Of a stretch of DNA of 64,000 bases, positions 1-64,000 are shown piece after piece. The notes under the pieces are model-generated. The model made no database searches. It was not told where the DNA came from and worked only from the letters and a program-made list of their open reading frames with translations. The stretch lies in the sequence record PQ341120.1; one strand, written 5' to 3'. The position numbers and the translations under genes are program-made. This stretch comes from Escherichia phage EAWsc9. Numbering within the stretch: the stretch's first letter is position 1; the number at the start of each line of letters is the position of its first letter.

Positions 1-1836
<1,836 letters not shown>

Positions 1837-1865
1837 AAGTAAAGCAAACTATTAGAGGACTCAAA

Positions 1866-3845
1866 ATGGCTTTATTATCCCCGGGCATTGAGCTCAAAGA
1901 AACAACGGTACAAAGCACTGTTGTTCGTAACGCGACGGGTCGTGCGGCGCTGGTTGGTAAATTCCAGTGGGGCCCAGCTTTCCAGGTAACTCAAATTACA
2001 AACGAAGTTGAACTTGTTGATTTGTTTGGTGGTCCGAATAATGAAACAGCAGATTACTTTATGAGTGGGATGAACTTCCTGCAATATGGTAACGACCTCC
2101 GTACTGTACGTGTTGTTAACCGTGACGAAGCTAAAAACGCATCCCCTATTGCTGGCAATATTGAAACTACCATCGTAACTGCTGGTACAAACTATGCTGT
2201 CGGTGATGTTATTCAGGTTAAACACAACCAGACTGTTGTTGAACCGGCTGGCCGCGTGACCAAGGTCGATGTTGATGGTAAAATTCAGGCAATCTTTATT
2301 CCTACCGATAAGATTATTGCATTTGCCAAAACTATTAACCAGTATCCTAATTTAGGTAGTGCATGGACTGCAGAAGTTACGACCACTTCTTCCGGTGTAT
2401 CTGGTACCATCACTGTTGGGAAAATTGTTACCGATTCTGGCATTCTGTTGACTGAAGCAGAAAATAGTGAAGAAGCAATTACTTCTCTGGAATTCCAGGC
2501 ATCATTAGCAAAATATGCAATGCCAGGTGTTGTTGCTCTTTATCCAGGCGAAATCGGTTCGACTCTGGAAGTTGAAATCGTATCTAAAGCTGAATTTGAA
2601 AAAGGCGCAGCTGCAAATCTGAATATTTTCCCGGGCGGCGGAACGCGTGCTTCTGTGGCTCGTGCCGTGTTTAACTATGGCCCTCAGTCTGAAAACCAAT
2701 ATGCAATTATCGTTCGCCGCGATGGTGCAATCGTCGAAAACGTTGTTTTGTCTACCAAGCAGGGCGAAAAAGATGTTTACGGTAATAACATTTATCTGGA
2801 TGACTACTTTGCAAAAGGTACTTCCAACTACATCTATGCAACATCTCGCAACTGGCCTGCAGGCTTCAGTGGTATCATCAATCTGTCTGGTGGTATTTCT
2901 GCAAACGATAAGATTACCGCTGGTGATTTGATGCAAGGTTGGGACCTGTTCGCTGACCGTGAAGCACTGCATATTAACCTGCTTATCGCTGGTGCAGTAG
3001 CTGGTGAAGGTGATGCGACTGCTTCCACTGTTCAGAAACACGTGGTTTCTATTGCTGACGAACGTCAGGATTGTCTGGCATTTATTTCCCCGCCGAAAGG
3101 TCTGTTGGTTAACGTTCCTCTGACCCGTGCAGTGGATAACCTGATTGACTGGCGTACAGGTGCTGGCGCATTTGATACTGATAACATGAATATCAGCACG
3201 ACTTATGCAGCGATTGATGGCAACTATAAATATCAGTATGATAAATATAATGACGTTAACCGTTGGGTTCCTCTGGCAGCTGATATGGCTGGTCTGTGTG
3301 CTCGTACTGATGATGTTTCTCAGCCTTGGATGTCTCCGGCTGGTTATAACCGCGGTCAGATTCTGAACGTTCTGAAATTGGCTGTTGAACCACGTCAGAC
3401 CCAACGTGACCGCATGTATCAAGAAGCTATCAACCCGGTTGTTGGTTTCGCAGGTGGTGATGGTTTTGTTCTGTATGGTGATAAGACTGCAACTAAAGTT
3501 CCATCTCCGATGGACCATATTAACGTTCGTCGTCTTACGAATATGTTGAAGAAAAATATCGGTGATGCATCCAAATATAAACTGTTTGAGCTTAACGATA
3601 ACTTCACTCGAGCATCATTCCGTATGGAAACTTCTCAATACTTGGATGGTATTCGTGCACTTGGTGGCATTTATGAAGGTCGTGTAGTTTGTGATACTAC
3701 TAACAACACCCCGTCGGTCATAGACCGAAATGAGTTTGTTGCTAGCATTTATTTTAAACCTGCGCGCAGCATCAACTACATCACTCTTAATTTCGTAGCC
3801 ACTAGCACTGGTGCTGATTTTGATGAGCTGATTGGGCCACAATAA
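1866..3845 (+). CDS. 18: Contractile tail sheath protein, 659 aa
   Basis: Length and sequence match T4 gp18; follows gene 17 with a TATAAATA late promoter overlapping the gp17 stop. Confidence 0.97.
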   Translation: MALLSPGIELKETTVQSTVVRNATGRAALVGKFQWGPAFQVTQITNEVELVDLFGGPNNETADYFMSGMNFLQYGNDLRTVRVVNRDEAKNASPIAGNIETTIVTAGTNYAVGDVIQVKHNQTVVEPAGRVTKVDVDGKIQAIFIPTDKIIAFAKTINQYPNLGSAWTAEVTTTSSGVSGTITVGKIVTDSGILLTEAENSEEAITSLEFQASLAKYAMPGVVALYPGEIGSTLEVEIVSKAEFEKGAAANLNIFPGGGTRASVARAVFNYGPQSENQYAIIVRRDGAIVENVVLSTKQGEKDVYGNNIYLDDYFAKGTSNYIYATSRNWPAGFSGIINLSGGISANDKITAGDLMQGWDLFADREALHINLLIAGAVAGEGDATASTVQKHVVSIADERQDCLAFISPPKGLLVNVPLTRAVDNLIDWRTGAGAFDTDNMNISTTYAAIDGNYKYQYDKYNDVNRWVPLAADMAGLCARTDDVSQPWMSPAGYNRGQILNVLKLAVEPRQTQRDRMYQEAINPVVGFAGGDGFVLYGDKTATKVPSPMDHINVRRLTNMLKKNIGDASKYKLFELNDNFTRASFRMETSQYLDGIRALGGIYEGRVVCDTTNNTPSVIDRNEFVASIYFKPARSINYITLNFVATSTGADFDELIGPQ

Positions 3846-3880
3846 TTATCATCGCTTAGAATGAATTAATCAGTTAGAAA

Positions 3881-3931
3881 CCGTAGAACCATTATACAGT
3901 GTTATAAATAAAAGCATAATCGGTTCTACGG
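3881..3931 (+). terminator. Stem-loop (10-bp inverted repeat CCGTAGAACC / GGTTCTACGG) after gene 18
   Basis: Perfect 10-bp inverted repeat with a 31-nt loop containing TATAAATA; no T-run, so possibly an attenuator or processing site. Confidence 0.4.
3903..3910 (+). promoter_or_regulatory. Late promoter motif TATAAATA between genes 18 and 19
   Basis: Exact motif inside the loop of a 10-bp inverted repeat. Confidence 0.45.
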
Positions 3932-3989
3932 GCTCCTGTGGTTGATTCTGGGAAGCCGTTATCTTGAGATGATGAATCATATTACCTAG

Positions 3990-3997
3990 TATAAATA
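3990..3997 (+). promoter_or_regulatory. Late promoter TATAAATA proximal to gene 19
   Basis: Exact motif about 50 nt upstream of the gene 19 ATG. Confidence 0.55.
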
Positions 3998-4049
3998 CAT
4001 GCATCAGGGACGCGTTCGCGCGACCTGTGTCTATAAAGAGGATTCCTTA

Positions 4050-4541
4050 ATGGAGTTGACCGATATCACACGCGCTTTCGAATCCGGTGACTTTGCTCGC
4101 CCTAACCTGTTCGAAGTCGAAATCCCATTCCTGGGTAAAAACTTTGCTTTCCATTGTAAAGCAGCCCCGATGCCAGCAGGCATTGTAGAAAAAGTTCCTG
4201 TCGGTTACATGAACCGTAAAATCAACGTTGCGGGCGACCGTACATTTGATGACTGGACTATTACGATTTATAACGACGATGCTCATAAAGTTCGTCAAGC
4301 AATTGTTGATTGGCAAAACCTGTGTCACGGTATGACTAACGAAATCACCGGTGCAGCTCCTGCTGATTATAAGAAAACCGCTACTGTCCGCCAGTTCCAT
4401 CGTGATGGCAAGACCGTTACGAAAGAAGTTGTTATTACCGGCATGTGGCCAACCAACGTTGGGGAAGTCCAGATGGATTGGGATTCGAACAACGAAATTG
4501 AAACGTTCGAAGCAACGTTCGCAATTGACTGGTGGGAATAA
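4050..4541 (+). CDS. 19: Tail tube protein, 163 aa
   Basis: Internal ATG of track ORF 3999..4541 preceded by AAAGAGGA; product MELTDITRAFESGDFARPNLF... matches T4 gp19 (163 aa). Confidence 0.93.
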   Translation: MELTDITRAFESGDFARPNLFEVEIPFLGKNFAFHCKAAPMPAGIVEKVPVGYMNRKINVAGDRTFDDWTITIYNDDAHKVRQAIVDWQNLCHGMTNEITGAAPADYKKTATVRQFHRDGKTVTKEVVITGMWPTNVGEVQMDWDSNNEIETFEATFAIDWWE

Positions 4542-4542
4542 G

Positions 4543-4550
4543 TATAAATA
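4543..4550 (+). promoter_or_regulatory. Late promoter TATAAATA for gene 20
   Basis: Exact motif directly after the gene 19 stop. Confidence 0.6.
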
Positions 4551-4560
4551 AAGTTATTAT

Positions 4561-4580
4561 GAGGCTTCGGCCTCATTTCC
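4561..4580 (+). terminator. GC hairpin with UUCG tetraloop after gene 19
   Basis: GAGGC-TTCG-GCCTC followed by ATTTCCC. Confidence 0.4.
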
Positions 4581-4598
4581 CAAACTTCGGAGACTCTA

Positions 4599-6173
4599 AT
4601 GGCAGGTTTTAACACAATACTAAATTTTCTTAAGCCTTGGGCTAAAGAAGATGAACAAGAATATAAGCAACAAGAAAAAAATAATTTAGAGTCAATGACC
4701 GGGCCGAAGTTTGACGATGGGGCTCGCGAAATTGAGTCACAAGAACAAAACGTCCCGTATAATGCATTGATGCAACAGATGTTCGGGAGTAATGAACCTG
4801 AAGTAAAAAATACCAGGGAATTAATTGACACATACCGCAACTTACTAAATAATTATGAAGTTGATAACGCGGTGCAAGAAATTGTGTCTGATGCTATCGT
4901 TTTTGAAGACGGTAAAGATGTTGTAGCTCTTAACCTTGATGCTACCGAATTTAGTCAGAAAATTAAAGACCGAATCCTCGAAGAATTCACGGAAGTTAAT
5001 AACCTCCTTAATTTCGAGCGTAAAGGTTCTGACCACTTTAAACGTTGGTATGTGGATTCTCGAATTTTCTTCCACAAAATTATCAACCCAGCAAAACTTA
5101 AAGATGGAGTTCAAGAACTTCGTCGCCTTGACCCAAGACAAATCCAGTTCATCCGTGAAATCGTTACACGCATGGAAAATGGCACAAAAATTGTCGACGG
5201 TTACAGAGAATATTTTGTATACGATACTGGCCATGAAAGTTATTGTGCCGATGGTCGTATATATGAAGCGGGTACTAAAATAAAAATTCCTCGTGCGGCG
5301 ATTGTATATGCGCATTCTGGATTACTCGATTGCTGTGGTAAGAATATCATCGGATACTTACAACGAGCAATTAAACCTGCAAACCAATTAAAACTATTAG
5401 AAGATGCTTTAGTCATTTATCGTATAACTCGTGCACCAGACCGCCGAGTCTTTTATATCGATACCGGGAATATGCCGTCTCGTAAAGCAGCAGCACACAT
5501 GCAACATATTATGAATACGATGAAAAACCGTGTCGTATATGATGCAACCACGGGTAAAATCAAAAACCAACAGCACAACATGTCTATGACAGAAGACTAT
5601 TGGTTGCAACGTCGTGATGGTAAAGCAGTCACCGAAGTTGATACTCTCCCGGGTGCGCAAGGCATGTCGGATATGGACGATGTTCGCTGGTTTAAGAACA
5701 ACCTATATCAGGCTCTCCGAATTCCATTATCTCGTATCCCTAATGACCAAAACAGCGGCGTTATGTTTGATGCGGGCGCGACAATTACTCGCGATGAATT
5801 GAATTTCTCTAAATGGATTAGGCAGCTACAGAATAAATTTGAAGAAGTTTTCCTCGACCCACTTAAAACCAACCTTATCCTGAAAAAAATTATTTCAGAA
5901 GAGGAATGGGAAAAGGAACTAAATAATATTAAAGTTACGTTCAACCGTGATAGCTATTTCACCGAAATGAAAGACGCAGAAATCATGGAACGCAGAATCA
6001 ATATGCTAACGATGGCTGAACCGTTTATCGGTAAATATATTTCGCATCAAACGGCTATGAAGGACTTCCTCCAGATGTCTGATGAAGAAATTAATCAAGA
6101 AGCTAAGCAAATTGAATTGGAGTCCAAAGAGGCTCGTTTCCAAAACCCTGAAGAAGAAGAAGAGGATTTCTAA
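4599..6173 (+). CDS. 20: Portal vertex protein, 524 aa
   Basis: Same length as T4 gp20 and high similarity (e.g. [19 protein letters not shown]); acidic C-terminus EEEEEDF. Confidence 0.97.
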
Positions 6174-6424
6174 TGGATGATTTATTTGAAGCCATTAAAT
6201 CAAACGACCTCGTAGCCGTTCGCAAATATTTTGCTGAAAACATTGGCCCAGTATGCGGTAGTTTGATTGAAGAACGTAAGATTGAAATTGCACGTTCCAT
6301 CATGATTGAAGGCGAAGAGCCTAAAGAAGATGATGAAGACGGTAAAGCAGAAAAGAAAGACAAAAAAGAATCTGATGACGCTGACGAAGGCGACGATGAT
6401 GAAGATGATGAGGACGATGAATAA
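6173..6424 (+). CDS. 67: Prohead core protein, 83 aa, with polyacidic C-terminal tail
   Basis: Position between 20 and 68; TAATG overlap with gene 20 stop; tail [16 protein letters not shown]. Confidence 0.8.
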
Positions 6425-6852
6425 TGTTTATTATCCCTGATGATTACGAATTAACTCTTGAAAACATTGAAAGTGTTTCCGAAGAAGCTCAGGGACAATT
6501 TGATTCATTATCTGAAGCCTTAGAAAAAGACGATATAAATATTATTGTAGAAAACATGTTTGCAGCCGGTGAATATGAAAAAGCAACGGTTATCGGCGCG
6601 CTGAATGAAGGTGTTCAGCTTAACGAATTTATCGTTAAACATGTATCGTCTCGCGGCGAGTTAACCCGCACAAAAGACCTAGCTACTCGTAAGCGTAATG
6701 CTTTCCAAACAACTGGTCTTTCTAAAGCTAAACGTCGTCAAATTGCCCGTCTGGCTACTAAAACAAAAAGAGCAAACCCATCTACGCAAATCAGAGCAGA
6801 GCGCAAGCGCAAAAAAGCTCGAGCTAAGCGTAAAGCATTCGGACTTGATTAA
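6424..6852 (+). CDS. 68: Prohead core protein, 142 aa
   Basis: Synteny and size (T4 gp68 about 141 aa); basic C-terminal region; stop/start overlap with neighbours. Confidence 0.8.
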
Positions 6853-7490
6853 TGGAACAGAAACCAGAGTTACTAATTGAACACTGGGGTCAACCGGGCG
6901 AAATTAAAGATGGTGTACCGATGTTGGAATCTCATGACGGTTCCAGCAGCGGTTTAAAGCCAGGACTTTATATTGAAGGTATTTTCCTACAAGCTGAAGT
7001 TGTTAACCGTAATAAACGACTTTATCCTAAACATATTTTGGAAAAAGCCGTTGCTGATTATATGGCAGAACAGGTTGCTACTAAACAAGCTTTAGGAGAA
7101 TTAAATCATCCGCCCCGTGCTAACGTCGACCCTATGCAAGCCGCTATTATTATTGAAGATATGTGGTGGAAAGGTAATGATGTATATGGCCGAGCGCGTA
7201 TTATCGAAGGCGACCATGGCCCAGGTGATAAACTTGCTGCAAATATAAGAGCAGGTTGGATTCCAGGTGTATCTAGTCGTGGACTTGGTTCCTTGACTAA
7301 ATCAGCAAAAGGTTATAGCATCGTTAATGAAGGTTTTAAATTGACGGTTGGAGTAGATGCAGTATGGGGGCCAAGTGCTCCGGACGCTTGGGTCAAACCA
7401 AAGCAGATTACAGAATCACAAACGGCAGTTGCCGATACCAGTGCCGATGACGCCTTTATGGCTCTCGCAGAGGCTTTAAAGACGTTATAA
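6852..7490 (+). CDS. 21: Prohead core protease, 212 aa
   Basis: Size and position match T4 gp21 (212 aa); coupled to gene 68 stop. Confidence 0.93.
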   Translation: MEQKPELLIEHWGQPGEIKDGVPMLESHDGSSSGLKPGLYIEGIFLQAEVVNRNKRLYPKHILEKAVADYMAEQVATKQALGELNHPPRANVDPMQAAIIIEDMWWKGNDVYGRARIIEGDHGPGDKLAANIRAGWIPGVSSRGLGSLTKSAKGYSIVNEGFKLTVGVDAVWGPSAPDAWVKPKQITESQTAVADTSADDAFMALAEALKTL

Positions 7491-7493
7491 ATA
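7486..7493 (+). promoter_or_regulatory. Late promoter TATAAATA for gene 22
   Basis: Exact motif about 30 nt upstream of the ATG. Confidence 0.6.
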
Positions 7494-7522
7494 AATGTAT
7501 ATCTTAACAACAGGACTACAAA

Positions 7523-8341
7523 ATGCTTAAAGAACAACTCATTTCTGAAGCTCAGAATATCGATGCTTCCGTTGCTCTCGATAGTATTTTCGAATCAGTT
7601 AATTTGTCCCCGGAAGCGAAAGCTACCTTCGGCACTGTATTCGAAGCTACCGTCAAGCAACACGCCATCAAACTGGCAGAATCTCACATTCACGCCATCG
7701 CTGAAAAAGCTGAAGAAGAAGTCGAAAAGAATAAAGAAGAAGCCGACGAAAAAGCAGAGAAAAAACTGAAAGAATCTGCAGCTAAATTCCTGGACCACGT
7801 TGCTAAAGAATGGCTCGCTGAAAATAAACTGGCTGTCGACCGTGGCATTAAAGCTGACCTGTTCGAATCCATGTTCACCGGCATGAAAGAACTGTTCGTT
7901 GAGCACAACGTTGTTGTTCCAGAAGAATCTGTCGATGTTGTTGCAGAAATGCAGGAAGAACTGGCTGAACAGAAAGAAGAAACCGCTAATCTGTTCGAAG
8001 AAGTTGCTAAGCGTGATGCTTATATCAATTATGTCCAACGTGAAGTTGCGTTGACTGAAGCGACTAAAGACCTGACTGAATCTCAAAAAGAAAAAGTTGG
8101 TTCTCTGGTAGAAGGCATGGAATACTCTGATGCATTCGGTACCAAAATTGGCGCTATCGTTGAAATGGTTAAAGGTCAGGTAGAAGCCACCAACAAACCA
8201 ATCACCGAAGCCGCTATAAATAAAAATGTAGACGATGCTGCGGCACTGAATTACATTTCAGAAGCAGTTGAAGAAAAAGGCGCCAAGCCTACCCTGTCCT
8301 TCGCGGACTTGTCTGCTCTCGCAGCATCACGAATTTCTTAA
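7523..8341 (+). CDS. 22: Prohead core scaffold protein, 272 aa
   Basis: Acidic coiled-coil-like composition typical of gp22; synteny; TATAAATA about 30 nt upstream. Confidence 0.9.
   Translation: MLKEQLISEAQNIDASVALDSIFESVNLSPEAKATFGTVFEATVKQHAIKLAESHIHAIAEKAEEEVEKNKEEADEKAEKKLKESAAKFLDHVAKEWLAENKLAVDRGIKADLFESMFTGMKELFVEHNVVVPEESVDVVAEMQEELAEQKEETANLFEEVAKRDAYINYVQREVALTEATKDLTESQKEKVGSLVEGMEYSDAFGTKIGAIVEMVKGQVEATNKPITEAAINKNVDDAAALNYISEAVEEKGAKPTLSFADLSALAASRIS
8215..8222 (+). promoter_or_regulatory. Late promoter motif TATAAATA for gene 23 (inside 3' end of gene 22)
   Basis: Exact motif about 140 nt upstream of the gene 23 ATG. Confidence 0.45.
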
Positions 8342-8362
8342 TTTAATAAGGTTATACAACAC

Positions 8363-9922
8363 ATGAAAAAGAATGCATTAGTTCAAAAATGGTCCGCTCT
8401 GCTGGAAAACGAAGCTCTTCCGGAAATCGTTGGTGCTTCTAAACAAGCTATCATCGCTAAAATCTTTGAAAACCAGGAACAAGATATTCTGACCGCTCCT
8501 GAATACCGTGACGAAAAAATCTCCGAAGCATTTGGTTCTTTCCTGACCGAAGCTGAAATCGGTGGTGACCATGGTTATGATGCTACCAATATCGCTGCTG
8601 GCCAGACCTCTGGTGCAGTAACTCAGATTGGGCCGGCAGTTATGGGTATGGTTCGTCGTGCTATCCCGCATCTGATTGCGTTTGATATTTGTGGCGTACA
8701 GCCTCTGAACAACCCGACTGGCCAGGTATTTGCCCTGCGTGCAGTTTACGGTAAAGACCCTGTAGCTGCTGGTGCTAAAGAAGCTTTCCACCCGATGTAT
8801 GCTCCAAATGCTATGTTCTCTGGTCAGGGCGCTGCTGAAGCTTTCGAAGCTCTGGCTGCAAGCAAAGTTCTTACCGTTGGTAAAATTTATTCTCACTTCT
8901 TCGAAGCAACCGGTGCCGCGCACTTCCAGGCTGTTGAAGCTGTAACCGTTGATGCTGCTGCTACTGATGCCGCTAAACTTGACGCCGAAGTTACCAAACT
9001 GCTCGAAGCTGGTAAGCTGGCCGAAATCGCTGAAGGTATGGCTACCTCTATCGCCGAATTGCAGGAAGGCTTCAACGGTTCTACTGATAACCCGTGGAAC
9101 GAAATGGGCTTCCGTATCGATAAACAAGTTATCGAAGCTAAATCCCGTCAGCTGAAAGCAAGTTACTCCATCGAACTGGCACAGGACCTGCGCGCTGTTC
9201 ATGGTATGGATGCTGATGCCGAATTGAGTGGTATTCTGGCTACCGAAATTATGCTGGAAATCAACCGCGAAGTTATCGATTGGATTAACTACTCCGCACA
9301 GGTTGGTAAATCTGGTATGACCAACACCGTTGGCGCTAAAGCTGGTGTGTTTGACTTCCAGGACCCGATTGATATCCGTGGCGCTCGTTGGGCTGGTGAA
9401 AGCTTCAAAGCTTTACTGTTCCAGATTGATAAAGAAGCCGCTGAAATCGCTCGTCAGACTGGCCGTGGTGCAGGTAACTTCATCATCGCTTCCCGTAACG
9501 TAGTTAACGTACTGGCTGCAGTTGATACCTCCGTATCTTATGCTGCTCAGGGTCTGGGTAAAGGTTTCAACGTTGACACCACTAAAGCTGTGTTCGCTGG
9601 TGTTCTGGGTGGCAAATACCGTGTATACATCGACCAGTATGCTCGTGCAGACTATTTCACCATCGGTTACAAAGGCGCTAACGAAATGGATGCTGGTATC
9701 TACTACGCACCATATGTTGCACTGACCCCGCTGCGTGGCTCTGACCCGAAAAACTTCCAGCCGGTTATGGGCTTCAAAACCCGTTACGGTATCGGTATTA
9801 ACCCGTTCGCTGACCCGGTAGCTCAGGCTCCGACTAAGCGCATTCAGAACGGCATGCCGGACATCGTTAACAGCCTCGGCTTGAACGGTTACTTCCGCCG
9901 CGTATATGTTAAAGGAATTTAA
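8363..9922 (+). CDS. 23: Major capsid protein, 519 aa
   Basis: Very high similarity to T4 gp23 (e.g. AIIAKIFENQE, GGDHGY.ATNIAAGQTSGAVTQIGPAVMGMVRRAIP); followed by a strong hairpin terminator. Confidence 0.98.
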   Translation: MKKNALVQKWSALLENEALPEIVGASKQAIIAKIFENQEQDILTAPEYRDEKISEAFGSFLTEAEIGGDHGYDATNIAAGQTSGAVTQIGPAVMGMVRRAIPHLIAFDICGVQPLNNPTGQVFALRAVYGKDPVAAGAKEAFHPMYAPNAMFSGQGAAEAFEALAASKVLTVGKIYSHFFEATGAAHFQAVEAVTVDAAATDAAKLDAEVTKLLEAGKLAEIAEGMATSIAELQEGFNGSTDNPWNEMGFRIDKQVIEAKSRQLKASYSIELAQDLRAVHGMDADAELSGILATEIMLEINREVIDWINYSAQVGKSGMTNTVGAKAGVFDFQDPIDIRGARWAGESFKALLFQIDKEAAEIARQTGRGAGNFIIASRNVVNVLAAVDTSVSYAAQGLGKGFNVDTTKAVFAGVLGGKYRVYIDQYARADYFTIGYKGANEMDAGIYYAPYVALTPLRGSDPKNFQPVMGFKTRYGIGINPFADPVAQAPTKRIQNGMPDIVNSLGLNGYFRRVYVKGI

Positions 9923-9945
9923 TCCTAGATTAAGTTAAATAAAAA

Positions 9946-9973
9946 GGGACCCTTGAGGTCCCTTTCTTGTTTT
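9946..9973. terminator. Bidirectional rho-independent terminator after gene 23
   Basis: GGGACC-CTTGA-GGTCCC followed by TTTCTTGTTTT; A/T runs on both sides. Confidence 0.75.
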
Positions 9974-10254
9974 CATACCATACCATTTAAATGAACTTCT
10001 ACCCGGCGCTTGATGAGGTCTCTGAAGTTAACATTGTTTTCTTGAAGTTTCAACCAGTTACCATTTTTATCTTTAGTGTGAGTAGAATAATTACCATTCC
10101 ACCAGAAATCAGTGTCATATGCTAAGTTTTCATATTTTTTAACTAGTTTGTTCAGAGCATTACCATTAACACCATTTGGGTATTTGTTGACCAATGCAAT
10201 AACTTCAATTTCCAATTTTTTAAAGGTGTTCAGAAGGAAAGTTGCTTTGTTCAT
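9973..10254 (-). CDS. Hypothetical protein, 93 aa, antisense-oriented between late genes 23 and 24
   Basis: Minus-strand ORF with GGAG RBS and its own early-type promoter; occupies the locus where T4 carries segD but has no GIY-YIG or HNH motif. Confidence 0.6.
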   Translation of the reverse strand: MNKATFLLNTFKKLEIEVIALVNKYPNGVNGNALNKLVKKYENLAYDTDFWWNGNYSTHTKDKNGNWLKLQENNVNFRDLIKRRVEVHLNGMV

Positions 10255-10293
10255 TTTTAAACTCCAGGTTTTGTTTGTTAACTCAGTATGAAA

Positions 10294-10324
10294 TCATTAT
10301 GTCTTATCTTAATCGGGTTGTAAA
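10294..10324 (-). promoter_or_regulatory. Early (sigma70-type) promoter for the 9973..10254 gene
   Basis: Minus strand reads GTTTACA, 17 nt, CATAAT, then GGAG RBS. Confidence 0.45.
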
Positions 10325-10331
10325 CAACTTT

Positions 10332-10339
10332 TATAAATA
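10332..10339 (+). promoter_or_regulatory. Late promoter TATAAATA for gene 24
   Basis: Exact motif about 27 nt upstream of the ATG. Confidence 0.6.
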
Positions 10340-10365
10340 AAGTATATCACAAAAGGAAAGCGCAA

Positions 10366-11646
10366 ATGGCAAAGATTAACAAATTACTGCGCGAGTCAAC
10401 TATTACTACCAGCAACTCCTTGGGCCGCCCGAATCTTGTTGCTTTGACCCGCGCTACGACTAAATTGATTTACCGCGATATCATCGCTGAACAACGTACT
10501 AACCAGCCTGTTGCTGCACTGTATGGTGTTAAATATCTTACTCCTGATAACGAATTCAGTTTCCAGACGGGCGCTACTTATGGAGGTGAAGTCGGTTCTA
10601 AAGACCGTACAACTATTCCAGAGTTAGCTACAGCCACTCAGCCTGTGGCTAAAGGCGAATATGTAAAATACCAAAATATCGTTTACAAAGCTCTGGTTGA
10701 TAATCCATTTGCATCGACCACAGAAACCGTGTTATCTGATGTTCTGCAAGAAGGTCTTATTGCATCGACTATTCGCCTTGTTCCTGATGCGGCACACACC
10801 GAGAAATTCGAAGCTGGTGATGTTGAAATTAGCAATGCTGTATTCCAGGTTAACAAATGGAATGCTCCGGTTAAAACACGTAAATTGAAAACTGCATTAA
10901 CTGTTGAACTTGCTCAGGATATGGAAGCAAATGGTTTTAACGCTCCTGCATTCTTGGAAGACCTGCTTGCCACTATTATGGCAGATGAAATTAACAAAGA
11001 TGTTCTTCAGTCTCTTATTACCGTTTCCAAGCGTTATAAAGTAACTGGCGTTTCTGACAATGGCACCATCGATTTAACATACGATGCAGCCCCAGAAGGT
11101 GCACGTAAACTGTACGAACTGGTTTGCGAAATGAACTCCGAAATTCAGAAAACTACATCTTATTCCGGTACCTTTGTTGTTGCCTCTAGCCGTGTTGCTG
11201 CTATGTTGGCCGGTTCTGGTTGGTTGAAACACAGGCCAGAAGACGAACAGTGGCTCCCCGAAACAGCGTACGGTTATTTGATTAATGGCCTCCCTGTATT
11301 CTGTGATGTTAACAGTCCATTGGATTATGTAACTGTTGGTGTTAAAGAAAATTACGGCGGAAACGAAGTCGTAGGCTCAATTTTCTATGCTCCTTATACC
11401 GAAGGCCTGGACTTGGATGATGAAGAGCACGTTGGTGCGTTTAAGGTCATTGTGGACCCAGACAGCTTGCAGCCATCTATCTCTCTGATGGTTCGTTACG
11501 CGCTTTCAGCTAACCCGTACACCGTTGCTAAAGACGATAAAGAAGCTCGTATTATCGATGCAACCAATATGGATTTAATGGCCGGTCAGAGCAATATGTC
11601 TTATCTGCTCGGTGTTAAACTTCCGCCAATCATTTATGAGGCGTAA
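10366..11646 (+). CDS. 24: Capsid vertex protein, 426 aa
   Basis: MAKIN.LLREST... matches the T4 gp24 N-terminus and length; TATAAATA at about 10332..10339. Confidence 0.95.
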   Translation: MAKINKLLRESTITTSNSLGRPNLVALTRATTKLIYRDIIAEQRTNQPVAALYGVKYLTPDNEFSFQTGATYGGEVGSKDRTTIPELATATQPVAKGEYVKYQNIVYKALVDNPFASTTETVLSDVLQEGLIASTIRLVPDAAHTEKFEAGDVEISNAVFQVNKWNAPVKTRKLKTALTVELAQDMEANGFNAPAFLEDLLATIMADEINKDVLQSLITVSKRYKVTGVSDNGTIDLTYDAAPEGARKLYELVCEMNSEIQKTTSYSGTFVVASSRVAAMLAGSGWLKHRPEDEQWLPETAYGYLINGLPVFCDVNSPLDYVTVGVKENYGGNEVVGSIFYAPYTEGLDLDDEEHVGAFKVIVDPDSLQPSISLMVRYALSANPYTVAKDDKEARIIDATNMDLMAGQSNMSYLLGVKLPPIIYEA

Positions 11647-12930
11647 ATGCAAAAGATTAATGCACTAATTCACGAATCAACATTAACGGCGGCCAACCAG
11701 GTCGCCCGTCCTAATTTGCTTTCTTATACCCAGGCTACGAATAAACGAATTTTTAAAGCACTCGTGGCCGAACAGAAAACTACCCAGCCTGTTGCAGCCC
11801 TGTATGGTGTTCGTGTTCTGAACCCAGATGATAAAATGACTTATCTCGGTGGAGCAACATTTGCAGGTCAGATTGGTATGTTCGAGCGTAAGAATATTCC
11901 AGAATTTACAAACAAAGACGAAGCTTATGCAGTCGGCGATATGTTCCAGTTTGAAAGTGTTGTGTTCAAAGTTTTGGAAGCATCCCCATTCGCCGGTACA
12001 CTCGAAACTGATTTAGGTGAAGTTATTTCTGAAGCCATTGCTGCTGGGCATATAAGAATGATGTCAGATGCTGCTTTCACTGATAAATTTGAAAAGGGGC
12101 ATCCTGAAATTGCTGAAGCTGGTTTTCGTATCGATAAATGGCAGACTGAAGTTAAATCCAGAAAGCTGAAAACTTCTTTAACTGTCGAGCTTGCACAAGA
12201 CCTGGAAGCAAACGGTTTCGATGCAACAGACTTCATCGATAATATTCTCGGTATTCAAATGGCAGAGGAAATTAATAAGGATGTATTACAATCCCTTATT
12301 ACTGTTAGTTCCCGCTTCAAGGTACAAGGTGTTTCGGAAAAAGGTGTATTGAATCTTACTGACCCGAAATATGATAATGCCCAGGACCGCGCACGAACCC
12401 TGTATTATTATATGTGTGAAATGAATTCTGCAGTTCAACGTCAGACTTCGTTTGCTGGTACATATGCAGTTGCTTCTTCCCGTTGTGCAGCTATTTTAGC
12501 CGCTTCTGGCTGGGTTGAGAAAAAGGAAGACCAGGATGAATTGGCCTATGGTGTTCTGAAGAACGGTTTGCCTCTTTACGCTGATATGAATAGTCCATGC
12601 GATTATGTTATTGTTGGTGTAAATGCAGATATGGGTGAAGGTCAGACGGTCGCATCTTTATATTATGCGCCTTATACGGAAGGACTTAGCGAAGTTGATG
12701 ATGAGGGGGATACCTCGGTTGGGGAATTCAAGGTTATTGTTGACCCTGAAAGTTTACAGCCTACGGTTGCACTGTTAGCTCGTTATGCTTTGACTGCGAA
12801 CCCGTACACCGTTGCTAAAGACGATAAAGAAGCCCGCATTATTGATGGTGCTGATATGGATAAGATGGCTAACCAAAGCCAATTGAGTTCTTATCTTGGT
12901 GTTAAACTTCCACCACTGGAAAAAGAATAA
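11647..12930 (+). CDS. Capsid vertex protein paralog (second gp24-like gene), 427 aa
   Basis: Shares conserved blocks with gene 24 (EINKDVLQSLITVS, ANPYTVAKDDKEARIID, SRKLKT.LTVELAQD); start immediately follows the gene 24 stop. Confidence 0.85.
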   Translation: MQKINALIHESTLTAANQVARPNLLSYTQATNKRIFKALVAEQKTTQPVAALYGVRVLNPDDKMTYLGGATFAGQIGMFERKNIPEFTNKDEAYAVGDMFQFESVVFKVLEASPFAGTLETDLGEVISEAIAAGHIRMMSDAAFTDKFEKGHPEIAEAGFRIDKWQTEVKSRKLKTSLTVELAQDLEANGFDATDFIDNILGIQMAEEINKDVLQSLITVSSRFKVQGVSEKGVLNLTDPKYDNAQDRARTLYYYMCEMNSAVQRQTSFAGTYAVASSRCAAILAASGWVEKKEDQDELAYGVLKNGLPLYADMNSPCDYVIVGVNADMGEGQTVASLYYAPYTEGLSEVDDEGDTSVGEFKVIVDPESLQPTVALLARYALTANPYTVAKDDKEARIIDGADMDKMANQSQLSSYLGVKLPPLEKE

Positions 12931-12956
12931 GGGCCGCAAGGCCCTTTTTTTATTCA
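12931..12956. terminator. Bidirectional terminator between the gp24 paralog and rnlB
   Basis: GGGCCGCAAGGCCC followed by TTTTTTTATT. Confidence 0.75.
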
Positions 12957-13957
12957 TTAATTAATGCAATCCAAACATGTCTTAATGTTTCTCTTACATT
13001 TGTAATAAGTTGCTTTTTAACTTCAACAGGATTTTCTGTCTGGGTCAATTCAAGGCCTTCACGACCAGCTTCTTCCAGAATATCTTGGACTGTTAGCCCC
13101 ATTACCTTCCCAAAATCCTTCGGCGATACTTCCCCAATTTTACTGATAACATTATTGATACGGTTAACGGTCACGTAATCAGTGAACTTCCATAAAATAT
13201 CCAGGTCTTCCTGGGACAACACAACAGCAGCCTTAATAGGCTTATCAGACTTTTTCTTTTCGCTGAATTTAGAATTCTTGCATTTAATCGCCACACGCTC
13301 GCCGTTAGGTAACCAGGCGGGAACATCAGGTTTTAATACAAATCCTTCAGCAGTGAATACTTTACCTTCCACCTTTGCATCAAAATCAGTGGTATTTGCT
13401 GTAGTCAAGCCTGCGTTATCCACTGTAAAATTGTAATCAGGAACAACAGAATCCAGGTCATTAGGGAGCTTAATCAAGTCTTCAAAGCTTCCGGTAGCCA
13501 GTCGCGGAGCAACCTTAAACTTATGGATAATACAGAATGCTTCCATCAAGGTGTCAGTCAGGACAGATTCAGTTCCATCTTCCTTAGTAACGCGGATATC
13601 AAACACATAGAAATCTTTATCGCCGTAATCCACATTCTTCTGGATACCTGTACCAGCAAACTCACCATAAATCTGGTAAGCCTGGTAATTAATATCCTGT
13701 AAAAGTTTCTGCACAGATTTAATAGAATCTGCGTAGTTCTTTAATACAATTTCATAACCATAGAAATCTTCTGCAGGTAGAATAGGTCCAGTGCGTTTCG
13801 CGCATGTCACATTGTCTTGTTCAATGATTAATGAAAAGTTGGTACCATGAATCTTTTCACGAGCTACCCATTCACCGCTGGTGAAGCCTTGCAGGCGAAT
13901 CTTTTCAATGAACTTGTTATTATAGTGATTTTCAAGGCTGTTGTATTTCTTAAACAT
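12950..13957 (-). CDS. rnlB: RNA ligase 2, 335 aa
   Basis: MFKKY.SLENHYN.KFIEK...[13 protein letters not shown] (lysine nucleotidyltransferase motif KxHG) as in T4 Rnl2. Confidence 0.95.
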
Positions 13958-14040
13958 AATCTCTCACTTTTGATGTTATAAATATCATTATAAATTAGAC
14001 CCGCTATACTTTCTTTCTCTGAAAGGAATTAATAGTCACA

Positions 14041-14085
14041 AAGGGTCTAGAACCATTATACCGCATTTTTATTTGAAGCAAAAAG
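14041..14085 (-). promoter_or_regulatory. MotA-box middle promoter upstream of rnlB with conserved downstream element
   Basis: Minus strand reads TTGCTTCA, 12 nt, GTATAAT, GGTTCTAGACCC; 21-nt block identical to the one at the uvsY promoter. Confidence 0.5.
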
Positions 14086-14087
14086 GG

Positions 14088-14351
14088 TCAGAATTTTACA
14101 TACAGCATTGGCTTGGATTCTTGCCAATCATAATTCCAGGTAAAAGATGTAAATTTTTCTGCTCGCAGAAATTCAGATATCTTTGCGCGGTTTCCTTCTT
14201 CATACTCTTTTTCAGAAACTGCCATATTAACAGCATCTTTGCCATTCTCTGCGGCGGCAATAGCCACTTTGCGAAATATAGAGATAAAGTCATTTGCAAC
14301 TTTATCTTGTGACTCTTTGGCTATTTGGCGTAGTTCTTCTGCGAATGTCAT
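14088..14351 (-). CDS. Hypothetical protein, 87 aa
   Basis: Minus-strand ORF with ATGA overlap to the upstream gene; corresponds to the T4 24.2/24.3 region. Confidence 0.6.
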   Translation of the reverse strand: MTFAEELRQIAKESQDKVANDFISIFRKVAIAAAENGKDAVNMAVSEKEYEEGNRAKISEFLRAEKFTSFTWNYDWQESKPMLYVKF

Positions 14352-14551
14352 TTCTTCACCTTTTTGTTATTCAAACGTTTACGATAAACAATCTTTTCTT
14401 TCGCTTTAAATTTAGCTTTGGCTTGTTCTACATCAACCCAGGCCTTTGCCATCTCTTTAGCAGTCCCGCCTAATACCTTGGCGATTTCAATAAATGTCAT
14501 ACCAGATTCATGCAGAAAATGTACTTTAACCTTATCCATAATGATTCTCAT
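14348..14551 (-). CDS. Hypothetical small basic protein, 67 aa, possible helix-turn-helix
   Basis: ATG start; basic C-terminal half; T4 24.x region. Confidence 0.6.
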   Translation of the reverse strand: MRIIMDKVKVHFLHESGMTFIEIAKVLGGTAKEMAKAWVDVEQAKAKFKAKEKIVYRKRLNNKKVKK

Positions 14552-14685
14552 GTTGAGTTAGTGAAGCTATCTTAACATGGAATTTTTAACTTGTAAACAT
14601 GATTTTTATGCCAGATGAACAATTGCATGGTATGGTCACAAAGACTCACTAGAGAAAAGGGCCCAGGCAACGTTTGCCTAGTACC

Positions 14686-14712
14686 ATAAAAATAAAGGGA
14701 CCCGAAGGTCCC
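14686..14712. terminator. Terminator after hoc
   Basis: GGGACC-CGAA-GGTCCC flanked by A-run and T-run. Confidence 0.7.
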
Positions 14713-14719
14713 TTTTTAA

Positions 14720-15568
14720 TTAATAAACGTAATCGTATATAATACCAGTTTCTAAAGCGGTGCGATGAATAACTCGACCATTACGAGATTCTTGTACATC
14801 AACCTCTGGATAGTCGGTAATCATTTTTTGAAGTGTGTATCGGTGCAAATAATACGGGCTATCTGGGTCATCAGTTTTCCAGTCTTGTCCGGCAAGAGTC
14901 ATTTTCTGAATTTCATCCATAACCCACCAACCACACCAGATATAAGCTGAATTACGTACTGGCAATGGATGAACGTAAGGTAATTCGCCGTCTGGAACAG
15001 GTGCGACTTTAGCCGTAACTGTTACATTACCAGTTTTGGTAACGGTTACAGGGTTATAATCTGTAGCAGATACAACAACAGAAACTTCAATTAACTGGGA
15101 ACCTTCGGCGCTTGTATCGATTGCTAAAGTATCCATGGTGCCAACTACAGGAGAACCGTCTTTCTTCCAAGAATAGGCAAAAGTAGCACCAGCAGGCGCA
15201 CCGGCTACAGTAGCTTTAAAAGAAGCCGGAGTATCTTCCGGAACATTAATTGATTCTGGGGTTAATGTCACAGAAACACCAGACATAGTTTTATTCTGGA
15301 TAGTTAAAGTTGTCTCAGCCTCAGCAGTTTCCGGTTCACCGTCTGCCGGAGTGGTAGTTGCAACAACTTTAATAGTCTTACTGCCTGCTGGGCCAACAGC
15401 GACATAATCCATTGCTGCAGTCACAGAAGATTGAGGAACGCCATCAACGGTCCATACAAATGATTCAACACCTTCAGCTGCAGCACCAGAGCCGGTTGCA
15501 GTGAAATTGGTTGTTGCTCCAATAACGGCCGTAGCCGCCAAAGGAGCAATAGCTACGGTATAAGCCAT
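14720..15568 (-). CDS. hoc: Highly immunogenic outer capsid protein Hoc, 282 aa
   Basis: Ig-like domains and conserved C-terminal capsid-binding region (LPYVHPLP...YIWCGWWVMDEIQKMT) as in T4 Hoc; about one Ig domain shorter than T4 Hoc. Confidence 0.9.
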   Translation of the reverse strand: MAYTVAIAPLAATAVIGATTNFTATGSGAAAEGVESFVWTVDGVPQSSVTAAMDYVAVGPAGSKTIKVVATTTPADGEPETAEAETTLTIQNKTMSGVSVTLTPESINVPEDTPASFKATVAGAPAGATFAYSWKKDGSPVVGTMDTLAIDTSAEGSQLIEVSVVVSATDYNPVTVTKTGNVTVTAKVAPVPDGELPYVHPLPVRNSAYIWCGWWVMDEIQKMTLAGQDWKTDDPDSPYYLHRYTLQKMITDYPEVDVQESRNGRVIHRTALETGIIYDYVY

Positions 15569-15577
15569 AATAAACCC

Positions 15578-16243
15578 TTATTTTAAAGTGACAAAAGATG
15601 AGTTACGAGTTTCTCGTACTAGAACAGACCCATTACGATTGATGTAATAAATCAAACTGAATAGGGTTTGATGCGCGGTGGGATGTGGGAAAGCAGTTGG
15701 ACGTTCTTTCCAATCCGGAGTCTCAGAAATCCACTGATAAATCCACCATGGAACAGTACAGAATCCAGGGTTCTTGCCAATAAGCATAAGATTTGGACTA
15801 AAGTTTTTTGGTAGAGCAAATACAGGTTTTTCAGATTCGATAACCTTAGCAACAGCTGCTTCGAACTTTTCTTCGATAAAAGGAACATCTTCTTCGACCA
15901 AAACAACTGGTTCTTCGATTTCAACAACTTCAACCTTTGCTTCGGTTGGAGCATCAAATAAGAGTTTAGCTTCTTCTTTAGCTGACTCATCGCCATCAAA
16001 TTTAGCACCTGACAATTCATCGTCAGCATCAATAAGGTCGGTGATGCTCAGGCCTTCATTATCATCAGGCATAGGCATGTCAGCAAATGCTTTAAGTCCT
16101 GCTTCCAGGTCAGCCAACATATTATCAAAGGTTTTTGTTTTCTTAACATCAACGCCAAGTGATGCTGCATATTCGGCTAATTTTTCTTTGGCTTCTTTTT
16201 TCTCGAGGACACGAATTTCCTCAATGTAGTTCTTGTCAATCAT
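15578..16243 (-). CDS. inh: Inhibitor of prohead protease Inh, 221 aa
   Basis: Synteny next to hoc and size close to T4 Inh; GAGG RBS. Confidence 0.85.
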   Translation of the reverse strand: MIDKNYIEEIRVLEKKEAKEKLAEYAASLGVDVKKTKTFDNMLADLEAGLKAFADMPMPDDNEGLSITDLIDADDELSGAKFDGDESAKEEAKLLFDAPTEAKVEVVEIEEPVVLVEEDVPFIEEKFEAAVAKVIESEKPVFALPKNFSPNLMLIGKNPGFCTVPWWIYQWISETPDWKERPTAFPHPTAHQTLFSLIYYINRNGSVLVRETRNSSFVTLK

Positions 16244-16261
16244 GATGAACCTCGGTTAGTG

Positions 16262-16269
16262 TATAAATA
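16262..16269 (+). promoter_or_regulatory. Late promoter TATAAATA for uvsW
   Basis: Exact motif about 29 nt upstream of the uvsW ATG. Confidence 0.55.
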
Positions 16270-16297
16270 TAGATATATTTATTACCTTGGAATCATC

Positions 16298-17797
16298 ATG
16301 GATATTAAAATCAACTTTCTAAATTTTAGTCACGTGCATGTTGAATGTGAAGATGGAATCTTCTACGAACTCCGTGATTACTTCAGCTTCGAAGCTGAAA
16401 ACTATCGCTTCAATCCAAAATTCAAGCAGGGAGTTTGGGACGGACGAATCCGCCTCCTGGATTACAATCGTAAATTACCATACGGTTTGGTTAATCAAAT
16501 TAAAAAGTTCGCTGACCAGTTTGGCTATTCATTCTGGATTGACCCACAAATCACCGAGAAAGAAGAAATCTCTCGCGAAGAATTCGACAAATGGGTCGAG
16601 TCAAAAGAAATCTATTCAGGCAATACTAAGATAACGCCCCATTGGTATCAATCTGACGCCGTATATGATGGTCTGGTCAACAGAAGAAAGATTCTGAACT
16701 TACCTACGTCTGCAGGTAAAAGTCTCATCCAGGCGCTTCTGGCGCGATATTATCTCGAGAACTATGAAGGCAAGGTACTTATCCTTGTTCCTACAACCGC
16801 GCTTGTTGACCAGATGATTAATGACTTTGTTGATTATCGTCTGTTCCCTCGTGAAGCTTGTCTGGGTATTCGTTCCGGGACTAAACGTGATTCTGATGCG
16901 ATGATTTATGTATCGACTTATCAGACGGCTGTAAAACAACCTAAAGAATGGTTTGAACAGTTTGGTCAGTTTATGAATGACGAATGTCATATGGCGACAG
17001 GTAAATCAATTTCGACGGTTATCGAAGGCCTTACGAATTGTATGTTTAAATTTGGTTTGTCAGGTTCACTCCGTGACGGCAAAGCCAACCTTATGCAATA
17101 TATGGGTCTGTTTGGTGATATCTTTAAACCAGTATCAACATCTAAATTGATGGAAGATGGTCAGGTCACTGACCTTAAAATAAATAGTATTTTCCTTCGT
17201 TATCCTGATGAATTTACCGTTAAAATGAAAGGTAAAACTTATCAGGATGAAATTAAGGTAATTACAAAAGCTACGCGCCGAAATAAATGGGTAACAAATC
17301 TTGCTCTCAAGCTTGCTAAAAAAGATGAAAACGTCTTTTTGATGTTTAAGAATATCGAGCACGGTAAATTGATGTTTGAAATGCTTAAGGAAGCTGGTCA
17401 TGAGAAAGTGTATTATGTTTCCGGGGAAGTTGATACCGAAACCCGTAATGCTCTGAAGGTCATGGCAGAGAATGGAAAGGGAATTATCGTTGTAGCTTCA
17501 TATGGTGTATTCTCGACGGGTATTTCCGTTAAAAACCTCCATCATATTATTTTCGCTCACCCGGTCAAATCAAAGGTAATTGTACTCCAGACAATTGGCC
17601 GTGTACTTCGAAAACATGAATCTAAATCGACCGCAAACGTTTTTGATATCGTTGATGATATGGGTGTTAAACCTAAATCAGCAAATGCTAAAAAGAAATA
17701 TGTTCATTTGAACTTTGCTCTAAAGCATGGTCTTGAACGCATACAACGATATGCAGACGAACAATTCAATTATGTAATTAAACAGGTGGAAATATAA
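16298..17797 (+). CDS. uvsW: UvsW RNA-DNA/DNA-DNA helicase, about 499 aa
   Basis: MDIK..F..FSHV... plus SF2 helicase motifs (LNLPTSAGKS, DECH); track ORF begins at an upstream GTG, the ATG at 16298 fits the T4 N-terminus. Confidence 0.95.
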   Translation: MDIKINFLNFSHVHVECEDGIFYELRDYFSFEAENYRFNPKFKQGVWDGRIRLLDYNRKLPYGLVNQIKKFADQFGYSFWIDPQITEKEEISREEFDKWVESKEIYSGNTKITPHWYQSDAVYDGLVNRRKILNLPTSAGKSLIQALLARYYLENYEGKVLILVPTTALVDQMINDFVDYRLFPREACLGIRSGTKRDSDAMIYVSTYQTAVKQPKEWFEQFGQFMNDECHMATGKSISTVIEGLTNCMFKFGLSGSLRDGKANLMQYMGLFGDIFKPVSTSKLMEDGQVTDLKINSIFLRYPDEFTVKMKGKTYQDEIKVITKATRRNKWVTNLALKLAKKDENVFLMFKNIEHGKLMFEMLKEAGHEKVYYVSGEVDTETRNALKVMAENGKGIIVVASYGVFSTGISVKNLHHIIFAHPVKSKVIVLQTIGRVLRKHESKSTANVFDIVDDMGVKPKSANAKKKYVHLNFALKHGLERIQRYADEQFNYVIKQVEI

Positions 17798-18024
17798 TGA
17801 AATCCTTTGAAGAAATTATGTACGAAGCATCAATTGAAGGCTTTATGGCTAAGATTGGTTCCTGTCAGACCATGGACGGTCTGAAGGAGTTGGAAGGCTA
17901 TTATAAAAAACGCAGCAAAGAAGCTGAACTAAAAGATTCCGATGATATCAGTGTTCGTGATGCTCTTGCCGGTAAACGCGCCGAGCTTGAGGATATGGAC
18001 GACGACGAAGACGAAGATTTCTAA
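17797..18024 (+). CDS. uvsW.1: UvsW.1 small acidic protein, 75 aa
   Basis: TAATG overlap with uvsW; separate small ORF as in T4; acidic C-terminus. Confidence 0.85.
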   Translation: MKSFEEIMYEASIEGFMAKIGSCQTMDGLKELEGYYKKRSKEAELKDSDDISVRDALAGKRAELEDMDDDEDEDF

Positions 18025-18028
18025 ATAA

Positions 18029-18060
18029 AAAGGCCCCAACCAAAAGGAAGGGGCAAAACC
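18029..18060. terminator. Hairpin terminator between uvsW.1 and the small minus-strand ORFs
   Basis: GCCCC ... GGGGC stem with flanking A/T runs. Confidence 0.5.
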
Positions 18061-18081
18061 AAAAATGGTTAACAACACTAG

Positions 18082-18249
18082 CTAAATTAAAAGTTGGGTC
18101 TCGTTCAGTTGCTCTTCTGTATTTTCCGTAACTGGCAAACTCTGAACATAATTATAACAGGCGCCCGGATGTACCGGACCTTGGTCTGTATCCACAACCA
18201 ATGCAGAATCGATTGGAGTTTTACAGACAACACAAATCTTATCTGACAT
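18082..18249 (-). CDS. Hypothetical small Cys-rich protein, about 55 aa, putative zinc ribbon
   Basis: Hand-translated (not in track): MSDKICVVCKTPIDS...HPGACYNYV...; strong GAGGAG RBS; terminator downstream. Confidence 0.4.
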   Translation of the reverse strand: MSDKICVVCKTPIDSALVVDTDQGPVHPGACYNYVQSLPVTENTEEQLNETQLLI

Positions 18250-18277
18250 GATTGTCTCCTCAGTTAAACTTACATAT

Positions 18278-18388
18278 CTATTTAGTGCTCTTCATAATAG
18301 CAGCACGAGCTTTCATCTCATTAACAATTTCAGTTATTCGGTTTGCAGAGATAACCATCTCGTCGAGAATCTTACTAATATTTTTCAT
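18278..18388 (-). CDS. Hypothetical small protein, about 36 aa
   Basis: Hand-translated (MKNISKILDEMVISANRITEIVNEMKARAAIMKSTK); ATG directly after the uvsY.-1 stop. Confidence 0.35.
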   Translation of the reverse strand: MKNISKILDEMVISANRITEIVNEMKARAAIMKSTK

Positions 18389-18622
18389 TTAATTTTCCTT
18401 AAAGTATCTCATACCAGTATCTATCCCCATATTGTGAGAATAGAACGCATCATCGATGTATCCTGCAAATTTACCTTTAACATAGATAACATCTTCACCA
18501 CAAGGGTGGTCAGCGCAGATACGAATATCTGCACGATTCAATTTCCATTCCTTCATCATATACTTAATTTCTTCTTCGAACTCTTCGTCTTGGTTAAACG
18601 CATCGTCGATAGAATATCGCAT
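18389..18622 (-). CDS. Hypothetical protein, 77 aa, uvsY.-1-like
   Basis: Position immediately downstream of uvsY; size matches T4 uvsY.-1. Confidence 0.7.
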   Translation of the reverse strand: MRYSIDDAFNQDEEFEEEIKYMMKEWKLNRADIRICADHPCGEDVIYVKGKFAGYIDDAFYSHNMGIDTGMRYFKEN

Positions 18623-19056
18623 TATTTGCCTGCCTCGAATTGTCTTATTTCTAACATATGTTTAAGTGCGAAACTTCGCGACTTAACACCATCTAATGCA
18701 GCGCTACAGAAGTCCTGGAGTAGTGCCCAATACTGAATTGAAGTATCAATCTTCAGTATGTTTGAATCTGCTGCCATGACTGTTTTCAATTCTGACTTCT
18801 CGTATACATCCATGCATACCTCTTCCCCTGGGTCACCTCTTCCAGTATAATGGTCTAGTCGTTTTTTCAGTGCAGTTTTCTTCTGAATCTCAAGACGCAT
18901 TATTTCTTTCTTGCAGTTGGTATACAATCTCAACCATTTGCTATGCAACAAAACGTTGTTTTGTGTTTCATATTGAAGTTGCGTACCATCAATTTTTAAA
19001 TCTGCATCTAACTCATCCTGAAAGACTTCTAACTTATATTCAATCTCTGTTTTCAT
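18622..19056 (-). CDS. uvsY: UvsY recombination mediator, about 144 aa
   Basis: Matches T4 UvsY (TQLQYE..NNV.L.SKWL, KSRSFALKHM...FEAGK); first ATG of the track ORF lies inside the promoter -10, so the second ATG is used. Confidence 0.92.
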   Translation of the reverse strand: MKTEIEYKLEVFQDELDADLKIDGTQLQYETQNNVLLHSKWLRLYTNCKKEIMRLEIQKKTALKKRLDHYTGRGDPGEEVCMDVYEKSELKTVMAADSNILKIDTSIQYWALLQDFCSAALDGVKSRSFALKHMLEIRQFEAGK

Positions 19057-19070
19057 AATGTATCCAATGT

Positions 19071-19115
19071 AAGGGTCTAGAACCATTATACAGCCATAAA
19101 ATTAAAGCATTAACC
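19071..19115 (-). promoter_or_regulatory. MotA-box middle promoter of uvsY (position of T4 replication origin oriF) with conserved downstream element
   Basis: Minus strand reads AATGCTTTA, 12 nt, GTATAAT, GGTTCTAGACCC. Confidence 0.55.
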
Positions 19116-19499
19116 GTTTTGACTTAGCTGAATCCTAATTTGTTCGAGGGTATCAGGGTCATCAACAATGCTGAACTGAACCGTTACGATAATGGAGTTA
19201 TCATCATACATAGGGACAACTGCAACCTGTAGATTGCTTATTCTTGGTTCGAAGTTCCGCACCGCGGAGACGATGTTGCGTTTAATGGTATCTGTAATTA
19301 ACGGTGTGATATTCTCAAAAAGCTGATTACTTATATCACATCCAAATTCAGGCATAAAAGGCCGCGACCCTTTTCTTGTGGTGATTATTCCCAGAAGACT
19401 GTTCTTAACAGACCTTGCACCAGTTACTTTAGCAACGTCTTTATCCCAACTTGTAGATAAGTCGGGAGATACATCGCTATACATTTTGTTTATATTCAT
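19110..19499 (-). CDS. 25: Baseplate wedge protein, 129 aa
   Basis: MNINK.YSD...TRKGSRPF.PEFGCD matches T4 gp25. Confidence 0.92.
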   Translation of the reverse strand: MNINKMYSDVSPDLSTSWDKDVAKVTGARSVKNSLLGIITTRKGSRPFMPEFGCDISNQLFENITPLITDTIKRNIVSAVRNFEPRISNLQVAVVPMYDDNSIIVTVQFSIVDDPDTLEQIRIQLSQNG

Positions 19500-20123
19500 T
19501 TACATAAACTTAAAGAATTCTTTAAGCCCCTTAATTACATGGACAGAATGCGCTCCGCACTCGCAAGAGATAGGAATAGCCATTTGGACCTGTGGCTTGA
19601 GAAGTTCTTCGGTTAGTGCATTTATATCATCGAGGGTAATTGCGTTGTACAGGTCCTCTATTTCGGCTTCATTTAAGTCATCAACAACGATGCGCTCGCC
19701 ACCTTCCGTGATAATATATTCGATACAACAAGCAATCATTTTACCTTTATCGCCGTCTTCAAACAACCCAGGATAACGGAATTTAATTTTAAATGCCCCG
19801 AAATCACGAATAACTTCAGACTCATCCACGATGCTTGCACGACTTATAGTCACAGGAATATCTTGTTCCTTTCCGCATTCGCATACCCATGTATGCTCGA
19901 CGTTAACGGCTCCGAGACTATTTGCCCAGAGATTAATAAGAAGCAGCTCGGCTTCCTGTTTGTTTAACCCTTTAGCATCAGTGCATTTATTAAGCAGTTC
20001 AATTATTGCAGGTTCCATACGCTTTTCTAATTTTGCCTGAAGCAAATCTTTGTATTCGCGCAAGGTAAAAGCCCTACAATTTATAGTTTTATTTTTAATT
20101 TGGACAATAAATTCATAAGTCAT
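19500..20123 (-). CDS. 26: Baseplate hub protein, about 207 aa
   Basis: Synteny and size (T4 gp26 208 aa); track ORF starts at TTG, the ATG chosen has an AAGGAG RBS. Confidence 0.88.
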   Translation of the reverse strand: MTYEFIVQIKNKTINCRAFTLREYKDLLQAKLEKRMEPAIIELLNKCTDAKGLNKQEAELLLINLWANSLGAVNVEHTWVCECGKEQDIPVTISRASIVDESEVIRDFGAFKIKFRYPGLFEDGDKGKMIACCIEYIITEGGERIVVDDLNEAEIEDLYNAITLDDINALTEELLKPQVQMAIPISCECGAHSVHVIKGLKEFFKFM

Positions 20124-20140
20124 AATTTGCTCCTTTACTG

Positions 20141-20152
20141 TATTTATAAATA
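20141..20152. promoter_or_regulatory. Divergent overlapping late promoters (TATTTATAAATA) for gene 26 (minus) and gene 51 (plus)
   Basis: The 12-mer reads TATAAATA on both strands and sits between the divergent 26 and 51 start codons. Confidence 0.55.
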
Positions 20153-20176
20153 TCAATAAAGATAAAAGGGGATTCT

Positions 20177-20929
20177 ATGGCCAATATCGTAAGATGTGAA
20201 ATGCCAGACGGAGTTCATCGTTTCAAACCGTTTACAGTCGCTGATTACCGTGATTTACTGCTTGTGCGAAACGACATGAACAACAAACCCGTCGAAGAAC
20301 AAAAACAATTATTAGACGAACTGTTGGAAGATTATTTTGGAGAGTATCCAAAAGCATGGAGGCCTTACATATTCCTGAAGGTATTCACTTCCTCTATCGG
20401 TAAGACAAAAGTCCCGGTAGCGTTTGAATGTCAAAAATGTAAAAAGACAAAGCAGACTTTGTTTAATATGAGCCAAGGTCCATTGACAAATCCAACAATG
20501 GAAACCGCGGGGATAAAAATACAATTTAAGTTCCCTGAAGTGGAATATAAAGATAAGTCAGAGCTTGTCTTGAATACCATTCAGACCGTCGAAGACTCGG
20601 AACAAAAATACAATTGGGAAGACCTTCCCGAAGAAACAAAGATGCAAGTTATCGATGCAATTGATATAGAGAGCCTCGAAGAGCTTCTTAAGAAAATGCA
20701 TTCGGTTTATATTCCATTTACATATGGTTGCTGCGAAAAACACAAAACCGAATATACAGACTTGATTGATGTCTTTAAGCTTATCCTTAACCCGGATGAA
20801 GTCTTTGTATTTTATCAAATTAACCACTTACTGGTAAAGAATCAATATACACTGGATAGCATCATGCACATGATTCCTATCGAACGAGGTATTGCTTTAT
20901 CGTTAGTTGAGAAGGACTTGAAGAAATGA
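20177..20929 (+). CDS. 51: Baseplate hub assembly protein, 250 aa
   Basis: Synteny, divergent from gene 26; size as T4 gp51; TATAAATA about 25 nt upstream. Confidence 0.9.
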
Positions 20930-22095
20930 CAGCTAAATCTATGCAGCGTGAAGGCTTTCCTAATATCAGTATACGCCTTTACGAAGATTATGATGCCTGG
21001 CTCGAACACCGTTTTGTAGAACTGGCTGCGACATTTACAACCATGACCATGCGTGATTCCCTTTACGGAAGAAACGAAGGTCTATTGCAATTCTACGACA
21101 CAAAGAACTTACATACAAAAATGAACGGTGAACAAATTATACAAGTCTCCGTTAAGAATGCCAACTCAGACCGAACCCAATCCAGAATATATGGAAGCAA
21201 ACACTTTGCAGTTTCTGTGGATTCAAAAGGCGATAATATAATTACAATTCAGCTGGCTCCTATTCACGAAATTGAAGACCTGAAATTTAGTCGTATGTTT
21301 TACCCGAGTGTACAGGAAACATTAGTCGAAATGACCGGGGTAATTTATCAGGATAGACCGTTGCTTTCTCCACCAATAAACGGCATAAACGTTTATGCTC
21401 CTAACGTTCCATGGTGTGATTCGATGAACCGATATATGGAATTCATAAGGGAAGTTGGTCTGGCAGTAGAAACTGATAAATTTGTTTTTGTATGGGAAGA
21501 TATTGATGGAATAAGTATCCAGGATTATGAATGGTTAACATCACAAGAGCCAATTAATTTCGTGGTGGGTGAACCTCGATTGGTTGGTCAGTTTGTACAA
21601 AACCTCGAGACTCCATTGGCCTTCGATTTTGAATGGTTAACAAAGGCGAACCAACACACAAGAAAACCATACGAAAACGCAACCGTGTATGCACATTCAT
21701 TCCTTGACAAGAACGCAACCAGAATAACTTTTGGGGAAGGACAAAACAGCATTCTGGTATCTCGTTCAGGCGGCTATTCGGATTATACATACCGAAACGG
21801 TTTCGAAGAAGCGCAACGATTAATAACCATGTCTCAATATGATGGTTACGCGCATTGCAAAACATACGGGAACTTTGAATTAACCCCGGGTGATAAGATA
21901 AATTTCTATGACCCGAAGAACCAATTCAAATATGATTTTTACGTAGACGAAGTTATTCATGAAGTGAGTAACAATACATCAATTACAAACCTCTATATGT
22001 TTACCAATGGTAAGCCTATTGAAGTTGAAGAGCCACCAAAGGTTAAAAATGAACTTAAAACTGATTCTGCCGACGAAGAAAATACAGCTGGGTGA
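20926..22095 (+). CDS. 27: Baseplate hub protein, 389 aa
   Basis: Size and position match T4 gp27; ATGA overlap with gene 51. Confidence 0.93.
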
Positions 22096-22567
22096 TAAAG
22101 AGATTCACATTCCTAAGCTGGGTCTTAAACATCACAATCTGATTAAAAACGAACCTAACCCATACGCTGCATTAAGAAAGATTATGCAATCGATATTCCC
22201 TAATCTTACAGCAGCTGAATCCGACTTTGTATCTTTACATCTTCTGGAATTTAATGGTAAGCTAAAAGACAAACGTGAGATTGATGGGTTTACGTATAAG
22301 CTGGATGATGTTTATATCTGTCAGCGCCTTGAATTCTCTTATCAAGGAAAAACATTTAAATTCCGCTCTAATAAACCGTATGAAGAATTCGGACCAGTTG
22401 ACAATCTTCTGGAGACTCTTTATCTCGGGGAAGACGTTCCAGACTTTCTGGATATGCCTGCTTTTGTCGCTAAGTGGGCAGACGATATCACAAGCACATT
22501 GGCAATCCCGGGACCGAATGGTCCTGTTAAGGGGTTACTGAAAATAATGGAACTCCTAAATGAATAA
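22049..22567 (+). CDS. 28: Baseplate hub distal subunit, about 172 aa
   Basis: Internal ATG ([11 protein letters not shown]...) chosen; overlaps the 3' end of gene 27 in another frame. Confidence 0.8.
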
Positions 22568-24305
22568 GAACTCCGAACAAACGAGCTTCAGACGCGGTGG
22601 ACCGAATAAAAAGCTTATCGAAGAATTAGCACCACAAAGGAGGGCGGAAGCCCTCTCTGCTGAACAGAATGATGAATTATCGAATCTGAATACAACTCTT
22701 ACAAATACTCAGGCTGCAACCGAACTTGTGTCGGAAGCTATTGAGGATAAGGGTAATCAGATTATCGAGAATATCCAAACCAATAATGGAGTCCTCCAGG
22801 ATATCAGTGCTGGGGTCGAACTGACGGCCGAAGCCACCGAGAAGACTCAACAAGGGATTAAAAACCTCACGGATATTCTCTCGGATAAACTCGACAAACT
22901 CAGTGCAATGATAAGCGGTAAACTAGGCGTCACGTCTCCTGTGGCTGGTTCTGAAAGCCTTAAACCTGTGGAGGATGCATTACCAGAGCCTGAAGAGAAT
23001 AAGCCCACAGCGAGCGTTCCAGAGCTCATACCACCTGAAGAACAAAAGCCAGACGCAGACTTCATTCCAGAACCAGAACAACCAAAAAACGATGCAGAAG
23101 GCAAAGAGACTAATACCTGGTCACTTGGCGATAAGCTTGACACCCTTTCGAAGATAACCGAAAAAGGATTTAAGGCATCGATTTCTGTTGCTGACCGAAT
23201 CTCCGGGATGTTGTTCAAATACACAATTACGGCCGCTGCTGAAGCAGCCAAGCTTATTGGTGGATTATTGCTGTTGGTATTTGGTATCGATGCGATACGA
23301 GTTTATTTTCAATATTTCATGAAGCAATTCGAAAAAGGATGGGCCGAATTTAATGACAAGTTCAAAGAATGGGGACCGTTACTCGAAGGACTAATGACTT
23401 GGGCTAAGAATGCTGAAGCGATGTTTAGTGAAAGGAACTGGTTGGGATTAGCTGAAGCTATTATCCGTGGGATGGTTAACTTAACGAAGAACATGGCTCA
23501 ACTTCTTATGCTTGGGATTTCGAAACTGATTTCAGCTATCTTAAGCAAAATCCCTGGGATGGGCGATTTAGCGGATAATGTGGAAGCTTCGGCTTTGATG
23601 TCTTATCAGCAAAATACAGGGGCAACTCTGGATGATGAAGACCAAACCAAGATAGCAAAATATCATGACAAACGTTCGGCTGAAGCAATGAAAGCTGCAG
23701 AGAAGATGAATAAGAAGTATAAGGATAAACCTGAACTAATTAATCAAGCCGAAAAATATGGTAACCTTACCAAGGAACAAGCTGACCAACTTCGCGCGGG
23801 TGGTATTGACACAAGCTTCAGAGACCTTCCAGAAGAAGAACGTCTGGACTATTTCAAGAAGCGTGACAAAGCACAGGCTGATATTATTCGTTTGACCCAA
23901 ACTGCTGACAACCTAATGAAGCCGGATGCGACCGATAAAAAGAATGCGCTGGAAATGAGAGCTAACATTGAAAAACAATTAGCTGACCCTGCTATGGCAA
24001 AAGGTGGAGCTCCGAAAGACTTGAATATGCGTGCTCTCCTGGAAAAACTTGATAAGTCTCTTGAGAAGTTCAAAGATGAACCGAAGGTTAAACCGCCAGA
24101 CATTAAGACTTCTCCGGATGCGCAACAAGCCGCGAAGGTTGATGAAGGCATGAAGGCCAAAGAAAATAAATACAAGGATGCACCGGCCCAGGCCCAAATT
24201 AACACAGTCAATAATATTCAGAAGACTTCCAGGACGCAATACAATATGCCTCCCCAAAGTTCAACCCCTGCCCCTGGCATGAGACAGGCTACGAGAATTA
24301 ACTAA
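22560..24305 (+). CDS. 29: Baseplate hub subunit / tail length determinator, 581 aa
   Basis: Size and synteny with T4 gp29. Confidence 0.92.
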   Translation: MNKNSEQTSFRRGGPNKKLIEELAPQRRAEALSAEQNDELSNLNTTLTNTQAATELVSEAIEDKGNQIIENIQTNNGVLQDISAGVELTAEATEKTQQGIKNLTDILSDKLDKLSAMISGKLGVTSPVAGSESLKPVEDALPEPEENKPTASVPELIPPEEQKPDADFIPEPEQPKNDAEGKETNTWSLGDKLDTLSKITEKGFKASISVADRISGMLFKYTITAAAEAAKLIGGLLLLVFGIDAIRVYFQYFMKQFEKGWAEFNDKFKEWGPLLEGLMTWAKNAEAMFSERNWLGLAEAIIRGMVNLTKNMAQLLMLGISKLISAILSKIPGMGDLADNVEASALMSYQQNTGATLDDEDQTKIAKYHDKRSAEAMKAAEKMNKKYKDKPELINQAEKYGNLTKEQADQLRAGGIDTSFRDLPEEERLDYFKKRDKAQADIIRLTQTADNLMKPDATDKKNALEMRANIEKQLADPAMAKGGAPKDLNMRALLEKLDKSLEKFKDEPKVKPPDIKTSPDAQQAAKVDEGMKAKENKYKDAPAQAQINTVNNIQKTSRTQYNMPPQSSTPAPGMRQATRIN

Positions 24306-24313
24306 GGAATAAT

Positions 24314-25408
24314 ATGAAAGTAAAAGAACTCGATATTGATATTGCGGGTTTGTTTAACGGAGGTTCTAAGACCTCCGCGGGGCAGTCAAAAGCTGCCCCG
24401 ACTCAAGCTACTATTGTGGCGCAATATCCAGCAGAACGAGCTTCCGGTAATGATTCTTCAGATGATATGCGAGTTAATGACCTTTATAAAAATGGTCTGT
24501 TATTCACGGCATACAATTTCAGTTCAAGAACATCTCCGGAATTACGCTCAGATAGGTCAAGCCAATTGACTTCATTAAAGAACGTTTCAAATGGTGCTTC
24601 ATTTAACCCGGTTAAAAGTTTAACATCTTTTGCTAAATCGAAATTAACCGGGGCTGGCTCAACAGGTAAAAGTTTTGATTCAAATGCTGTTGCAAATATC
24701 CTGTTGCCTCGTTCGAAGTCTGATGTAGAATCCGTGTCGCATCGATTCAATGATGTTGGTGAATCTCTTATTACGAAAGGGGGTGGCTCAGCCACTGGTA
24801 TTCTTAGTAACATTGCATCGACTGCAGTTTTCGGCGCACTCGAATCAGTTACAAACGGTGTAATGGCCGACCACGGTGAACAGATTTACACAACCGCACG
24901 AAGCATGTATGCTGGTCCGGATAACAGGACAAAAGTTTATACCTGGGAAATGACTCCACGTTCGGCCCAGGACTTAATCCAGATAGTGAAGATATACGAG
25001 ATTTTTAACTATTACTCCTATGGGGAAACCGGTAAAAGTTCGTTTGCTTCCGAGCTGAAAGAAAAAATCGATACATGGTATAAATCCACCTTCAAAAAGG
25101 AAGCAATCGATAACTTTGACGGCAAGTTGCTCGGTGAAGAGATAACAAGCTTCCTAACGAACGTTCTGGTGGTCTCTAACCCTACTATCTGGTATATCCG
25201 CAACTTCGGTGATACAAGCTCGTACGATGGTCGTGGGGAGCTATTTGGGCCATGTCAGATTCAGAGCATAAGATTTGATAAATCTCCGGATGGTCATTTC
25301 GGCGGATTAGCTATTGCTCCTAACCTGCCATCGACTTTTGTACTTGAAATCACTTTCCGTGAAATCATTACGCTTAACCGTGGCTCGTTATATGCGGAGG
25401 GTTTCTAA
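24314..25408 (+). CDS. 48: Baseplate tail tube cap, 364 aa
   Basis: Same length as T4 gp48; synteny. Confidence 0.92.
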   Translation: MKVKELDIDIAGLFNGGSKTSAGQSKAAPTQATIVAQYPAERASGNDSSDDMRVNDLYKNGLLFTAYNFSSRTSPELRSDRSSQLTSLKNVSNGASFNPVKSLTSFAKSKLTGAGSTGKSFDSNAVANILLPRSKSDVESVSHRFNDVGESLITKGGGSATGILSNIASTAVFGALESVTNGVMADHGEQIYTTARSMYAGPDNRTKVYTWEMTPRSAQDLIQIVKIYEIFNYYSYGETGKSSFASELKEKIDTWYKSTFKKEAIDNFDGKLLGEEITSFLTNVLVVSNPTIWYIRNFGDTSSYDGRGELFGPCQIQSIRFDKSPDGHFGGLAIAPNLPSTFVLEITFREIITLNRGSLYAEGF

Positions 25409-26367
25409 TGTTTACTTTACAAGAATTCCAAACGCAGGCGATTAATATCGACTTACAAAGGAATAACCTTTTTAGTGTGGTCTTCGCGACCACACCTTCC
25501 TCCAAATCTCAGAATCTTCTGGACCAGTTTGGTGGCGCATTATTCAGCAACCTTCCTGTTAACTCAGATTGGTTTGGTTTAACGCAAGGCGACTTAACTC
25601 AAGGGATAACAACTCTTGTTACTGCTGGGACACAAAAGCTTATTCGCAAATCAGGGATAAGCAAATATCTTATCGGGGCAATGAGTAACCGTGTTGTGCA
25701 ATCATTATTGGGGGAATTCGAGGTTGGTACTTACCTGCTTGATTTCTTTAATATGGCCTATCCAACGGCTGGTCTATTGGTCCACTCTGTTAAGCTTCCG
25801 GATAACACGTTGAACTACGAAATGGACCTCAACCATAACGCACCAAATATCAAGATAACAGGAAGAGAATATTCTCCATTGGTATTGAGCTTTAGAATGG
25901 ATTCAGAGGCAGGGAACTACAGAGCATTTAACGATTGGGTTAACTCTGTGCAAGACCCAGTTACCCAGCTAAGGGCCTTGCCTGAAGACGTTGAAGCTGA
26001 TATTCAGGTTAACCTTCACTCACGTAATGGATTGCCACATACGGTTGTTATGCTAACTGGTTGTGTTCCTGTAAGTGTATCAGCGCCTGAATTGAGTTAT
26101 GAAGGGGATAATCAGATAGCTACATTTGATGTGACTTTTGCTTATCGCGTTATGTCAACTGGTGCGGTGGGAAGAGCTGCTGCATTGGAATGGTTGGAAG
26201 ATAAGGTCATTAAGGGTGTATCTGGTATTAGTTCAGATAACAACTTGAACGCAGAAGTTGCCAAATTGAGTCGCTTATCTGGTGCTCAATCTGGATTAAC
26301 AAGTCTGTACAATACGTTCACTGGTTCTGGGAGAACAATCTCCGGTGGAAGTCAACGTATATTATAA
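25408..26367 (+). CDS. 54: Baseplate tail tube initiator, 319 aa
   Basis: Size and synteny with T4 gp54; TAATG overlap with gene 48; terminator follows. Confidence 0.92.
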   Translation: MFTLQEFQTQAINIDLQRNNLFSVVFATTPSSKSQNLLDQFGGALFSNLPVNSDWFGLTQGDLTQGITTLVTAGTQKLIRKSGISKYLIGAMSNRVVQSLLGEFEVGTYLLDFFNMAYPTAGLLVHSVKLPDNTLNYEMDLNHNAPNIKITGREYSPLVLSFRMDSEAGNYRAFNDWVNSVQDPVTQLRALPEDVEADIQVNLHSRNGLPHTVVMLTGCVPVSVSAPELSYEGDNQIATFDVTFAYRVMSTGAVGRAAALEWLEDKVIKGVSGISSDNNLNAEVAKLSRLSGAQSGLTSLYNTFTGSGRTISGGSQRIL

Positions 26368-26373
26368 AAAGAA

Positions 26374-26400
26374 AGGGACCCGAAGGTCCCTTTTTTATTT
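26374..26400. terminator. Bidirectional terminator after gene 54
   Basis: GGGACC-CGAA-GGTCCC followed by TTTTTTATTT. Confidence 0.75.
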
Positions 26401-26685
26401 GCGGAATGAAATGAAACCTGCTGCAGTCATTACAGCTTCTTTCTTAGCAAAGACTGTAATTGCAATTGGTGCTTCAGATTCAAGTTGTCCAGTTACTACA
26501 CCATTAAAAATATTTTCTGTTTGTTCAGAATTTACAAAGTTTTCAACAGGGCGAAGGTCAAACTTCTTATCTTCACCAAATACACGGCGCAATTCATTAC
26601 CCACCGCGCTGTCAAACTCTTCTGAAGCCGGGATAACATTCTCAACTACCAGTTCCTGACCGTTAAAGCGAAAAGATGATTTCAT
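26395..26685 (-). CDS. Hypothetical protein, about 96 aa
   Basis: Second ATG used (first ATG overlaps the -10 of its early promoter); GAGGA RBS; T4 alt.-x region. Confidence 0.6.
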   Translation of the reverse strand: MKSSFRFNGQELVVENVIPASEEFDSAVGNELRRVFGEDKKFDLRPVENFVNSEQTENIFNGVVTGQLESEAPIAITVFAKKEAVMTAAGFISFRK

Positions 26686-26716
26686 TTTGTTTTCCTCATG
26701 TGCAATTGATATGAAC

Positions 26717-26745
26717 ATTGTATCGCACTTCCTTGTGCTTGTAAA
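26717..26745 (-). promoter_or_regulatory. Early promoter upstream of the 26395..26685 gene
   Basis: TTTACA, 17 nt, TACAAT; leader ATCAATTGCACATGAGGAAAACAAAATG. Confidence 0.45.
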
Positions 26746-26748
26746 CCC

Positions 26749-28809
26749 CTATGAAAGGAATTTAGGAGGAATAGCTTCCAAATTAATACAATTAGCAAGA
26801 ATACCAAGACCTTGATTGACTTTCTTCGTTACCCCAGAGGATGCAAACGATGCAAAGTCAACAGATTCTACTGGCTCTTCTGTTTCCTCGCCCTGATAAA
26901 CGACAAGCTCACCAGTTTCCATCAACACATCACCATCATAGATAACTGCATTTTCATCCAGTTGGTCCGTAGTCTGGATATCAGCTTCCAGCATTTTGAC
27001 GTTCGCGTTTCCTTGATACGAAGCATCAGTAATTTTGGTAATCTTAACTACAGTCCCACGAGGAAGAATAACTTCCTGCTCGGATGGGTTGCCTGACAAT
27101 TCCCCAGGAACAATTACGTTAATTAAGTCCGCTCCAGAAATTTTCCAACCAACATGCATCATTACGTGTTCGCGGCGTGCTTCCGGCATATCTGGTAAAA
27201 CAATTTCGTCATCAGCCTGGAAAGATGTCCCATCACGATAGTCCTGATGAACTGCAGCCATAGCAACGTTCGCCACCCAGCCACCAAAGATAATCGGTTT
27301 AAACGACGTTGATACATAGTTCCTGAAATAAAATAATTTAGATTTCTTAATTTTATCAAATGTAGGAACGTTTAAATATTGACCACGCCAAAGAGTTGTA
27401 TTAGGTGGCAACTTATGTCCAATTTCAAAGGCCGAATCCAATTCCTTAATTGTTTCGACAACTCTGTCTAGATTTAGGAATTCAGCTTCTTCTTCATAAT
27501 ATTTGCCCATCAAATAATTATTAATATCGGCATAGTTTGCTCCACAATAATCTGCAATTGCTTCTCGCTGACCATAATGGAAACGGTTGTCAGTATACCC
27601 TGCTGTGAAATTAAGAGTATTTTCTGATGCTTCTTCAGCAAAGTCTTTAACTGCAACACGAATGGCGCTTGTGTATTCTTTTTCCCAGAGCGAGGCTGCA
27701 TAAGTGGCTGCATCCACATTAGGAGGAGCATCATTCATTTTTCTTTCGATAAATGCGGCTTTGCGAAGGTTAAGAATCTCTGCGCATGATTCGGCAAAAA
27801 TCTGCATCTGCTTCATACTACCAACTGGAGCACGTTTAAGTTCGCGATGCATACGGTTAAAAATTGGGTCAGAGTCTTCAACACGAATTTCTTCTTTCCA
27901 AACACCATTTGCACGCATAGCCGTATCTGCTGCGCGCATACGAGCCATAGTATTTGTTTCGGAAGGTCGAACAAAAATTTCCAGTTCTTCATAATCATCG
28001 ATAAGTTCTGCCGTAGCCGGTCGACTAAACTTAGCAGCTTCTGCATCGATTTCGTCCCAACCTTCTGGCACGGAATCACTTGGAGCGTACTGGGCTTGTG
28101 CAATAGCTCGGCGACTGATTTTAGTTTTCTGGGCAACAGCAGCATCGGTCTTTTTGTTTGCTGCGTCAATCAGAATCTCGGCTGCAATTTCTTGTTTGGA
28201 TACTTGTGCACCATTATCTTTATTGGTGAATACATCACCAACTTTAGTTTCGACTTTTTTATATTTCTCAGGGACTGGTGGCATACCATCGACTGAAAGC
28301 AGGTCAACACCCCTTTTGTACATAATTACATAAGCGTTCTTTTTACCAAGGCCAGAAGCATTCGGAAGAACATGATAACGTCCGCTGGTTTTCATTTGAA
28401 TCAGTCGATTCATAATACGAATAATAGCTTGGTCTTGTCCTTTCATCTTTTTGGATGGGAAACGGAACAAGACTACATCAGGTTTGCCTAGTTTAATGCT
28501 TTCCCAGACTGTAGTAAAAATCAAGTTAATTGCATCAAGAGGTTTTTCACCTAAACCACCCTTCAGAGGAACAGCATGACCGTGTGAAGTTCCGGATAAC
28601 AGGAATACCTCGGCAATTGCATCGCCGCGTTTATATTGTTTAACTGTTTCTTTGCCCGTGAATTGCATCAAACGAGCCATAAGAGAATTGGTCCCAGGAA
28701 CACCAAATTGCCAAACCTGTGGGACCTTGTATTTTGGATTCATATTAATGACAGGATAACCGAAGGTTTCGATATATTTGTCAAAGAGTTCATTTAATTG
28801 TTCAGACAT
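26749..28809 (-). CDS. alt: Alt ADP-ribosyltransferase (virion-packaged), 686 aa
   Basis: Size and position match T4 Alt (682 aa); minus-strand TATAAATA late promoter about 25 nt upstream; AGGA RBS. Confidence 0.93.
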   Translation of the reverse strand: MSEQLNELFDKYIETFGYPVINMNPKYKVPQVWQFGVPGTNSLMARLMQFTGKETVKQYKRGDAIAEVFLLSGTSHGHAVPLKGGLGEKPLDAINLIFTTVWESIKLGKPDVVLFRFPSKKMKGQDQAIIRIMNRLIQMKTSGRYHVLPNASGLGKKNAYVIMYKRGVDLLSVDGMPPVPEKYKKVETKVGDVFTNKDNGAQVSKQEIAAEILIDAANKKTDAAVAQKTKISRRAIAQAQYAPSDSVPEGWDEIDAEAAKFSRPATAELIDDYEELEIFVRPSETNTMARMRAADTAMRANGVWKEEIRVEDSDPIFNRMHRELKRAPVGSMKQMQIFAESCAEILNLRKAAFIERKMNDAPPNVDAATYAASLWEKEYTSAIRVAVKDFAEEASENTLNFTAGYTDNRFHYGQREAIADYCGANYADINNYLMGKYYEEEAEFLNLDRVVETIKELDSAFEIGHKLPPNTTLWRGQYLNVPTFDKIKKSKLFYFRNYVSTSFKPIIFGGWVANVAMAAVHQDYRDGTSFQADDEIVLPDMPEARREHVMMHVGWKISGADLINVIVPGELSGNPSEQEVILPRGTVVKITKITDASYQGNANVKMLEADIQTTDQLDENAVIYDGDVLMETGELVVYQGEETEEPVESVDFASFASSGVTKKVNQGLGILANCINLEAIPPKFLS

Positions 28810-28834
28810 AATAGGTTCCTTATAAAATATGATG

Positions 28835-28842
28835 TATTTATA
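28835..28842 (-). promoter_or_regulatory. Late promoter TATAAATA (minus strand) for alt
   Basis: Reverse-complement TATAAATA about 25 nt upstream of the alt ATG. Confidence 0.55.
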
Positions 28843-28843
28843 C

Positions 28844-28875
28844 TAAAAAAGGGCCGAAGCCCTTTTGTTATTTTA
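28844..28875 (-). terminator. Terminator after the DNA ligase gene
   Basis: GGGCTTCGGCCC followed by TTTTTT on the minus strand, immediately before the alt late promoter. Confidence 0.65.
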
Positions 28876-30424
28876 ACCCGGTCTTTGACCAGTCGCCAAA
28901 TACATCTTCGAATGTGTCTGCATGGTCTTTATCGAAACGGAACCCTTTAATAATCGGCAGGAACAATGCAACCGTATTATCTTTACGAGTCTCGGAAGTC
29001 AACCAACCATTGCATTCACAGTCGGCAATCATTCCAACCAATTCACCTTTACGTGCTTTAACCATCAAGGCTTCACGGTCCATTTCATGACGCTCCTCAA
29101 TCGGAATAGTAACCCATTTTTTGGTTTTCTTATCTTTGACTTGAGTTGTGTCTTTAAAACCAGAACCACAGTTATTTGTAATCTTACCACAAGAAGAACG
29201 AAGCACCACACCGCCAATCTTATTCGGGTCTTTATCGTGCTCGTAATATCCAATGATTTCCATTGCAATATCAATTACTTCTTTGAACTTATATAGGTTC
29301 TTTGAGCGCTTGTTTTCCCAAATCGATGCCATATTTTTAAGGATAATACCTTCAAGGCCTTCATCTACATATTTCTTATAGATAACCTTCGCTTCATCGA
29401 GATTGTTAACAACATGGTTTTCAATCAGAATCATGCGGTCGAAACCATGCAGCACCACGTTATCTGCAATCATCTTTTCCAGAACAGCAAAACGCACATC
29501 GTATTTCAACGGATTGAGAATCTTAACATCAGAATAGACTTCAATCAGTGGAACATAATCCCAAACCTGGAATTTCATACAAGAAGCTTCTGCTGCAGAA
29601 ATAGTTCCTTTCAATGATTTGTTTGCCATGCCATTTGAAAAGGTTCTTGATTCTGCAAATTCTTTTGCTTTGCTATCGGCAAATTCTTTTGCCTTGCTAA
29701 GCTTAGGCATATCGTCAAAAAGGAAGCCCAAACCGTCATTCTGGGGAGCTACTTTCTGTTCATGGTATACTAACTCGCCATCAATTAAAACGCCCTCAGG
29801 ATGTCTCTCGCGCGCTTCACGGGTAGCTTCAATCAATTCCTTTTTAAGGAGGTCAAGCTTAAGGTATTCGTTACCAGCTCGGGATAGCAATCGAACATCA
29901 TCCAACTCATCGCCACGAACTTCTGCAAAACACCGAGCACCATCGGCTTTCAATTGTGCAAATGCCGGGAACTTAATGTTCTTAGCAATACCAGCTTCAT
30001 CATAAGAAGAAGCGAGCATCTGCGGTTGTTCAGGAATTAAACCTTTCCAAACCTTATTTGCAATTGATACAGACGCACCACATTCCAGGTCACGCATCAT
30101 CACACGCCGCAAGACTTCAACATCGGCCTTTTTGCCATCTGCAATATAACCAGATAATTCCTCGATTGCCGCATTACCTGTTAATTTGCGAGAGGCTAAT
30201 GTGAATTCGATAAAGTCAAGCATATCATCGATATTCAACATGCCAAAGCTTTGAGTCGTTGCCCCAGGTTTTGGCCATTTCTTTATATAGAACTGGATGC
30301 CTTTGGAATATGTCAAACGATACACGCGTTTAAGGGTTTCATTATCAGAATACGATTCCAAGATAGCTTGTTTCTCTTTAGTAGAATCGGTTGCAGCAAT
30401 TTCATTTAAAATATCTAAAATCAT
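28868..30424 (-). CDS. 30: ATP-dependent DNA ligase, 518 aa
   Basis: MIL.ILNEIA...KQKQAILE, FAQLKADGARCF (KxDG adenylation motif) as in T4 ligase; AAGAGGTGA RBS. Confidence 0.96.
   Translation of the reverse strand: MILDILNEIAATDSTKEKQAILESYSDNETLKRVYRLTYSKGIQFYIKKWPKPGATTQSFGMLNIDDMLDFIEFTLASRKLTGNAAIEELSGYIADGKKADVEVLRRVMMRDLECGASVSIANKVWKGLIPEQPQMLASSYDEAGIAKNIKFPAFAQLKADGARCFAEVRGDELDDVRLLSRAGNEYLKLDLLKKELIEATREARERHPEGVLIDGELVYHEQKVAPQNDGLGFLFDDMPKLSKAKEFADSKAKEFAESRTFSNGMANKSLKGTISAAEASCMKFQVWDYVPLIEVYSDVKILNPLKYDVRFAVLEKMIADNVVLHGFDRMILIENHVVNNLDEAKVIYKKYVDEGLEGIILKNMASIWENKRSKNLYKFKEVIDIAMEIIGYYEHDKDPNKIGGVVLRSSCGKITNNCGSGFKDTTQVKDKKTKKWVTIPIEERHEMDREALMVKARKGELVGMIADCECNGWLTSETRKDNTVALFLPIIKGFRFDKDHADTFEDVFGDWSKTGLK
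29641..29690. repeat. Imperfect 24-bp tandem duplication inside the DNA ligase gene
   Basis: GCAAATTCTTTTGC(T/C)TTGCTA repeated; encodes KAKEFADS-KAKEFAES. Confidence 0.6.
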
Positions 30425-30434
30425 TAATCACCTC

Positions 30435-30713
30435 TTAGTCGTTGACTCTATTATATGCCACGTCTTCCAAAAGCAAATCCAGCCGCTTATGATAAGTGAA
30501 CACAAATTTAGTTGCCCCGTCTGGTTTCATTTTGGTCATGAAGTGAATATAGATAAATCCTTGCTCAACGCATTCACGCCAAACGGGGTTATCTTTAGCC
30601 GGATTAATATCAAACGAGTAATTATGATTCACATGACGAATAAACTGATTAACATGACCGTAATCCATCGTGGTAGTTGGACCACGGTCAGAAATAGTAT
30701 GAACGACAAACAT
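30435..30713 (-). CDS. Hypothetical protein, about 92 aa
   Basis: ATG one codon inside the TTG-initiated track ORF; overlaps the upstream stop (TGATG); T4 30.x region. Confidence 0.6.
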   Translation of the reverse strand: MFVVHTISDRGPTTTMDYGHVNQFIRHVNHNYSFDINPAKDNPVWRECVEQGFIYIHFMTKMKPDGATKFVFTYHKRLDLLLEDVAYNRVND

Positions 30714-31537
30714 CAATTACCCCCTTGGCCACCGGTCGGTTGATTGTACCAGTATTCAATACCAGTACCTACACGCTGGCCATATTGATATGGATATGCT
30801 GGATTATATCCAGGAGTCCACGGTTGGCCAGGCTGCCAGCCTTGCTGCATTTGTTGTTGAAGGCGTCGAGTTTCACGAAACAGCTCTTCCAGTTTACGGA
30901 GTTCGTCTGGAGTGAATTCTGGTTTGACCGGTTCATCTTTGTGTTTCAGTTTAAGCTGTCCAGCAACATCGTCCCAATTAAAAACTTTGGAAGCTGTTTT
31001 AGGAATAGCATCACGTTCGCCGCGGGCCATCCAATAAACCGGAACCTCGAGAATTTCACTCGCATGGTCGCAATGGTGTGCAAGGTCATCAATATAACAA
31101 ATGACATTATATTTGTCTTTTGCCTTCTGAAACAAATCCTCTTTAGAGGCTGTATGACCACACATCATCACTTCTTTAAATGCCCCAGGGAACAAAGCAT
31201 TCAGGTTGAATTGACGATTCAGGCGAGCATCAATAGAATCACCCAGGGCTGTAACAGCCACAAAATCATATTGCTCTTTGAGGTTATTAATAACCCTTAA
31301 TGCATCCGCATAAGGAGACAAATAGCGAATAAAGTCTGAACAGTTATATTTTTCAATTAACTGCGCGCCTAACTCTTCATCACAATTGAAAAGTTTACCA
31401 GGGGTCACAAATTTTTCATCCTGAATCATCTTAAGGATATGTTCCAGGGGTAAATTATATTTTTGGGCGAAATAAGGCAAGCCAGACTGCCATGACAAAC
31501 ATACGCCATCAATATCTGTTAAAATAACGGGTTTCAT
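30713..31537 (-). CDS. HAD-superfamily phosphatase-like protein with Q/P/G/Y-rich C-terminal tail, 274 aa
   Basis: N-terminal motif ILTDIDGV (HAD motif I DxDGx) and later YIDD; C-terminal low-complexity tail QQQMQQGWQPGQPWTPGYNPAYPYQYGQ...GGQGGN. Confidence 0.7.
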   Translation of the reverse strand: MKPVILTDIDGVCLSWQSGLPYFAQKYNLPLEHILKMIQDEKFVTPGKLFNCDEELGAQLIEKYNCSDFIRYLSPYADALRVINNLKEQYDFVAVTALGDSIDARLNRQFNLNALFPGAFKEVMMCGHTASKEDLFQKAKDKYNVICYIDDLAHHCDHASEILEVPVYWMARGERDAIPKTASKVFNWDDVAGQLKLKHKDEPVKPEFTPDELRKLEELFRETRRLQQQMQQGWQPGQPWTPGYNPAYPYQYGQRVGTGIEYWYNQPTGGQGGN

Positions 31538-31992
31538 AATGCATCTCTCAATTGGTTAAGTATGTCAATAAATTCTTGTTCAGTCAATATTGTATCATGA
31601 ACAGTAAGGTGGCTCGCCATCGAATGCTTTAAAACTTTGCCTTTTGTAGCTTGTAATGCGTCGCGGAATCCTTTGTTTTGGAGCGCTGCTTCAAAATATG
31701 CATTTGTATACAACTCTTTCCATGCTGCAGAGTATCTTGAAAAGGGAATTCCAAGCCAGAAAAGCGTCCCACGGTCCGCAGCTCTTGCATAAGCTCTTCC
31801 ACTTTGCTGGGCGGCCAATCCGGACATCCCAAATATACGTTTTTGTTGTTCATGATTTCTCACCTTGCACCCTTGTAGGAAGCCTTCAAGACCCCCAAAC
31901 TGGATACCCTCCATAACAAAAGGCCATTTGGCAAAGTTACTTAATGCACATGATGGCCACGGGAAATTGCTTCTTATTTCTAACTCAGACAT
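31534..31992 (-). CDS. Hypothetical protein (start uncertain; track ORF extends to 32067)
   Basis: Internal ATG gives a short overlap with the upstream gene; the longer ORF would add a hydrophobic N-terminus and overlap its neighbour by about 83 nt. Confidence 0.5.
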   Translation of the reverse strand: MSELEIRSNFPWPSCALSNFAKWPFVMEGIQFGGLEGFLQGCKVRNHEQQKRIFGMSGLAAQQSGRAYARAADRGTLFWLGIPFSRYSAAWKELYTNAYFEAALQNKGFRDALQATKGKVLKHSMASHLTVHDTILTEQEFIDILNQLRDAL

Positions 31993-32158
31993 CTTTGACA
32001 CTGATAATATCCACATCAGCCCAATGACCATAACCAGGTAGACGGTCTTTAATAGATAATCCGCCATCAGATTTCAGCATTTTAATTGTTTTAGTATATG
32101 GTTCAATATTTCGGGCCCATGGACTTACATCAGTCACGCGATAAGTAACTTCGACCAT
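31985..32158 (-). CDS. Hypothetical small protein (start uncertain; track ORF begins with GTG at 32197)
   Basis: In-frame ATG with GGGA RBS; the GTG alternative has poor spacing to GAGGA. Confidence 0.4.
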   Translation of the reverse strand: MVEVTYRVTDVSPWARNIEPYTKTIKMLKSDGGLSIKDRLPGYGHWADVDIISVKDV

Positions 32159-32198
32159 TTCTGTTCCCAAAATTTTCTGAATCAGTTTCTTAAACACA

Positions 32199-32393
32199 TT
32201 ATCCTCGCTTTAAACATTTGATTACAGACAACTCACCACCCATGCGAACGTCTTCAGTTCCATCAACCCACAAGACTGCATATGCTTCTTTAATTTGGGT
32301 ATTGCCTAATTTAAACGCAGGCAGGACCTTTGAAATCATTCCAGGAATACCTACGCCTTTTAACTGAACGGTTTGTGATAAGAATAGTTGCAT
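32199..32393 (-). CDS. Hypothetical protein, 64 aa
   Basis: ATG start; tightly packed with neighbours in the early 30.x block. Confidence 0.55.
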   Translation of the reverse strand: MQLFLSQTVQLKGVGIPGMISKVLPAFKLGNTQIKEAYAVLWVDGTEDVRMGGELSVIKCLKRG

Positions 32394-32680
32394 TAGAACC
32401 TCGTTTGGAATCCATGTGATTTAACATTACCGCCATTAATATCAGATGAATTAATTTCACGTGCTGCAATTGGGGCAATATCAATGTCGCGTCTAAGCTT
32501 GGTGATTGCCAGAGTATCGCGTCCATTAACAGTCCGGAATTCTAGTGGGCAAACTACATCAACATAGTTCTTAATGGAATCACGTGTTGGTTCACACCCA
32601 GCAGGAACATTAGGACCTTTTTTAGAGAAAACAACTTCACAGAAATTTTTACGTGTATCAAAGTAAGTAGTCATAAACAT
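32393..32680 (-). CDS. Hypothetical protein, 95 aa
   Basis: ATG with GAGGA RBS; GC-rich hairpin upstream. Confidence 0.6.
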   Translation of the reverse strand: MFMTTYFDTRKNFCEVVFSKKGPNVPAGCEPTRDSIKNYVDVVCPLEFRTVNGRDTLAITKLRRDIDIAPIAAREINSSDINGGNVKSHGFQTRF

Positions 32681-32718
32681 AGTATTTTCCTCAAGGGGGC
32701 TTTCGCCCCCATTTAAGA

Positions 32719-33084
32719 TTAGATATCAAATTCATTAAGAACTACATCAAAGATTGCTTCCAGGTGTTCAGGTTTTGCTTTGTTGCTCAGGATGTGACGA
32801 ATCCAAGTTTTAACCAGAAGCTTGCGATTAACACCATTCCAGCAAGGATGAGTCCCTAAATCACGCTCACGGAAATCATCATCTAATGCGATTTTGAATA
32901 CCGAACCTTCCATCGTGATTGAAAGAGTGATACCATTTTCAAATCGCATATAAACGTAGTTAGGAGTCATATACTGTTCAATTTCACACACTGAACCGTT
33001 TTGATGTTTCCACAAGCAAATAACTTCAGAAGAACCTGGGATGCAGTTAGAAACATATTTGCGTTCAAAGTTGATGTAGTTCAT
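32719..33084 (-). CDS. Hypothetical protein, about 121 aa
   Basis: Track ORF starts at TTG; ATG four codons in with a GGAG RBS; early promoter embedded in an inverted repeat upstream. Confidence 0.65.
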   Translation of the reverse strand: MNYINFERKYVSNCIPGSSEVICLWKHQNGSVCEIEQYMTPNYVYMRFENGITLSITMEGSVFKIALDDDFRERDLGTHPCWNGVNRKLLVKTWIRHILSNKAKPEHLEAIFDVVLNEFDI

Positions 33085-33121
33085 TTTATTCTCCAATTGT
33101 TTTCATTTGTTGGTACAGGTT

Positions 33122-33151
33122 TATAATATCATAACCTGTACCAAAGTAAAC
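33122..33151 (-). promoter_or_regulatory. Early promoter embedded in a 10-bp inverted repeat
   Basis: GTTTAC, 17 nt, TATTAT, flanked by GGTACAGGTT / AACCTGTACC. Confidence 0.4.
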
Positions 33152-33155
33152 TGTT

Positions 33156-33524
33156 TTATGCGACTTTAATCCAATTATCTAAATTTAATTCACCCTTAGC
33201 TTTCATTTTTTCAATCAGAAGGTCTGCAGTGGTGCGACCATTTTGATACCATGTAACATCTTCAGAATAACCAGTTTCTTCATCTTCATAGGTCTTACAA
33301 CGAATCTTACCCAAAATCAAAGTTTTCAGTTCGTATGTATCACCAGTAAAAAAGTTTGTTACCATAATTTTCCAGGAGAAGTCATCAGAAGGACCTTCAG
33401 GAGTCATGCAACCAACAAATTCAAACTGTTCTTTATACAAGTGCCATTGCATCTCTTTAGTTTCAATGGCTTTGTAACCGTCGTGGTCTTTACCTTTGAT
33501 GTATGAGTTAAGATTGATTTTCAT
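33156..33524 (-). CDS. Hypothetical protein, 122 aa
   Basis: ATG with GGAG RBS and early promoter (GTTTACA, 17 nt, CATAAT) upstream. Confidence 0.65.
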   Translation of the reverse strand: MKINLNSYIKGKDHDGYKAIETKEMQWHLYKEQFEFVGCMTPEGPSDDFSWKIMVTNFFTGDTYELKTLILGKIRCKTYEDEETGYSEDVTWYQNGRTTADLLIEKMKAKGELNLDNWIKVA

Positions 33525-33564
33525 TTTATTCTCCAGTGTTTTATTGTGTAACTCAGTATGGAAT

Positions 33565-33595
33565 CATTATGCACTGGACCAACCCTGTTGTAAAC
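33565..33595 (-). promoter_or_regulatory. Early promoter for the 33156..33524 gene
   Basis: TTTACA, 17 nt, CATAAT, then leader GATTCCATACTGAG...GGAGAATAAAATG. Confidence 0.45.
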
Positions 33596-33609
33596 CCCTT
33601 TATGGAAAA

Positions 33610-33635
33610 TAAAAAAGGGACTCCGAAGAGTCCCT
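33610..33635 (-). terminator. Terminator after the 53-aa basic ORF
   Basis: GGGACTC-TTCG-GAGTCCC followed by TTTTTTATTTT on the minus strand. Confidence 0.65.
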
Positions 33636-33639
33636 GAAC

Positions 33640-33801
33640 TTATGCTTTCGGCTTACCAAAGCAAGCTGCATCGGCACGCAATACCGCACGAGCACGAGCC
33701 TGAAGTTTATCAGTCACCTGATTGATTCGCTTGTTGGACGCACGCTTGTAACCAGCGCGTTTGGAGGAGCCATCAACAACTTTAACTTCTTTCTTAGCCA
33801 T
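33640..33801 (-). CDS. Hypothetical small highly basic protein, about 53 aa
   Basis: Hand-translated (MAKKEVKVVDGSSKRAGYKRASNKRINQVTDKLQARARAVLRADAACFGKPKA); AAGAGA RBS; followed by a hairpin plus T-run terminator; coordinates +/-2. Confidence 0.4.
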   Translation of the reverse strand: MAKKEVKVVDGSSKRAGYKRASNKRINQVTDKLQARARAVLRADAACFGKPKA

Positions 33802-34199
33802 ATTAAATTCTCTTTAAAATAGAATGCAGGACTTATTGGCATTGCCTGCGCAAGCCCTCGAAGGGAACATTAGGTTTCGGATATTTAACGACAGGATAAC
33901 CATAAACCTCGTCATCATACCTTATAGCTCTTATCTGTTGCACACCGTTAGCTTAAAGGTTCCGGGTTCGATTTCTCGAGGATAAGATATATACTGATGG
34001 ATATATAGGCCTTGAGGCGTACTCCCGATTGGCCATCACCTCGGGGTAGCATGCACTTGCCGCTATAAGAATAACATTCAAGAGGTACACCGTAAAATTG
34101 CCGGGGTCTTAAAACTATAATGATTCGCAAATCATTAATCAGACGGTTCGACGGCTCCTCGATTTTCTAGCCGCACTAAGGTAGCGAATCACCTACAGC

Positions 34200-34454
34200 T
34201 TACTTCAGGGTTACGACAAAATGGCGAACAGCTTTACGGGCAGCAGATGCCAGCGGCTTAGCAAATTTCAGTTCATCTTTTGCTTCGAGCACTGCGCGAA
34301 GGTCGGTTTGAACCGGGTTAAGATGTTTGAAATACTGCAGAATTTCCAGTGCTTCGGCTTCAACATCAATAGATGCGCCGTAGTTTTCGTGACCGTTATT
34401 CCATGCAGTGCGTTGCAGTTCGAGAGCGTGTTGTAATTGTTTGTTTAAAGACAT
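34200..34454 (-). CDS. Hypothetical protein, about 84 aa, at the position of T4 rIII
   Basis: Internal ATG (MSLNKQLQ...) with GAGG RBS; lies directly downstream of gene 31 as rIII does in T4; identity not confirmed. Confidence 0.55.
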   Translation of the reverse strand: MSLNKQLQHALELQRTAWNNGHENYGASIDVEAEALEILQYFKHLNPVQTDLRAVLEAKDELKFAKPLASAARKAVRHFVVTLK

Positions 34455-34597
34455 TTTAGAAGCCTCAATATGAGGTGAATATTTGGTGGACACGTTCTTC
34501 TGAATTTCACTTCCTTTCGGCAAGTCTCTCAGTTGTAGTCCACCGTTTAGGATTAGCTAACCCCATACACCAGCAAAGCTCTGTATGACATCAACCA

Positions 34598-34605
34598 ATC
34601 CATAT
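34598..34605 (-). promoter_or_regulatory. Possible minus-strand late promoter motif between gene 31 and the rIII-position gene
   Basis: Reverse-complement TATAAATA; could be a chance occurrence in AT-rich DNA. Confidence 0.3.
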
Positions 34606-34625
34606 TATTATTTATAACGCTAATT

Positions 34626-34973
34626 TTACTTATAAAGACAAGGAACGGCTTTATAATGACAGGTCACAAATTTTTGCTTAACTTCTTTAGCCTGCTTAAG
34701 CCCCAGAGCAACCAGAGGATGTGGAACGTTTGCAATCTTGCCAACCGGAAGAGGAGTCAAATCACCTACTTCGCAGAATCCTTCAGGAACATCCGGACCA
34801 ACCGAAAATACTTCACACATCTCCGGGATTTCACCCTGATGGAGTTTTCCGATAACGATGCCTGATGCCGTAGTTTCTTCATCACCAGCTTGCTTTGGCT
34901 CAGAAACCAAAATAATATATTCACCTACTGCTTTAATTGGTAATTCCATATTTAATCCATGTTGTTTGGTCAT
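34626..34973 (-). CDS. 31: Co-chaperonin (GroES-like) for capsid folding, 115 aa (alternative start at 34949)
   Basis: LPI.AVGEY.ILVSEP.QAGDEE...HYKA.PCLYK matches T4 gp31. Confidence 0.9.
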
Positions 34974-35004
34974 GTATTAATAATAACACGCGTTGTTTGA
35001 AGCA

Positions 35005-35304
35005 TTAAAGGACGAGCAGAGTCTCGGTCTGCAGTCCATTCACGGAAATCAATTTATTGAAACAGAATGAACGCCATTCATTAAGCTTGGTATCAAATAC
35101 CCGGATATAGCTAACTGGTTCTTTATTGACTTCTGGGCCAGGGGCCTGGATTTCTTTATATGGAAGCAGGTCCAGGTCGCGAGTACAAGTCATACGACGA
35201 ACACTGCCATCTGCTTTTTCAAACAGAACTTCGTGAAAGCCAACAGACAAAATAGTCTTGACTTTTTCGCGAAGGCGAATTGTTTCTTGTTCAGTTAAAA
35301 TCAT
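35005..35304 (-). CDS. Hypothetical protein, 99 aa (31.1-like position)
   Basis: ATG start; synteny between cd and 31. Confidence 0.6.
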   Translation of the reverse strand: MILTEQETIRLREKVKTILSVGFHEVLFEKADGSVRRMTCTRDLDLLPYKEIQAPGPEVNKEPVSYIRVFDTKLNEWRSFCFNKLISVNGLQTETLLVL

Positions 35305-35306
35305 AA

Positions 35307-35540
35307 TTATTCCAAAACAGTTTTAATAGTGGTTGCATTACGCTCTTTTAAAGCGCTCAGCAGGGATTTGCATTTTTCAAAAACCGGGTCCGTTTTATAC
35401 CGGATGCTTTCGTCAATCCATTCAGATTTATAGTAAGACTTCCAGCGAGAGAAGAAATACTTTTTGTATTCCACCGAAAAAGCGATTATACCCGTCCCCC
35501 GAGGACTAAGACTGGTTATTTTAACCATACGAAATTTCAT
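35307..35540 (-). CDS. Hypothetical protein, 77 aa (31.2-like position)
   Basis: TAATG overlap with the cd stop; synteny. Confidence 0.6.
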   Translation of the reverse strand: MKFRMVKITSLSPRGTGIIAFSVEYKKYFFSRWKSYYKSEWIDESIRYKTDPVFEKCKSLLSALKERNATTIKTVLE

Positions 35541-36121
35541 TATTCACCACAAAATTCGTTAATGTTTTCCCAGTTCAATTTGTCTAAACTACGCTTAGGC
35601 ACATTGAACACCTCAATTCCTGCATTCTTCAGGATATCATCCCAACCAGGAATATTCTTATCATACGTTTCACAGTAAACCAATTTCTTGATTCCTGATT
35701 GAGAAATTGCCTTTGCACAGTCAGGGCAAGGGGAAAGCGTCACATACATAGTAGCGCCTTCAATTGACGAACCCATTCTTGCTGCAAACAGAATTGCATT
35801 AAGCTCAGCATGGATTTCGTTGTTCTTTGACCATGCAGAATGGGCTTCGCGATGGGCTTTCGCCAATACAAAACGGTCAACCTTACTGAATCTCACACAT
35901 TCTGGCTTGTGACCGGGGACGAGAACAGGTTTAGGTTTATTCAGTAACCAACCTTGCTCTTCCGCATGCTCGCAACAGTTGACCCCACCTGCAGGGGAAC
36001 CATTATACCCTGTAGAAATAATGCGTCCATTCTTTTCAATAACAGCTCCCACTTTCCAGGAGCAACATTTGGATTCTTGAGATACAAGGTATGCGATTTG
36101 CAGAACAGTAGTTGGTTTCAT
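35540..36121 (-). CDS. cd: dCMP deaminase, 193 aa
   Basis: Cytidine/deoxycytidylate deaminase zinc motifs (CAE-type HAE...PCxxC: CCEHAE, SPCPDCAKAI); same length as T4 Cd. Confidence 0.93.
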   Translation of the reverse strand: MKPTTVLQIAYLVSQESKCCSWKVGAVIEKNGRIISTGYNGSPAGGVNCCEHAEEQGWLLNKPKPVLVPGHKPECVRFSKVDRFVLAKAHREAHSAWSKNNEIHAELNAILFAARMGSSIEGATMYVTLSPCPDCAKAISQSGIKKLVYCETYDKNIPGWDDILKNAGIEVFNVPKRSLDKLNWENINEFCGE

Positions 36122-36457
36122 TTACATCACCACGAGATAATTGGTTTTAATAGTTTCAACACGATATAATTCATGTCGCAATTTAGTAATGCTCTTAACA
36201 TGTGTTGTAATTATACTATCACCGTCGCTGAAGCGTTTTTTCTTATCGTCAAAAATCACCCCAAACATTCGCTCACCAATTTCTACAGGAGCTTCTGTGA
36301 TAACAATCGCATCATAATTACTTGGGTGAATACTTTTAAACAGAGCATCATTCGCAAGCGTTACTTTGATAAATGCAGTTGTTTCTGGGTCCAACTTACG
36401 ATGGTCACCTAAATCATTTTTAAGTGATTCTTTGAAAATATCCATTAAATTCATCAT
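36122..36457 (-). CDS. Hypothetical protein, 111 aa
   Basis: ATGA overlap with the upstream gene; cd.x block. Confidence 0.6.
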   Translation of the reverse strand: MMNLMDIFKESLKNDLGDHRKLDPETTAFIKVTLANDALFKSIHPSNYDAIVITEAPVEIGERMFGVIFDDKKKRFSDGDSIITTHVKSITKLRHELYRVETIKTNYLVVM

Positions 36458-36699
36458 TGAATATACACTCGCTGCGCTTCAACCAGACCATCAGAACCCA
36501 ATTTCAGTTGGGTAAACTGGTCACCACCTTTTAGAGTAATTTTCGGATTAATGACAATCATAAAACTGCGTGCAGATTCCTGAATAACTTGCAAAGTCGC
36601 AGCAGGGAATCGCTGTGATACGCGGTTAATCATCTCTTGAGCAAATGCCTTCACTTTTTCGTGAAACTCTTCAACAGTAATTGGGGTTTCGCTAAGCAT
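36454..36699 (-). CDS. Hypothetical protein, 81 aa
   Basis: GGAGA RBS; TGATG overlap with the upstream gene. Confidence 0.6.
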   Translation of the reverse strand: MLSETPITVEEFHEKVKAFAQEMINRVSQRFPAATLQVIQESARSFMIVINPKITLKGGDQFTQLKLGSDGLVEAQRVYIQ

Positions 36700-37241
36700 C
36701 AGATTGTCTCCTGTTTAACTTGTTTAACGATAGAAGCTTTTGTGATATCGCCTTTGATAATATAACAATCTTCTGCAGTACCGCGGTTTAACAGGCGCTC
36801 TGCTTCGTCTTCCGCATATTCTTTTGACGTATGACGAGAGTTAATCTCAATCTTGCCATTTTTAACCACGAGCAATTTCCAAACTGATGCAAGTTTTACT
36901 GGCGCAGGTTCAACTTCTGGCTTAACGCCAACTTCTGCCTGAATAAAATATTCGAATTCATCTGACAATGGACCAGCGGAAACAAACATTGCTCCACGAT
37001 GTCTGTTTCCTTCGTCAGATATTTTTGCCAAATCCACAAAATCATTTTCATCAATCAAACGAATCTCACAAACTTTTTTACCGCCGCTAACATTATCAGG
37101 TAAAATCTTAACTTCAAATGGAGTCATACCGATGTATCCGGCAATTTGGTAATTAGCTGCCCAGCCTCCGGCAATAAATTGTTTTTTGGCATTTTCAGAT
37201 ACAAATTTGTAAAACTTACCTTCTTCAAAGAAATCGCTCAT
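36699..37241 (-). CDS. Hypothetical protein, 180 aa
   Basis: GAGGA RBS; early promoter with a leader nearly identical to that of the 26395..26685 gene. Confidence 0.65.
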   Translation of the reverse strand: MSDFFEEGKFYKFVSENAKKQFIAGGWAANYQIAGYIGMTPFEVKILPDNVSGGKKVCEIRLIDENDFVDLAKISDEGNRHRGAMFVSAGPLSDEFEYFIQAEVGVKPEVEPAPVKLASVWKLLVVKNGKIEINSRHTSKEYAEDEAERLLNRGTAEDCYIIKGDITKASIVKQVKQETI

Positions 37242-37270
37242 TTTGTTTTCCTCATGTGTTGATGAAATTC

Positions 37271-37299
37271 ATTATACACCATCCATGGTGAAAGTAAAC
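37271..37299 (-). promoter_or_regulatory. Early promoter for the 36699..37241 gene
   Basis: GTTTAC ... TATAAT with the conserved CACATGAGGAAAACAAAATG leader. Confidence 0.45.
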
Positions 37300-37301
37300 A
37301 C

Positions 37302-37580
37302 TTAAATTGCTTCTGCAATTGCAGTTTGATTCTGGAAGTCAACCTTGCACGAAACGGTCAAAGTGGCTCCATCAATTTTAAACGGAACAATTGCGAATGC
37401 TGCACCAGGCGTGAGTTGAACAGTGATTGCATCAACTGCATCCGGGAACATGATTTCCAGAATAGCAGACAAACGACCGTGCACTTTTAGTTCAGTCGAC
37501 ACGTCGACGCTTTCGTATAGATAATCAGATACAATCTGACTAAAAAGTACTTTAACAATTTCAGAATATGTAGGAAACAT
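37302..37580 (-). CDS. Hypothetical protein, 92 aa
   Basis: ATG start; preceded by a MotA-box-like middle promoter carrying the TATAATGGGGTCTAGG element. Confidence 0.6.
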   Translation of the reverse strand: MFPTYSEIVKVLFSQIVSDYLYESVDVSTELKVHGRLSAILEIMFPDAVDAITVQLTPGAAFAIVPFKIDGATLTVSCKVDFQNQTAIAEAI

Positions 37581-37611
37581 TTCTTTTCTCGCTTAGTTAT
37601 CGGGGTATCCA

Positions 37612-37650
37612 AAGGACCTAGACCCCATTATACCATAAAATTTTTAAAGC
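37612..37650 (-). promoter_or_regulatory. Middle-promoter-like element upstream of the 37302..37580 gene
   Basis: CGCTTTA, 12 nt, TATAAT, GGGGTCTAGGTCC (degenerate copy of the conserved element). Confidence 0.4.
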
Positions 37651-37651
37651 G

Positions 37652-37867
37652 TTAATGGACGGTATGCACCTTGACATTAACGATAAATCGGTCAATGACT
37701 TCAGTCAGCGGAACGAATTCAACATAATATTCGCCCTTGTACCGTTCGTTGATGTCATTACGCAGTGCAGCCAGGTTATTGATAAGAGCAGGAGACATAT
37801 TCTGACCTACCAGTTTCTGAAGCTCTTTATAAGCTTCTTCTTCAACTTCATGGTGTTTGTTATACAT
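37652..37867 (-). CDS. Hypothetical protein, about 71 aa
   Basis: Internal ATG chosen to give a short overlap with the upstream gene. Confidence 0.55.
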   Translation of the reverse strand: MYNKHHEVEEEAYKELQKLVGQNMSPALINNLAALRNDINERYKGEYYVEFVPLTEVIDRFIVNVKVHTVH

Positions 37868-38056
37868 AATGTTCTTCCAAGAAGGCCAAGAGTTCTGGAG
37901 CGGATTTAAAAATACCACCATCGACCTTGTCTTCATCTTTATAGTCCATTACATCCAGGCCAATACGTCCATCAGTTAAAGGCCATACGCTGAAAAAGTA
38001 TTCGTAACGTTTTTCAATTTCTTCGATTGTACGAAAAATCTTTTCGATATTATTCA

Positions 38057-38057
<1 letters not shown>
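37860..38057 (-). CDS. Hypothetical protein, about 65 aa
   Basis: Internal ATG (MNNIEKIF...) with GGGGA RBS; TAATG overlap with the pseT stop. Confidence 0.5.
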
Positions 38058-39275
<1,218 letters not shown>

Positions 39276-39279
<4 letters not shown>

Positions 39280-39758
39280 ACACCAAGCTCCTTATAAAGT
39301 TCTTCGCGACAAGTTTTAAGGATTTTACCAGTTTCATAAGCTGCGCTTTCAGAAACATCACCAAGCGTAGCGGCAGCTTGCATTTGACCATGGCGTTTAG
39401 CCGCATATTCAAAACTTTTTACCAGTTCACGAATACGTTCTTTTTCATTGTATTCTTCAATAAATTCTGGGTATTCCCAAACAGGTCGCATCATACGATA
39501 CCACTGTTGGATAGTAATATAATTACTTCCATCCAGGTTAATAATTTGGGAAGGCTCAATAGCACCAGGAGCATAAAAAGTTACCTGTCTTACTACATCA
39601 ATACCGTCCACAATAGCCCAAGCAAAATCGAAAGTTGCCTTCTTTTCAATTGGTGTACTTGCACAGGACCCTAATTTTAAGAGCTTTTGTAATACAGGAG
39701 ATTTAATACTTGAAATGTATTCAGGCTTAGCCACAAAACTGTTATCACGTAAAGTCAT
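39276..39758 (-). CDS. Hypothetical protein, about 161 aa
   Basis: First ATG of the track ORF lies in the promoter -10 (GAGTATAATG); later ATG with GAGGA RBS chosen. Confidence 0.6.
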
Positions 39759-39791
39759 AGTCATTTCCTCAAATTTTATAATCCGTAGGAG

Positions 39792-39821
39792 CATTATACT
39801 CTGCTCCCATGAGTTTGTACA
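39792..39821 (-). promoter_or_regulatory. Early promoter for the 39276..39758 gene
   Basis: TGTACAAAC -35-like element and GAGTATAAT -10. Confidence 0.4.
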
Positions 39822-39925
39822 CTACTTTCCAAAAAGACCTTGAACACATAAAGTGGCCGCAATTCCAAAACAAAAACAGAATGCACCAAATCTAACAATA
39901 TCCCAACCAAGGCTACAGTTCTCTA

Positions 39926-40216
39926 TCATTTGCAACGTTCCTCTTTTAGTTCAGAACGATAATAACATAACATACCTTTTTGGTCATGTACATATCTTTT
40001 TACATCATTCATCCAAATCCGGAATTCTTGCGATGCTTCAAAAGGCATACCAACCCAGGCTTGACCCTCAATTACCTTAACTTCCCATTGCTGTTTGTAA
40101 TCAGCCAATGCAACAGGCCAATTGGGATGAACTTGGATTGTGGGCTCCACAACGGGCTTCTGGGCGCATGAAACGAGTCCAATAGCCAAACATACTGCCA
40201 TGATAGATTTCATCAT
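39926..40216 (-). CDS. pseT.2: Outer-membrane spanin (o-spanin) lipoprotein, 96 aa
   Basis: Signal peptide with lipobox (AIGLVSC), several Cys; paired with the upstream i-spanin; GGAG RBS. Confidence 0.8.
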   Translation of the reverse strand: MMKSIMAVCLAIGLVSCAQKPVVEPTIQVHPNWPVALADYKQQWEVKVIEGQAWVGMPFEASQEFRIWMNDVKRYVHDQKGMLCYYRSELKEERCK

Positions 40217-40566
40217 TTGGTGAGCTCCTGGAAGTCCTGGACAAACTTATCAAAAGACTGATTAATCTGTTTTTCAACTAATTTAGGCTTCGCTGCCACA
40301 ACCTTAGTACGTTTTGCATCTGCGCGGAGTTTATCATTTTCCTTCTGCAGAAGTTCAACATATTCCTGGCGCTCCTGGTCAAGGAGATTAATTTGATTAA
40401 TCTGGTCTTTTACTGATTGCAGATTTTTCGCGTTATCTTCTGCAACTTTGGTGACCGCAGCCACCTCTGTCTTGAGATTATCTACTTTTGCTTTTAGATA
40501 GAAACCACTACCAGCAGTTACTACCAGGGCGAGCATAAGCCCTGCAGTGAGATTACTTATTTGCAT
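40213..40566 (-). CDS. pseT.3: Inner-membrane spanin (i-spanin), 117 aa
   Basis: N-terminal transmembrane helix (LTAGLMLALVVTAGSGFYL) followed by a coiled-coil-like periplasmic domain; ATGA coupling to the o-spanin. Confidence 0.8.
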   Translation of the reverse strand: MQISNLTAGLMLALVVTAGSGFYLKAKVDNLKTEVAAVTKVAEDNAKNLQSVKDQINQINLLDQERQEYVELLQKENDKLRADAKRTKVVAAKPKLVEKQINQSFDKFVQDFQELTK

Positions 40567-41060
40567 AACTTGATGATTACCTCAACAATATCATCCTGGG
40601 ATAAACCATTCAGGAGGATGTGATTTGTACTGTCAGATGCTGAAATGCGGAACTGATTACCAACTTCATCCGCCATATCATCCTGGGTTAACACTGGATG
40701 TTTAATTCCCAGGCGGTGTTGAAGTGTCAGGGGTTCAACCACAACATAACAAACACATCCATTGATATGTACATTAGGTTGGGTCTGGTTAATGAACACT
40801 TCTGCATCATATTTAACCAAATGGTTCTTTAAGAATTCAACCATTTCAGGAACAGATTCATGCAGTGCTTCTTTCCGCTCTTCTGATTTTTTATCGCGAT
40901 ATTCTTTTTGTTTCGCCTTCAACTTTTTGTTAGAGGCGAGTTTTTTCCGCAGGTCAGTCATAAGACCAATTTTCTTGGTCCCTTTATAGACATAAATTCC
41001 GTCATGACGGTCACCATATTCATTGACAATCATTTCATTTGAAATCAGTTGCATATCCAT
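40557..41060 (-). CDS. alc: Alc, inhibitor of host transcription on cytosine DNA, about 168 aa
   Basis: Internal ATG with GAGGA RBS gives the T4 Alc size (167 aa); synteny between rnlA and the spanins. Confidence 0.85.
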   Translation of the reverse strand: MDMQLISNEMIVNEYGDRHDGIYVYKGTKKIGLMTDLRKKLASNKKLKAKQKEYRDKKSEERKEALHESVPEMVEFLKNHLVKYDAEVFINQTQPNVHINGCVCYVVVEPLTLQHRLGIKHPVLTQDDMADEVGNQFRISASDSTNHILLNGLSQDDIVEVIIKLCK

Positions 41061-41073
41061 AATATTTTCCTCA

Positions 41074-41307
41074 TTAGTAGCGGTTATAACCCCGGGGACC
41101 AAAAGAGTTGGCACCCAGGCGCTCATCTTTCTTTTTGGCTCTTGCTCTAAACCCAGAATCACCTGTTTGAGCTTTCAGTTCTTTTAACAATTTGGCCTTT
41201 AGGTCAGTAATGAAACCAATCCGGCGGTCTCCCTTATAGACATAGATTCCATCATTTCTGTCACCATATGCCTGTGTAACTCTGTCATTTGTAATTAAGT
41301 TTAACAT
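41074..41307 (-). CDS. Hypothetical small protein, about 77 aa, paralog of the Alc N-terminal domain with a basic tail
   Basis: AYGDRNDGIYVYKGDRRIGFITDLKAKL aligns with Alc NEYGDRHDGIYVYKGTKKIGLMTDLRKKL; first ATG of the track ORF is inside the promoter -10. Confidence 0.5.
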   Translation of the reverse strand: MLNLITNDRVTQAYGDRNDGIYVYKGDRRIGFITDLKAKLLKELKAQTGDSGFRARAKKKDERLGANSFGPRGYNRY

Positions 41308-41330
41308 GTTTTGGTCCGCATCAGTAGTTG

Positions 41331-41372
41331 ATGGAACCATTATGTATAGAAAGAAGGGGCTTGTACACCCCT
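41331..41372 (-). promoter_or_regulatory. Early promoter upstream of the Alc-N paralog, overlapping the rnlA terminator hairpin
   Basis: GTGTACAAG -35-like element within the hairpin and CATAATG -10. Confidence 0.35.
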
Positions 41373-41378
41373 TTTTTA
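41352..41378 (-). terminator. Hairpin after rnlA
   Basis: GGGGTGTACAAGCCCC followed by a T-rich tract. Confidence 0.5.
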
Positions 41379-42515
41379 TTATTCAGGAAGGATTACTTCC
41401 GCTTGGTAGTCCGACGGAATGTAAAGTTTATGATTTTTAAGGAAAACCTTATTGATTTGAGCAATCGTTTGTTCAGTTTCCTGTGGGCGTTGATAGGTGT
41501 TCATTAATACGGAGAACAATCCCGGGTATGGTTTACACAACTCTTGGCCTTTAATCGCAAACTCACGACGGTCTTTTCCTGCTAACTGTTTTTGTGCATC
41601 AAGCAACAATCCCAGTGTATTGGACAGATAATCCAGATGCGTTGCAGTAAAGGCAGTAACTTTTTCACGAGCATAAGTATCGCCAGTAAACATGGCAATA
41701 ACATCATCTGCACCGCCAGCAACAACAACTTCAAACAGTCGCTCATTATTATTAATGGAGTCTTTAGTATGATGCAGAGCACAATACCATTCTGTTTTCA
41801 TCTTGAACTTCTGACCGTTAGCCATCTCATAGACGAAGCCTTCAATCTCTTTCATACCACGAACATTCTCAATGGTTGCCGGGTCATATGCTTCAACCAG
41901 GAAAGGACGGAGTGCAGCATCTTTGAACAGTTCCTGATAAGGAACATATTCACCAGTTTCATTATGGCGAACGTTCAGCAAAATCAGGTCACGTTCCTGG
42001 TAAGGCAAAACAATGCGGTTGGTCGGCGCAACATATTCCATGTTGCATGTATAACCAGCTTCAGTGATTTCAGTCACACGAGCCCTGAATGCACTGCGAT
42101 GTTCTTGTTTAAACACCTGCAAGGATTCAGCTGCTTGGGAGCTTTTGATTGACCCCTTTGATTTAAAGGCGATATTAGTCTGGTCCATATAAGTAGAAAC
42201 CAAGCTACCATCAGCTTTTGCAGTAACCAGGACAACCTCATCAAGGTTAAGGTCCATGGTCATTGGATTCTCACCCAGATTAAAGAATTTTTCCATAGGG
42301 CGAGCAGCAATGCGAACTGGACCATTGTCATCCATTTCAAACATAATGCCACGGCACTCCAGCGCATCATCAAGGAGCCAATCACTATAGGAAGCATAGT
42401 TATAGCTAAAGATGCGGAACTTAGTTTCAAATGGAGAAACAAAATCCGTATAGAAAAACTTACCTTTATCAGATTCGGCGCAAAGCTTCATTAAGTTATC
42501 ATATAATTCAATCAT
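41379..42515 (-). CDS. rnlA: RNA ligase 1, 378 aa
   Basis: FRIFSYNYASYSDWLL.DALECRGIMFEMD as in T4 Rnl1; AAGGTGA RBS; ATGA overlap with denA. Confidence 0.95.
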   Translation of the reverse strand: MIELYDNLMKLCAESDKGKFFYTDFVSPFETKFRIFSYNYASYSDWLLDDALECRGIMFEMDDNGPVRIAARPMEKFFNLGENPMTMDLNLDEVVLVTAKADGSLVSTYMDQTNIAFKSKGSIKSSQAAESLQVFKQEHRSAFRARVTEITEAGYTCNMEYVAPTNRIVLPYQERDLILLNVRHNETGEYVPYQELFKDAALRPFLVEAYDPATIENVRGMKEIEGFVYEMANGQKFKMKTEWYCALHHTKDSINNNERLFEVVVAGGADDVIAMFTGDTYAREKVTAFTATHLDYLSNTLGLLLDAQKQLAGKDRREFAIKGQELCKPYPGLFSVLMNTYQRPQETEQTIAQINKVFLKNHKLYIPSDYQAEVILPE

Positions 42516-42922
42516 TTCTTCACCTTATGTTGGTAATTCCACGGGGGATTAAAAAGCTTGATGAACATCGGCTCTTCCAGAGACATCGTTTCGACTGACA
42601 TCGTACCAAGTTCATTGGTCATTGACAGATTGAAACATTGTCGTGCATAGAATACCACCTTTTTGCCTTCTTGTAAAGCTTCATGTATCATCCGGGATTT
42701 GTTTGAATCACTCGTCTGTTCGATTCGGTTAATTGCAGTCCGGTAATAGTTGATACGCTTCTTAAGGTTGTTCGTCTTACCAATATACACTAGTTCATCA
42801 TCAACTGAAATAGCATAGATAACATTTTTCTTGTTTGCGAGAGTAAGGATAGGGATTTTACCATCGACTAACTCTAACTCCGCGTATTTTATAAAACTGT
42901 ATTCGTCAGCGATTTGTTTCAT
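42512..42922 (-). CDS. denA: Endonuclease II (GIY-YIG family), about 136 aa
   Basis: VIYAI...DELVYIGKT.NL.KRINYYR, FYARQCFNLSMTNELGTM as in T4 DenA; ATG two codons inside the TTG-initiated track ORF. Confidence 0.92.
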   Translation of the reverse strand: MKQIADEYSFIKYAELELVDGKIPILTLANKKNVIYAISVDDELVYIGKTNNLKKRINYYRTAINRIEQTSDSNKSRMIHEALQEGKKVVFYARQCFNLSMTNELGTMSVETMSLEEPMFIKLFNPPWNYQHKVKK

Positions 42923-42929
42923 AGACAAA

Positions 42930-42948
42930 AAGGGCCGAAGCCCTTTCC
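42930..42948 (-). terminator. Terminator after nrdB
   Basis: GGGCTTCGGCCC followed by TTTTTG, immediately upstream of the denA start. Confidence 0.6.
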
Positions 42949-44127
42949 TTATAGATATTTACGGAAACCAGCAAGAACGTTCTCATCGACGTCATTGTCA
43001 ATCTGGGCTACCAGGTAAGCAGACAACTCAACTTCTTGTGGTGCTGATTGCACATTATCAGAGTTAAGATATTCGCGAATCCATGGAATCGGGTGCTTAG
43101 TAGATTCTAACACGATTTCACACGGGAGGCCGCATTGCTTCATACGAGAAACCGTCAGGTAATCGATGAACCGGTTAAGAATCTCGACGCTCAACCCAGG
43201 AAGTCCACCATCTTTAAACAGATGCACGGCCCATTCTTTTTCCTGGCGATTAACTTCCATGAAAATGGCTGCGGCTTCTGCTTCGCATTCGTGTGCGATT
43301 TTAACCCATTCGTCACCGTCAACACCAGTCTGCAGCTGACGAAGAATATATTGGGTTCCCTTAAGGTGGAGCTGTTCATCACGGGCGATGAACTTCATTA
43401 TCTTCGCATTACCTTCCATGATTTCCATGTTCTTATGGAAGTTGAAAGTACAGGCAAAAGATACATAAAAACGAATGGCTTCCAGGGCATTAATGACATG
43501 CAGGCAGAGATAAAGAGACTTCATCAATGCTCGTTTGGCGATAGATTCTTGTTTGACAGCTCGTTCCAAACGTTCGTCCGCTTCGGGAGTTTCTTTAGCC
43601 AGTTCAACAAAAGCAATCTGGTTTTGCCATTGACGAGTTTTATTCAGAACATCATCATAGTAATGACCGATGGATTCTGCGCGCTTCATGATTGCATCAT
43701 CTAACAGGATTTCGTCGAATACCTTCGCCGGGTCCGTATAGAGATTTCGCATTATGTGTGTATAAGAACGAGAGTGAATTGTCTCGCTGAATGTCCAAGT
43801 CTGAATCCAGGTATCAAGACTCGGGTCAGAAACTAATGCGGCTAATGCTGCTGCAGGAGCACGACCCTGGATACTATCCAGAAGCGACTGGTATTTCAGG
43901 TTGTTGGTAAAAATATTTTGTTGATGTTCAGGAAGCTTATTAAATTGGGCTCCGTCCATCATCAGGTTTACTTCCTCTGGACGCCAGAAGAATGATAATT
44001 GCTTTTCTGTTAATTCTTCGAAAACTTTATGACGCTGGATATCATAACGGGCAATCCCCAATCCTGAACCGAAGAACATTGGCTCGGCTAAAACATCCAC
44101 CGGAGTGGTATTAAAAACTGTACTCAT
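42949..44127 (-). CDS. nrdB: Ribonucleotide reductase small subunit, 392 aa, uninterrupted
   Basis: Di-iron/tyrosyl radical protein of R2 length; continuous ORF with GAGGAA RBS; no intron. Confidence 0.96.
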   Translation of the reverse strand: MSTVFNTTPVDVLAEPMFFGSGLGIARYDIQRHKVFEELTEKQLSFFWRPEEVNLMMDGAQFNKLPEHQQNIFTNNLKYQSLLDSIQGRAPAAALAALVSDPSLDTWIQTWTFSETIHSRSYTHIMRNLYTDPAKVFDEILLDDAIMKRAESIGHYYDDVLNKTRQWQNQIAFVELAKETPEADERLERAVKQESIAKRALMKSLYLCLHVINALEAIRFYVSFACTFNFHKNMEIMEGNAKIMKFIARDEQLHLKGTQYILRQLQTGVDGDEWVKIAHECEAEAAAIFMEVNRQEKEWAVHLFKDGGLPGLSVEILNRFIDYLTVSRMKQCGLPCEIVLESTKHPIPWIREYLNSDNVQSAPQEVELSAYLVAQIDNDVDENVLAGFRKYL

Positions 44128-44165
44128 TTTATTTCCTCAATAGCTCATCCATGAGCATAATTATA

Positions 44166-46421
44166 TCAAAGTTTACAGGCAGAGCAGTCTTCTGCTTTAG
44201 GAGCTTCGATTTCGTAATCGTCTGTACCAGAACCATCTCTAGTGTTATGATAATAAAGGTTTTTACCACCAAAATACCAGAAGTACATCAAGTCGTCAAG
44301 CATAACTGACATCGGAACTTTTCCTTTCGGATAATTCTGCGGGTCGTAATAGGTATTGGCTGATGCTGACTGGCAAATCCATTTCAACATAATCGCGACT
44401 TGGGTCAGATAAGGTTTGTTACCTTGCTTAGCTAATACCCATGCGTAATCGTACAATCCTTTATTGTGCTCGATATTTGGAACAACCTGGTTAAAAGAAC
44501 CTTCTTTACTTTCCTTGATACTTACTGGACCGCGCGGAGGTTCGATACCGTTTGTAGAGTTGGAAACTTGACTGCTCGACTCGCAAGGCATGAGCGCAGA
44601 TAAGGTGCTATTACGGATGCCGTGTGCAACCAGGTCTTCCCGCAGCTGCGCCCAGTCACAAACGTAGTTTGGAGCTGCGATTTGGTCAATCTTTTTATTG
44701 TACCAGTCGATAGGTAATTCGCCTCGAGCCCAACGAGTGTCTGAATAATATTCGCAAGGTCCTTTTTCTTTGGCGAGCTTAATTGATGCACGGATAAGGC
44801 CATATTGCAATCTCTCAAATAGTTCATGCGTTAAATCGTTTGCATCGGCATAGGAAGCGAAATTGCTTGCCAACCATGCAGCATAGTTAGTAACCCCGAC
44901 ACCCAAGTTGCGGCGTTTTTTGGCTTTCAGAGCTTCTTTAACCGGATAACCCTGGTAGTCCAACAGATTATCAAGAGCACGAACTTGTACTTCGGCCAGC
45001 TCGTTAATTTTATCTTGGTCTTGCCAGTCAAAACTATCCAGAACAAATGCAGACAATGTACACAATCCAATTTCAGCATCTTCGCTGTTCACATCAGCGG
45101 TCGGGATTGCAATTTCGCAGCAAAGGTTTGATTGACGAATTGGAGCCTTATCGCGGATGAACGGAGTGTAGTCATTCACGTTATCAACGAACTGTGGATA
45201 AACGCGGGCTGTACCGGAACGTTCGGTCATGAATAATTCAAATAAATCTTTTGCTTTGATGCGCTTCTTACGAACCGTCGGGTCTTTTTCCAAGGCTTCA
45301 TATAACTCGCGGAATTTATCCGGGTTATCAAAATATGAATAATACAATTCACCGCCAGCTTCGTGCGGACTAAACAGAGTGATGTAATCATTCTTAGCCA
45401 GTCGTTCCATCATCAGGTTATTCAGCTGGACACCATAGTCCATATGTCTGATGCGGTTTTCTTCAACGCCCTTGTTGTTCTTCAGAACGAGTAAATTTTC
45501 AACTTCCAAATGCCAAATAGGATAATAAGCAGTAGCAGCGCCGCCACGGATTCCACCTTGTGAACATGATTTAACAGCCGTTTGGAAATGTTTCCAGAAC
45601 GGAATAACACCAGTATGCTTGACTTCACCCATGCCAATCTTAGAACCTTCGGCACGAATCATGCCAACGTTGATGCCGATACCTGCACGCTTACTGATAT
45701 ATTCGATGATTGAGTTAGCAGTCTTATTGATTGACTTCAGGGAGTCCGCAGCTTCGATAACCACACACGAACTGAACTGTCTTGTAGGTGTTCTGGCGCC
45801 CGCCATGATAGGTGTGGGCAACGAAATCTGCTGCGTAGATACTGCATCATAAAAACGGCAAATGTGCTTCAGACGGTCCGTTGGTTCATCCTGGTGCAGT
45901 GCCATGCCGATGGCCATGATAGCGAACTGTGGAGTCTCATAGATTTTCCCAGTGGTTTTATCTTTAACCAGGTATTTCTCTTTAAGCTGCATCGCGCCTG
46001 CATAAGTCAGGTCAAAATCGCGTTCGTGCTTAATACGAGATTCCAGGTAAGTAATCTCTTCAGCTGAGTAGCTTGACAACAGCTCTGGGTCATATTTACC
46101 TTCATTAACACAATAAGAAATCTGGTCAATAAAAGAACGTGGCTCAAACTGGCCATAAACATCTTTACGCAGAGCAAACATCGTAGCTTTGGCTGCAACA
46201 TATTGGTAATCTGGTTCTTCAACCGAAATAAGCCCAGCGGATACTTTGATGATAACCGTCTGAATATCGCGAGTAGTCATGCCATCGCGCAGATGTGGTT
46301 TGATTGTTTCGTATAATTCATACGGGTCGATATTAGTTCCTTCACATGACCAGGAAAGAACTTTAATAATTTTCTGGCCATCAAAATCTTGAGATACACC
46401 ACTACTTTTTTGTACTTGCAT
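44166..46421 (-). CDS. nrdA: Ribonucleotide reductase large subunit, 751 aa
   Basis: Class I RNR alpha length and motifs (e.g. SNLCCEI); GAGGAA RBS. Confidence 0.97.
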   Translation of the reverse strand: MQVQKSSGVSQDFDGQKIIKVLSWSCEGTNIDPYELYETIKPHLRDGMTTRDIQTVIIKVSAGLISVEEPDYQYVAAKATMFALRKDVYGQFEPRSFIDQISYCVNEGKYDPELLSSYSAEEITYLESRIKHERDFDLTYAGAMQLKEKYLVKDKTTGKIYETPQFAIMAIGMALHQDEPTDRLKHICRFYDAVSTQQISLPTPIMAGARTPTRQFSSCVVIEAADSLKSINKTANSIIEYISKRAGIGINVGMIRAEGSKIGMGEVKHTGVIPFWKHFQTAVKSCSQGGIRGGAATAYYPIWHLEVENLLVLKNNKGVEENRIRHMDYGVQLNNLMMERLAKNDYITLFSPHEAGGELYYSYFDNPDKFRELYEALEKDPTVRKKRIKAKDLFELFMTERSGTARVYPQFVDNVNDYTPFIRDKAPIRQSNLCCEIAIPTADVNSEDAEIGLCTLSAFVLDSFDWQDQDKINELAEVQVRALDNLLDYQGYPVKEALKAKKRRNLGVGVTNYAAWLASNFASYADANDLTHELFERLQYGLIRASIKLAKEKGPCEYYSDTRWARGELPIDWYNKKIDQIAAPNYVCDWAQLREDLVAHGIRNSTLSALMPCESSSQVSNSTNGIEPPRGPVSIKESKEGSFNQVVPNIEHNKGLYDYAWVLAKQGNKPYLTQVAIMLKWICQSASANTYYDPQNYPKGKVPMSVMLDDLMYFWYFGGKNLYYHNTRDGSGTDDYEIEAPKAEDCSACKL

Positions 46422-46454
46422 GTTTTCCTCTATAGTTCAAAAGGGTTGGGAACC

Positions 46455-46700
46455 TTAAATTGTCTCTGGTAGTTCCGAAGTCATTTCATCATTATATTCT
46501 TCTTCTGACTGGACAGTGATGTCAAAATATGACTGGACGTCACCGGCTGAATCATGACAGTAGACACGTTCATGTCGTTTGGCCAGAAATTTGATTCCGT
46601 CAATAGTGATATAAGAATTTGGCGCAGGTAAATCTTGTTCGGTAAATTGTGGCATTTCAAAAATGACTTCGCCTGACTGGCGTTTAAATCGTAAATTCAT
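46455..46700 (-). CDS. Hypothetical protein, 81 aa
   Basis: GAGAGGAA RBS; promoter-like TATAAT upstream. Confidence 0.6.
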   Translation of the reverse strand: MNLRFKRQSGEVIFEMPQFTEQDLPAPNSYITIDGIKFLAKRHERVYCHDSAGDVQSYFDITVQSEEEYNDEMTSELPETI

Positions 46701-46759
46701 AATTTCCTCTCATTAAATTTTAAATAATTATATCACAGTGCCCTGAAGCGGAATCGTAT

Positions 46760-47059
46760 TTATGCGCCCAAATCCTCGAGCGAAAAGGTGTCTTTGAAAA
46801 GTTTGTTAACGACCAGAGCGATAACATCGCCATGACATGCTTTCGGTTTGCATGTACACGCTAATCGCATTCCGCGAAGGGTTTCAAGGTGTTCTCTTTT
46901 GATTTCACCCGATTTAATCTTTGCTATGAAATATTCTTTAAAGTTCTTTATGTTTTCTTCTCGGGTACCATCTTTGTATGGATTTCCCCACATGGTACCC
47001 CGTTGAATATTCACATCAAAGTCGGATTGATATTTGTTAACAACCCGACAGGCTTTCAT
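46760..47059 (-). CDS. Hypothetical Cys/His-containing protein, 99 aa
   Basis: WGNPY ... CTCKPKACHGDVI motif suggests a small metal-binding fold; nrdA-td intergenic block. Confidence 0.6.
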   Translation of the reverse strand: MKACRVVNKYQSDFDVNIQRGTMWGNPYKDGTREENIKNFKEYFIAKIKSGEIKREHLETLRGMRLACTCKPKACHGDVIALVVNKLFKDTFSLEDLGA

Positions 47060-47120
47060 AGTAGGAAGTTAAGCCCAACCATTACGACCAAAAACAAAAT
47101 ACCGGCAATTTGAATTTTCA

Positions 47121-47317
47121 TTAGACCTCGACAATAAACCAGATAGTCCGATTGAAATCATCATATTCATATGATTTAATCACGCGCATAACATAAAGTT
47201 CTTTACCCTGAACAAAAATAGTTGTTTTCTCTTTAGGCAGTTCATCGAGACTTATATTCATTTTTTCAAACAGCACCTCATTGGTGCTGTATCTATTGTT
47301 TACTATACGAATATTCA

Positions 47318-47318
<1 letters not shown>
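47121..47318 (-). CDS. Hypothetical protein, 65 aa
   Basis: TAATG overlap with the td stop. Confidence 0.55.
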
Positions 47319-49094
<1,776 letters not shown>

Positions 49095-49104
49095 TATATT
49101 TTCC

Positions 49105-49344
49105 TCACGCTTTCTTGGCAACTTTCCAGTCAGCTTTAAATTGGTCAACGTCAGAGTGATGAATCCAGAAACCAGATGAGCTACCATCTTCATAAAGAGG
49201 ACAACCATCGCACTCATCTTTCCAACCCATCGCGCATAAAGTTTCTTCAGCTTTTTCCAGAGCTTCTGGATTGTTACCCTGGATTGTAAAGTACCATTTG
49301 CCTTTAACTTCTGAATCTTTGATGCTTTCACGTTGTAATTTCAT
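49105..49344 (-). CDS. Hypothetical protein, 79 aa
   Basis: GGAG RBS and early promoter upstream; Cys-containing (CAMGW.DECDGC). Confidence 0.6.
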   Translation of the reverse strand: MKLQRESIKDSEVKGKWYFTIQGNNPEALEKAEETLCAMGWKDECDGCPLYEDGSSSGFWIHHSDVDQFKADWKVAKKA

Positions 49345-49383
49345 TTTATTCTCCAGTTTTATTTGGTAGCTCAGTATGGGACC

Positions 49384-49412
49384 ATTATGTCATAGCCCCA
49401 TTTGGTTGTACA
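49384..49412 (-). promoter_or_regulatory. Early promoter for the 49105..49344 gene
   Basis: TGTACAA ... CATAAT, leader GGTCCCATACTGAG...GGAGAATAAAATG. Confidence 0.4.
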
Positions 49413-49419
49413 CTACTTT

Positions 49420-49674
49420 TTAAATTTTATCAAGCCATTTGCCAAGTTTAATCATTTCCTTAGTGGCTTTTTCCATACTTCTGAACTTAACTAATAAAGG
49501 ATATGTATCTACACCCATAACAAGATTGGTTGCAAGGCTGTGCTCACCCACAAGCCATAATGAGTAGGTTTGAACATCCAGACCATAATTTCTGTCTTTA
49601 TGCAAACGCACACCCATCACTTCAAATTGTTCACTGGCTTTTTCCACTGCATCCAGGAAATCATCTTTAGTCAT
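49420..49674 (-). CDS. Hypothetical protein, about 84 aa
   Basis: ATG four codons inside the TTG-initiated track ORF; follows the upstream stop. Confidence 0.55.
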   Translation of the reverse strand: MTKDDFLDAVEKASEQFEVMGVRLHKDRNYGLDVQTYSLWLVGEHSLATNLVMGVDTYPLLVKFRSMEKATKEMIKLGKWLDKI

Positions 49675-49675
49675 A

Positions 49676-50107
49676 TTAGACCCCAAAAGTTGCTTTAATC
49701 AGTGCAATGACTTCTGCCGCATTTTTATGATTTACCTGCACATGAATGGTTTGGGTATCAACAGGTGCATCGCCATCAACTTCTGCCGCATTTTTATGAT
49801 TTACCTGCACATGAATGGTTTGGGTATCAACAGGTGCATCGCCATCAACTTCCAGGAAGTGACAGAATTCCCATCCAGCGAGTTCAAAGTACTCATCAGC
49901 ACCACCCATACTATTCAGGATGGTGCCATCTTTCATTTCAACTTTTTCAACAAAATAATCACCTTCAATATAACACATATCCAGGACTTTGAAGGAATTG
50001 CCATGTTGTTCCATCAACCTGACCATGCACGAATTGTCATCAGGACTATCAGCGATGAATTGTTTTTTGGCAGCGGGGTCTAATACGTAAAATTTACCAG
50101 TTTCCAT
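49676..50107 (-). CDS. Hypothetical protein, 143 aa, containing a perfect 23-aa tandem repeat
   Basis: GAGGAA RBS; internal duplication EVDGDAPVDTQTIHVQVNHKNAA x2. Confidence 0.6.
   Translation of the reverse strand: METGKFYVLDPAAKKQFIADSPDDNSCMVRLMEQHGNSFKVLDMCYIEGDYFVEKVEMKDGTILNSMGGADEYFELAGWEFCHFLEVDGDAPVDTQTIHVQVNHKNAAEVDGDAPVDTQTIHVQVNHKNAAEVIALIKATFGV
49712..49849. repeat. Perfect 2 x 69-bp tandem direct repeat inside a CDS
   Basis: Two identical copies of TTCTGCCGCATTTTTATGATTTACCTGCACATGAATGGTTTGGGTATCAACAGGTGCATCGCCATCAAC, in frame. Confidence 0.9.
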
Positions 50108-50166
50108 TTTAATTTCCTCATATTCAATTGAGGGAACATATTATCATGTCCCCGTTTGTTTGTATA

Positions 50167-50394
50167 CTAAGCTTCAATCAAATTCATATAAAATTTAGTG
50201 TCTTCAGGGTACATACCATCACAATATTCATTTTGCATAAAGCGGGTAATGTCTTCAAGAGGACCTTGGACTTCAATTTGAATACCAAAGACTTCAGTAT
50301 CTTTAATGTAAGTCATACACAAAGAAGGATAACGATTGCGGATAACTTCGTAAGTGTATTCAAAATCAACGATATCAATATTAACCTTAGCCAT
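50167..50394 (-). CDS. Hypothetical protein, 75 aa
   Basis: GAGGAAAATAAA-ATG leader. Confidence 0.6.
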
Positions 50395-50456
50395 TTTATT
50401 TTCCTCATGTAGTTGATAGGTCTATAATATCTCAGCCATAGACCTGTTGTAAACTG

Positions 50457-50819
50457 CTATTTGAAAGCTTTTTGTAGAAGTTCAATGATTTGGTCGACGT
50501 TATTAGCATCCACAACACAATTAATAGAAACCGCTCCTGAAGGTGTTTTTGCATAACTAGAGTATTCACGGAAGCAATAAAACTCTTCTTCACTAAGTTC
50601 AAAATAATCATCACCCATGCCATCATCATTATAGATTGCACCATTAGCACAAATGATTTCGGTTACATAATCATAGCCATCTGCGCTTGATATTGATTTA
50701 ACTTCAAACCAACCACCATTTTCTTGGATGATGTCGACCATATTAGCATTTGATGAACTAATATCAATGAAAGATTTAATACGATGCGGGTTGAACTCAT
50801 ATTTTTTGCCGATTTCCAT
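50457..50819 (-). CDS. Hypothetical protein, 120 aa
   Basis: GAGGAA RBS and early promoter upstream; N-terminus resembles that of the 143-aa protein (M..GKKYEF / M.TGKFYVL). Confidence 0.6.
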   Translation of the reverse strand: MEIGKKYEFNPHRIKSFIDISSSNANMVDIIQENGGWFEVKSISSADGYDYVTEIICANGAIYNDDGMGDDYFELSEEEFYCFREYSSYAKTPSGAVSINCVVDANNVDQIIELLQKAFK

Positions 50820-50856
50820 TTTTATTTCCTCAGTTGTTATCAGTAGTTGATGGAAT

Positions 50857-50886
50857 CATTATGCCTTAGCTCAAAGGGCTTGTACA
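50857..50886 (-). promoter_or_regulatory. Early promoter for the 50457..50819 gene
   Basis: GTGTACAAG ... CATAATGATTCCATCAACTACT leader, GAGGAA RBS. Confidence 0.4.
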
Positions 50887-50904
50887 CTACTTTTTGAAAA
50901 TAAA

Positions 50905-50930
50905 AAAAGGGACCCGAAGGTCCCTTTATA
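50905..50930 (-). terminator. Terminator after gene 32
   Basis: GGGACC-TTCG-GGTCCC followed by TTTTTTTATTTT on the minus strand. Confidence 0.75.
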
Positions 50931-51842
50931 TTAAAGGCCAGCCAGGAGGTCGTCAAGACCATCATCGGAAGGCTCTGGAGTGCTTGGAGCAGTCGCAGTG
51001 CGTTCAGACTTAGCAGGTTTGCTGGAAGTGAAGTCTTCCATATCTTTATCGAAATCGTCCAGGTCAGCGCCCAGTTTATCGGCTTGTGCAGCAGCTTTAG
51101 AAGCAGCGCCGCCGAGAGCGGCCGTACCCATTACTTTAGAGAATTTCTTCTGATTCTCTTCAAGGGATTTAAACACCAGCAATTCATTCAGGTCAGACAT
51201 TTCGTCCCAAAGTTTTTTCTGGAATGCTTCATCATTGATACCAGCGATTTCGGACTGGTTCATGAATTTGGAATCATCGTAGTTTTTATAACCGGAAACC
51301 AGTTTAGATTTCAGTACAAAGTTTGCACCTTCAAAAGGACAAGTTACATCAATAGCTGTTTCGCCCATGTCAACATCGACTTCAACCATCTGGTTAATTT
51401 TGTCCATGATTTTCTTGCCGAAGCGATATTTGAATACTTGACCTTCGTTAGACGGAACAGCAGGGTCTTTAATGACCAGGATGTTAGCCCAGTAAGAAGT
51501 ATTACGCTTCAGTTTACGATATTCGGATTCGTTTGTATTGTACAGGTCATTCTTATTCATGTACGCACACACAGGACAGTTTTCATAGTCGCCGTGAGTA
51601 GAAGTACAGTTTTCAATATACCATTGACCGCCATTTTTAAAGCCGTGGTTAACGAGCTTGATGAACGGAGATGGATTTTCTTCATTTTTGGAAGGCAGGA
51701 AACGAATAACCGCAGAGCCGACGCCATCAGTATCTTTCAGTTTCCATTCTTTTTTATCGTCAGAAGAGAAACCGGAACCACCTTTCAGGGCGTTAAGGGA
51801 AGCAGCCAGGTCAGCAGGGTTTTTACGTTTAAACATAGACAT
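50931..51842 (-). CDS. 32: Single-stranded DNA-binding protein, 303 aa
   Basis: FKRK...FSS.DK.EWKLK...AVIRFLPSK, zinc-binding Cys/His region, acidic C-terminus ...LDDLL as in T4 gp32. Confidence 0.96.
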
Positions 51843-51902
51843 ATGATTTTCCTTAGATTATTTGATTTTTAGCAGTTGTTTTGATTACGTATTAATTATA
51901 CT
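51843..51902 (-). promoter_or_regulatory. Gene 32 5' leader / probable translational autoregulation operator
   Basis: AT-rich unstructured leader (AAUAAUACGUAAUCAAAACAACUGCUAAAAAUCAAAUAAUCUAAGGAAAAUCAU) upstream of the gene 32 ATG, as in the T4 gene 32 operator. Confidence 0.4.
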
Positions 51903-52571
51903 TCAAAGTGCTTGAAGCGTTATTTGACAGTTTTTAACGGTCTCGATGAACAATTTACGAGCTTCAAGAGAATCTATATTTAAGATTTTCTTATAGGCAT
52001 TTAGTTTGGTTGAATACTTTTCCCAAACCAAGTCGTTAGTCTGCTCATCATGTTTATTTATAATATCTAAAAATGAATCAAGCAAACAAAACGTTTCAAA
52101 TGAGATAACATTCGATTGGAGAAGTTTGAAAATATAACTTGTGTTTACTTTAGTATTATACTCGAAAATCTCTTGAAGCGATTTGACTTCGACTTTCTTA
52201 CTGAAGTAATAGATATTCTTTATATCATCTTCGTATACTTGTTTAATTCTTTTAAGTCTGCCAATGTATTCTCGATAAAATATCAGAGCATCGGCATCGC
52301 TTATATCACCTATCCATGCATCCTGGTTCGCGACCAGGTTTGACATGAATATTAACGTTAATTCTTTGAGAGTGTACTTATCACTAAGCTTTTCGAAAAA
52401 ATACTTATCGCGACGTTTTTGATAAGCACTGTCGGAGATTCGCATGGTCCAGTTATATTTGATAATATCATAACGACCCGAAAAATGCTGTTTGATGGAT
52501 AAGTATAGTTGATATACTGATTTACCATTTATATATCGGTTGTTATTTGGAGGCATGCGAATCGTAATCAT
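51903..52571 (-). CDS. 59: Helicase loading protein, 222 aa
   Basis: DGKSVY.LYL.IKQH..GKYD.IKYNW, NLVANQDAWIGDISDADAL.FYREYIGRLK as in T4 gp59; ATGA overlap with gene 33. Confidence 0.93.
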   Translation of the reverse strand: MITIRMPPNNNRYINGKSVYQLYLSIKQHFSGRYDIIKYNWTMRISDSAYQKRRDKYFFEKLSDKYTLKELTLIFMSNLVANQDAWIGDISDADALIFYREYIGRLKRIKQVYEDDIKNIYYFSKKVEVKSLQEIFEYNTKVNTSYIFKLLQSNVISFETFCLLDSFLDIINKHDEQTNDLVWEKYSTKLNAYKKILNIDSLEARKLFIETVKNCQITLQAL

Positions 52572-52861
52572 AACAAAAAGTCCAGCGTATTAGTTTTCTG
52601 TGTACGAGACATACTCGGACGAAGCAGGTTATCATCATAGGCTTCGTTCATAATCTTATCAATGATTCCCGCAGGAATGTATCGCGCAAAATTACCTTCA
52701 GGAATTCCACGTTCTTCCAACCAGGCAGTCGCAGCTTCCAGATAAGACATTTCAGTTGACTCAACCATGGCTTCAATATCAAGCCCGTTTTGCTGCTTAC
52801 TAATCGCCCCGGAAGGCGATTCAGTTTTCTGTGTATCGAAATTAACTAAAGAGGACATCAT
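52568..52861 (-). CDS. 33: Late transcription accessory protein, about 97 aa
   Basis: Synteny between dsbA and 59; internal ATG with GGAG RBS chosen (the track ORF extends further into dsbA). Confidence 0.75.
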   Translation of the reverse strand: MMSSLVNFDTQKTESPSGAISKQQNGLDIEAMVESTEMSYLEAATAWLEERGIPEGNFARYIPAGIIDKIMNEAYDDNLLRPSMSRTQKTNTLDFLL

Positions 52862-53111
52862 AGAGCTCCACAGCTTCGGTTTTTTCATCTTCAAAACGTT
52901 CACGAGTGCCTTTATGATACAGGCCGAGCTGTGTATTGAACATCTTACCGTCAACGCCTAATTCAGTTTTTGCCTTATCTTTAAGGTCTTTAATTTCGTC
53001 TGCATATGCTTCCATTTTTAATTTGGTATCGGAAGCAGCTTTAATCAGCTTGGCTAGCTCAGCACCATGAGTATCAGGACAAAATTCAACTTTCACTTTT
53101 TTCTCTTTCAT
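52842..53111 (-). CDS. dsbA: Double-stranded DNA-binding protein, 89 aa
   Basis: Same size as T4 DsbA (89 aa) and same position between rnh and 33. Confidence 0.85.
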   Translation of the reverse strand: MKEKKVKVEFCPDTHGAELAKLIKAASDTKLKMEAYADEIKDLKDKAKTELGVDGKMFNTQLGLYHKGTRERFEDEKTEAVELYDVLFS

Positions 53112-53119
53112 AATATACC

Positions 53120-54064
53120 TTAATAAAATTCAGCAATATTTGCAGTTAGTTTAGACAGACCAGACTTAACAAAGTAAGGATAAACTTTACTTTTGGCTGG
53201 GATAACGTAGTTATTATATCGTTCTAAGATTGAAGCGGATATTTCCGTTGGGATAAAGTCCATATCAATCAACAATTGGTTTTCACAGAATCTATTATAT
53301 TGCTCTTCTGTTAAAAGCGTTTTCAAAACGTCATGGTCGTAATAGTTGAGTGCAATTTGTTCAAGCTCAGCAGCGCGGGTCGGTGGAGTGCGTTCACCTT
53401 CTTCACGAGTGTAATAAAAATCACCGCGAACCTTGATGCTTGACACGTTATCTTTTTTGTCGCCTTTAACAACCTTTGTCACGCAATCCATAAGAGCATC
53501 GCCTGATTTAGTTTTGACATATTTTTTCTGCATCGGTGACCATTGTTTCACCCCAGGGAATTTATGTAACTGGGTAAAGTCGCCATCTGAAGAAACAATC
53601 ATAACCGGATGCCCGAGACCAGTGAGCAACTTCGTTAATACTGCAATATGGTCGTCAGCCTCAATTTTATCCATATTCATCACGATGTAAGGCATATGTT
53701 TTTCCATTTCATCAATGATGATATGCATGGCAGCGTGTAGACCTTCCCAATCAAATTGTGACTCTTCACGAGCTTTTGCACGGTTTTTCTTATAATAATA
53801 AGATTTCGTGCGTCGCCAATAACCATTCTTCGAATTATCAACACAAATAATTGGGACTGTATAACCGAGCTTTTTAAACTGTACAATGTTTTTTCTGATA
53901 GAGTTCAGAACCAGATGTCTGGTCATTGCAGTTGTTACTTTCGGAAAGCCTGCGTCTTTGCCGAATTCCTGGAAGGCTGCTGCCATGATAAGCTGGCTAA
54001 AATCGAGTAACAGAAAACCATCTTTTTGACGGTCTTCTTCAGGGAGTAAAAAATCTAAATTCAT
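53120..54064 (-). CDS. rnh: RNase H (5'-3' exonuclease / flap endonuclease), 314 aa
   Basis: GYWRR...YYYKKNR.KAREES.WDWEG, ADDHIAVL, SSDGDFTQLHK as in T4 RNase H. Confidence 0.95.
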   Translation of the reverse strand: MNLDFLLPEEDRQKDGFLLLDFSQLIMAAAFQEFGKDAGFPKVTTAMTRHLVLNSIRKNIVQFKKLGYTVPIICVDNSKNGYWRRTKSYYYKKNRAKAREESQFDWEGLHAAMHIIIDEMEKHMPYIVMNMDKIEADDHIAVLTKLLTGLGHPVMIVSSDGDFTQLHKFPGVKQWSPMQKKYVKTKSGDALMDCVTKVVKGDKKDNVSSIKVRGDFYYTREEGERTPPTRAAELEQIALNYYDHDVLKTLLTEEQYNRFCENQLLIDMDFIPTEISASILERYNNYVIPAKSKVYPYFVKSGLSKLTANIAEFY

Positions 54065-54121
54065 ATGAACCTCTGTTCAATTAGTTGACTCGATTATATT
54101 AGCATAAAAATTTTAAAGCAA

Positions 54122-54129
54122 TATAAATA
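54122..54129 (+). promoter_or_regulatory. Late promoter TATAAATA for gene 34
   Basis: Exact motif about 32 nt upstream of the ATG. Confidence 0.6.
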
Positions 54130-54160
54130 CACATATACCAAATCAATAAGGATAAAGCAC

Positions 54161-57100
54161 ATGGCCGATATTTTAAAACCAGCATTCAGAGCAACATCCG
54201 GTCTCGATGCTGCTGGTGAGAAAGTCATTAATGTCGCAAAAGCTGATTACTCAGTTTTATCAGACGGCGTTAACGTAGGTTTCTTTATAGAAGAAAACAC
54301 AGTTCAACAATATGATGCAACACGCGGATACAAAAAGAACTTTGCAGTTATTAATGATAACCGTATTTGGGTTGCTCAACGTGATATTCCGGCACCAGCT
54401 GGAGCATTTACCCCTCAGTATTGGTTAGCAACTCGTACTGACCCGAAATGGGAAACTGTTGCATCTCCAACTCGTCAGCTTAGCTCCGGTGAATTTATCG
54501 CAGTCGACTCAGCTGCAAGCTTTACCACATTTACATTGCCTCCGAACCCGACTGATGGTGATACCATCGTTATTAAAGATATCGGCGGTAATACCGGTTA
54601 TAATGAAATTAAAATCCAGTCAAGCAACGTGCCTGGCCAAGGTAACCAAAAGATTGTTCGCTTTGGTAATCAGTATTCAGAAGTTTTAATTACCAAACCA
54701 TTCTCTTATAACATGCTTATCTTTTCAAACCGCTTATGGCAATTTTGGGAAGCAGGTAACGAAGAACGTGGTATCAGAGTAGAACCGTCGACCGGACGTT
54801 TCCATGCACAAGCTGGCGACTTTATTATGCGTCGTTATACAACTGGTGCACCGATTACTTTCATTCTTCCTAAGTATGCAAACCAGGGTGATATTGTCAA
54901 ATCTGTTGATATCGATGGCATGGGGCCAACGTTCCACCTGATGGTTGAAACCTTTGACACCAGTTCCAGTCTTGGGAAAGCTGGCCAGCATCAAATGGAA
55001 TTCCGTACCACAGGTGATGGTTTCTTCGTTTATAATGCTGCCGAAAAACTCTGGTATGTTTGGGACGGTGATTTTAAAACTCGTCTTCGCGTTATTCGCG
55101 ACAGCGTTAAACTTTTACCAAACGAAAGTGTCATTGTATTTGGCGAAGATAACTCAACTCCGGCAACGATTAATATCGATTTGCCAACTAATGTTTTGCA
55201 AGGCGATATTGTTAAGATTGCGCTGAACTATCTCCGTAAATCGCAGACTGTTAATATAAGAGCTGCTGTTGGCGATAAGATTGCAACTGACATTAAATTG
55301 CTGCAATTCCCTAAACGTTCCGAGTATCCACCAGATACAACTTGGGTGATGGTTGATTCATTGACCTTTAATGGCAACATCAGTTATACTCCGGTTATTG
55401 AATTATCATATGCAGAAGATGCAGTGTCTGGAACAAGTTATTGGGTTGTCGCTCAGAACGTCCCGACTGTCGAACGAGTTGACTCATTAAATGATTCCAC
55501 GCGTACACGTCTTGGTGTTATTGCTCTGGCAAACCAGACTCAGGCAAACGTTGACCATGAAAATAACCCAGAAAAAGAACTCGCAATTACCCCTCAGACT
55601 TTAGCCAACCGTGTTGCTAAAGAGAACCAACGAGGCATTGCCAGAATCGCAACGACTGCCCAAGTAAATCAGAACAGTGATTTTGCATTTGTTGATGATG
55701 TAATTATTTCTCCGAAAAAACTCAATGAACGTACGGCAACAGAAACGAGACGTGGGCTCGCAGAACTCGCCACACAGCAAGAAACCAATGCGGGTGTAGA
55801 TGATACCACAATTATAACTCCAAAGAAACTGCAAGCTCGCCAGGGCTCAGAATCGCTATCTGGTATTGTAACTTACGTTTCAACGACTGGTGCAACTCCT
55901 GCCGCTTCGCGTGAATTAAATGGTACAAACGTTTATAATAAAAATACGGTTAATCTGGTTGTTTCTCCGAAAGCTCTTGACCAGTACAAAGCTACTTACA
56001 CTCAGCAAGGCGCGGTTATTCTTGCGGTTGAAAGTGAAGTAATCGCTGGTACTTCTCAATCTGGCTGGGCAAACGCAGTCGTTACTCCAGAAATGTTGCA
56101 TCGCAAAACTGCTCTTGATTCCCGTATCGGTTTAATCGAGATTGCTACTCAGGTTGAAACAGATGCAGGAACCGATTATACCAGAGCTGTGACTCCTAAA
56201 ACGTTAAATGACCGTAAAGCATCAGAAACGTTAACCGGCATAGCCGAGATTGCTACGCAATCAGAATTTGATACTGGAACTGATGATACTCGTATCTCAA
56301 CTCCATTAAAAATTAAAAATAGATTTAATAATACTGCTCGTACTTCTGTTAATGCATTAAGTGGTTTAGTAGAAACAGGGACGCTCTGGGACCATTATAG
56401 CCTGAATATTCTTGAAGCAAATGAGACTCAGCGTGGCACAGCAAGATTAGCAACTCAGGGTGAAGTCAATACTGGCACTGACGATAAAACAATCGTTACT
56501 CCGCTTAAATTGATGTCGAAAAAAGCCACTGAAAACGCCGAAGGTATTGTTCGCATCGCGACAAACGCAGAAGCAACAGCAGGCACATCAAAAGTCTTGG
56601 CCATTAGTCCGTCTGCGCTGAAATATATTGCCCAAACGGAAACAACTTGGGAAGCATCTGAAACACTGCGTGGATTTGTTCGTTTATCTTCCGGTGCAGC
56701 TACTTCGGCCGCAACTACAACGACGGGCGCGGGATTTACATATGAAAATGGTGTGTATACCCCGGACCCAAGTAAACTGGTTAGCTATGCGAAATCTGGA
56801 TATGCAGTTTCGCCTTACGAATTAAACCGCGTATTGCAAAACTTCTTACCGATAAATGCGATGGCTGTTAATGCTGAAAAACTGGATAACCTCGATTCGA
56901 CCCAGTTTATTCGTCGTGATATTGCTCAGACTGTTGAAGGTGTATTAACCCTTACTAAGCAGACAAATATATCTGCTCCGGTTGTATCGACGAGCACTGC
57001 GGTGTTTACTGATGTAACGGCTGGTACTTCGACGTTCGGAACTGTGAATGTTGTTAATGGAACTAACAAGTGGAAAATCACTGCTCCTTCCACCGGAACG

Positions 57101-58117
57101 ACAATGACTATTGGTGATACGACTAACGTATTGACATTAAACACCGCCTCGGGTAATGCTGCAGTATTGAACAACCTTAGCGCCGGAAATGATGTTCAAG
57201 CCAAAAATAATTACGTTCTAAATGGTCGTACTATCGCAACCACGACGGGTGAAGTTTCTGGTGCAACTTTGTCTCTGGGTGATAACTCACAGAATTTAGT
57301 GCTCAAAACTCTTGATGCTGGTAATATCATAGCAAATGGTGGCGGTGCATTTAAAGTTCTGACCGAGAAAAACGCAGTAGAAATTGTTGATAGAAACTTT
57401 GTTAACCAGGCTGGTGATACAATGTCTGGTGTACTCCGTGTGAATGCTCCAGTCCGTGTATTCGGTACGAAACCAAGTCTTATCGCACAAGCTCCGACTG
57501 CGGATACTGTTGGTTTCTGGTCTGTCGATATCAATGATGAACCGACTTATAGCCAGTTCCCTGGTTATTGGACAATGAAGTTAAAACGTCAAGTAAACAT
57601 TGATACGGTTCAAACTAAACCTGCTGGGGTAACTGATGAAGTTTGGAATGCTTCTGGTTGGTTAACTGAAAACGGAACTTTTGCCTCGCCCGCTATTCGT
57701 TATCGTACTGATGATGGTACACTCGGTGATGAAGTATTAGGTAGCTCCGGACAGAAACTGCGCGGAACCTGGTTTGACTATTCAGTTCGTGATAAACAAA
57801 TTAAATATCCTGGTACATTGACTCAGTTTGGTAATACGCTAGATTCGTGCTATCAAGATTGGGTTTGTTATCCAACTGGATTGAACGGTGGTACTATTCG
57901 TTATACTCGTACATGGCAGAAAAATAAATCAGCATGGACGACTTTCGCAATGGTTTACACCGCGGATAACCCTCCGTCTGCAGAGGATGTTGGTGCATTA
58001 CCGGCTGACAACACAACGATGGGGAACTTAACCATTCTTGATTGGTTACGTATCGGTAACGTGCGTATCATCCCAGACCCGACCACTAAATCCGTTAAGT
58101 TTGAATGGATTGAATAA
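54161..58117 (+). CDS. 34: Long tail fibre proximal subunit, 1318 aa
   Basis: Size and position (after rnh, before 35); internal repeated segments typical of gp34; TATAAATA about 30 nt upstream. Confidence 0.95.
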   Translation: MADILKPAFRATSGLDAAGEKVINVAKADYSVLSDGVNVGFFIEENTVQQYDATRGYKKNFAVINDNRIWVAQRDIPAPAGAFTPQYWLATRTDPKWETVASPTRQLSSGEFIAVDSAASFTTFTLPPNPTDGDTIVIKDIGGNTGYNEIKIQSSNVPGQGNQKIVRFGNQYSEVLITKPFSYNMLIFSNRLWQFWEAGNEERGIRVEPSTGRFHAQAGDFIMRRYTTGAPITFILPKYANQGDIVKSVDIDGMGPTFHLMVETFDTSSSLGKAGQHQMEFRTTGDGFFVYNAAEKLWYVWDGDFKTRLRVIRDSVKLLPNESVIVFGEDNSTPATINIDLPTNVLQGDIVKIALNYLRKSQTVNIRAAVGDKIATDIKLLQFPKRSEYPPDTTWVMVDSLTFNGNISYTPVIELSYAEDAVSGTSYWVVAQNVPTVERVDSLNDSTRTRLGVIALANQTQANVDHENNPEKELAITPQTLANRVAKENQRGIARIATTAQVNQNSDFAFVDDVIISPKKLNERTATETRRGLAELATQQETNAGVDDTTIITPKKLQARQGSESLSGIVTYVSTTGATPAASRELNGTNVYNKNTVNLVVSPKALDQYKATYTQQGAVILAVESEVIAGTSQSGWANAVVTPEMLHRKTALDSRIGLIEIATQVETDAGTDYTRAVTPKTLNDRKASETLTGIAEIATQSEFDTGTDDTRISTPLKIKNRFNNTARTSVNALSGLVETGTLWDHYSLNILEANETQRGTARLATQGEVNTGTDDKTIVTPLKLMSKKATENAEGIVRIATNAEATAGTSKVLAISPSALKYIAQTETTWEASETLRGFVRLSSGAATSAATTTTGAGFTYENGVYTPDPSKLVSYAKSGYAVSPYELNRVLQNFLPINAMAVNAEKLDNLDSTQFIRRDIAQTVEGVLTLTKQTNISAPVVSTSTAVFTDVTAGTSTFGTVNVVNGTNKWKITAPSTGTTMTIGDTTNVLTLNTASGNAAVLNNLSAGNDVQAKNNYVLNGRTIATTTGEVSGATLSLGDNSQNLVLKTLDAGNIIANGGGAFKVLTEKNAVEIVDRNFVNQAGDTMSGVLRVNAPVRVFGTKPSLIAQAPTADTVGFWSVDINDEPTYSQFPGYWTMKLKRQVNIDTVQTKPAGVTDEVWNASGWLTENGTFASPAIRYRTDDGTLGDEVLGSSGQKLRGTWFDYSVRDKQIKYPGTLTQFGNTLDSCYQDWVCYPTGLNGGTIRYTRTWQKNKSAWTTFAMVYTADNPPSAEDVGALPADNTTMGNLTILDWLRIGNVRIIPDPTTKSVKFEWIE

Positions 58118-58125
58118 GAGGTAAT

Positions 58126-59256
58126 ATGGAAAAATTTATGGCAGAGTTTGGACAAGGATACGTCCAAACGCCAGTTATATCAGAAAATAATGCCGTTAAA
58201 TTTAAAATGAGTATAGCAGGGAGCTGTACTCTTTCCACGGTGAAATCGTATATCAAATTTCAGGATGAACGAATTGGACCAACTACTTTTGGTAATGGTC
58301 TGACTCTATTGGAAATTGATACAACTACGAATAAAATTGTTAACACGAAAAACTATTCATTAACTAGCACACACGATGCAATCAGTCAGGCATTAATCAC
58401 CTTTGTGGAATCTGTTCCAGCCGGAAGATTGATTGCTTTTATTTCTTCAGGGAAACTAAATGCATCACAGACATTAATTGATTGGTTCCGTAAATGTGGT
58501 TCAAGAGCATTCCCGGAGAAATGGCTGATTGATAAAGTTGATACATCGTACTCGGCCTTTTATATAACCGGCCGGAATGTAATTGTTTCGGAGCATGTTA
58601 AGTATAATGACGGGAAGTTAGTTGAGGATGTTTCGACTCCGCTTGAAGTCATTTATGATACCTTTAGTGATATAGGAGCAACAGGCTATCCTGTACGCAT
58701 AACGGAAGACGAGAGCACGTATTCATCAACAGGTGATGGAACATCAACCACAATTAAAAGGTTCCCCACAGAGGACCTGGTGACTCCTATGGACACCTAT
58801 AACCTTTTACCTTTGGATGTGCTTTACTTGAAGTTTCAGATGTCATTTGACGCTGCACTGAAAGCTGCGGGGACCGTAAGGACTTCGATTCGATTCTTTA
58901 AAAGCCCCAGCACTTCTCCGATATCAAATACGAACATCGATATTGCAGCAAACGTTCCTGCCGGGGCTTGGGCGAGTTTCGAAAGATATGTCGAGATTCC
59001 GCCAGGAGCTGATGGCTTTACAGTAGTAACATCAAGAACTGTAGCTACCGGAACTGGGTCAATACGCAATATTGTTATTGGTGAGATAACCAGAGGTGAC
59101 TCGGCATTCAAACCAGCTGAATTTGGTGTCAACGGCATAAGGATGTCATATGCAAACGATACAACAAATACAGGCAATACAATTGTAACATTCCCGGATG
59201 CACAAGCTCCGAGAGCCGGCAAGATATACGCAGCCGAACTACGAGAAAAACAATAG
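58126..59256 (+). CDS. 35: Long tail fibre hinge (knee) protein, 376 aa
   Basis: Size and synteny with T4 gp35; AAGAGG RBS; terminator follows. Confidence 0.9.
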   Translation: MEKFMAEFGQGYVQTPVISENNAVKFKMSIAGSCTLSTVKSYIKFQDERIGPTTFGNGLTLLEIDTTTNKIVNTKNYSLTSTHDAISQALITFVESVPAGRLIAFISSGKLNASQTLIDWFRKCGSRAFPEKWLIDKVDTSYSAFYITGRNVIVSEHVKYNDGKLVEDVSTPLEVIYDTFSDIGATGYPVRITEDESTYSSTGDGTSTTIKRFPTEDLVTPMDTYNLLPLDVLYLKFQMSFDAALKAAGTVRTSIRFFKSPSTSPISNTNIDIAANVPAGAWASFERYVEIPPGADGFTVVTSRTVATGTGSIRNIVIGEITRGDSAFKPAEFGVNGIRMSYANDTTNTGNTIVTFPDAQAPRAGKIYAAELREKQ

Positions 59257-59279
59257 GACTCTTCGGAGTCCTTTTTTCG
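59256..59279 (+). terminator. Terminator after gene 35
   Basis: GGACTC-TTCG-GAGTCC followed by TTTTTT. Confidence 0.75.
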
Positions 59280-59280
59280 T

Positions 59281-59288
59281 TATAAATA
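59281..59288 (+). promoter_or_regulatory. Late promoter TATAAATA for gene 36
   Basis: Exact motif directly after the terminator that follows gene 35. Confidence 0.6.
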
Positions 59289-59323
59289 CAAAATATCATA
59301 TGCCGGTTGAAGAGGACTTATAA

Positions 59324-59971
59324 ATGGCAGATTTAAAACTAGGCTCAACAGCCGGAGGTTCGGTCCTCTGGCACCAGGGTAATTTCCCATTAACACCAGT
59401 CAGTAATGACTTATATTTCAAAACTTATAAAATTTATTCAGAATATAACAAGCCACAAGCAGTCGATAACGATTTTGTTTCTAAAGCTCTGGGTGGTAAT
59501 TATAAAGCAAACGTATATTTTGAACAAGGTCTAACATTTAACGATTCAAATGGTTACGGGATTAAGTTAGGAGCGAGAACAGGTGGTGCACCATTTACCG
59601 CATCTTTCCGTATTAAAGGACCATTCGGATTTGAGACTGAAACAGGAACACCATTCGTTATTTTTGACCCTGACACTACGACGGGAGCAAAACGTCTTAC
59701 TGTTATGGGTGATACGTTAGCTCGACAAATTTATGATGAAACAGGTCGTGTATTTTCTCCAGGGAATACTCCGTCAAAAGCTCAAGTTGGTCTTGGTAAT
59801 GTAACTAACCAGCAACAGGTAGAACTAAATAATAGTACATTGCAAACAATGACAGGTAACTTGTCAGCACCTAATTTCTTCTCTAGGAACCCAGCATCAG
59901 ACCCGGCCCATGTGCCTCGTTTTGACCAAATCGTTCTTAAAGACTCCGTACAAGATTTTGGATATTATTAA
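59324..59971 (+). CDS. 36: Long tail fibre distal subunit, small, 215 aa
   Basis: Size and synteny with T4 gp36; TATAAATA at about 59281..59288. Confidence 0.9.
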   Translation: MADLKLGSTAGGSVLWHQGNFPLTPVSNDLYFKTYKIYSEYNKPQAVDNDFVSKALGGNYKANVYFEQGLTFNDSNGYGIKLGARTGGAPFTASFRIKGPFGFETETGTPFVIFDPDTTTGAKRLTVMGDTLARQIYDETGRVFSPGNTPSKAQVGLGNVTNQQQVELNNSTLQTMTGNLSAPNFFSRNPASDPAHVPRFDQIVLKDSVQDFGYY

Positions 59972-59979
59972 GAGGCATT

Positions 59980-62900
59980 ATGGCTACTTTAAAACAAATA
60001 CAATTTAAAAGAAGTAAGGTTGCCGGCGTTCGTCCGGCGCCAACAGTTCTTGCTGAAGGTGAACTGGCTATCAACCTGAAAGACCGCTTACTTTTTACTA
60101 AAGATGACACCGGCGCCATTATCGACCTTGGTTTTGCCAAAGGCGGTAATATTGATGGTAATGTTATTCATAACGGTAATTACAATCAAACTGGTGATTA
60201 TACTCTGAATGGTACTTTTACTCAAACTGGTGATTTTAATTTAACCGGCATTGCTCGTGTAACTCGCGATATTATTGCCGCGGGTCAGATAATGACTGAA
60301 GGTGGTGAACTTATTTCTAAGAGTGCATCGACTTCGCATCTTCGTTTTTTTGATGGTGCATCACGCGAACGCGGTATTATCTTTTCTCCTAACAATGCGG
60401 GTTTGACAACTCAGGTAGTTAATATACGAGTGCAAGATTATGCCGCTGGTAGCGAAAGCACTTACGCGTTTTCGGGCAATGGTCAATTTACTTCACCTGA
60501 AGTATCAGCATGGAAATCTATTTCATCCCCACAAATTCTGACTGATAAAGTTATTACAAATGGTAAGAAAGCTGGTGATTACGATATCTATTCATTAGCA
60601 AATAATAATTCTAACACAGATAAAAATAATTTACGTGTTGTACGTACCGACGCAGCCGCCGCAATGCTCCATGAAATTTGTGAAAATAACGGTATCAGTT
60701 GGTATTCCGGTTCAACCCCTACTGATTATATGTTATCTTTTGCTTATTCAGGTGGTTTTCAAGCTGGACATTCGATTGCAGTGGGTATGGAATCAGGGCC
60801 TATGACATATTCAGCCTTAGGTAAAGGTTCTATTGCTCTTGGTGATAATGACACCGGGTTAAAATGGTACCAAGATGGTTATTTCTATGCAGTAAACAAT
60901 GGTACGAGAACTTTCCTTTACAGCCCTGAATCAACTGTAAGCCTTAGAAAAATGGTCATGGGTTATTCTGTAAACGGTAACGATTTAACTACGCCGCCGA
61001 CAGAAAACTATGCGCTTGGTACCGTTGTTACTTATCATGATAATAATGCCTTCGGTGATGGGCAAACTCTTTTAGGATATTATCAAGGTGGAGCATATCA
61101 CCACTATTTTCGTGGTAAAGGCACTACAAACATTAACACCACGGGTGGTTTGTTGGTGACTCCGGGTAATATCGATGTGATTGGCGGTTTAATTAATATC
61201 GACGGCCGCAGTAATGCTTCAACCTTACTGTTTAGTAGCTATACGTCTGGTCAAAGCTCTGTCGATAATATGAATATACGCGTTTGGGGCGATACTTTTA
61301 CCACTGTAGACGGTACTCGCAAAAACGTAATGGAAATATCTGATGCTACTAGCTGGATGCAATATATTCAACGAACAACTGCTGGTAAAGTCGAATCGGT
61401 TCTAAATGGCTCCCAGATTGTTAATGAAAACCTGACCGTAGTAAAAAATGCCACATTTGATGGTACAATCAGCGCACATGGTGAAATTGCAGGTAATGCT
61501 GTTAATGCCCTTAGAATTTGGAACGACGATTACGGTGCTATTTTCCGTCGCTCAGAAAACAGCCTTCATATTATTCCAACTGCCTATGGTGAAGGCAAAA
61601 ATGGCGATATCGGTCTACTTCGTCCGTTTAGTTTGTCTTTAGACACAGGTAAGGTTGTTATTCCTGACCTAGATTTGAGCTATGCTGGATTCCCTGCAAA
61701 CGGGTATATCAGATTTGGCGGTCATGGCGCTGGTGCCGGTGGATACGATATACAGTATTCACAAGCAGCCCCTGTTTTCCAAGAAATTGATGATGACGAG
61801 GTAAGTAAATATTATCCTATTGTTAAGCAGAAATTCTTACAAGGGGAAGCTGTTTGGTCTTTAGGTACTGAAATTAATTCCGGTACTTTTGTTTTACATC
61901 ATTTAAAAGAAGATGGAACACAAAATCATACCTCAAGATTTAATGCTGATGGTACAGTTAATTTCCCGGATAACGTTCAAGTCGGTGGTGGTGAAGCTAC
62001 TATTGCTAAAAATGGTAACATTTTCTCTGATATCTGGAAAACATTTACTTCAGCAGGCGATGTAACTAATATTCGCGATGCCATTGCTACTCGTGTTGCC
62101 AAAGAAGGCGATACAATGACTGGTAAATTGGTCATTGAGGCTCCTGGTGATGCTTTAGTATTAAGAACTAGCGCAGGTAATAGTTCACATATCCGTTCTG
62201 ATGTAAATGGTACCGGCAACTGGTATGTTGGTAAAGGTGGCAGCGATAATGGAATAGGCCTTTACAGCTATGCTACTAACTGTGGCCTGTATATCACCAA
62301 TAACGGTGAATTCAACGTAGACCTTTCTGGTGCTGGTCTGGCAATGCAGATGAATTATTATCGCATGTATGTTAACGGTCGAGCATGGGTTAATACTCAA
62401 GGTCATGGTTACGGAAACCAATGGCAAACAGAAGCTCCTTATTTCGTTGACTTTGGTGAATCCGTTCCTAAAGATAGTTATATGCCAATTATCAAAGGAA
62501 AAAGCACTCTAGCTACTGAAGGATATTCTACTAAAGCAGACTTCGGTATTATTAGATTGGGTGGAGCTGGTACTTGGGGTTCTGCTGTTATTCGTGTGGG
62601 TTCTGCTGAAAGCGGCGATGCAAGCCATCCTAATGCAATATTTGTATTTCAGGCTAATGGTGATTTTGTTGCACCTGCCGGTTTACGAGCCAGCGTTAAC
62701 CTAGGTGTGGGTACAATCCCGGTATGGGGTGGTGCGTCCATTGCTATTGGTGATAATGATACCGGTTTAGTTCATGGCGGCAACAGTCGAATTAATATGT
62801 ATGCTAACGCGCAGCATATTGCGTCATGGGGTACGATGTATCAATCTCATCCCGGCCTTTGGGACTCAAATGGAGCTTTTTGGACAGAAGTCGGCAAAGC

Positions 62901-63309
62901 AATTATTTCTCATGGCCATTTAGTTCAGGCGAATGACAGTTATTCCACATATGTCCGTGATGTTTATGTCCGTTCTGATATTCGCGTTAAAAAAGACCTC
63001 GTTAAATTTGAAAATGCTTCTCAGAAGCTTTCTAAAATTAACGGTTACACTTATATGCAGAAGCGTGGAACGGATGAAGAAGGTAATCAGAAATGGGAAC
63101 CTAACGCTGGTTTAATTGCTCAAGAAGTTCAAGCTATTTTACCTGAATTGGTTGAAGGTGACCCTAATGGTGAAGCTTTACTTCGTTTAAACTATAACGG
63201 TGTAATTGGTTTAAATACAGCTGCAATCAATGAGCACACTGCAGAAATAGCAGAATTGAAATCAGAGATTGAAGAACTTAAAGCATTAATTAAATCATTG
63301 TTAAAATAA
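59980..63309 (+). CDS. 37: Long tail fibre distal subunit, large, 1109 aa, with C-terminal chaperone-like domain
   Basis: Conserved gp37 N-terminus ([16 protein letters not shown]...[11 protein letters not shown]); C-terminal about 120 aa resembles an intramolecular chaperone / autoproteolytic domain with a terminal coiled coil. Confidence 0.93.
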
Positions 63310-63312
63310 TAA

Positions 63313-63330
63313 GAGGGGCTTCGGCCCCTT
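63313..63330 (+). terminator. GC hairpin between genes 37 and 38
   Basis: GGGGC-TTCG-GCCCC followed by the gene 38 RBS GGAGG; no T-run. Confidence 0.4.
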
Positions 63331-63340
63331 GGAGGTTTAT

Positions 63341-64000
63341 ATGGCAGTAGCAGGACCGTGGATAGGAACTTCTGCATTAGCTAATACAGGACAAAATTGG
63401 ATGGGCGGCGCTGCCCAACGATTGAGAATGGGTGCTCCGTTTTGGATGAGTAATATGGTAGGTCGGTCTGTTGAAGTAATTCACACACTTGGGGCCGACC
63501 ATAACTTTAATGGGCAATGGTTTAGAGACCGTTGTTTTGAAGCCGGTGCTGCACCTATTGTGTTTAACATCACCGGTGATTTAGTATCTTATACCAAAGA
63601 TGTTCCGTTGTTCTTTATGTACGGCGATACCCCTAATGAATACGTTACTTTGAATATTCACGGCGGGGTCCATATGTGGGGCCGTGGTGGTAACGGTGGG
63701 ACCCGTGTTTGGGTAGCGGGTACAAATGGTGGTGATGTAATTCAAAACGACATTGGGGGCAGACTCCGTATTTGGAACTATGGTGTTATAGCTTCAGGTG
63801 GCGGTGGTGGTGCCGGGTGTGCTTCAAATAACTCTTGGCTTGAGGCGGGTACAGCCGGTGGCGGCGGTGGTAGACCATATGGATTAGGTGGTACTAATGG
63901 TGCCGTAAACCCAGGTGGCAACGCTAGTTATACCGGGCCAGGTGGCGGTGGCAGCTTTGGTGGACAGTGGGGCGGTGGTAATGGCGGCGACGCGGGCGGT
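63341..64000 (+). CDS. 38: Tail fibre adhesin gp38 (T2/T6 type, glycine-rich motifs), 5' partial, continues past window end
   Basis: Hand-translated: conserved N-terminal gp37-attachment region ([36 protein letters not shown]) followed by poly-Gly motifs ([26 protein letters not shown]). Confidence 0.85.

Follow-up and report, generated by a model that had tools for sequence, protein, structure and literature searches.

In T4, the model phage for how prolate capsids assemble, one protein makes up all 11 vertices. As the original prediction had stated, T4 carries a single gene 24; it lies between segD and rnlB. The older split between gp23 and gp24 followed the same logic that we consider here: an HK97-fold shell protein was duplicated and the copies became specialized for different lattice positions (PMC9958956). 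For gp23 and gp24 the outcome (hexamer vs. pentamer subunits) is functionally established, whereas the division of labor between two gp24 copies that we describe below is a proposal only.

Some relatives of T4 carry gene 24 twice. The tandem gp24 pair is already known and, as a genome feature, is nothing new: two gp24-like genes occur in about 120 of 1,417 T4-like records (~8%), and the pair, which we confirmed directly in five genera, typifies Gaprivervirus, Dhakavirus, and Gelderlandvirus as well as some Marfavirus and Roskildevirus phages. The second copy is named “24b” in JS98 (EF469154) and IME08 and “24(2)” in VR7; elsewhere the products are called “capsid vertex protein I/II” (VR5/VR20/VR25/VR26 and CJ20) or “head vertex protein I/II” (CGG4-1). 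Annotation of the pair dates back to the JS98 record. The novelty originally attached to a second vertex-protein gene has thus not survived, since copy 2 is widely annotated in relatives as a known gene. The literature is far quieter than the annotation. The genome announcement for Melville (PMC6486254) speaks of a “tandem gene duplication” in that phage and in S16, and this was the sole explicit statement of the duplication that a full-text search recovered. The full texts searched yielded no report of copy 2 function and no virion proteomics, genetics, or structure that would place copy 2, or both copies, in the mature capsid, and two vertex proteins go unmentioned in the papers on F48, CkP1, ValerieMcCarty, and the Yersinia Gaprivervirus. 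A search of the PDB returned T4 gp24 only and no solved structure from a two-gp24 phage.

The window analyzed here is a stretch of 64,000 nucleotides from Escherichia phage EAWsc9 (PQ341120.1), a T4-like coliphage of the genus Gaprivervirus, and is ~98% identical to Gaprivervirus phages; the 3.1-kb segment with the pair is 98.6% identical to phage ECML-359. Two complete gp24-like ORFs lie head to tail on the plus strand without a spacer, as predicted, and coordinates and lengths agree. Gene 24 copy 1 (10366..11646, 426 aa) corresponds to VR7 24(1), or “capsid vertex protein I,” and is the more T4-like copy; gene 24 copy 2 (11647..12930, 427 aa) is a diverged paralogue that corresponds to JS98 24b, VR7 24(2), or “capsid vertex protein II.” The TAA of copy 1 (11644-11646) directly abuts the ATG of copy 2 (11647). 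Copy 1 is 97% identical to VR7 24(1), and copy 2 is 99, 90, 84, 80, and 70% identical to the second copies of VR7, Bp7, CF-SP2, F48, and FBB1, respectively. In all five genera examined, gene 23 and rnlB flank the pair and copy 2 follows copy 1 without a spacer; the two genes abut in Gaprivervirus and overlap by 1 nt in Bp7, CF-SP2, and FBB1 and by 4 nt in F48. Compared with the pairs of JS98/IME08, VR7, VR5/VR20/VR25/VR26, CJ20, CGG4-1, S16, and Melville, which have the same genes, order, junction, and flanks, the window shows allelic differences only, such as two synonymous sites that give this isolate its 35-nt run of identity between the copies.

Both proteins belong to the gp24 family (PF07068/PHROG 138), with full-length homology to T4 gp24 and a closer relationship to gp24 than to gp23. 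They match Pfam PF07068 (Gp23 family) at 329 bits (copy 1) and 328 bits (copy 2), against a cutoff of 24.4 bits, and each aligns end to end with the T4 gp24 structure 1YUE (residues 1-424; E=2.8e-193 for copy 1 and 2.3e-148 for copy 2), whereas matches of both to gp23 chains are far weaker (E ~1e-11 to 1e-12 over ~240 residues); copy 1 is 28% identical to this window's own gp23 over 249 residues. Identity to T4 gp24 is 69% for copy 1 and 56% for copy 2, so that the fold of both is not in doubt. The T4 gp24 N-terminus had been recognized on copy 1, and it is indeed there (MAKINKLLREST... compared with MAKINELLREST... in T4). The estimate that the copies are roughly half identical was also sound: BLASTP gives 55% identity and 75% positives over the full length (E=4e-173), and nucleotide identity is 62%. 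This is a real tandem pair of capsid vertex (gp24) paralogues, with copy 1 the closer to T4, and its homology and layout cannot be due to chance. We rejected the reading in which the usual gene 24 is the second ORF and the first encodes another protein: both products are homologous to gp24, and it is copy 1 that resembles T4 more closely. Even so, the copy 1 proteins of pair-bearing phages (~69% identical to T4 gp24) are more distant from T4 than are the single gp24s of Mosigvirus, Moonvirus, and Karamvirus (80-95%).

The neighborhood is that of the T4 head cluster. The pair lies 3' of gene 23 and convergent with rnlB: gp21, gp22, and gp23 are encoded upstream, and rnlB, 24.2, 24.3, hoc, and inh follow downstream on the other strand, in the same order as in T4 (synteny: g23, small ORF, 24.1, 24.2, then convergent rnlB, 24.2, 24.3, hoc, inh). 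Likeness to the T4 gp24 system (PDB 1YUE, 5VF3, 7VS5) extends from this position between gene 23 and rnlB to the late-promoter motif, the motif of the 10-residue propeptide, and the family-wide conserved blocks. The two differ in gene number and in what precedes gene 24: in T4 a single gene is preceded by the homing endonuclease segD, and in the window a pair is preceded by a 93-aa ORF (PHROG 6003) at the place of segD.

The expression signals around the pair were called as consensus matches only, and they outline a single candidate transcription unit. Its upstream limit is a terminator-like hairpin (9943..9965, plus strand; 9-bp stem, 5 G-C pairs, T-rich tail) directly 3' of the gp23 stop at 9922. 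A match to the T4-type late promoter consensus, TATAAATA, lies on the plus strand at 10332..10339, 27 nt upstream of the copy 1 ATG; this motif occurs 19 times in the window against an expected 4.6. No further TATAAATA is found from 10340 to 13976, hence none between the copies, and the motif at 10332-10339 is the only one in or beside the pair. A Shine-Dalgarno-like GAGG for copy 2 (11638..11641, plus strand) lies inside the 3' end of the copy 1 coding sequence and is separated from the ATG by 5 nt. At the far end, a G+C-rich hairpin with T runs (12929..12946; 7-bp stem, 5 G-C pairs) is found on both strands and is likely a bidirectional terminator, common to the end of copy 2 and the convergent rnlB. 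A single late promoter would then drive both genes, copy 2 would be translated from its own Shine-Dalgarno sequence in tight coupling to copy 1, and one terminator would close the unit. Codon bias is weaker in copy 2 (ENC 47.6 vs. 42.5 for copy 1), so copy 2 may be the less abundant product; the differences are small and not decisive, and we set codon bias aside as an indicator of stoichiometry.

Both products also carry a plausible maturation site. The prohead protease gp21 cuts a 10-residue N-terminal peptide off T4 gp24 (PMC9958956), and the mature T4 gp24 chains in the PDB begin at residue 11. Residues 7-10 of copy 1 are LLRE, followed by ST, which matches the T4 gp24 maturation site; in copy 2 they are LIHE, again followed by ST, so that E10-S11-T12 is present in both. 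A gp21 site of the form (L/I)-x-E|S-T therefore appears to be kept in both proteins, with processing predicted from the motif, and both copies probably enter the prohead and are processed. Taken together, promoter, coupled junction, terminator, and protease motif suggest that the two copies are co-expressed, processed capsid subunits.

How long the copies have been separate can be judged from their divergence and phylogeny. Synonymous divergence between copy 1 and copy 2 is saturated (dS = 1.58). In a neighbor-joining tree, all sampled second copies (window, VR7, Bp7, CF-SP2, F48, and FBB1) form one clade with 100% bootstrap that excludes the first copies and the single gp24s, and the branching order within it mirrors that of the first copies; a tblastn search with the FBB1 second copy retrieved JS98 “24b,” IME08 “24b,” VR7 “24(2),” and S16 at 69-73% identity. 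By these measures the duplication is old. Twelve sites are fixed and different between the copy 2 clade and all other gp24s, 7 of the 12 within T4 residues 25-68; in T4 numbering they are 25, 32, 34, 36, 56, 57, 68, 244, 261, 267, 335, and 415. Purifying selection on either copy matches in strength that on the single gp24 of T4: dN/dS against orthologues is 0.04-0.13 for copy 1 and 0.03-0.07 for copy 2, compared with 0.036 for the single gp24 of T4 vs. JS09, and dN is nearly equal for the two copies over the same phage pairs. Copy 2 is conserved at least as well as copy 1, with 246 invariant columns in six copy 2 sequences vs. 226 in six copy 1 sequences.

On comparison of these genomes, the pair also behaves as a cassette that can be exchanged. 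F48 and AmPh_EK29 belong to one Marfavirus species, and where F48 has the pair, AmPh_EK29 has segD and one divergent gene 24; nucleotide identity between the two phages is 98% in gp23 and 90% on the rnlB side, and it is the gene 24 segment that was swapped. The gp24 that AmPh_EK29 carries arrived together with segD and is not a leftover copy 1 but another allele (69% identical). In a gp23 tree the pair-bearing phages are not monophyletic, while their copy 1 sequences are, except for FBB1. The placement of the copy 2 clade is weak at depth (bootstraps of 4-22%), as are the deep nodes of the gp23 tree, which was meant to date the duplication; an ancient duplication with losses and a cassette spread by recombination are thus not cleanly separable.

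A very different origin for the pair would be a recent in-situ duplication in which gene conversion between the copies has kept them similar in part. The original prediction had pointed to two near-identical blocks; both are in fact identical in the two copies, ANPYTVAKDDKEARIID (nt 11509-11559 in copy 1, 12796-12846 in copy 2) and EINKDVLQSLITVS (nt 10987-11028 and 12268-12309), all on the plus strand. Another phage, CF-SP2, has a significant tract in the EINKDVLQSLITVS block (p=0.001), and in the window a 35-nt exact nucleotide match falls within the first of the two blocks, the ANPYTVAKDDKEA or ANPYTV block (plus strand, 11512..11546 of copy 1 = 12799..12833 of copy 2), where copy 2 has CCG TAC, like copy 1 and unlike all other second copies examined, a sharing that a conversion patch of ≤35 nt could produce. 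Against such an origin stand the low overall identity of the copies and their saturated dS, the strongly supported copy 2 clade across five genera, and conservation of the ANPYTV block at the protein level in T4 and all other gp24s examined. We tested for gene conversion by per-window identity, by shared polymorphism in seven Gapriverviruses, and by a Sawyer-type permutation: of 61 columns polymorphic in both copies in the seven Gapriverviruses, only 2 showed the same pattern in both, and the longest run over 212 silent polymorphic sites in the window was 9 (p=0.14, not significant). Conversion in this window was rejected after all three tests. Of the two causes that had been offered for the conserved block, constraint or gene conversion, constraint at the amino-acid level, possibly with shared codon choice, suffices and conversion leaves no significant signal; both blocks are conserved in every gp24 examined, T4 included, and are not specific to the pair. 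As the main explanation, recent duplication plus gene conversion is refuted by these comparisons, and we consider it extremely improbable for the pair.

Two other accounts accept the age of the pair and differ over what copy 2 does. Copy 2 might be a redundant or decaying spare that the capsid does not need: one gp24 is enough for T4 and most T-even genera, point mutations in gp23 can bypass gp24 (PMC9958956), a Marfavirus of F48's own species has one copy only, and the codon bias of copy 2 is slightly weaker. This is hard to reconcile with a copy 2 ORF that is intact in all pair-bearing genomes examined, has a dN/dS as low as that of the essential single gp24 and more invariant columns than copy 1, and has kept its protease motif and tight junction across five genera; nor is the lone gp24 of AmPh_EK29 a remnant copy 1. 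A dispensable spare therefore seems very unlikely. Somewhat less unlikely, though still improbable, is that copy 2 is an accessory and not a lattice subunit, i.e., a vertex decoration or shield, a prohead-only assembly factor, or an immune decoy. The least conserved stretch of both copies, T4 residues 78-137, is what we take from general knowledge to be the surface-exposed insertion domain of the gp24 fold, and variation there would suit such a role. For type IV Thoeris to act against T6, a capsid vertex protein must trigger it, and one substitution, A380V, is enough for escape (PMC13243611), which places vertex proteins under immune pressure. Yet supplying wild-type T6 vertex protein restores immunity against the escape mutant (PMC13243611), so that a sensed copy would be dominant and could not be masked by adding another; moreover, the residue that aligns with T4 position 380 is still alanine in both copies of the window. 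Copy 2 also has the length of gp24, aligns with it end to end without an added domain, and retains at its N-terminus the cleavage motif that prohead shell proteins typically carry, and the earlier suggestion of a “decoration or receptor-shielding variant” finds no support in this architecture.

We therefore favor the view of both copies as vertex subunits, and its parts deserve different degrees of confidence. That the locus is a two-gene late operon for two anciently diverged T4 gp24 vertex paralogues, the known 24(1)/24(2) pair, is probable. More tentative, and to be taken as one possibility, is that the copies are co-adapted, non-interchangeable penton subunits, found on different vertex classes or in mixed pentamers of fixed composition, with the pair moving as a cassette. 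Under this proposal the two proteins would be non-redundant and would divide the 11 vertices other than the portal between them. Each might form homopentamers at vertices of its own (for example, one at the apical vertex and the other at the two rings of five in the prolate head), or the two might mix within pentamers. The two-gene cassette would move among T-even genera by recombining through its conserved flanks, gene 23 and rnlB.

Gaprivervirus, Dhakavirus, and Gelderlandvirus/S16 form a large and therapeutically relevant set of phages that carry two diverged vertex proteins under strong selection. The value of the pair is that it points to a structural question, namely how two vertex proteins share 11 vertices. 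If the reading as specialized pentons is true, this would be, to our knowledge, the first tailed-phage capsid shown to have two specialized vertex proteins. If the copies mark different vertices, their assignment could inform how the axis and length of the prolate head are defined, and it could also inform how capsid proteins evolve under immune sensing.

The two gp24 (capsid vertex protein) genes of EAWsc9 are complete plus-strand ORFs, copy 1 at 10366–11646 (426 aa) and copy 2 at 11647–12930 (427 aa), with the ATG of copy 2 directly abutting the TAA stop of copy 1. Their proteins align over their full length (55% identity, 75% positives, E = 4e-173), both match Pfam PF07068 (~328 bits, cutoff 24.4) and PHROG 138, and both align end to end with the crystal structure of T4 gp24, 1YUE (copy 1, E = 2.8e-193; copy 2, E = 2.3e-148). 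Gp24 is far nearer to both copies than is the major capsid protein gp23 of the window (gene at 8363–9922); that gp23 and copy 1 are 28% identical across a stretch of 249 residues. Identity to T4 gp24 is 69% for copy 1 and 56% for copy 2, the latter being slightly nearer to Jiaodavirus JD18, whose single gp24 it matches at 64%. The original prediction of a spacerless head-to-tail gp24 pair, with near-identical blocks surviving in diverged copies (both blocks are identical between copy 1 and copy 2), is real, correctly described and biologically meaningful.

The pair was known before, and is widely annotated across this phage group. Its 3.1-kb segment matches Escherichia phage ECML-359 at 98.6% identity, other Gaprivervirus (TH40, vB_YenM_P8, UPEC07, VR7, VR20, VR25, VR26) at 92–98% and the Dhakavirus phages Bp7, QL01, WG01 and IME341 at ~81%. 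The genes are named 24(1) and 24(2) in VR7 (HM563683), “capsid vertex protein I” and “capsid vertex protein II” in VR20, VR25, VR26 and CJ20, and “head vertex protein I/II” in CGG4-1; the second copy is “24b” in JS98 (EF469154) and IME08. For S16 and Melville, the Melville genome announcement (PMC6486254) speaks of a “tandem gene duplication.” Searches by tblastn with either copy matched ~1,417 T4-like records, and the matching places exceed the records by ~118–123, so that ~120 records (~8%) hold two gp24-like genes; the second copy is broadly present in annotated relatives as a known gene. The tandem arrangement was verified directly in members of five genera, namely Gaprivervirus, Dhakavirus (Bp7), Gelderlandvirus (Salmonella phage CF-SP2), Marfavirus (Klebsiella phage vB_Kpn_F48, here F48) and Roskildevirus (Erwinia phage FBB1), while Gelderlandvirus S16 and Melville were counted as pair-bearing by annotation. 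T4, by contrast, has a single gene 24 preceded by segD.

Where T4 and Klebsiella phage AmPh_EK29 have segD, the window has a 93-aa minus-strand ORF (9973–10254, between gene 23 and copy 1), a member of PHROG 6003 (no assigned function) with no Pfam match. VR7 ORF190c (noted in its record as similar to JS98 ORF173c) and an ORF of Bp7 equal it in size, strand and position; in Mosigvirus JS09, too, a small reverse-strand ORF lies there, similar in size and position. Beyond the pair, the window's Hoc-like head decoration gene (282 aa, 14720–15568, minus strand) follows 24.3 (end 14551) directly, with no plus-strand ORF of at least 60 aa between them. In VR7 (8775–11049 of its locus, L001) two extra plus-strand ORFs lie between 24.3 and hoc, encoding a collagen-triple-helix-repeat protein and a second Hoc-like protein, a difference suggesting that the decoration-gene region is variable within Gaprivervirus.

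Sequence signals point to a bicistronic late operon in which translation of the two genes is coupled. A T4-type late promoter motif, TATAAATA, lies at 10332–10339, 27 nt ahead of copy 1, and is the only such motif near the pair; a GAGG stands 5 nt before the copy-2 ATG, inside the end of copy 1; and terminator-like hairpins follow gene 23 (9943–9965) and copy 2 (12929–12946, on both strands). The junction lacks a spacer in all five genera: the genes either abut or overlap, in the latter case by 1 or 4 nt. The motif occurs 19 times in the whole window versus 4.6 expected from shuffles (e.g., at 1330, 1829, 3225, 3903, 3990, 4543, 6534, 7486, 8215, 10332, 13977 and 16262), its plus-strand copies clustering ahead of the head genes, within 17 kb of the window's start. 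Codon bias is somewhat weaker in copy 2 (ENC 47.6 vs 42.5 in copy 1), a difference too small to set stoichiometry. In T4, the prohead protease gp21 strips a 10-residue N-terminal peptide from gp24 (PMC9958956), and residue 11 is the first residue of the mature gp24 chains deposited in the PDB. Both window proteins carry (L/I)-x-E at residues 8–10, then S-T, which fits both being processed prohead shell components.

In a neighbour-joining tree of 21 gp24 proteins (200 bootstraps), one clade holds all second copies (100%), and the first copies of Gaprivervirus, Dhakavirus, Gelderlandvirus and Marfavirus form a separate clade (100%) within the canonical gp24 group; bootstraps for the deep placement of the copy-2 clade are just 4–22%. 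Branching order is the same in both clades (FBB1, F48, CF-SP2, Bp7, then VR7 with the window), so the genes were inherited together.

The pair also appears to be exchangeable as a unit between otherwise different genomes. F48 and AmPh_EK29, both assigned to one species (Marfavirus F48), share 97.9% nucleotide identity in their gp23 genes and 90% on the side of rnlB, the convergent gene downstream. Between these flanks F48 has the gp24 pair (1682–4842 of L004, its locus) and AmPh_EK29 has segD and one gene 24 (2255–4317 of L008), the latter 71–74% identical in nucleotides and 69% in protein to F48 copy 1; this suggests homing-endonuclease-associated allelic replacement. The AmPh_EK29 gene 24 product is also just 69% identical to T4 gp24, and the F48 segment additionally carries a small DprA-like ORF. 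In a gp23 tree built from the C-terminal 280 residues, pair-bearing phages are interspersed among single-copy phages (CF-SP2 with Moonvirus KM16, 79%; F48 with EK29, 100%), and the copy 1 proteins of pair-bearing phages, FBB1 aside, form an exclusive clade (100%); we claim no number of losses or transfers because deep nodes are weak. In Yersinia phage vB_YenM_TG1 and Acinetobacter phage Meroveus the next upstream neighbour of gene 24 is a large reverse-strand ORF instead of gene 23 (encoding a hypothetical protein in TG1 and, in Meroveus, a putative nuclease/acetyltransferase), arrangements suggesting that the g23–g24 junction is an insertion hot spot across T4-like phages.

We consider it quite probable that both copies are functional, co-expressed, processed capsid shell proteins, an old and known paralogue pair. 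A recent duplicate kept similar by conversion seems extremely unlikely: dS between the window copies is saturated (1.58), and the conserved blocks, ANPYTVAKD(D/E)KEARIID and EINKD(V/I)LQSLITVS, are kept in T4 and essentially all Tevenvirinae gp24s, which on these alignments makes them family motifs, not a likeness specially kept between the window copies. Nucleotide identity of the ANPYTV block between copies is 92% in the window and VR7, 81% in Bp7, CF-SP2 and F48, and 71% in FBB1. An exact 35-nt match (11512–11546 in copy 1, 12799–12833 in copy 2) exists because window copy 2 coincides with copy 1 in CCG TAC, where all other copy 2 sequences have CCT TAT, CCC TAC, CCT TAC or CCA TAC. A Sawyer-type permutation gave no significant signal of gene conversion in the window (p = 0.14, 212 silent polymorphic sites) and p = 0.04–0.08, uncorrected, for VR25 and VR7; among seven Gapriverviruses, both copies show the same pattern at just 2 of the 61 columns polymorphic in both. 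As to the proposed “constraint or gene conversion,” amino-acid constraint suffices to account for the window's blocks, shared codon preference may add to it, and a conversion patch of up to 35 nt is not supported. CF-SP2 differs from the window: its copies are nucleotide-identical across a different tract, the EINKDVLQSLITVS block (alignment codons 208–220, 16 concordant silent polymorphic sites in one run, p = 0.001), which looks like a short gene-conversion tract between paralogues.

That copy 2 is a redundant spare is very unlikely. Against orthologues, dN/dS is 0.04–0.13 for copy 1 and 0.03–0.07 for copy 2 (T4 vs JS09 gp24, 0.036); dN is near-equal for both copies over the same phage pairs (window–Bp7, 0.081 vs 0.074); and six copy-2 sequences have 246 invariant columns versus 226 in six copy-1 sequences, so that copy 2 is neither decaying nor fast-evolving. 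At twelve positions all six copy-2 sequences share one residue, unlike the one that at least 12 of the 13 other gp24s have in common (V25L, T32N, L34R, Y36F, K56R, Y57V, T68G, P244Q, I261V, Y267F, E335Q, L415Y). Seven of them fall within residues 25–68, presumably the N-arm/E-loop region; in the HK97 fold this N-terminal stretch contacts other subunits and capsomers, a hint that copy 2 may have a conserved interface of its own. The most variable stretch of both clades is T4 residues 78–137 (identity 0.36–0.74 within clades, 0.29–0.45 between paralogues), which we take, from general knowledge of the fold, to be the gp24 surface insertion domain.

An accessory, shield or decoy role for copy 2 is improbable, and the proposed decoration or receptor-shielding variant found no support. 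A decoy would be in keeping with type IV Thoeris, whose triggering against T6 needs the capsid vertex protein and is escaped by A380V, but immunity against the escape mutant returned once wild-type protein was supplied (PMC13243611). A sensed copy would therefore be dominant. In T4 gp24 the alanine within RY-A-LSANPYTV is residue 380, three positions ahead of the ANPYTV block, and both window copies have alanine there (Y-A-L at 11500–11508 and 12787–12795). T6 residue 380 is this alanine if, as we assume, T6 numbering equals that of T4.

As two functional shell proteins, the pair would share the role that T4 gp24 fills at the 11 non-portal vertices. The searchable literature yielded no virion proteomics, genetics or structure for any two-gp24 phage, and the only gp24 structures in the PDB copy searched are those of T4.

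Follow-up and report, generated by a model that had tools for sequence, protein, structure and literature searches.

A repeated 21-nt block at the uvsY and rnlB promoters

The window is the whole 64,000-nt stretch of Escherichia phage EAWsc9 (PQ341120.1) that was analyzed, a Gaprivervirus of the SP18/VR20-like T4 type. Its minus strand encodes rnlB (RNA ligase 2; 12950–13957) and uvsY (144 amino acids; 18622–19056), and both identities were confirmed from the SP18 annotation. SP18 is ~96% identical over the region and carries annotated motA and asiA genes, both of which lie outside the window. The initial annotation reported an identical 21-nt block, AAGGGTCTAGAACCATTATAC on the plus strand, and exact matches are found at 14041–14061 and 19071–19091. 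These two are the only ones in the window, even when up to three mismatches are allowed. The similarity of the copies is beyond chance, with 0 matches in 100 dinucleotide-preserving shuffles.

Both copies appear, from their sequence, to sit in minus-strand MotA-box promoters of the middle type, composed of GCTT(T/C)A, 12 or 13 nt, and TATAAT. Each copy covers promoter positions -13 to +8, and the uvsY copy reads G, TATAAT, GGTTCT, and AGACCCTT with the first A at +1. The uvsY site consists of aTGCTTTA, 12 nt, TATAAT, and GGTTCTAGACCCTT. This predicted promoter (19078–19108, minus strand) has its MotA box GCTTTA at 19108–19103, its -10 box at 19090–19085, and a predicted +1 A at 19078, and the uvsY ATG (19056) is 29 nt downstream. 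The ATG that some annotations assign to uvsY, at 19086, falls within the -10 box. The rnlB site consists of tTGCTTCA, 13 nt, TATAAT, and GGTTCTAGACCCTT. The predicted rnlB promoter (14048–14079, minus strand) has its MotA box GCTTCA at 14079–14074, its -10 box at 14060–14055, and a predicted +1 A at 14048, with the rnlB ATG (13957) ~90 nt downstream. The 12-nt spacer first given for both sites holds at uvsY, and the rnlB spacer is 13 nt. Both sites fit the definition of a T4 middle promoter: a MotA box of the form (a/t)(a/t)TGCTT(t/c)a centered near -30, then a spacer of 11–13 nt to a strong -10 box (TAnnnT) that lacks a -35 hexamer. A sigma-70 -35/-10 scan made no call at either promoter site. 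Half of the block sits 5' of the start site, and it is therefore not simply the initially transcribed sequence that it had been taken for. In both position and sequence, the uvsY copy is orthologous to T4 PuvsY, the oriF promoter, whose start (T4 115371) falls on the matching A.

Further members of the promoter subclass

The window holds five members of the promoter subclass: the four sites recognized initially and a looser copy in gene 34. The 16-nt core TAGAACCATTATACAG, placed near 3884, matches exactly at 3884–3899 between genes 18 and 19 in antisense orientation. The predicted antisense middle promoter (3884–3915, minus strand) comprises GCTTTT, 13 nt, TATAAT, and ggttctacgg with a predicted +1 at 3884, and its SP18 orthologue is at 99612. 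The spacer of this promoter also holds a late-promoter consensus, TATAAATA, on the plus strand at 3903–3910, upstream of gene 19. The degenerate copy noted ahead of the open reading frame at 37302–37580 is real; it lies at 37614–37650 on the minus strand and consists of GCTTTA, 12 nt, TATAAT, and ggggtctaggtccttt, with a one-base insertion. The reading frame is called cd.3-like from the SP18 annotation, and a Dhakavirus contig has a similar promoter. Both sites proposed beyond uvsY and rnlB thus stand; the fifth member, at 56387–56418 on the minus strand, had been missed. It is antisense within gene 34 (54161–58117, plus strand), consists of GCTTCA, 13 nt, TATAAT, and ggtcccagagcg, and is the orthologue of T4 P34i, the oriG promoter. 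This promoter stretch is a local maximum of identity between T4 and the window (0.90).

The subclass follows the pattern TATAAT-GG(T/G)YCYA-R(G/A)NYCYTT. The motif TATAATGGNYCYA has four matches in the window compared to 0.05 expected. GG directly follows 5 of the 15 window TATAAT boxes that are preceded by a MotA box, compared to a background of 4% (p = 2e-4). The same enrichment among MotA-box promoters is found in SP18 (p = 2e-5); it is weak in T4 alone (p = 0.075) because two T4 members have GA. The whole SP18 genome contains eight subclass members, every one with a MotA box, and the exact motif words were not found away from these promoters. Other good middle promoters that combine a perfect MotA box with TATAAT are mostly A/T-rich after the -10 box, so MotA activation does not require the module. 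Information content peaks at positions 1–2, 4–7, 9, and 11–12 after the -10 box and decays past ~13, which delimits a conserved stretch from approximately -6 to +6. The high-information positions match the stretch covered by the transcription bubble and the bases immediately in front of it. The conservation at +2 to +6 has no explanation in the known sequence-specific contacts of RNA polymerase.

Conservation across T4-type lineages

The absence of the motif from close relatives had been set as one way to refute the proposal, and the proposal withstood this test. SP18, VR20, VR25, and VR26 carry the motif at the matching promoters, and the pattern occurs in ~10 more distant lineages. The PuvsY promoter is conserved in 27 T4-like contigs. 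Sorted by site, the subclass pattern is found at uvsY in ~10 lineages, antisense at gene 3/gene 2 in at least six, and antisense at srd/modA in four. The rnlB promoter was found in SP18, VR20, and VR25 and varies from +6 on (ACCCTTT, ACCCCTTT, ACCTTCC); its Dhakavirus orthologue reads TATAATgggtctaggtcc.

T4 itself has five members, and three of them are the mapped promoters PuvsY (oriF), PnrdC.7, and P34i (oriG). Their mapped starts, at 115371, 53325, and 153011, respectively, are each the A located 7 nt after TATAAT. The remaining two members, antisense at srd/modA and at gene 3/gene 2, were in no promoter list or record that we found. These data show a real subclass that is kept from genus to genus and counts mapped T4 promoters among its members.

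Within a genome, copies at non-orthologous sites resemble each other more closely than orthologues from different genera do: TCTAAGTCC occurs three times in T4, TCTAGACCC in EAWsc9, and TCTAGGTCC in Dhakavirus. The conserved downstream palindrome of the initial annotation did not hold up, as the TCTAGA near-palindrome is confined to Gaprivervirus and its dyad symmetry is not kept in relatives. Other genera have GGGTCTATGGGTT, GGGTTTACGGGTT, or GGTCCTATGGTTA in its place and T4 has GAATCTAAGTCC; these look like direct repeats rather than dyads.

Function of the conserved module

The 21-nt repeat is real, and it is probably functional. Our preferred reading, with a probability of roughly 0.6, is that its two copies represent positions -13 to +8 of the predicted MotA/AsiA-dependent middle promoters PuvsY and PrnlB, within a conserved core-promoter subclass. 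The module that follows TATAAT is fixed: GG at -6/-5, then T/Y-Y-Y, the A start 7 nt past the box, a G/C-rich pentamer at approximately +2 to +6, and then T's. Host RNA polymerase would bind these promoters with its sigma-70 remodeled by AsiA and linked through MotA to the GCTT box. In discriminator elements, sigma region 1.2 is known to make its optimal contact with GG after the -10 box. The pyrimidine-A step would fix the start site, and together with the GG it may stabilize the open complex and make initiation precise where promoters lack a -35 contact. The identity of non-orthologous copies within a genome would arise from short-patch homogenization or from selection on the same optimum, and this explains it best, over a separate palindrome-binding protein. 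The within-genome likeness could instead reflect a phage factor that co-evolves.

In an alternative reading, the module determines R-loop origins of replication or promoters for primers. Promoters of the subclass would then make transcripts that stay annealed and prime DNA synthesis, and the antisense members (gene 3/2, srd/modA, gene 18/19, and gene 34) would be origins or primer sources rather than protein promoters. PuvsY and P34i, both proven T4 R-loop origin promoters, do fall within the five-member subclass under a relaxed definition; calculated post hoc, the chance of finding both among ~62 middle promoters is ~0.005. The uvsY and gene 34 sites of the window each have a middle-mode promoter at the syntenic origin position, and the gene 34 promoter carries the loose copy. 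The other three T4 members lie 3–6 kb from the approximate positions of oriA, oriC, and oriE. However, the annotated T4 oriA promoter, P56/69, is without the motif (TATAATtatttaa), an early promoter is reported for oriE, and the P34i match is only loose. The rnlB, cd.3, and nrdC.7 promoters are ordinary gene promoters and not origins. A review states that T4 origins share no local motif and that R-loop formation needs no specific sequence. Downstream A+T and purine content shows no difference from other middle promoters, with A+T over +8 to +70 at 0.62–0.75 in subclass members compared to 0.67 ± 0.07 in the others, and no distinctive unwinding-element signature was found downstream of the subclass promoters. 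A role in specifying origins is possible but unlikely.

A broader version, which we regard as doubtful, is that the module marks a distinct set of "primer or antisense" middle promoters whose transcripts stay on the template or are handled by a putative phage factor that sits over the start site. It is possible because both R-loop origin promoters carry the module and because four antisense members per genome have no obvious protein product, yet are conserved across genera. The antisense members fire into late or early genes, and the module might therefore specify template-held or factor-handled transcripts. If so, T4 positions 11.9 kb and 76.0 kb, and the equivalent sites in all MotA-encoding relatives, would have either additional origins or a conserved system of anti-late/anti-modA RNA.

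The greater likeness of copies within genomes than between genera would also follow if the module were an operator over the start site for a putative phage DNA-binding protein, either a shut-off repressor or a co-factor, with which each genus had co-evolved. Conservation that reaches a few bases past the known polymerase contacts, and the direct-repeat-like GGKTY-N2-3-GGKTY arrangement in many lineages, are consistent with such a site. We consider an operator decidedly unlikely. The motif was never seen apart from a -10 box, it has no conserved dyad symmetry, and the gap between its two halves differs by 1–2 nt across lineages. Variants also coexist within one genome, as in SP18 with both the TCTAGACCC and TCTAGGTCC types, and no candidate binding protein was found.

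The transcribed half could work in the RNA as a 5' leader element: a stem-loop that protects the 5' end, a CCUUCC tract resembling an anti-Shine-Dalgarno sequence, or a recognition site for a protein or RNase. The 5' AGACCC of the EAWsc9 rnlB leader can pair with GGGUCU located ~45 nt further along. The antisense leader of T4 gene 3/2, CUUCCAUUC, pairs with GAAUGGAAG, and CCUUCC or CCUUU is present in several leaders. This explanation is very unlikely, as the strongest conservation (GG and TYY) is 5' of the mapped start and hence outside the RNA. The rnlB pairing partner is absent in VR25, predicted pairing of the first 8 nt is inconsistent overall and in T4 shows no difference from other promoters (0.28 versus 0.25), and there was no match to an Rfam family.

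Finally, it is highly improbable that the identity is a by-product of recombination, through mobile promoter cassettes like PeSL/PmSL or recent gene conversion, with downstream bases that have no function of their own: non-orthologous copies are identical inside genomes, short-homology recombination occurs in T4-type phages, and promoter-based shuffling cassettes, Mot-box types included, are described in T4-like phages, but the pattern is retained at the same five genome positions across genera, the identity ends exactly at a functional boundary (-13), the sites have no stem-loop partner, adjoining terminator-like hairpin, or consistent leader structure, and in the one pair compared the window and VR25 align collinearly through the rnlB region, at 91% identity over the motif and without an indel junction there.

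Comparison with known systems

The discriminator, or sigma region 1.2 element, is GGG after the -10 box, and E. coli RNA polymerase prefers Y-1/R+1 starts. By analogy, the module may be of this kind, with GG as the first two bases past TATAAT and a start at a pyrimidine-A step 7 nt on. The discriminator is generic rather than phage-specific, and it leaves the G/C-rich pentamer at +2 to +6 and the within-genome homogeneity unexplained. Should the module be no more than an optimum for RNA polymerase contact, the outcome is a modest refinement of Tevenvirinae promoter annotation.

PeSL and PmSL are promoter-terminator cassettes of T4-like phages (Arbiol 2010; Comeau 2014, PMC4122927), and PmSL, the Mot-box version, is described in vibriophage nt-1. 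They share with the subclass repeated, promoter-centered motifs scattered through T4-like genomes. PeSLs combine a promoter with a stem-loop at indel junctions of hyperplastic regions, whereas the subclass motif has no stem-loop, is found mainly in core regions, and keeps its synteny from genus to genus.

T4 middle promoters and oriF/oriG are textbook systems, and in the literature consulted the origins are said to share no motif and the promoters are defined only to the -10 box. No published description of the module was found; Truncaite 2003, Stoskiene 2007, and Miller 2003 were outside the search. The new elements are a conserved -6 to +6 module that sets apart 5–8 promoters per genome, both R-loop origin promoters included, and two strongly consensus-like T4 antisense promoters. 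They bear on why only some middle promoters serve as origins and on the purpose of the old "anti-late RNA".

The uvsY and gene 34 sites of the window are positional orthologues of T4 oriF (ori uvsY) and oriG (ori34), with the promoter kept almost base for base. The T4 origins differ in that their function depends on a downstream unwinding element and has been shown to be independent of specific sequence, and most subclass members are not known origins. T4 PuvsY, P34i, and PnrdC.7 have the same GCTT(T/C)A MotA box near -30, 12–13 nt spacer, perfect TATAAT, and lack of a -35 element as the window promoters. The uvsY and gene 34 positions are shared with T4, and no T4 subclass position corresponds to the rnlB, cd.3, or gene 18/19 member. 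The T4 middle-promoter consensus quoted in the reviews consulted ends at the -10 or TGn element, whereas the subclass has the additional conserved -6 to +6 module at ~5–8 promoters per genome.

A repeated block lies within a subclass of middle promoters

The 21-mer AAGGGTCTAGAACCATTATAC is present in two exact copies, at 14041–14061 and 19071–19091. No other match with three or fewer mismatches occurs in the window, and none was obtained in 100 shuffles. The identical block that the initial annotation placed at uvsY and rnlB is therefore exact at both sites, and the shuffles, motif counts, and GG-enrichment statistics rule out a chance repeat. The region shares 95 to 97.5% identity with members of Gaprivervirus, for example pEC-M719-6WT.2, SP18, and VR20, and the SP18 annotation identifies the genes downstream of the two copies as rnlB and uvsY. 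SP18 encodes both MotA and AsiA.

Both copies are read on the minus strand. The uvsY copy consists of aTGCTTTA, a 12-nt spacer, TATAAT, and GGTTCTAGACCCTT, and its ATG, at 19056, follows after 21 nt. The rnlB copy has tTGCTTCA, TATAAT, and the same GGTTCTAGACCCTT, followed by ~80 nt before the ATG at 13957; the MotA box, 12-nt spacer, and TATAAT arrangement proposed for both sites describes uvsY, and the rnlB spacer is 13 nt. The longest uvsY ORF (154 aa, ATG at 19086, minus strand) uses the start chosen in the SP18 annotation (113707–114171), and this ATG, inside TATAATGG, falls in the −10 box, upstream of the predicted start site. Translation from the ATG at 19056 gives 144 aa, in agreement with the T4 UvsY alignment.

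Two additional copies had been noted and both were recovered: an exact 16-nt core at 3884–3899, antisense between genes 18 and 19, and, upstream of the ORF at 37302–37580, a degenerate copy that carries one inserted G. The MotA box at the gene 18/19 site is GCTTTT. A late-promoter consensus, TATAAATA, lies upstream of gene 19 at 3903–3910 (plus strand), in the spacer of the middle promoter that runs antisense (3884–3915), so the two promoters overlap back to back.

Scanning the window for a MotA box plus TATAAT gave 12 strict matches, or 15 if position 6 of the box may be W. In most of these candidates the −10 element is followed by A/T-rich sequence. Five carry GG followed by YCYA: the four sites already described and one inside gene 34 at 56387–56418 (GCTTCA, N13, TATAAT, ggtcccagagcg). 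The complete SP18 genome contains eight members of this subclass, located in the srd/modA intergenic region (antisense), upstream of nrdC.6, between gene 3 and gene 2 (antisense), at gene 18/19 (antisense), at rnlB, uvsY, and cd.3, and inside gene 34. A degenerate pattern scan of IMG/VR returned mostly background, with members in T4-, JS98-, and other T4-like contigs among the matches listed.

T4 members position the transcription start

T4 has five subclass members. They are the srd/modA antisense site at 11890 (plus; gaatctaagtccttcc after TATAAT), the gene 3/gene 2 antisense site at 75993 (plus; gggtctaagtcccttcc), PuvsY, the oriF promoter, at 115378 (minus; gaatctaagtccatcc), PnrdC.7 at 53332 (minus; ggttctaagccctttt), and P34i, the oriG promoter, at 153018 (minus; ggtcccagagag). 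The mapped starts in Hinton's middle-promoter table are 115371 for PuvsY, 53325 for PnrdC.7, and 153011 for P34i (PMC2988021), and each is the A that lies exactly 7 nt beyond TATAAT. The six bases of the block that directly follow TATAAT are thus untranscribed discriminator, which corrects the earlier reading of everything after TATAAT as initially transcribed sequence. By analogy with T4, the EAWsc9 RNA is predicted to begin AGACCCUU.

The putative T4 antisense promoters, with plus-strand −10 elements ending at 11890 and 75993, are near-consensus MotA-type sites (aaaTGCTTTA or taaTGCTTTA, N12/13, TGGTATAAT) the first directed into modA and the second into late genes 2 and 4. Their SP18 equivalents are at +11419 and +73495, and both are kept in several genera. 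They are missing from Hinton's table (PMC2988021), and the T4 GenBank and RefSeq records annotate no promoter at either 11.89 or 75.99 kb. The srd/modA promoter region of T4 (11885–11915) reads TATAATG, 14 nt, CATTATA, so a second TATAATGG on the opposite strand faces the first, 16 bp away.

The module is conserved, but the palindrome is not

The corresponding promoters of related phages were compared. The uvsY pattern is retained in ~10 lineages (for example gggtctatgggtt, gggtttacgggtt, ggtcctatggtta, ggttttgagttcc, and ggatttaggttc after TATAAT), the gene 3/gene 2 antisense promoter in at least six, and the srd/modA antisense promoter in four; the rnlB copy is found in close relatives, where it varies already from +6 (ACCCTTT, ACCCCTTT, ACCTTCC). 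Counted from the −10, positions 1–2 (GG), 4–7 (T-Y-Y-A), 9, and 11–12 have high relative entropy, which falls to background beyond about position 13. The TCTAGA near-palindrome, previously taken as a conserved downstream element, has other spellings across genera and is therefore a lineage-specific spelling; this comparison rules out a palindrome or dimer site kept across genera. The two halves resemble a short direct repeat (GGKTY, 2–3 nt, GGKTY) in most lineages.

Copies that are not orthologous can be identical within a genome even as orthologues diverge. The uvsY copy equals the srd/modA copy in T4 and the rnlB copy in EAWsc9, and in Dhakavirus, another T4-like genus, the rnlB copy equals that of a second promoter, which we infer to be cd.3. 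This pattern points to homogenization or a shared genome-specific constraint. The exact words TCTAAGTCC (T4) and TCTAGACCC (SP18) are confined to these promoters, on one strand, which eliminates a free-standing site or complementary-RNA target.

Function of the promoter module

The feature is real, non-random, and conserved across genera at promoters. The most cautious description is of middle promoters, predicted to depend on MotA, that make up a conserved subclass sharing one fixed module of discriminator, start, and early-transcribed bases. The known optimum for sigma region 1.2 is GG following the −10, and starts usually favor Y-A. The module (−6 to +6) would most likely affect how stable the RNA polymerase open complex is and which start site is used. 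Literature searches by sequence string and keyword turned up no account of it in the papers covered, among them Hinton's table of mapped middle promoters and the Kreuzer and Brister review.

Several alternatives were discarded. No known RNA family was found in the window, which removes that explanation. The rnlB copy is not a recombination junction because the region is collinear with VR25, and a PeSL-type cassette fails for want of a stem-loop and, in the rnlB comparison with VR25, of a junction. Within uvsY, a near-copy of the promoter core in inverted orientation (CAGTATAATGGTCTAGTC, 18843–18860, plus strand) has only 10 exact nt, encodes conserved RLDHYTG codons, and is at about chance level. 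A 5′ RNA stem-loop was considered because AGACCC at the 5′ end of the rnlB leader (~13990–14048, minus strand) can pair with GGGUCU ~45 nt downstream, with an energy of −13 kcal/mol predicted for the leader as it reads in SP18; the GGGUCU partner is lost in VR25, and 5′ pairing is not consistently above that of other leaders. Separately, strong terminator-like hairpins at 9941–9967, which is bidirectional, and 14694–14715 have near-identical arms (AAAGGGACC-loop-GGTCCCTTT) and look like a repeated terminator motif.

The module may have a factor-binding role, and it may also have an origin-specific one. Against the latter, A+T and purine content from +8 to +70 does not differ between members and other middle promoters, so that neither an unwinding element downstream nor a purine-rich transcript sets the members apart, and the P56/69 promoter, located at T4's annotated oriA, lies outside the subclass. 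Kreuzer and Brister describe no local motif common to T4 origins, scant homology of oriF to oriG, and R-loop formation independent of specific sequence (PMC3016281). On the other side, both proven R-loop origin promoters of T4 fall within the subclass under a relaxed definition (p ~0.005, post hoc), and identity between T4 and EAWsc9 reaches its local maximum at the gene 34 promoter.

Follow-up and report, generated by a model that had tools for sequence, protein, structure and literature searches.

A conserved four-way-junction RNA in the modular intergenic region between rIII and 30.9 of a T4-like phage

The intergenic region between genes rIII and 30.9 of Escherichia phage EAWsc9 contains a 149-nt four-way-junction RNA (hereafter the core), which is very probably a genuine RNA structure maintained by selection and which belongs to a family absent from Rfam 15. 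Taken as a whole, the region is probably best read as a modular, ORF-free island carrying an autonomous structured non-coding RNA of a new family. The initial annotation of this stretch of DNA (64 kb, hereafter the window) had described the region as a single hairpin-rich non-coding island of about 400 bp and had listed a structured RNA, a DNA element and decayed genes among the possible explanations. For the central ∼150 nt, and for two or more of the flanking modules, covariation lends strong support to a structured RNA on the minus strand; in place of one 400-bp unit, however, we found a mosaic, consisting of the core and a number of smaller modules that are ordered differently in different phages. 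The features of the region are collected in Table 1.

The island spans 398 nt (positions 33802–34199) among genes of the minus strand, from the stop codon of rIII (34200–34202) to the ATG of 30.9 (33801). It is the longest gap locally, albeit not unique in kind: 115 nt separate 30.8 from 30.9, 171 nt separate rIII from gene 31 and 31 nt separate 31 from 31.1. The view that neighbouring genes here overlap by 1–8 nt therefore does not apply to the immediate neighbours, which are set apart by 31–171 nt. No sigma-70-like promoter site was found on the minus strand within 33802–34199. The strong terminator reported to follow the small basic ORF is indeed present, and the late-promoter consensus upstream of rIII is, judging from established knowledge of T4, presumably a functional promoter. 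Since the core lies on the gene strand between these two elements, we infer that it is transcribed as part of a message running from rIII to 30.9.

The only ORFs in the gap are short mechanical ones of 34–60 aa, five of which were compared with PHROG and Pfam and had no match, in agreement with the original statement that no convincing ORF lies between the gene at the rIII position and the 53-aa ORF. ORFs of the gap are nevertheless annotated as CDS in public records (pEC-M719-6WT.2, U115, T2, TNG87 and others), routinely as hypothetical proteins and even as a 'glycogen branching enzyme', and a peptide-like string, YDDEVYGYPVVKYPKP, is seen again in TNG87. In spite of these annotations it is extremely unlikely that the island encodes one or more small proteins (the 34-, 36- and 60-aa ORFs or the supposed branching enzyme). 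All six frames of the core contain stops in several lineages, and in EcS1 an in-frame stop is found just upstream of the peptide-like region. The apparent peptide YDDEVYGYP was rejected as a coding sequence, since the region in question is the hairpin hpA, which displays compensatory substitutions; moreover, 1-nt indels in T4, T2 and RB32 move a bulge from one strand of hpA to the other, breaking the frame and sparing the pairing. The absence of a frame open across lineages, the pairing-preserving indels and the lack of protein-family matches equally speak against decayed genes. Neither a conserved coding frame nor an alignment to degraded genes, the two outcomes named beforehand as contradicting an RNA, was found.

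Table 1. Features of the rIII–30.9 region and its surroundings (positions in the window)
Feature	Position	Strand	Evidence
Core, 149-nt four-way-junction RNA	33921..34069	-	covariation, RNAalifold, covariance model
P1 5' strand CUUAUAGC, pairing with 33921–33928 GCUAUAAG	34062..34069	-	two-sided changes at 8/8 pairs
Arm 2: P1b, internal loop, P2a+P2b hairpin	34008..34061	-	covariation in P2
P3 hairpin (AT-rich palindrome)	33988..34007	-	two-sided changes at 3/6 pairs, 100% paired
Arm 4: P4 enclosing P5, P6 and an invariant GCAAC(A) strand	33929..33987	-	covariation
Motif B, small H-type pseudoknot AGGU-GAU-UCGC-U-ACCU-UAGU-GCGG with AU-rich tail	34161..34194	-	covariation
CGGCU(12)AGCCG hairpin	34152..34173	-	present in the sequence; no support beyond this sequence
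Perfect 8-bp hairpin UAAUGAUU-UGCG-AAUCAUUA (DNA TAATGATT-TGCG-AATCATTA)	34118..34137	-	present in the sequence
P6-like hairpin ACCCCGG..ACGGUGU, 3' end of module C	34087..34107	-	present in the sequence
hpA hairpin GAC[G]AGG-UUUAUGGUUAU-CCUGUC	33890..33913	-	covariation
hpD hairpin GUUCCCU-UCG-AGGGCUUG	33851..33868	-	conserved position
hpE hairpin GCAGG..CCUGC, 30.9 leader	33826..33849	-	present in the sequence; conserved in T4 and T2
rIII, lysis-inhibition accessory protein (upstream gene)	34200..34454	-	annotation of a 99.9%-identical record, translation
gp30.9, 53-aa basic protein (downstream gene)	33640..33801	-	phrog_1427 (E 2.9e-26, function unassigned); gp30.9 in SP18 annotation
gp30.9 ribosome-binding region and ATG	33799..33815	-	RBS annotated at the homologous U115 site
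Intrinsic terminator 3' of gp30.9	33606..33635	-	8-bp stem, UUCG loop, U tract
TATAAATA, T4 late-promoter consensus, upstream of rIII	34609..34616	-	exact match

The covariance model of the core (R1) matched positions 33917–34072 with a score of 185 bits, its sole match in the window. The fold is closed by P1, a helix of 8 bp, and contains a four-way junction devoid of linkers, the arms of which are P1 itself, P1b continued through an internal loop into P2, P3, and P4 bearing P5 and P6. The minimum free energy (MFE) structure of the single sequence reproduces this comparative fold. The two strands of P1 read UUUAUAAGC/GCUUAUAAA in Moon, CAUAUUAC/GUAGUAUG in EcS1, AUCGUAG/CUACGAU in phiEap-3 and AUUAG/CUAAU in JC221. 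In the second arm, P1b (GGC/GCC, 34059–34061 with 34008–34010) never varies in the alignment and leads into a conserved 8×6 internal loop (AAGKGCAU/CUNANG). The P2a+P2b hairpin (34017–34050), which includes the CCCGA(12)TCGGG hairpin of the minus strand (34024–34045), shows two-sided changes at six of ten pairs, such as GCUAC/GUA-C-GC to GACAC/GUG-C-UC in EcL8g and CCCGA/UCGGG to CGGAU/AUCCG in EcS1. P3 occurs as UAUAUA/UAUAUA, UAUACA/UGUAUA, UAUUCA/UGAAUA and UAUGUA/UACAUA. P4 (UCUUAUC/GAUAAGA, 33981–33987 with 33929–33935) has compensatory changes at five of its seven pairs, as have all three outer pairs of P5 (33968–33979; variants UCGA, CCGA/UCGG, CUGA/UCAG and CAGA/UCUG), which carries a GNRA cap in most lineages. 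P6 (33942–33967, ACCCG/CGG-U-GU) encloses a conserved 15-nt loop and contains one compensatory pair (C-G to U-A in a lineage with the core near uvsY), the other four of its five pairs being invariant. The internal loop adjoining P2 (CAUG/CCU(C)AAG) is reminiscent of the 11-nt GNRA receptor (CCUAAG...UAUGG), and the P5 cap is GAAA or GUAA in most lineages, so that a tertiary contact between the two is conceivable; however, the receptor sequence is non-canonical and the P5 loops of cores in the uvsY context are not GNRA.

Covariation was assessed on 33 distinct sequences from about ten lineages, most rows being near-identical (effective sequence number of the covariance model, 1.44). In this alignment 94% of the cells pair and 26 of the 43 pairs show two-sided compensatory changes; the covariation score is 0.317, compared with 0.118 after shuffling, and none of 500 shuffles reached the observed value. 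Slid controls paired in only 26–44% of cells and scored 0.035–0.065. An independent RNAalifold run returned the same helices, with compensatory changes at 24 of 41 pairs. Thus, the folding and covariation analysis called for in the initial annotation uncovered compensatory pairs in the core as well as in motif B and hpA. At several positions the core contains G-U or U-G pairs that are compatible with the minus strand only. Invariant columns make up 67% of the junction nucleotides, as against 30% of the paired columns: the stems drift by compensatory change, and the nucleotides of the junction and internal loops stay mostly invariant. An exhaustive search of column pairs for additional tertiary contacts was dominated by phylogenetic co-variation between the two types of genomic context.

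The four stem-loops singled out earlier are all present on the minus strand, but only two of them, CCCGA..TCGGG (P2b) and the AT palindrome (P3), are parts of the core, for which there is support from covariation. The term 'hairpin-rich' is accurate insofar as hairpins are present; the island as a whole shows no thermodynamic excess over chance, with MFE z-scores relative to dinucleotide shuffles of −0.03 on the minus strand and +0.76 on the plus strand. For the core alone the values are −1.96 and −0.87, respectively. The signal that lies far beyond chance is comparative, that is, conservation and covariation.

The core is present in 410 of 50,697 phage records. The hosts of its carriers belong to the genera Escherichia, Shigella, Klebsiella, Enterobacter, Citrobacter, Serratia, Yersinia and Edwardsiella. 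It resides between rIII and 30.9 in Gaprivervirus, Dhakavirus, some Tequatrovirus, Karamvirus, Kanagawavirus, Kagamiyamavirus, Muldoonvirus and T4-like phages of Klebsiella. In three other lineages (Slopekvirus, Pseudotevenvirus and JC221) it is found at another locus, downstream of uvsY/uvsY.-2 and on the strand of these genes; in JC221, Citrof4 and phiEap-3 it lies between uvsY.-2 and uvsW.1. The comparison with T4, T2 and RB genomes proposed at the outset gave a divided picture: the core is missing from the corresponding loci of T4, T2 and RB32 and present in about ten other lineages. T4 lacks it precisely at the boundaries of P1 and retains the 30.9 leader, RB32 lacks module C in addition, and T2 has 45 unrelated bases in its place. 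A covariance-model search of the T4, T2, RB32 and LZ loci recovered no copy, BLAST of the core revealed no second location in T4-type genomes, and no match was found in 5,426 E. coli genomes. Scans of metagenome and genome collections with 16-mers returned mostly chance matches, and only T4-like contigs passed a filter for a second motif. Two gapped-pattern scans of viral contigs yielded two further variants of the core; 83 further loci had no covariance-model score. The core thus behaves as a cassette. Its sequence in the Klebsiella and Edwardsiella phages TNG87 and PEi20 is 93–96% identical to that in EAWsc9, compared with 70–75% for rIII and 82% for 30.9. Such an excess over the adjoining protein genes points to strong selection on the function of the RNA; recent horizontal transfer could, besides constraint, account for part of the high identity across host genera.

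The modules around the core are arranged in different orders in different lineages. Motif B is represented by 23 distinct sequences (91% paired, compensatory changes at three of seven pairs); it adjoins the core in other lineages too and, in unrelated phages, occurs between or next to tRNA genes of the same strand. The hairpin hpA, upstream of the core in Klebsiella phages, is supported by seven sequences (93% paired, compensatory changes at four of six pairs, score 0.524 versus 0.128). As regards hpD, a GUACCC-loop-GGGCUUG hairpin lies 3' of the core in all lineages and in both genomic contexts, with one compensatory variant (CCUC/GAGG in PS2). With its 5' arm the CGGCU..AGCCG hairpin overlaps stem 2 of the better-supported motif B pseudoknot, at the 3' strand of the latter, and it is weakened in T4 (AGCU..AGCC). 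The perfect 8-bp hairpin is identical in T4, T2, SP18, Ge15 and U115, and hence devoid of variation. The hairpin at the 3' end of module C appears to resemble P6 of the core (ACCCGG..ACGGUGU). With the preQ1-I aptamer motif B shares a length of ∼30 nt, an H-type topology with two short stems and an A-rich tail that follows them; however, the preQ1 models of Rfam did not match it, its loop 3 reads UAGU and is not A-rich, and it sits between tRNA genes, whereas the preQ1 aptamer is situated upstream of queuosine genes.

The mosaic nature of the region could be taken to indicate a DNA-level element or debris: a PeSL-like cassette for recombination, a site used in replication or packaging, or what is left where a gene or mobile element was lost. 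The region is hyperplastic, with modules present, absent or reordered among relatives and an extra gene near the island in SP18. The second locus of the core lies beside uvsY, where the T4 replication origin oriF is situated. Nevertheless, this explanation of the island is very unlikely, and conservation and covariation have already largely refuted it. Compensatory changes that involve G-U wobbles, together with the strand asymmetry, indicate selection on RNA and thus argue against a protein-binding, replication or packaging element in DNA; debris, in turn, would not be expected to exceed the flanking genes in conservation, as the core does. PeSL promoter/stem-loop cassettes are documented sites of shuffling in T4-like genomes (Arbiol et al. 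2010, PMC2839356; Comeau et al. 2014, PMC4122927). Like these PeSL/PmSL elements, the island is composed of conserved intergenic modules in a hyperplastic region and is tied to indels and module shuffling. A PeSL, however, comprises an early promoter and a stem-loop and is present in many copies per genome, whereas the island has no promoter-like site on its strand, is single-copy and displays a complex covarying fold. Apart from the terminator, no module of the gap has a second copy in the 64-kb window. With no promoter on the island strand and no repeats, identification as a PeSL cassette was rejected.

In order to relate the core to described RNAs, the window was searched with the 4227 models of Rfam 15, which include riboswitches, ribozymes and phage motifs. 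There were no matches at the gathering score, and at E≤10 only two weak, terminator-driven matches outside the gap; the cores of JC221, phiEap-3, EcS1 and PS2 did not match any Rfam model either. The Rfam scan recommended in the initial annotation has therefore placed no known family in the gap. ARAGORN detected no tRNA or tmRNA gene in the entire window; a tRNA-like reading of the plus-strand GGTTCGAT strings was discarded for this reason and because covariation and G-U pairs fix the RNA on the minus strand. Conserved strings of the core were not found in the searchable literature, and no paper mentioning the element was found there. Orphan phage RNA motifs (Weinberg et al. 2010/2017 Rfam sets; Fremin et al. 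2023, PMC10690425) have been defined by the same route as the core, that is, by conserved intergenic sequence and covariation, and the novelty of the core rests on comparison with Rfam 15 and the searchable literature.

The small stable RNAs rnaC and rnaD of T4 (species 1 and 2 RNA) are comparable in their circumstances: they are non-coding RNAs of 120–140 nt in T-even-type phages with no function assigned, as is the case for the core, and they derive from polycistronic transcripts and are matured by host RNases, the core travelling with a motif that is found in tRNA arrays. However, rnaC carries a T arm like that of a tRNA, a four-way junction is absent from both RNAs, their locus is the tRNA cluster, and T4 possesses both but lacks the core. 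Homology to rnaC/rnaD was rejected, there being no similarity in sequence or fold.

Four-way-junction ribozymes, namely the natural hairpin ribozyme and the four-way twister-sister, contain conserved internal loops in their arms. The core is of similar size and also has a four-way junction with conserved, possibly docking, internal loops in its arms. It is conceivable that it is a self-cleaving ribozyme, or a dedicated processing element, that cuts the rIII–30.9 (or uvsY) transcript: it is intergenic, on the strand of its neighbours, of patchy, accessory distribution and ∼150 nt long, and it travels with motif B, which is found in tRNA-processing contexts. We consider this quite improbable. 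No Rfam ribozyme model matched even at E≤10, known catalytic core sequences are lacking and no candidate cleavage site can be named in the core. Furthermore, the core is single-copy in each genome and confined to T4-like phages of enterobacteria, whereas known self-cleavers are widespread and multi-copy.

The alternative of a cis-regulatory leader, either a riboswitch or a protein operator, is likewise improbable. In such a leader the junction would sense a ligand or protein and control the translation or stability of the next ORF, which is gp30.9 in EAWsc9 and, at the uvsY locus, a small ORF. A multi-helix junction closed by P1, with invariant junction nucleotides, is a typical aptamer architecture; in the rIII context a small ORF always follows the core on the same strand, and a conserved frame of ∼27–30 aa is present 3' of the core in JC221 and phiEap-3, two of the three lineages with the uvsY context. 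In addition, gp30.9, being small and very basic, could bind RNA. However, the core is separated from the start of 30.9 by 115–130 nt containing other conserved hairpins, T4 and RB32 lack the core although their 30.9 gene and its leader are the same, and phages of the Citrof4 type carry the core with no ORF before the terminator. Neither an evident terminator nor an SD-sequestering alternative to P1 was found, and no Rfam riboswitch matched. As for a constant gene association, expected of riboswitches, the core occurs in two unrelated genomic contexts; small ORFs do, however, lie 3' of it in most cases.

These two unrelated contexts, together with the retention of the 30.9 leader by T4 in the absence of the core, lead us to lean slightly towards an autonomous, trans-acting RNA rather than a cis-regulatory one. 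Its excision as a stable RNA species is possible, albeit with the balance somewhat against it. Host RNases that act on the modules to either side would free such an autonomous RNA from the polycistronic rIII–30.9 transcript; candidate processing sites are the pseudoknot of motif B and its AAGUU/AU-rich tail, with hpA and hpD as putative end-protecting hairpins. This notion is based on the covariation of motif B and hpA, the reordering of modules around the core and the occurrence of motif B between same-strand tRNA genes. The released RNA might use the invariant surface of its junction to bind a specific protein or a small ligand, and so serve an accessory function in host takeover or counter-defence that T4 has lost; such a role is doubtful, and we propose it tentatively. 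Antisense targets of the conserved loops were sought as well, and none were found beyond chance in the window and none in E. coli genomes. For cores at the uvsY locus, a TATAAATA-like string in phiEap-3 suggested a promoter immediately 5' of the core; this idea was dropped, because transcription starting there would exclude the covarying 5' strand of P1.

An unlikely reading is that the core represents a new functional class of RNA in the T4 superfamily, either a new self-processing ribozyme or an RNA decoy or sponge that puts a host factor or an immunity system out of action. Its maturation would depend on motif B, a flanking pseudoknot signal also used in the tRNA arrays of unrelated phages, and it would have escaped notice because it was deleted from T4, the model phage. 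That motif B is shared with tRNA arrays hints at an undescribed RNA-maturation signal common to large phages. For RNA structural biology, the core offers a new fold, a four-way junction without linkers. No large virulent phages have been studied better than the T4-like group, of which phage therapy makes wide use, and yet the core is found in no Rfam entry. Since T4, T2 and RB32 lack it, natural comparisons resembling those between isogenic strains, as well as simple knock-in and knock-out experiments, are possible in this group of phages.

The EAWsc9 window comes from a Gaprivervirus-type (SP18/VR7) T4-like myovirus; over the 1.1 kb around the gap separating rIII from gp30.9 it shares 99.9% identity with Escherichia phage pEC-M719-6WT.2 and 97% with Shigella phage SP18. 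The initial annotation had described this gap as a hairpin-rich, ORF-free island of about 400 bp among tightly packed, overlapping genes, an observation that was essentially right. The gap is indeed free of ORFs and all four named stem-loops are present at the positions claimed, but there is no overlap among the local genes: gp30.9 and rIII are bordered by gaps of 115 and 171 nt. Although hairpins are present, the whole island is no more stably folded than its dinucleotide shuffles (z = -0.03, minus strand; +0.76, plus strand); 'hairpin-rich' is therefore not significant from a single sequence, and significance comes from comparison. Neither a promoter-like site on the minus strand within the gap nor second copies of the gap modules elsewhere in the 64-kb window were found.

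Features of the rIII-gp30.9 region and related sites (window positions unless a comparison locus, L, is named)
Feature	Position	Strand	Remarks
gp31	34626-34973	-	
T4 late-promoter consensus TATAAATA	34609-34616		upstream of rIII; sequence match
rIII leader hairpin	34485-34544	-	rIII 5' UTR
rIII	34200-34454	-	
Gap	33802-34199	-	strand of neighbouring genes
Motif B	34171-34194; with tail 34161-34194	-	directly after rIII stop codon; small H-type pseudoknot, then AU-rich tail
Module C, 3' part	34087-34137	-	
Core	33921-34069	-	149 nt
P1	34062-34069 with 33921-33928	-	8 bp
P1b		-	GGC/GCC; then internal loop AAGKGCAU/CUNANG, then P2a/P2b
P3		-	between P1b/P2 arm and P4
P4		-	UCUUAUC/GAUAAGA; encloses P5 and P6
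P5		-	loop GAAA or GUAA in most lineages
P6		-	ACCCG/CGG-U-GU; 15-nt loop
hpA	33890-33913		
hpD	33851-33868		GUACCC-loop-GGGCUUG hairpin; after core in all lineages, both contexts
gp30.9	33640-33801	-	53 aa, basic, phrog_1427
Intrinsic terminator	33606-33635	-	after gp30.9; stem-loop 33612-33633
Terminator stem-loop copy	59256-59277		adjoins TATAAATA at 59281-59288
Motif B beyond window	L034 903-940; L364 501-537; L366 501-535; L398 3603-3625; L374 5271-5292		

The distant copy of the gp30.9 terminator stem-loop lies ~25 kb away in the opposite orientation (95% identity over 22 nt). SP18 carries between 30.8 and 30.9 an extra gene, 30.6A (116 aa; L002 1628-1978, against window ~33613), which the window lacks though otherwise 97-98% identical, a further indel in this hyperplastic region. 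The rIII leader folds into a long hairpin (GGUGGAC...GUCCACC), and a homologue with the compensated stem GGGAGC...GCUCCC belongs to the leader of gp30.9 in Klebsiella phage TNG87 and Enterobacter phage PG7 (loci L008 ~1120-1190 and L010 ~1149-1196), so that one leader module serves different genes in different phages.

Copies of the core gathered from GenBank phages, IMG/VR and metagenomes comprise 33 distinct sequences of about ten lineages (alignment A1), which share one minus-strand fold of P1, P1b, P2a/P2b, P3, and P4 with P5 and P6. Since P1, P1b, P3 and P4 abut directly, with zero unpaired linker nucleotides, they form a perfect four-way junction. Folding and covariation across relatives, as proposed in the initial annotation, support the core helices: 94.0% of the cells in A1 are paired and 26 of 43 pairs have changed on both sides, with P1b and four of the five P6 pairs free of any variation and a small effective number of independent sequences. 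The covariation score of 0.317 was reached by none of 500 shuffles (0.118 +/- 0.008), and sliding the 3' partners by 1-3 columns left 26-44% of the cells paired, with scores of 0.035-0.065. RNAalifold recovered the same helices without a preset structure (24 of 41 pairs compensatory), and the minimum free energy fold of the window's own core has the same architecture (z = -1.96, minus strand; -0.87, plus strand). The earlier interpretation as structured noncoding RNA thus holds, by covariation, for the centre of the island, although a 400-bp hairpin-rich island is a less specific description than a ~150-nt core with smaller covarying modules. Invariant columns make up 67% of junction and internal-loop positions, 30% of paired and 33% of hairpin-loop positions, a pattern expected of an RNA whose helices scaffold a conserved tertiary or binding core. 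Several core positions hold G-U or U-G pairs, which become A-C mismatches if read on the opposite strand. The core is an RNA structure of a new family, autonomous, specific to one strand and under selection; that it is a real selected RNA is highly probable, and that it is a DNA-level element or debris very improbable.

Every core frame is interrupted by stop codons in several lineages, the five gap ORFs had no family match in PHROG or Pfam, and it is hardly credible that the element encodes small proteins. What looks like a conserved peptide string after the core turns out to be hairpin hpA (93% of cells paired, four of six pairs compensatory), where 1-nt indels of T4, T2 and RB32 move the bulge between strands and break the frame. 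Public records over window 33917-34130 (e.g. OL362041, PP445228, OR539218, OR539220, MZ753803, PV648363, PV402692) carry automated CDS calls across the core, labelled 'hypothetical protein' or, in four records, '1,4-alpha-glucan (glycogen) branching enzyme'; these annotations are almost certainly spurious. The Rfam scan suggested earlier (release 15) gave no match at gathering score in the window, none in the gap at E<=10 and none on four divergent members. ARAGORN found no tRNA, and the core is unrelated to T4 rnaC/rnaD. The conserved strings were not found in the searchable literature, and papers on T4 transcriptomics and on the promoter/stem-loop (PeSL) cassettes make no mention of the element.

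About 1000 phage records match the gap in part and only 178 cover at least 80% of it, because the gap is modular, as segment-wise BLAST revealed. The order rIII-gap-30.9 is kept in Kanagawavirus, Karamvirus, Kagamiyamavirus, Muldoonvirus and Klebsiella T4-like phages, and the core was found in 410 phage records. The central 135 nt of the gap (33928-34062) are 95.6% identical in TNG87 and 93.3% in Edwardsiella phage PEi20, the flanking genes being less alike (rIII only 74.6% and 69.8%, respectively; 30.9 about 82%). The covariance model of the core, R1, gave a single hit in the window (185 bits) and none at the T4, T2, RB32, LZ and Phapecoctavirus loci or among 83 pattern-matched but unrelated viral loci. 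Presence in T4 and its relatives, raised in the initial annotation, differs by segment: T4 keeps the flanking modules, whereas the core has no match in T4, T2 or RB32. About 157 nt are missing from the T4 locus, where the break coincides exactly with the core's outer helix; the absence is larger in RB32, and T2 has 45 unrelated nt, possibly a remnant, at the core position (L005 ~1019-1063, against window 33915-34072). Parts of the latter (GCGTCAGAAAAGTG; CTGTGTAAG) are loosely similar to the core 5' and 3' ends, which suggests an internal-deletion remnant and not an empty site. Presence and absence of the core are cassette-like. The 248.7-kb record of Enterobacter phage SonariX (L033) contains a typical ~170-kb-type gp31-rIII-core-30.9 block with a core identical to CIP9/Karamvirus-type sequences; its size suggests a chimeric or concatenated assembly.

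At a second genomic locus, on the uvsY strand and flanked by uvsY.-2 and the convergent uvsW.1, diverged copies (R1 116-124 bits) are carried by Yersinia phage JC221, Citrobacter phage Citrof4 (Pseudotevenvirus) and Enterobacter phage phiEap-3 (Slopekvirus). Their P1, P2, P3, P4 and P5 sequences differ and the invariant junction strands are the same; the core is thus not tied to gp30.9. In JC221 and phiEap-3, core and hpD are followed by a conserved unannotated frame of 27-30 aa (..LLRRPxEFTFGxVIDxIPSxKG*; L028 ~1310-1400, L032 ~1085-1175), which Citrof4-type phages lack. Such a frame would suit a cis-regulatory aptamer acting on the following small ORF, an explanation that we regard as unlikely.

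The core is accompanied by co-travelling, covarying modules. Motif B, with stems RGG(U)/(A)CCY and UCRC/GYGA (91% of cells paired, three of seven pairs compensatory, 23 distinct sequences), immediately precedes the core in Klebsiella and Edwardsiella phages and directly follows it in JC221; hpA follows the core in the window and precedes it in Klebsiella phages. Motif B (~35 nt) is also found in the unrelated phages Phapecoctavirus, Cronobacter CR3, Serratia ChuuTotoro, Acinetobacter PhT2 and Vibrio R16F, and in at least six loci of unrelated phages its immediate neighbours on both sides are tRNA genes of the same strand. With its AU tail (consensus AGGUGAKUCRCUACCUUAAGUGYGAAGUURAAAU), it is common to T4-like, rV5-like (Phapecoctavirus, CR3), Vequintavirinae, Acinetobacter and Vibrio phages, outside the rIII-30.9 gap usually between, or just upstream of, same-strand tRNA genes. 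The motif has no Rfam match and may represent a hitherto undescribed signal for RNA maturation. In module C, the 3' part (a perfect 8-bp hairpin followed by ACCCCGG..ACGGUGU) is similar to the P5-P6 half of the core, where a hairpin precedes ACCCGG..ACGGUGU; this could reflect partial duplication or chance.

The core RNA probably arises as part of a transcript spanning rIII-30.9 and bounded by the late promoter consensus and the terminator. Host RNases would free it as a trans-acting stable RNA, as with T4 rnaC and rnaD, which are released from tRNA precursors. Its occurrence at two unrelated loci, the identical 30.9 leader that T4 keeps without the core, and the bracketing motif, which separates tRNAs elsewhere and whose AAG|UU-type AU-rich tail resembles the RNase E consensus RN|WUU, together point towards such a released, trans-acting RNA. 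We lean slightly towards an autonomous, trans-acting molecule; an excised stable species is plausible, if short of probable, and a new self-cleaving or processing ribozyme quite improbable. A protein or ligand would then bind at the surface made by the invariant junction strands. As an accessory element with a patchy distribution, the RNA fits the pattern of host-takeover and counter-defence functions in T4 hyperplastic regions, and by that analogy such a role may tentatively be considered for it. The four-way-junction RNA family of ~150 nt is new to Rfam and the searchable literature, and is widespread in enterobacterial T4-like phages, yet deleted from T4.

Follow-up and report, generated by a model that had tools for sequence, protein, structure and literature searches.

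Alc acts on the elongating RNA polymerase of E. coli, where it terminates transcription on dC-DNA and not on modified DNA, and the paf mutations that block its action affect residues R368 and P372 of rpoB (PMC2988021, PMC2939025). According to a review of 2010, the mechanism of Alc was not known (PMC2988021). Phages of the Gaprivervirus group have been reported to retain alc, denA, denB and dCTPase although dCMP hydroxymethylase, the product of gene 42, is missing from them, and an unknown DNA modification has been suggested for them (PMC12115623, PMC8056088). In the annotation of Shigella phage SP18, a pair of genes is named alca and alcb. The gene alcb has been on record there since 2010 and is described as "similar to N-terminal region of bacteriophage JS98 Alc"; its counterpart in phage VR7 is VR7ORF243c. 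Public records of AlcB go no further than noting that it resembles the N-terminal part of Alc and carrying the transferred name "inhibitor of host transcription". In the literature searched for alcb, VR7 or a duplication of Alc, no paper discussing this gene was found. The existence of alcb and its resemblance to the Alc N terminus are thus already on record, and the present analysis adds only evidence that selection acts on the gene, a tail motif, sister lineages and a model of origin.

The alcb locus and its likeness to the N terminus of Alc

A stretch of 64,000 nucleotides from Escherichia phage EAWsc9 (sequence record PQ341120.1), hereafter called the window, was analysed. On its minus strand the genes nrdB, denA, rnlA, an ORF of 77 aa, full-length alc, pseT.3 and pseT.2 follow each other in this order, and the features discussed below are collected in Table 1. 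A first-pass annotation had singled out the 77-aa ORF as a stand-alone paralog of the Alc N terminus with a diverging tail. The coordinates, peptide blocks and nucleotide strings that it quoted are all present in the window, both nucleotide strings being real, though the second comprises 22 nt and the first 21 nt. Its remark that T4 has no gene at this place was borne out as well, as T4-type genomes run from rnlA directly into alc.

Table 1. Coordinates of the features of the alcb locus (positions of the window)
Feature	Position	Strand	Basis
alcb coding sequence, 77 aa plus TAA stop	41074..41307	minus	ORF list, sequence, full-length match to phrog_17715
alc (alca), 167 aa, host-transcription terminator, paralog partner of alcb	40557..41060	minus	Pfam ALC, AF2, SP18 annotation
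rnlA (RNA ligase 1), upstream neighbour	41379..42515	minus	ORF; annotation of orthologous loci
Alc-type N-module of AlcB (residues 1-47): short helix, beta-hairpin, helix start	41167..41307	minus	BLASTP, Pfam ALC, AF2
AlcB tail (residues 48-77): SGF, basic stretch, C-terminal motif RLGANSFGPRGYNRY (motif 41077-41121)	41077..41166	minus	Orthologs, sister lineages
Putative sigma-70 / T4-early-type promoter TGTACA-17-CATAAT upstream of alcb	41339..41367	minus	Consensus scan
Hairpin of terminator type behind rnlA; overlaps the -35 element	41354..41373	minus	Scan; consensus match only
alcb ribosome-binding site, GCGGA	41315..41319	minus	Intergenic alignment; GAGGA in 12/13 orthologs
alcb stop (TAA, 41074-41076) beside alc ribosome-binding site GAGGA (41068-41072)	41061..41076	minus	Sequence

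The 77-aa protein was matched by phrog_17715 from end to end (residues 1-77 on profile positions 1-77, E 1.1e-53, 180 bits), and it is 95-99% identical to its orthologs in the databases. The 90% cluster to which AlcB belongs holds 38 distinct sequences, nearly all of 77 aa, and its listed members by themselves account for occurrences on >150 contigs. When phage genomes were searched with the 1-kb region around the gene, matches covering at least 80% of the query were obtained in 33 records, mostly at 92-99% identity (at least 95% in 20 of the 33), and alcb was present in every one of them. The matching records that were opened carry either a Gaprivervirus classification or none; among them are SP18, VR7, VR20, VR25, VR26, DK-13, MN01 and others.

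BLASTP aligned the small protein with the adjacent Alc with 31 identities in 64 positions and 69% positives (E 4e-17). The Pfam family ALC (PF17527), which has a gathering cutoff of 25 bits, recognized AlcB with 40.4 bits (E 3e-10) over profile positions 3-62 of 177, and phrog_1253 did so over positions 3-63 of 169 (E 8e-13). The neighbouring full-length Alc matched the Pfam profile end to end (164.9 bits over positions 1-166). By these sequence scores the similarity between AlcB and Alc is far above chance, and the paralogy proposed in the first-pass annotation is upheld. The genuine homology comprises approximately residues 1-45; BLAST extends to about residue 62 only through the Lys/Glu-rich composition that both proteins have in common. 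A resemblance limited to just a few residues, the objection raised beforehand, was ruled out by the same alignment. All residues that are invariant in the Alc family (I, G, D-G-I, G, D-L) are kept in the N-module of AlcB. At the DNA level alcb and alc are 62% identical over 120 nt and only 50% identical at third codon positions, indicating that the duplication is old.

The AF2 model of Alc (pLDDT 92) consists of an N-terminal mini-domain, a charged helix (residues 34-80) and a C-terminal alpha/beta domain (residues 87-166). For AlcB, a helix (residues 7-14), two beta-strands (22-25 and 28-32) and a further helix starting at residue 33 were predicted, with a pLDDT of about 90 over residues 11-40. 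The mini-domain predicted for AlcB is the same as that of Alc. AlcB has only this mini-domain and the start of the helix, the confidence of which drops after about residue 50; no C domain is present, and the tail is predicted to be disordered. The complete architecture of Alc (mini-domain, helix of about 47 residues and C domain in about 165 aa) is therefore not found in the 77 aa of AlcB. Termination of transcription by AlcB in the manner of Alc is improbable because the C-terminal domain and most of the helix are missing. A sequence search against solved structures gave no match for Alc and none for a 28-aa version of the tail.

The AlcB tail, expression signals and selection

The C terminus of the window protein, RLGANSFGPRGYNRY, fits the pattern R[LH]G[AR]NSFGP..N[KR][FY], a feature defined in this analysis. 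The motif is common to the proteins of the window and of two further lineages described below (P0043 from the metagenomic contig L014, and L020/L021), and it is absent from Alc. Between NSFGP and the C-terminal N[KR][FY], the spacing is two or three residues across the lineages. The six-frame translation of the window contains the motif once, and the tail matched no known motif. The first-pass annotation had spoken of a short basic tail; the divergence from Alc was confirmed, and the tail proved to be a motif conserved across lineages, not junk.

Several possible sources of the tail were examined. A frameshifted continuation of Alc was rejected, as blastx in all frames with the 3' part of alcb returned only N-terminally extended misannotations of the same locus. 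Derivation from a duplicated 3' end of rnlA was not supported by local alignments of two tail variants with four RnlA C termini (p 0.03-0.76, 2000 shuffles each), in which the sole "hit" was a match of five residues, GLNKF/GINKF. In sum, the tail resembled neither the C terminus of RnlA nor Alc in any frame. Ribosomal frameshifting by -1 at the AAA-AAG run in the tail was also discarded: translation in the -1 frame would meet stop codons immediately, and the frame of alc is +1.

The window and 12 Gaprivervirus loci were combined into a set of orthologs (n = 13), from which alcb, alca, rnlA, pseT.3 and denA were extracted. In all 13, alcb is intact and encodes 77 aa. Mean pairwise dN/dS values (Nei-Gojobori, 13 loci) were 0.114 for alcb, 0.111 for alca, 0.077 for rnlA, 0.098 for pseT.3 and 0.041 for denA. 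Codons 50-77 of alcb contain 10 variable nucleotides, all 10 of them synonymous, so that not one amino acid changes in this part of the protein; by a rough estimate, with about 24% synonymous sites in this stretch, the neutral chance of such an outcome is ~1e-6. Taken together, the intact ORFs, the low dN/dS and the purely synonymous changes in the tail point to selection on the protein in the alcb frame, tail included. Thus, alcb is with high probability a functional protein-coding gene derived from alc. The sequence comparisons indicate that purifying selection has maintained it across a divergence in which nearly every second residue of RnlA was replaced.

Within alc itself, codons ~27-46 (window 40923-40982) form a mosaic patch in which 20 of 60 nt differ between two alleles, one found in the window and also in DK-13, MN01, TH41 and VR20, the other in SP18 and VR7. 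The flanks of the patch differ by 0-5 nt per 30, and dS is ~1.1 in codons 1-47 vs 0.13 elsewhere. From the sequences, a short segment seems to have been replaced by recombination, up to the boundary of the N-module. Neither allele is nearer to alcb. A recent gene conversion between alcb and alca was considered and rejected for this reason, and also because the two genes are only 62% identical and share identical runs of only 11-16 nt.

The putative promoter upstream of alcb is invariant in sequence in the 13 orthologs. Promoters occupy the equivalent position in the Tequatrovirus G28 (GTTTACA-17-TATAAT) and, as TTTACA types, in L014 and L020. The terminator-like hairpin has a 7-bp stem with 4 GC pairs and is followed by CTTTCT. 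A GAGGA element lies 8 nt ahead of the ATG of the 77-aa frame in 12 of 13 orthologs, and the window alone has GCGGA. This single A-to-C change at window position 41318 weakens the ribosome-binding site of alcb and, judged from the sequence, may lower the translation of AlcB in this particular phage.

In the window, 13 nt separate the alcb stop from the ATG of alc, the range across Gaprivervirus orthologs being 10-13 nt. The stop abuts or overlaps the ribosome-binding site of alc in all three lineages that carry alcb: in the VR7 type a TGA lies inside it, and the arrangement recurs in L014 and L020. The spacer is so short that it leaves no room for a separate alc promoter. Probably, alcb and alc are carried on one early transcript from the putative promoter ahead of alcb and are co-expressed with coupled translation.

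For the start codons, conservation supports the 77-aa AlcB and the 167-aa Alc. An 88-aa alcb with a start at 41340, as annotated in DK-13 and RZ, was rejected, as its ATG falls inside the -10 element and, in 5 of 13 orthologs, an in-frame TAA separates it from the ATG of the 77-aa version. Public start calls for alc are inconsistent, some adding an extension of 21-22 residues that overlaps alcb (188-189 aa, e.g. in pEC-M719-6WT.2 and DCP80); the regions concerned by the differing start calls of the two genes are 41061-41162 and 41308-41340 in the window and the loci L012 and L013. Between two such "long Alc" proteins of 188-189 aa, the extension is conserved to ~67% and the AlcB tail encoded there to 100%. 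Because the extension is so much less conserved than the alcb frame, the 188-189-aa annotations are deduced to be wrong. In the record of DCP80 (L013, PQ671644.1), positions ~2200-2530 hold a pseT.3 ortholog that is broken by ambiguous bases and followed by unrelated sequence; the genome measures just 141 kb, and the record is apparently incomplete or misassembled.

Distribution and origin of alcb

When 50,697 phage records were searched with AlcB by tblastn, the only genomes with a further Alc-like place were those of Gaprivervirus and that of one Tequatrovirus, G28. From 1.84 billion representative proteins, 32 family members were retrieved by an exhaustive profile search. The short ones were P0002, which represents AlcB itself, P0038, which is gp179 of G28, P0043 with 78 aa and P0054 with 61 aa, the latter being the N-terminal piece of the split alc of L015 described below. 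P0043 was found by this exhaustive search; when AlcB was used in a word-index protein search, nothing outside its own cluster came up. Scans of IMG/VR and of JGI metagenomes gave nothing beyond loci of the Gaprivervirus type. Two proteins, P0055 (L016 198-725) and P0056, combine an Alc-like N terminus and long helix with a low-complexity C terminus. They were not accepted as a new architecture, as they have their N terminus in common with the full-length P0030 (166 aa); from their sequences, they are probably frameshifted copies.

The metagenomic contig with P0043 (L014) carries rnlA, alcb and a 167-aa alc together. A third lineage with the same order rnlA-alcb-alc (L020/L021) was obtained by looking up the nearest relatives of Alc. 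Among the three lineages with alcb, the identity amounts to 46-62% for AlcB, 75-77% for Alca and 53-62% for RnlA. Compared with the window, RnlA of L014 and of L020/L021 is 53-55% identical, and AlcB has a length of 77-78 aa in these lineages. The N-module, a GGF or SGF element, the basic stretch and the C-terminal motif are common to all three. The position between rnlA and a full alc, with the stop beside the ribosome-binding site of alc, was found in the window, in the 12 Gaprivervirus loci, in L014 and in L020/L021. Where the identity of Alc falls to 61-64%, as in the P0007 and P0008 lineages, alc comes immediately after rnlA and alcb is absent. The N-modules of the AlcB lineages are 45% identical to each other, no closer than they are to full-length Alc proteins; for this reason, the case for a single origin of alcb rests on the tail motif and on synteny.

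A possible route to such a gene is provided by Tequatrovirus G28 (NC_054916.1, L005 5580-5991). In this record, the 3' end of rnlA, the early promoter and nt 1-144 of alc are tandemly repeated with 100% identity. The repeat yields gp179, a 63-aa N-terminal fragment of Alc located shortly before an intact alc, and gp180, a 33-aa C-terminal fragment of RnlA. Coming from a single record, it could be either a fresh duplication or an assembly artefact. The first-pass annotation had mentioned an origin of the 77-aa ORF by partial duplication, and the independent, perfectly identical repeat at the same place shows how this can come about.

We propose that alcb arose in an ancestor that Gaprivervirus has in common with two or more uncultured sister lineages. 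Through a tandem duplication across the rnlA-alc junction, the first ~45 codons of alc would have come to stand a second time downstream of the original early promoter. The extra copy would then have been retained, would have gained a new C-terminal tail bearing the motif and would thereafter have come under purifying selection. A duplication of the G28 type accounts for the location of alcb behind the ancestral promoter. The repeated rnlA fragment and the second promoter are gone in the alcb clade.

A different arrangement was seen on the metagenomic contig SRR10769897_2867 (L015 2894-3431), where alc is split after an A-rich run into ORFs of 61 aa and 111 aa in different frames. The gene may truly be split, or the frameshift may stem from sequencing. 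The point of the split is close to the end of the AlcB homology.

The DNA chemistry of the phages concerned was approached through the interval between uvsX and imm. In SP18 (NC_014595.1, L018 4131-4788), this is the interval that was examined, and it holds two hypothetical ORFs only; in T4 (L017 9401-11220), beta-gt and gene 42, encoding dCMP hydroxymethylase, are located here. The interval in SP18 is in line with the published reports that gene 42 is missing from Gaprivervirus. Unusual cytosine chemistry and the gain of alcb are thus found in the same clade, but as this is effectively one clade the coincidence amounts to an anecdote.

Possible functions and relation to known systems

In the predicted structure of Alc, the N-terminal mini-domain is set apart from the C domain by the charged helix of ~47 residues and may therefore be an autonomous docking head. 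AlcB would consist of this docking head alone plus a new tail and, judged from the architecture, would bind the same partner as the N-module of Alc. The most plausible candidate partners are E. coli RNA polymerase in the vicinity of beta R368/P372 and Alc itself. Through such binding AlcB might tune or assist the Alc-dependent shutoff of host transcription, with the tail adding a new contact. As a combined statement, we slightly favour the reading that alcb is a functional small early gene acting via the partner of the Alc N-module. For a role of AlcB in the Alc/RNA polymerase pathway as such, we see about even chances.

AlcB might also counteract Alc, a special case of this reading that had been put forward in the first-pass annotation. 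As a dominant-negative competitor, it would fill the docking site of the N-module without supplying a C domain and would limit, delay or spatially restrict Alc; shielding of the phage's own transcription could be one use of such a protein. The retention of all invariant N-module residues in a protein that is missing the C domain fits this picture, and a brake on Alc would be sensible in a clade that is reported to be without dCMP hydroxymethylase yet has alc (PMC12115623, PMC8056088), SP18 being devoid of both gene 42 and beta-gt between uvsX and imm. However, an antagonist made from the same mRNA, and probably by coupled translation, provides a fixed stoichiometry rather than control, and pure competition does not need a strictly conserved novel tail motif. 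Moreover, purifying selection on Alc is strong in the phages concerned, and the link to the loss of gene 42 rests on one clade. The fixed co-expression and the conserved tail count mildly against pure competition, and we regard the competitor as unlikely. An activity unrelated to Alc, in which the N-module serves as a scaffold and the tail as a short linear motif for some other protein or nucleic acid, appears a little less probable again. The tail is the most constrained part of the protein within Gaprivervirus, codons 50-77 being free of amino acid changes; its motif is common to the lineages, and its predicted disorder is usual for short linear motifs. Against this, the tail matches no known motif or solved structure, the core of the Alc-type N-module is kept in all three lineages, and in all three alcb is linked to alc physically and probably also translationally.

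That alcb is a non-functional remnant of a duplication, or an upstream ORF whose translation alone aids the expression of alc, is very improbable. Partial duplications do happen at the rnlA-alc junction, as in G28, and the alcb stop overlaps the ribosome-binding site of alc. But the remnant that the first-pass annotation had offered as an option is not compatible with an ORF intact in 13 of 13 orthologs, a dN/dS of 0.11 and a tail that is invariant as protein despite 10 synonymous changes and shows no non-synonymous one; in addition, a length of 77-78 aa is kept where RnlA is only 53-55% identical to that of the window, and where alcb is missing, alc is expressed from a like junction all the same. 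We give hardly any credence to the idea that alcb represents the beginning of an alc gene that is frameshifted or split, or of a longer, recoded Alc. A split into 61 aa and 111 aa occurs in L015, the alc frame has no stop in the 34 codons that precede its ATG, where it overlaps alcb, and some records annotate an Alc of 188-189 aa. The frameshift, which the first-pass annotation had named as a reason to abandon its reading, is nevertheless ruled out by a complete 167-aa alc with its own N-module downstream and by the absence of Alc-like sequence from the other frames of alcb. Selection acts in the alcb frame, the extension in the alc frame being conserved to ~67% vs 100% for the tail; the frame of alc is +1, and a search for a conserved site of shifting gave none.

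Returning to AlcB as a functional gene that acts through the partner of the Alc N-module, the maintenance by selection of a natural protein made of this module alone hints that the module is an autonomous functional unit, and AlcB may serve as a reagent for finding its binding partner. A more specific version, in which AlcB is a clade-specific microprotein partner that retunes or restrains Alc and lets these phages keep a terminator directed against cytosine DNA together with a different DNA chemistry, is a long shot. If it were true that AlcB restrains Alc, the N-module of Alc would be a docking element and would provide a handle on the mechanism of Alc. The restriction of alcb to Gaprivervirus, a clade of uncertain DNA modification, offers a concrete link that can be tested. 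With regard to its origin, alcb is an example of a phage accessory gene born by partial tandem duplication, of which G28 would represent the fresh and Gaprivervirus the domesticated state.

Truncated paralogs that act as regulators ("microproteins") comprise the Id proteins and plant LITTLE ZIPPER, and small phage proteins that bind RNA polymerase comprise T4 AsiA, RpbA and T7 Gp2. AlcB has only the concept in common with them, namely the retention of a single interaction module from a bigger factor, or an action on host RNA polymerase by a small phage protein made early. It has no sequence or fold relationship to microproteins, AsiA, RpbA or T7 Gp2, and a functional resemblance is speculative. 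The split alc of L015 is like AlcB in presenting the Alc N-module as a separate ORF that ends near residue 60; unlike alcb, its two ORFs jointly make up one Alc, and no extra full-length copy is present. Nearer to AlcB is gp179 of Tequatrovirus vB_EcoM-G28, which is likewise a stand-alone N-terminal fragment of Alc between rnlA and alc. It differs from AlcB in being recent and confined to one genome, in its random out-of-frame tail and in showing no sign of selection, and it is a model of the origin rather than an ortholog. The catalogued AlcB family (SP18 "alcb", VR7ORF243c, phrog_17715) is the same protein as the copy in the window without any substantive difference. With T4 Alc (PF17527, phrog_1253), AlcB has the first ~45 residues in common, including the predicted helix and beta-hairpin and the invariant residues, and both genes occupy the same genomic neighbourhood with the same kind of early promoter upstream. 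Unlike Alc, AlcB is without most of the long helix and the entire C-terminal alpha/beta domain (Alc residues ~63-167), and it carries an unrelated conserved motif at its C terminus.

Follow-up and report, generated by a model that had tools for sequence, protein, structure and literature searches.

A 69-bp in-frame tandem duplication, very probably heritable, in an Frd.2-family paralog of a T4-like Escherichia phage

In Escherichia phage EAWsc9 (PQ341120.1) a small gene of the Frd.2 family contains a 69-bp segment twice, back to back. Our analysis covered a stretch of 64,000 nucleotides of this genome, referred to as the window. Taken together, the comparisons presented here make it very probable that the feature is a genuine, heritable in-frame tandem duplication in an Frd.2-family paralog, formed once, via slippage or unequal recombination, in an ancestor shared with phage pEC-M719-6WT.2. 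Events of this kind are well known in T4-like phages; the 69-bp instance is undescribed but ordinary and has already been deposited in GenBank unremarked.

A preliminary description of the window, made from the sequence alone, had noted a perfect 69-bp in-frame duplication with two copies in the 143-aa ORF 49676..50107. Tandem Repeats Finder and a script both confirmed it (Table 1). The former reported the array at 49710..49852 with a period of 69, 2.1 copies, 100% matches, 0 indels and a score of 286. According to the script, the period-69 identity spans exactly 49710-49852, corresponding to 2 x 69 + 5 bp, and the range given originally (49712..49849) is the same array in another phase. Both tools agree that 49710..49778 equals 49779..49847 and that the two abut head-to-tail with a spacer of 0. 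The script places the start of copy 1 in codon phase 0 (gene nucleotide 256); the duplication is therefore in frame, and the peptide EVDGDAPVDTQTIHVQVNHKNAA is encoded twice, as residues 86-108 and 109-131. The number of such 74-nt period matches expected by chance in 64 kb is about 10^-33. With Tandem Repeats Finder the array far outscores any other tandem repeat of the 64-kb window, the runner-up reaching a score of 64.

Table 1. Coordinates of the duplication, its carrier gene and the surrounding genes in the window
Feature	Position	Strand	Evidence
Tandem duplication, perfect, 2 x 69 bp + 5 bp of a third unit	49710..49852	-	Tandem Repeats Finder; script
Copy 1 in coding order; gene nt 256-324, residues E86-A108	49784..49852	-	script
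Copy 2 in coding order; gene nt 325-393, residues E109-A131; equal to copy 1 in the window	49715..49783	-	script
GAAGT microhomology at the 5' edge of copy 1; plus strand ACTTC	49848..49852	-	script
GAAGT at the novel junction between the copies	49779..49783	-	script; allele comparison
GAAGT 3' of copy 2, then C (GAAGTC); end of repeat identity	49710..49714	-	sequence; script
Carrier gene, 143-aa Frd.2-family paralog, Pfam FRD2; relatives 120-124 aa	49676..50107	-	PF03197 match; phrog_622
Second FRD2 gene, 120 aa, unduplicated, T4 frd.2 ortholog	50457..50819	-	PF03197 E 1.4e-35; 77% to T4 Frd.2
frd.3 homolog, between the two FRD2 genes	50167..50394	-	PF05798 Phage_FRD3 E 1.6e-34
td	47318..48178	-	ORF list / Pfam
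frd	48175..48756	-	ORF list / Pfam
DUF5417 / frd.1 homolog	49105..49344	-	ORF list / Pfam
gene 32	50931..51842	-	ORF list / Pfam

Besides the 69-bp array, the script found only one exact repeat of at least 30 nt in the window. This 35-nt stretch is common to two tandem paralogous ORFs on the plus strand (10366..11646 and 11647..12930; 426 and 427 aa) that share ~65% nucleotide identity and are both annotated as 'capsid vertex protein' in pEC-M719-6WT.2. Located at 11512 and 12799, close to the 3' end of each ORF, it may represent a gene-conversion patch. Tandem Repeats Finder also listed a degenerate tandem array at 60175..60238 with a period of 18 bp, ~3 copies and 67-68% matches.

The product of the duplicated gene matches PF03197 with an E value of 3.5e-33 and 114.6 bits (cut-off 29), the profile match falling into two stretches that are split by the duplication, and it matches phrog_622 with an E value of 5.6e-33. 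A Shine-Dalgarno motif GAGG is located 8 nt 5' of its ATG. Since the product is 31% identical to T4 Frd.2, too low for a T4 frd.2 ortholog, versus 77% for the product of the neighbouring gene 50457..50819, sequence comparison identifies the duplicated gene as a divergent Frd.2 paralog absent from T4 and the neighbour as the T4 frd.2 ortholog. The records of JS98 and SP18 annotate the FRD2 pair as frd.2a / frd.2b, and the nearest phage records of the window are Gaprivervirus-type Tevenvirinae. The initial view of a small early accessory gene is upheld in so far as the gene is small, accessory and situated in the T4 frd-32 interval, and PMC12152347 calls T4 Frd.2 an early protein.

Several further features of this neighbourhood were recorded. 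Between the duplicated gene and frd.1 lies an ORF of 88 aa on the minus strand (49420..49686) without a Pfam match that matches phrog_4423 only (unknown function, E 1e-47); no gene is annotated at the equivalent place in T4. Directly 3' of gene 32 and ahead of the FRD2 ortholog, a strong terminator-like hairpin, AAAGGGACCTTCGGGTCCCTTT, is followed by a T-run (50906..50927, minus strand). A stem-loop with a 9-bp stem, GGGGACAUG-AUAA-UAUGUUCCC (-11.4 kcal/mol, z -1.8), occupies the intergenic position ~50131..50153 on the minus strand, just 5' of the ribosome-binding site of the duplicated gene. Scanning 48700..51000 for promoters and terminators revealed nothing specific to the repeat. In Yersinia phage vB_YenM_P8 (PP693301.1), the single-copy Frd.2 paralog (region 1879..2241) is labelled 'endonuclease VII' and the FRD3 homolog (region 2302..2529) 'ssDNA binding protein'. 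Both names are probably mis-annotations, judging from the Pfam matches of the window homologs, which give neither name.

Published work on the family, as far as the relevant passages of PMC12152347 are concerned, predicts for T4 Frd.2, GoF and MotB.1 an N-terminal LSm/SH3-like five-stranded barrel, which comprises residues 1-88 in T4 Frd.2, followed by a flexible linker and a small C-terminal domain. The same passages describe an effect on RNA stability in T4 for the mutant GoF(D25Y) only, none with wild-type GoF or MotB.1, and report none for Frd.2. Evidence on the dispensability of T4 frd.2 is mixed: amber mutants are stated to plate normally (PMC12152347), whereas in a T4 CRISPRi-ART screen frd.2 was the only gene among those of unknown function that scored 'Fit' (PMC11879866). 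A search of the PDB by sequence retrieved nothing meaningful, the top match being cytochrome c3 with E = 1.

The same duplication is present in pEC-M719-6WT.2 (OQ845958.1; sewage, China), whose circular record is split by its origin. Direct BLAST yielded 97.2-97.9% identity over window 6698..62240 (~55 kb) with ~1,400 mismatches, by which pEC-M719-6WT.2 is the closest relative of the window and yet clearly a separate isolate and a separate assembly. The two genomes show 258 differences in 44000..56000 and 3 in 49000..50000, and 2 of the latter (49718 and 49796) fall within the repeat. In pEC-M719-6WT.2 the two codons read CAC and GCG in copy 1 but CAT and GCC in copy 2, whereas both copies of the window have CAT and GCG. 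The two inter-copy differences of pEC-M719-6WT.2 (CAC/CAT, GCG/GCC) are at third codon positions and both are synonymous; CAC is also found in the single-copy allele of MN01 and GCC in that of UPEC07. The pEC-M719-6WT.2 allele (WMU95648.1) thus resembles that of the window in the duplication, the junction and a protein that is identical from the common ATG (143 aa). It differs in the two synonymous sites and in its annotation as a 'hypothetical protein' of 156 aa from an upstream start, which is due to a differing upstream intergenic sequence (a cluster of 8 differences, 50122..50157). Outside the repeat, the allele of the two phages is distinguished from three aligned single-copy alleles by GAT, AGG, GGTGCT, GCTGGA and GTCATTGCACTG. 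A literature search on pEC-M719-6WT returned one passing mention and none of the gene, and no published mention of the duplication was found.

The duplicated allele is real but rare, pEC-M719-6WT.2 being the sole further carrier among 50,697 phage records. When 1.2 kb around the gene were compared with these records, 199 matched and 43 covered at least 80% of the query. Only pEC-M719-6WT.2 gave a full-length colinear match among the 199 and, among the matches listed, the next 17 full-coverage records spanned ~69 bases less, consistent with a single copy. In the alignment, pEC-M719-6WT.2 has the same duplication at the same position and YenM_P8, MN01 and UPEC07 have one copy, so that the copy-number comparison with sister isolates proposed in the preliminary description gives two in pEC-M719-6WT.2 and one in the other relatives compared. 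A 90-nt query centred on the junction found an unbroken match in pEC-M719-6WT.2 alone, 1 of 25 matching records; the other 24 were without the junction. All 32 clusters of the family in a large protein collection are 118-124 aa in length and none contains the duplication; the nearest cluster has 11 members of 120 aa, one of 121 aa and one of 156 aa, the last being pEC-M719-6WT.2 with its upstream start. The proposal of a length-variable gene is not borne out by these data: apart from the duplicated allele, the family is tightly confined to 118-124 aa. A degenerate pattern of the junction, AAAAATGCNGCNGAAGTTGATGGNGATGCNCC, had 0 matches in IMG/VR viral contigs, GTDB genome contigs and JGI metagenome contigs. 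An exact look-up in a collection of 15 billion proteins found the 143-aa form absent under that start and the 156-aa annotation of pEC-M719-6WT.2 alone present.

Comparison of single-copy and duplicated alleles points to the way in which the duplication was formed. In 10 of 10 single-copy alleles, GAAGTT stands at the 5' end of the unit and GAAGT(T/C) at its 3' end, and these bracketing repeats encode two Glu-Val dipeptides. The script located GAAGT in the window at gene nucleotides 256, 325 and 394, one of them at the novel junction. Repeat identity stops after GAAGT because the 3' flank reads GAAGTC; this flank, GAAGTCATTGCACTGATT, is also found in the single-copy allele L009. Copies without a spacer, a direct repeat that brackets the unit and recurs at the junction, and single-copy relatives together form the classical signature of slippage or unequal recombination at microhomology, and we infer this mechanism. 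The occurrence of GAAGT at both unit ends and at the junction thus lends support to the replication slippage or unequal recombination suggested from the outset. The duplication would have arisen by replication slippage or unequal (illegitimate) recombination between two direct repeats GAAGT(T) of 5-7 bp. In its product, which keeps the frame, the acidic inter-domain linker EVDGDAPV and the highly conserved C-terminal segment DTQTIHVQVNHKNAA are present twice. Hairpin-promoted slippage was considered separately and is unsupported: folded as single-stranded DNA, the repeat shows no unusual structure (z = +1.6).

T4 is known to undergo tandem amplifications and deletions by recombination at microhomologies of 6-10 bp, after which one copy of the microhomology stays between the repeats (PMC9391042). 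Like the microhomology duplications of T4 (rII; the dmd-tifA amplification, Srikant et al. 2022, PMC9391042), the one described here is head-to-tail and spacerless and occurs in the same phage group, and a short direct repeat flanks the progenitor unit, with one copy remaining at the junction. However, the T4 cases involve whole genes or kilobase segments, whereas here 69 bp within one gene are duplicated and the frame is preserved. The microhomology measures 5-7 bp as compared to 'typically 6-10 bp' in T4 (PMC9391042), and in contrast to the laboratory-selected T4 cases the duplication is inherited in natural isolates.

The likely consequence for the protein was assessed with AlphaFold2 models of the 143-aa protein (pLDDT 83) and of the 120-aa protein of MN01 (pLDDT 89). 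The two models agree in their N-terminal elements (strands 6-9, 38-47, 50-58, 63-65 and 84-87; helices 11-20 and 22-35) as well as in the C-terminal helix, and in both the block of residues 1-87 has a pLDDT of 86-96. The 143-aa model exhibits the LSm-like fold, with a predicted bent five-stranded antiparallel N-terminal β-sheet (SH3/LSm-like), a linker and a C-terminal domain. The duplicated unit begins exactly where the N-terminal domain ends and consists of the acidic linker followed by DTQTIHVQVNHKNAA, a C-terminal strand that is at least 90% conserved across the family and its most conserved element. As modelled, neither the predicted N-terminal SH3/LSm-like barrel nor the C-terminal helix is altered by the duplication. 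Both copies appear in the 143-aa model as 10-residue strands (96-105 and 116-125, pLDDT ~62), and the single copy of the 120-aa monomer model is unassigned as strand, which suggests, at low confidence, a mutual pairing of the two copies in the 143-aa protein.

Length variation in this part of the protein is seen elsewhere in the family. The ortholog encoded by 50457..50819 has 120 aa versus 128 aa in T4 Frd.2 (L007:1644-2030), and a 7-residue gap between the barrel and the C-terminal domain identifies the linker as the family's length-variable part. The most likely effect of the duplication is a tolerated, roughly neutral lengthening of this already length-variable linker region, and we infer that the duplicated protein still works. 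Compared to the family as represented by PF03197 and by the members treated in PMC12152347, a 23-residue internal duplication is found in no other member except pEC-M719-6WT.2. The duplicated allele of both phages also has R30 and G79, two positions at which at least 90% of relatives carry K and E; relaxed constraint would be one possible explanation, co-adaptation with the duplication another.

Building on a single ancestral duplication, one could propose adaptive remodelling, in which selection favoured the doubled C-terminal strand because it alters the oligomeric state or partner binding. For example, the two strands might pair in cis and replace an intermolecular strand pairing. Such a function would agree with the inclusion of the most conserved part of the family, DTQTIHVQVNHKNAA, in the duplicated segment, with the models in which both copies but not the single copy form strands, and with the description of the relatives GoF and MotB.1 as migrating as monomer and dimer (PMC12152347). 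That both inter-copy differences of pEC-M719-6WT.2 are synonymous and that the allele persists in two diverged isolates would be compatible with it as well. Still, we consider adaptive remodelling unlikely: the inserted region is modelled with a pLDDT of only ~62, selection can hardly be demonstrated from just two synonymous changes, the allele is rare, and R30 and G79 fit relaxed constraint equally well. Decidedly unlikely is the more specific claim that the duplication would be a selected architectural change of a host-takeover protein, altering the oligomeric state or the partner/RNA binding of an LSm-like protein. If true, it would provide a natural handle on the role of the Frd.2 C-terminal domain.

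With regard to age, parsimony applied to the two carriers favours a single origin in the ancestor common to the window phage and pEC-M719-6WT.2. One duplication in this ancestor would have produced identical copies with T..G at both variable sites. The window phage would have kept this ancestral state in both copies, and in pEC-M719-6WT.2 each copy would have changed once, via mutation or patchy recombination with other alleles. The opposite direction, in which the window pair derives from a diverged pair like that of pEC-M719-6WT.2 by deletion and re-duplication, was rejected. An unequal crossover between C..G and T..C gives T..C, C..C and C..G but never T..G. As T..G is unreachable from the pEC-M719-6WT.2 pair, identical copies that diverged later are the simplest direction. 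Zero divergence between the copies had originally been taken to indicate a very recent event; instead, the duplication appears to date back at least to the ancestral locus that both phages have in common. The probability of 0 differences between 69-bp copies is 0.23 at regional divergence and 0.92 at local flank divergence, and zero divergence is therefore unremarkable at such depth. The excess of differences inside the 138-bp repeat (2 of the 3 in 49000..50000) is borderline (Fisher p = 0.05) and could be a weak hint that the repeat was shaped not by simple descent but by gene conversion or by recombination with other alleles.

Alternatively, the duplication of the window isolate might be a very recent de novo event and that of pEC-M719-6WT.2 an independent one at the same microhomology hotspot. 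This recurrence would fit the zero divergence of the window copies. Moreover, every allele retains the GAAGT direct repeat, which could allow the event to happen again, and T4 readily makes such rearrangements (PMC9391042). Yet the two carriers are mutual closest relatives with a common distinctive allele outside the repeat, and zero differences are expected at that depth. The duplication is also absent from the other ~40 full-length relatives in the phage collection, from the 32 protein clusters and from the three contig collections, and hence it is not an event that recurs frequently. Recurrence is therefore quite improbable in our view.

The preliminary description had also raised an assembly artefact, i.e. 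an assembler wrongly turning one 69-bp segment into two, and the perfect identity of the window copies would fit this explanation. An assembly duplication should be absent from independent relatives and have identical copies. OQ845958.1, however, holds the duplication at the same nucleotide position in an independent assembly that differs at ~1,400 positions, and its copies differ from each other at 2 bases, unlike an artefactual copy. In addition, the array of 143 bp should fit into one short read, and assemblers would usually be expected to collapse rather than expand tandem repeats. We regard an artefact as very improbable.

A contingency or phase-variable repeat, in which copy number switches often to modulate the gene, would be suggested by a tandem repeat within the coding sequence of an accessory gene, but is hardly credible given that a unit of 69 bp (23 codons) is a multiple of 3 and cannot switch the frame, that only 1 or 2 copies are seen, both carriers having exactly 2 and all others 1, and that the single-stranded repeat lacks unusual secondary structure (z = +1.6).

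Taken alone, a single heritable duplication of this size has little importance: it belongs to the textbook type of microhomology duplication and affects a small accessory gene. It does represent a clean natural intragenic duplication in T4-like phages, with copies that are identical in one lineage and starting to diverge in a sister lineage. The analysis also clarifies the annotation of the region: of the two FRD2 genes in the window, it is the paralog, not the T4 frd.2 ortholog, that carries the duplication. For the Frd.2/GoF/MotB.1 family of LSm-like proteins, the finding implies that the boundary between the linker and the C-terminal part tolerates an insertion of 23 residues, which is useful for the design of Frd.2 tags and for domain dissections.
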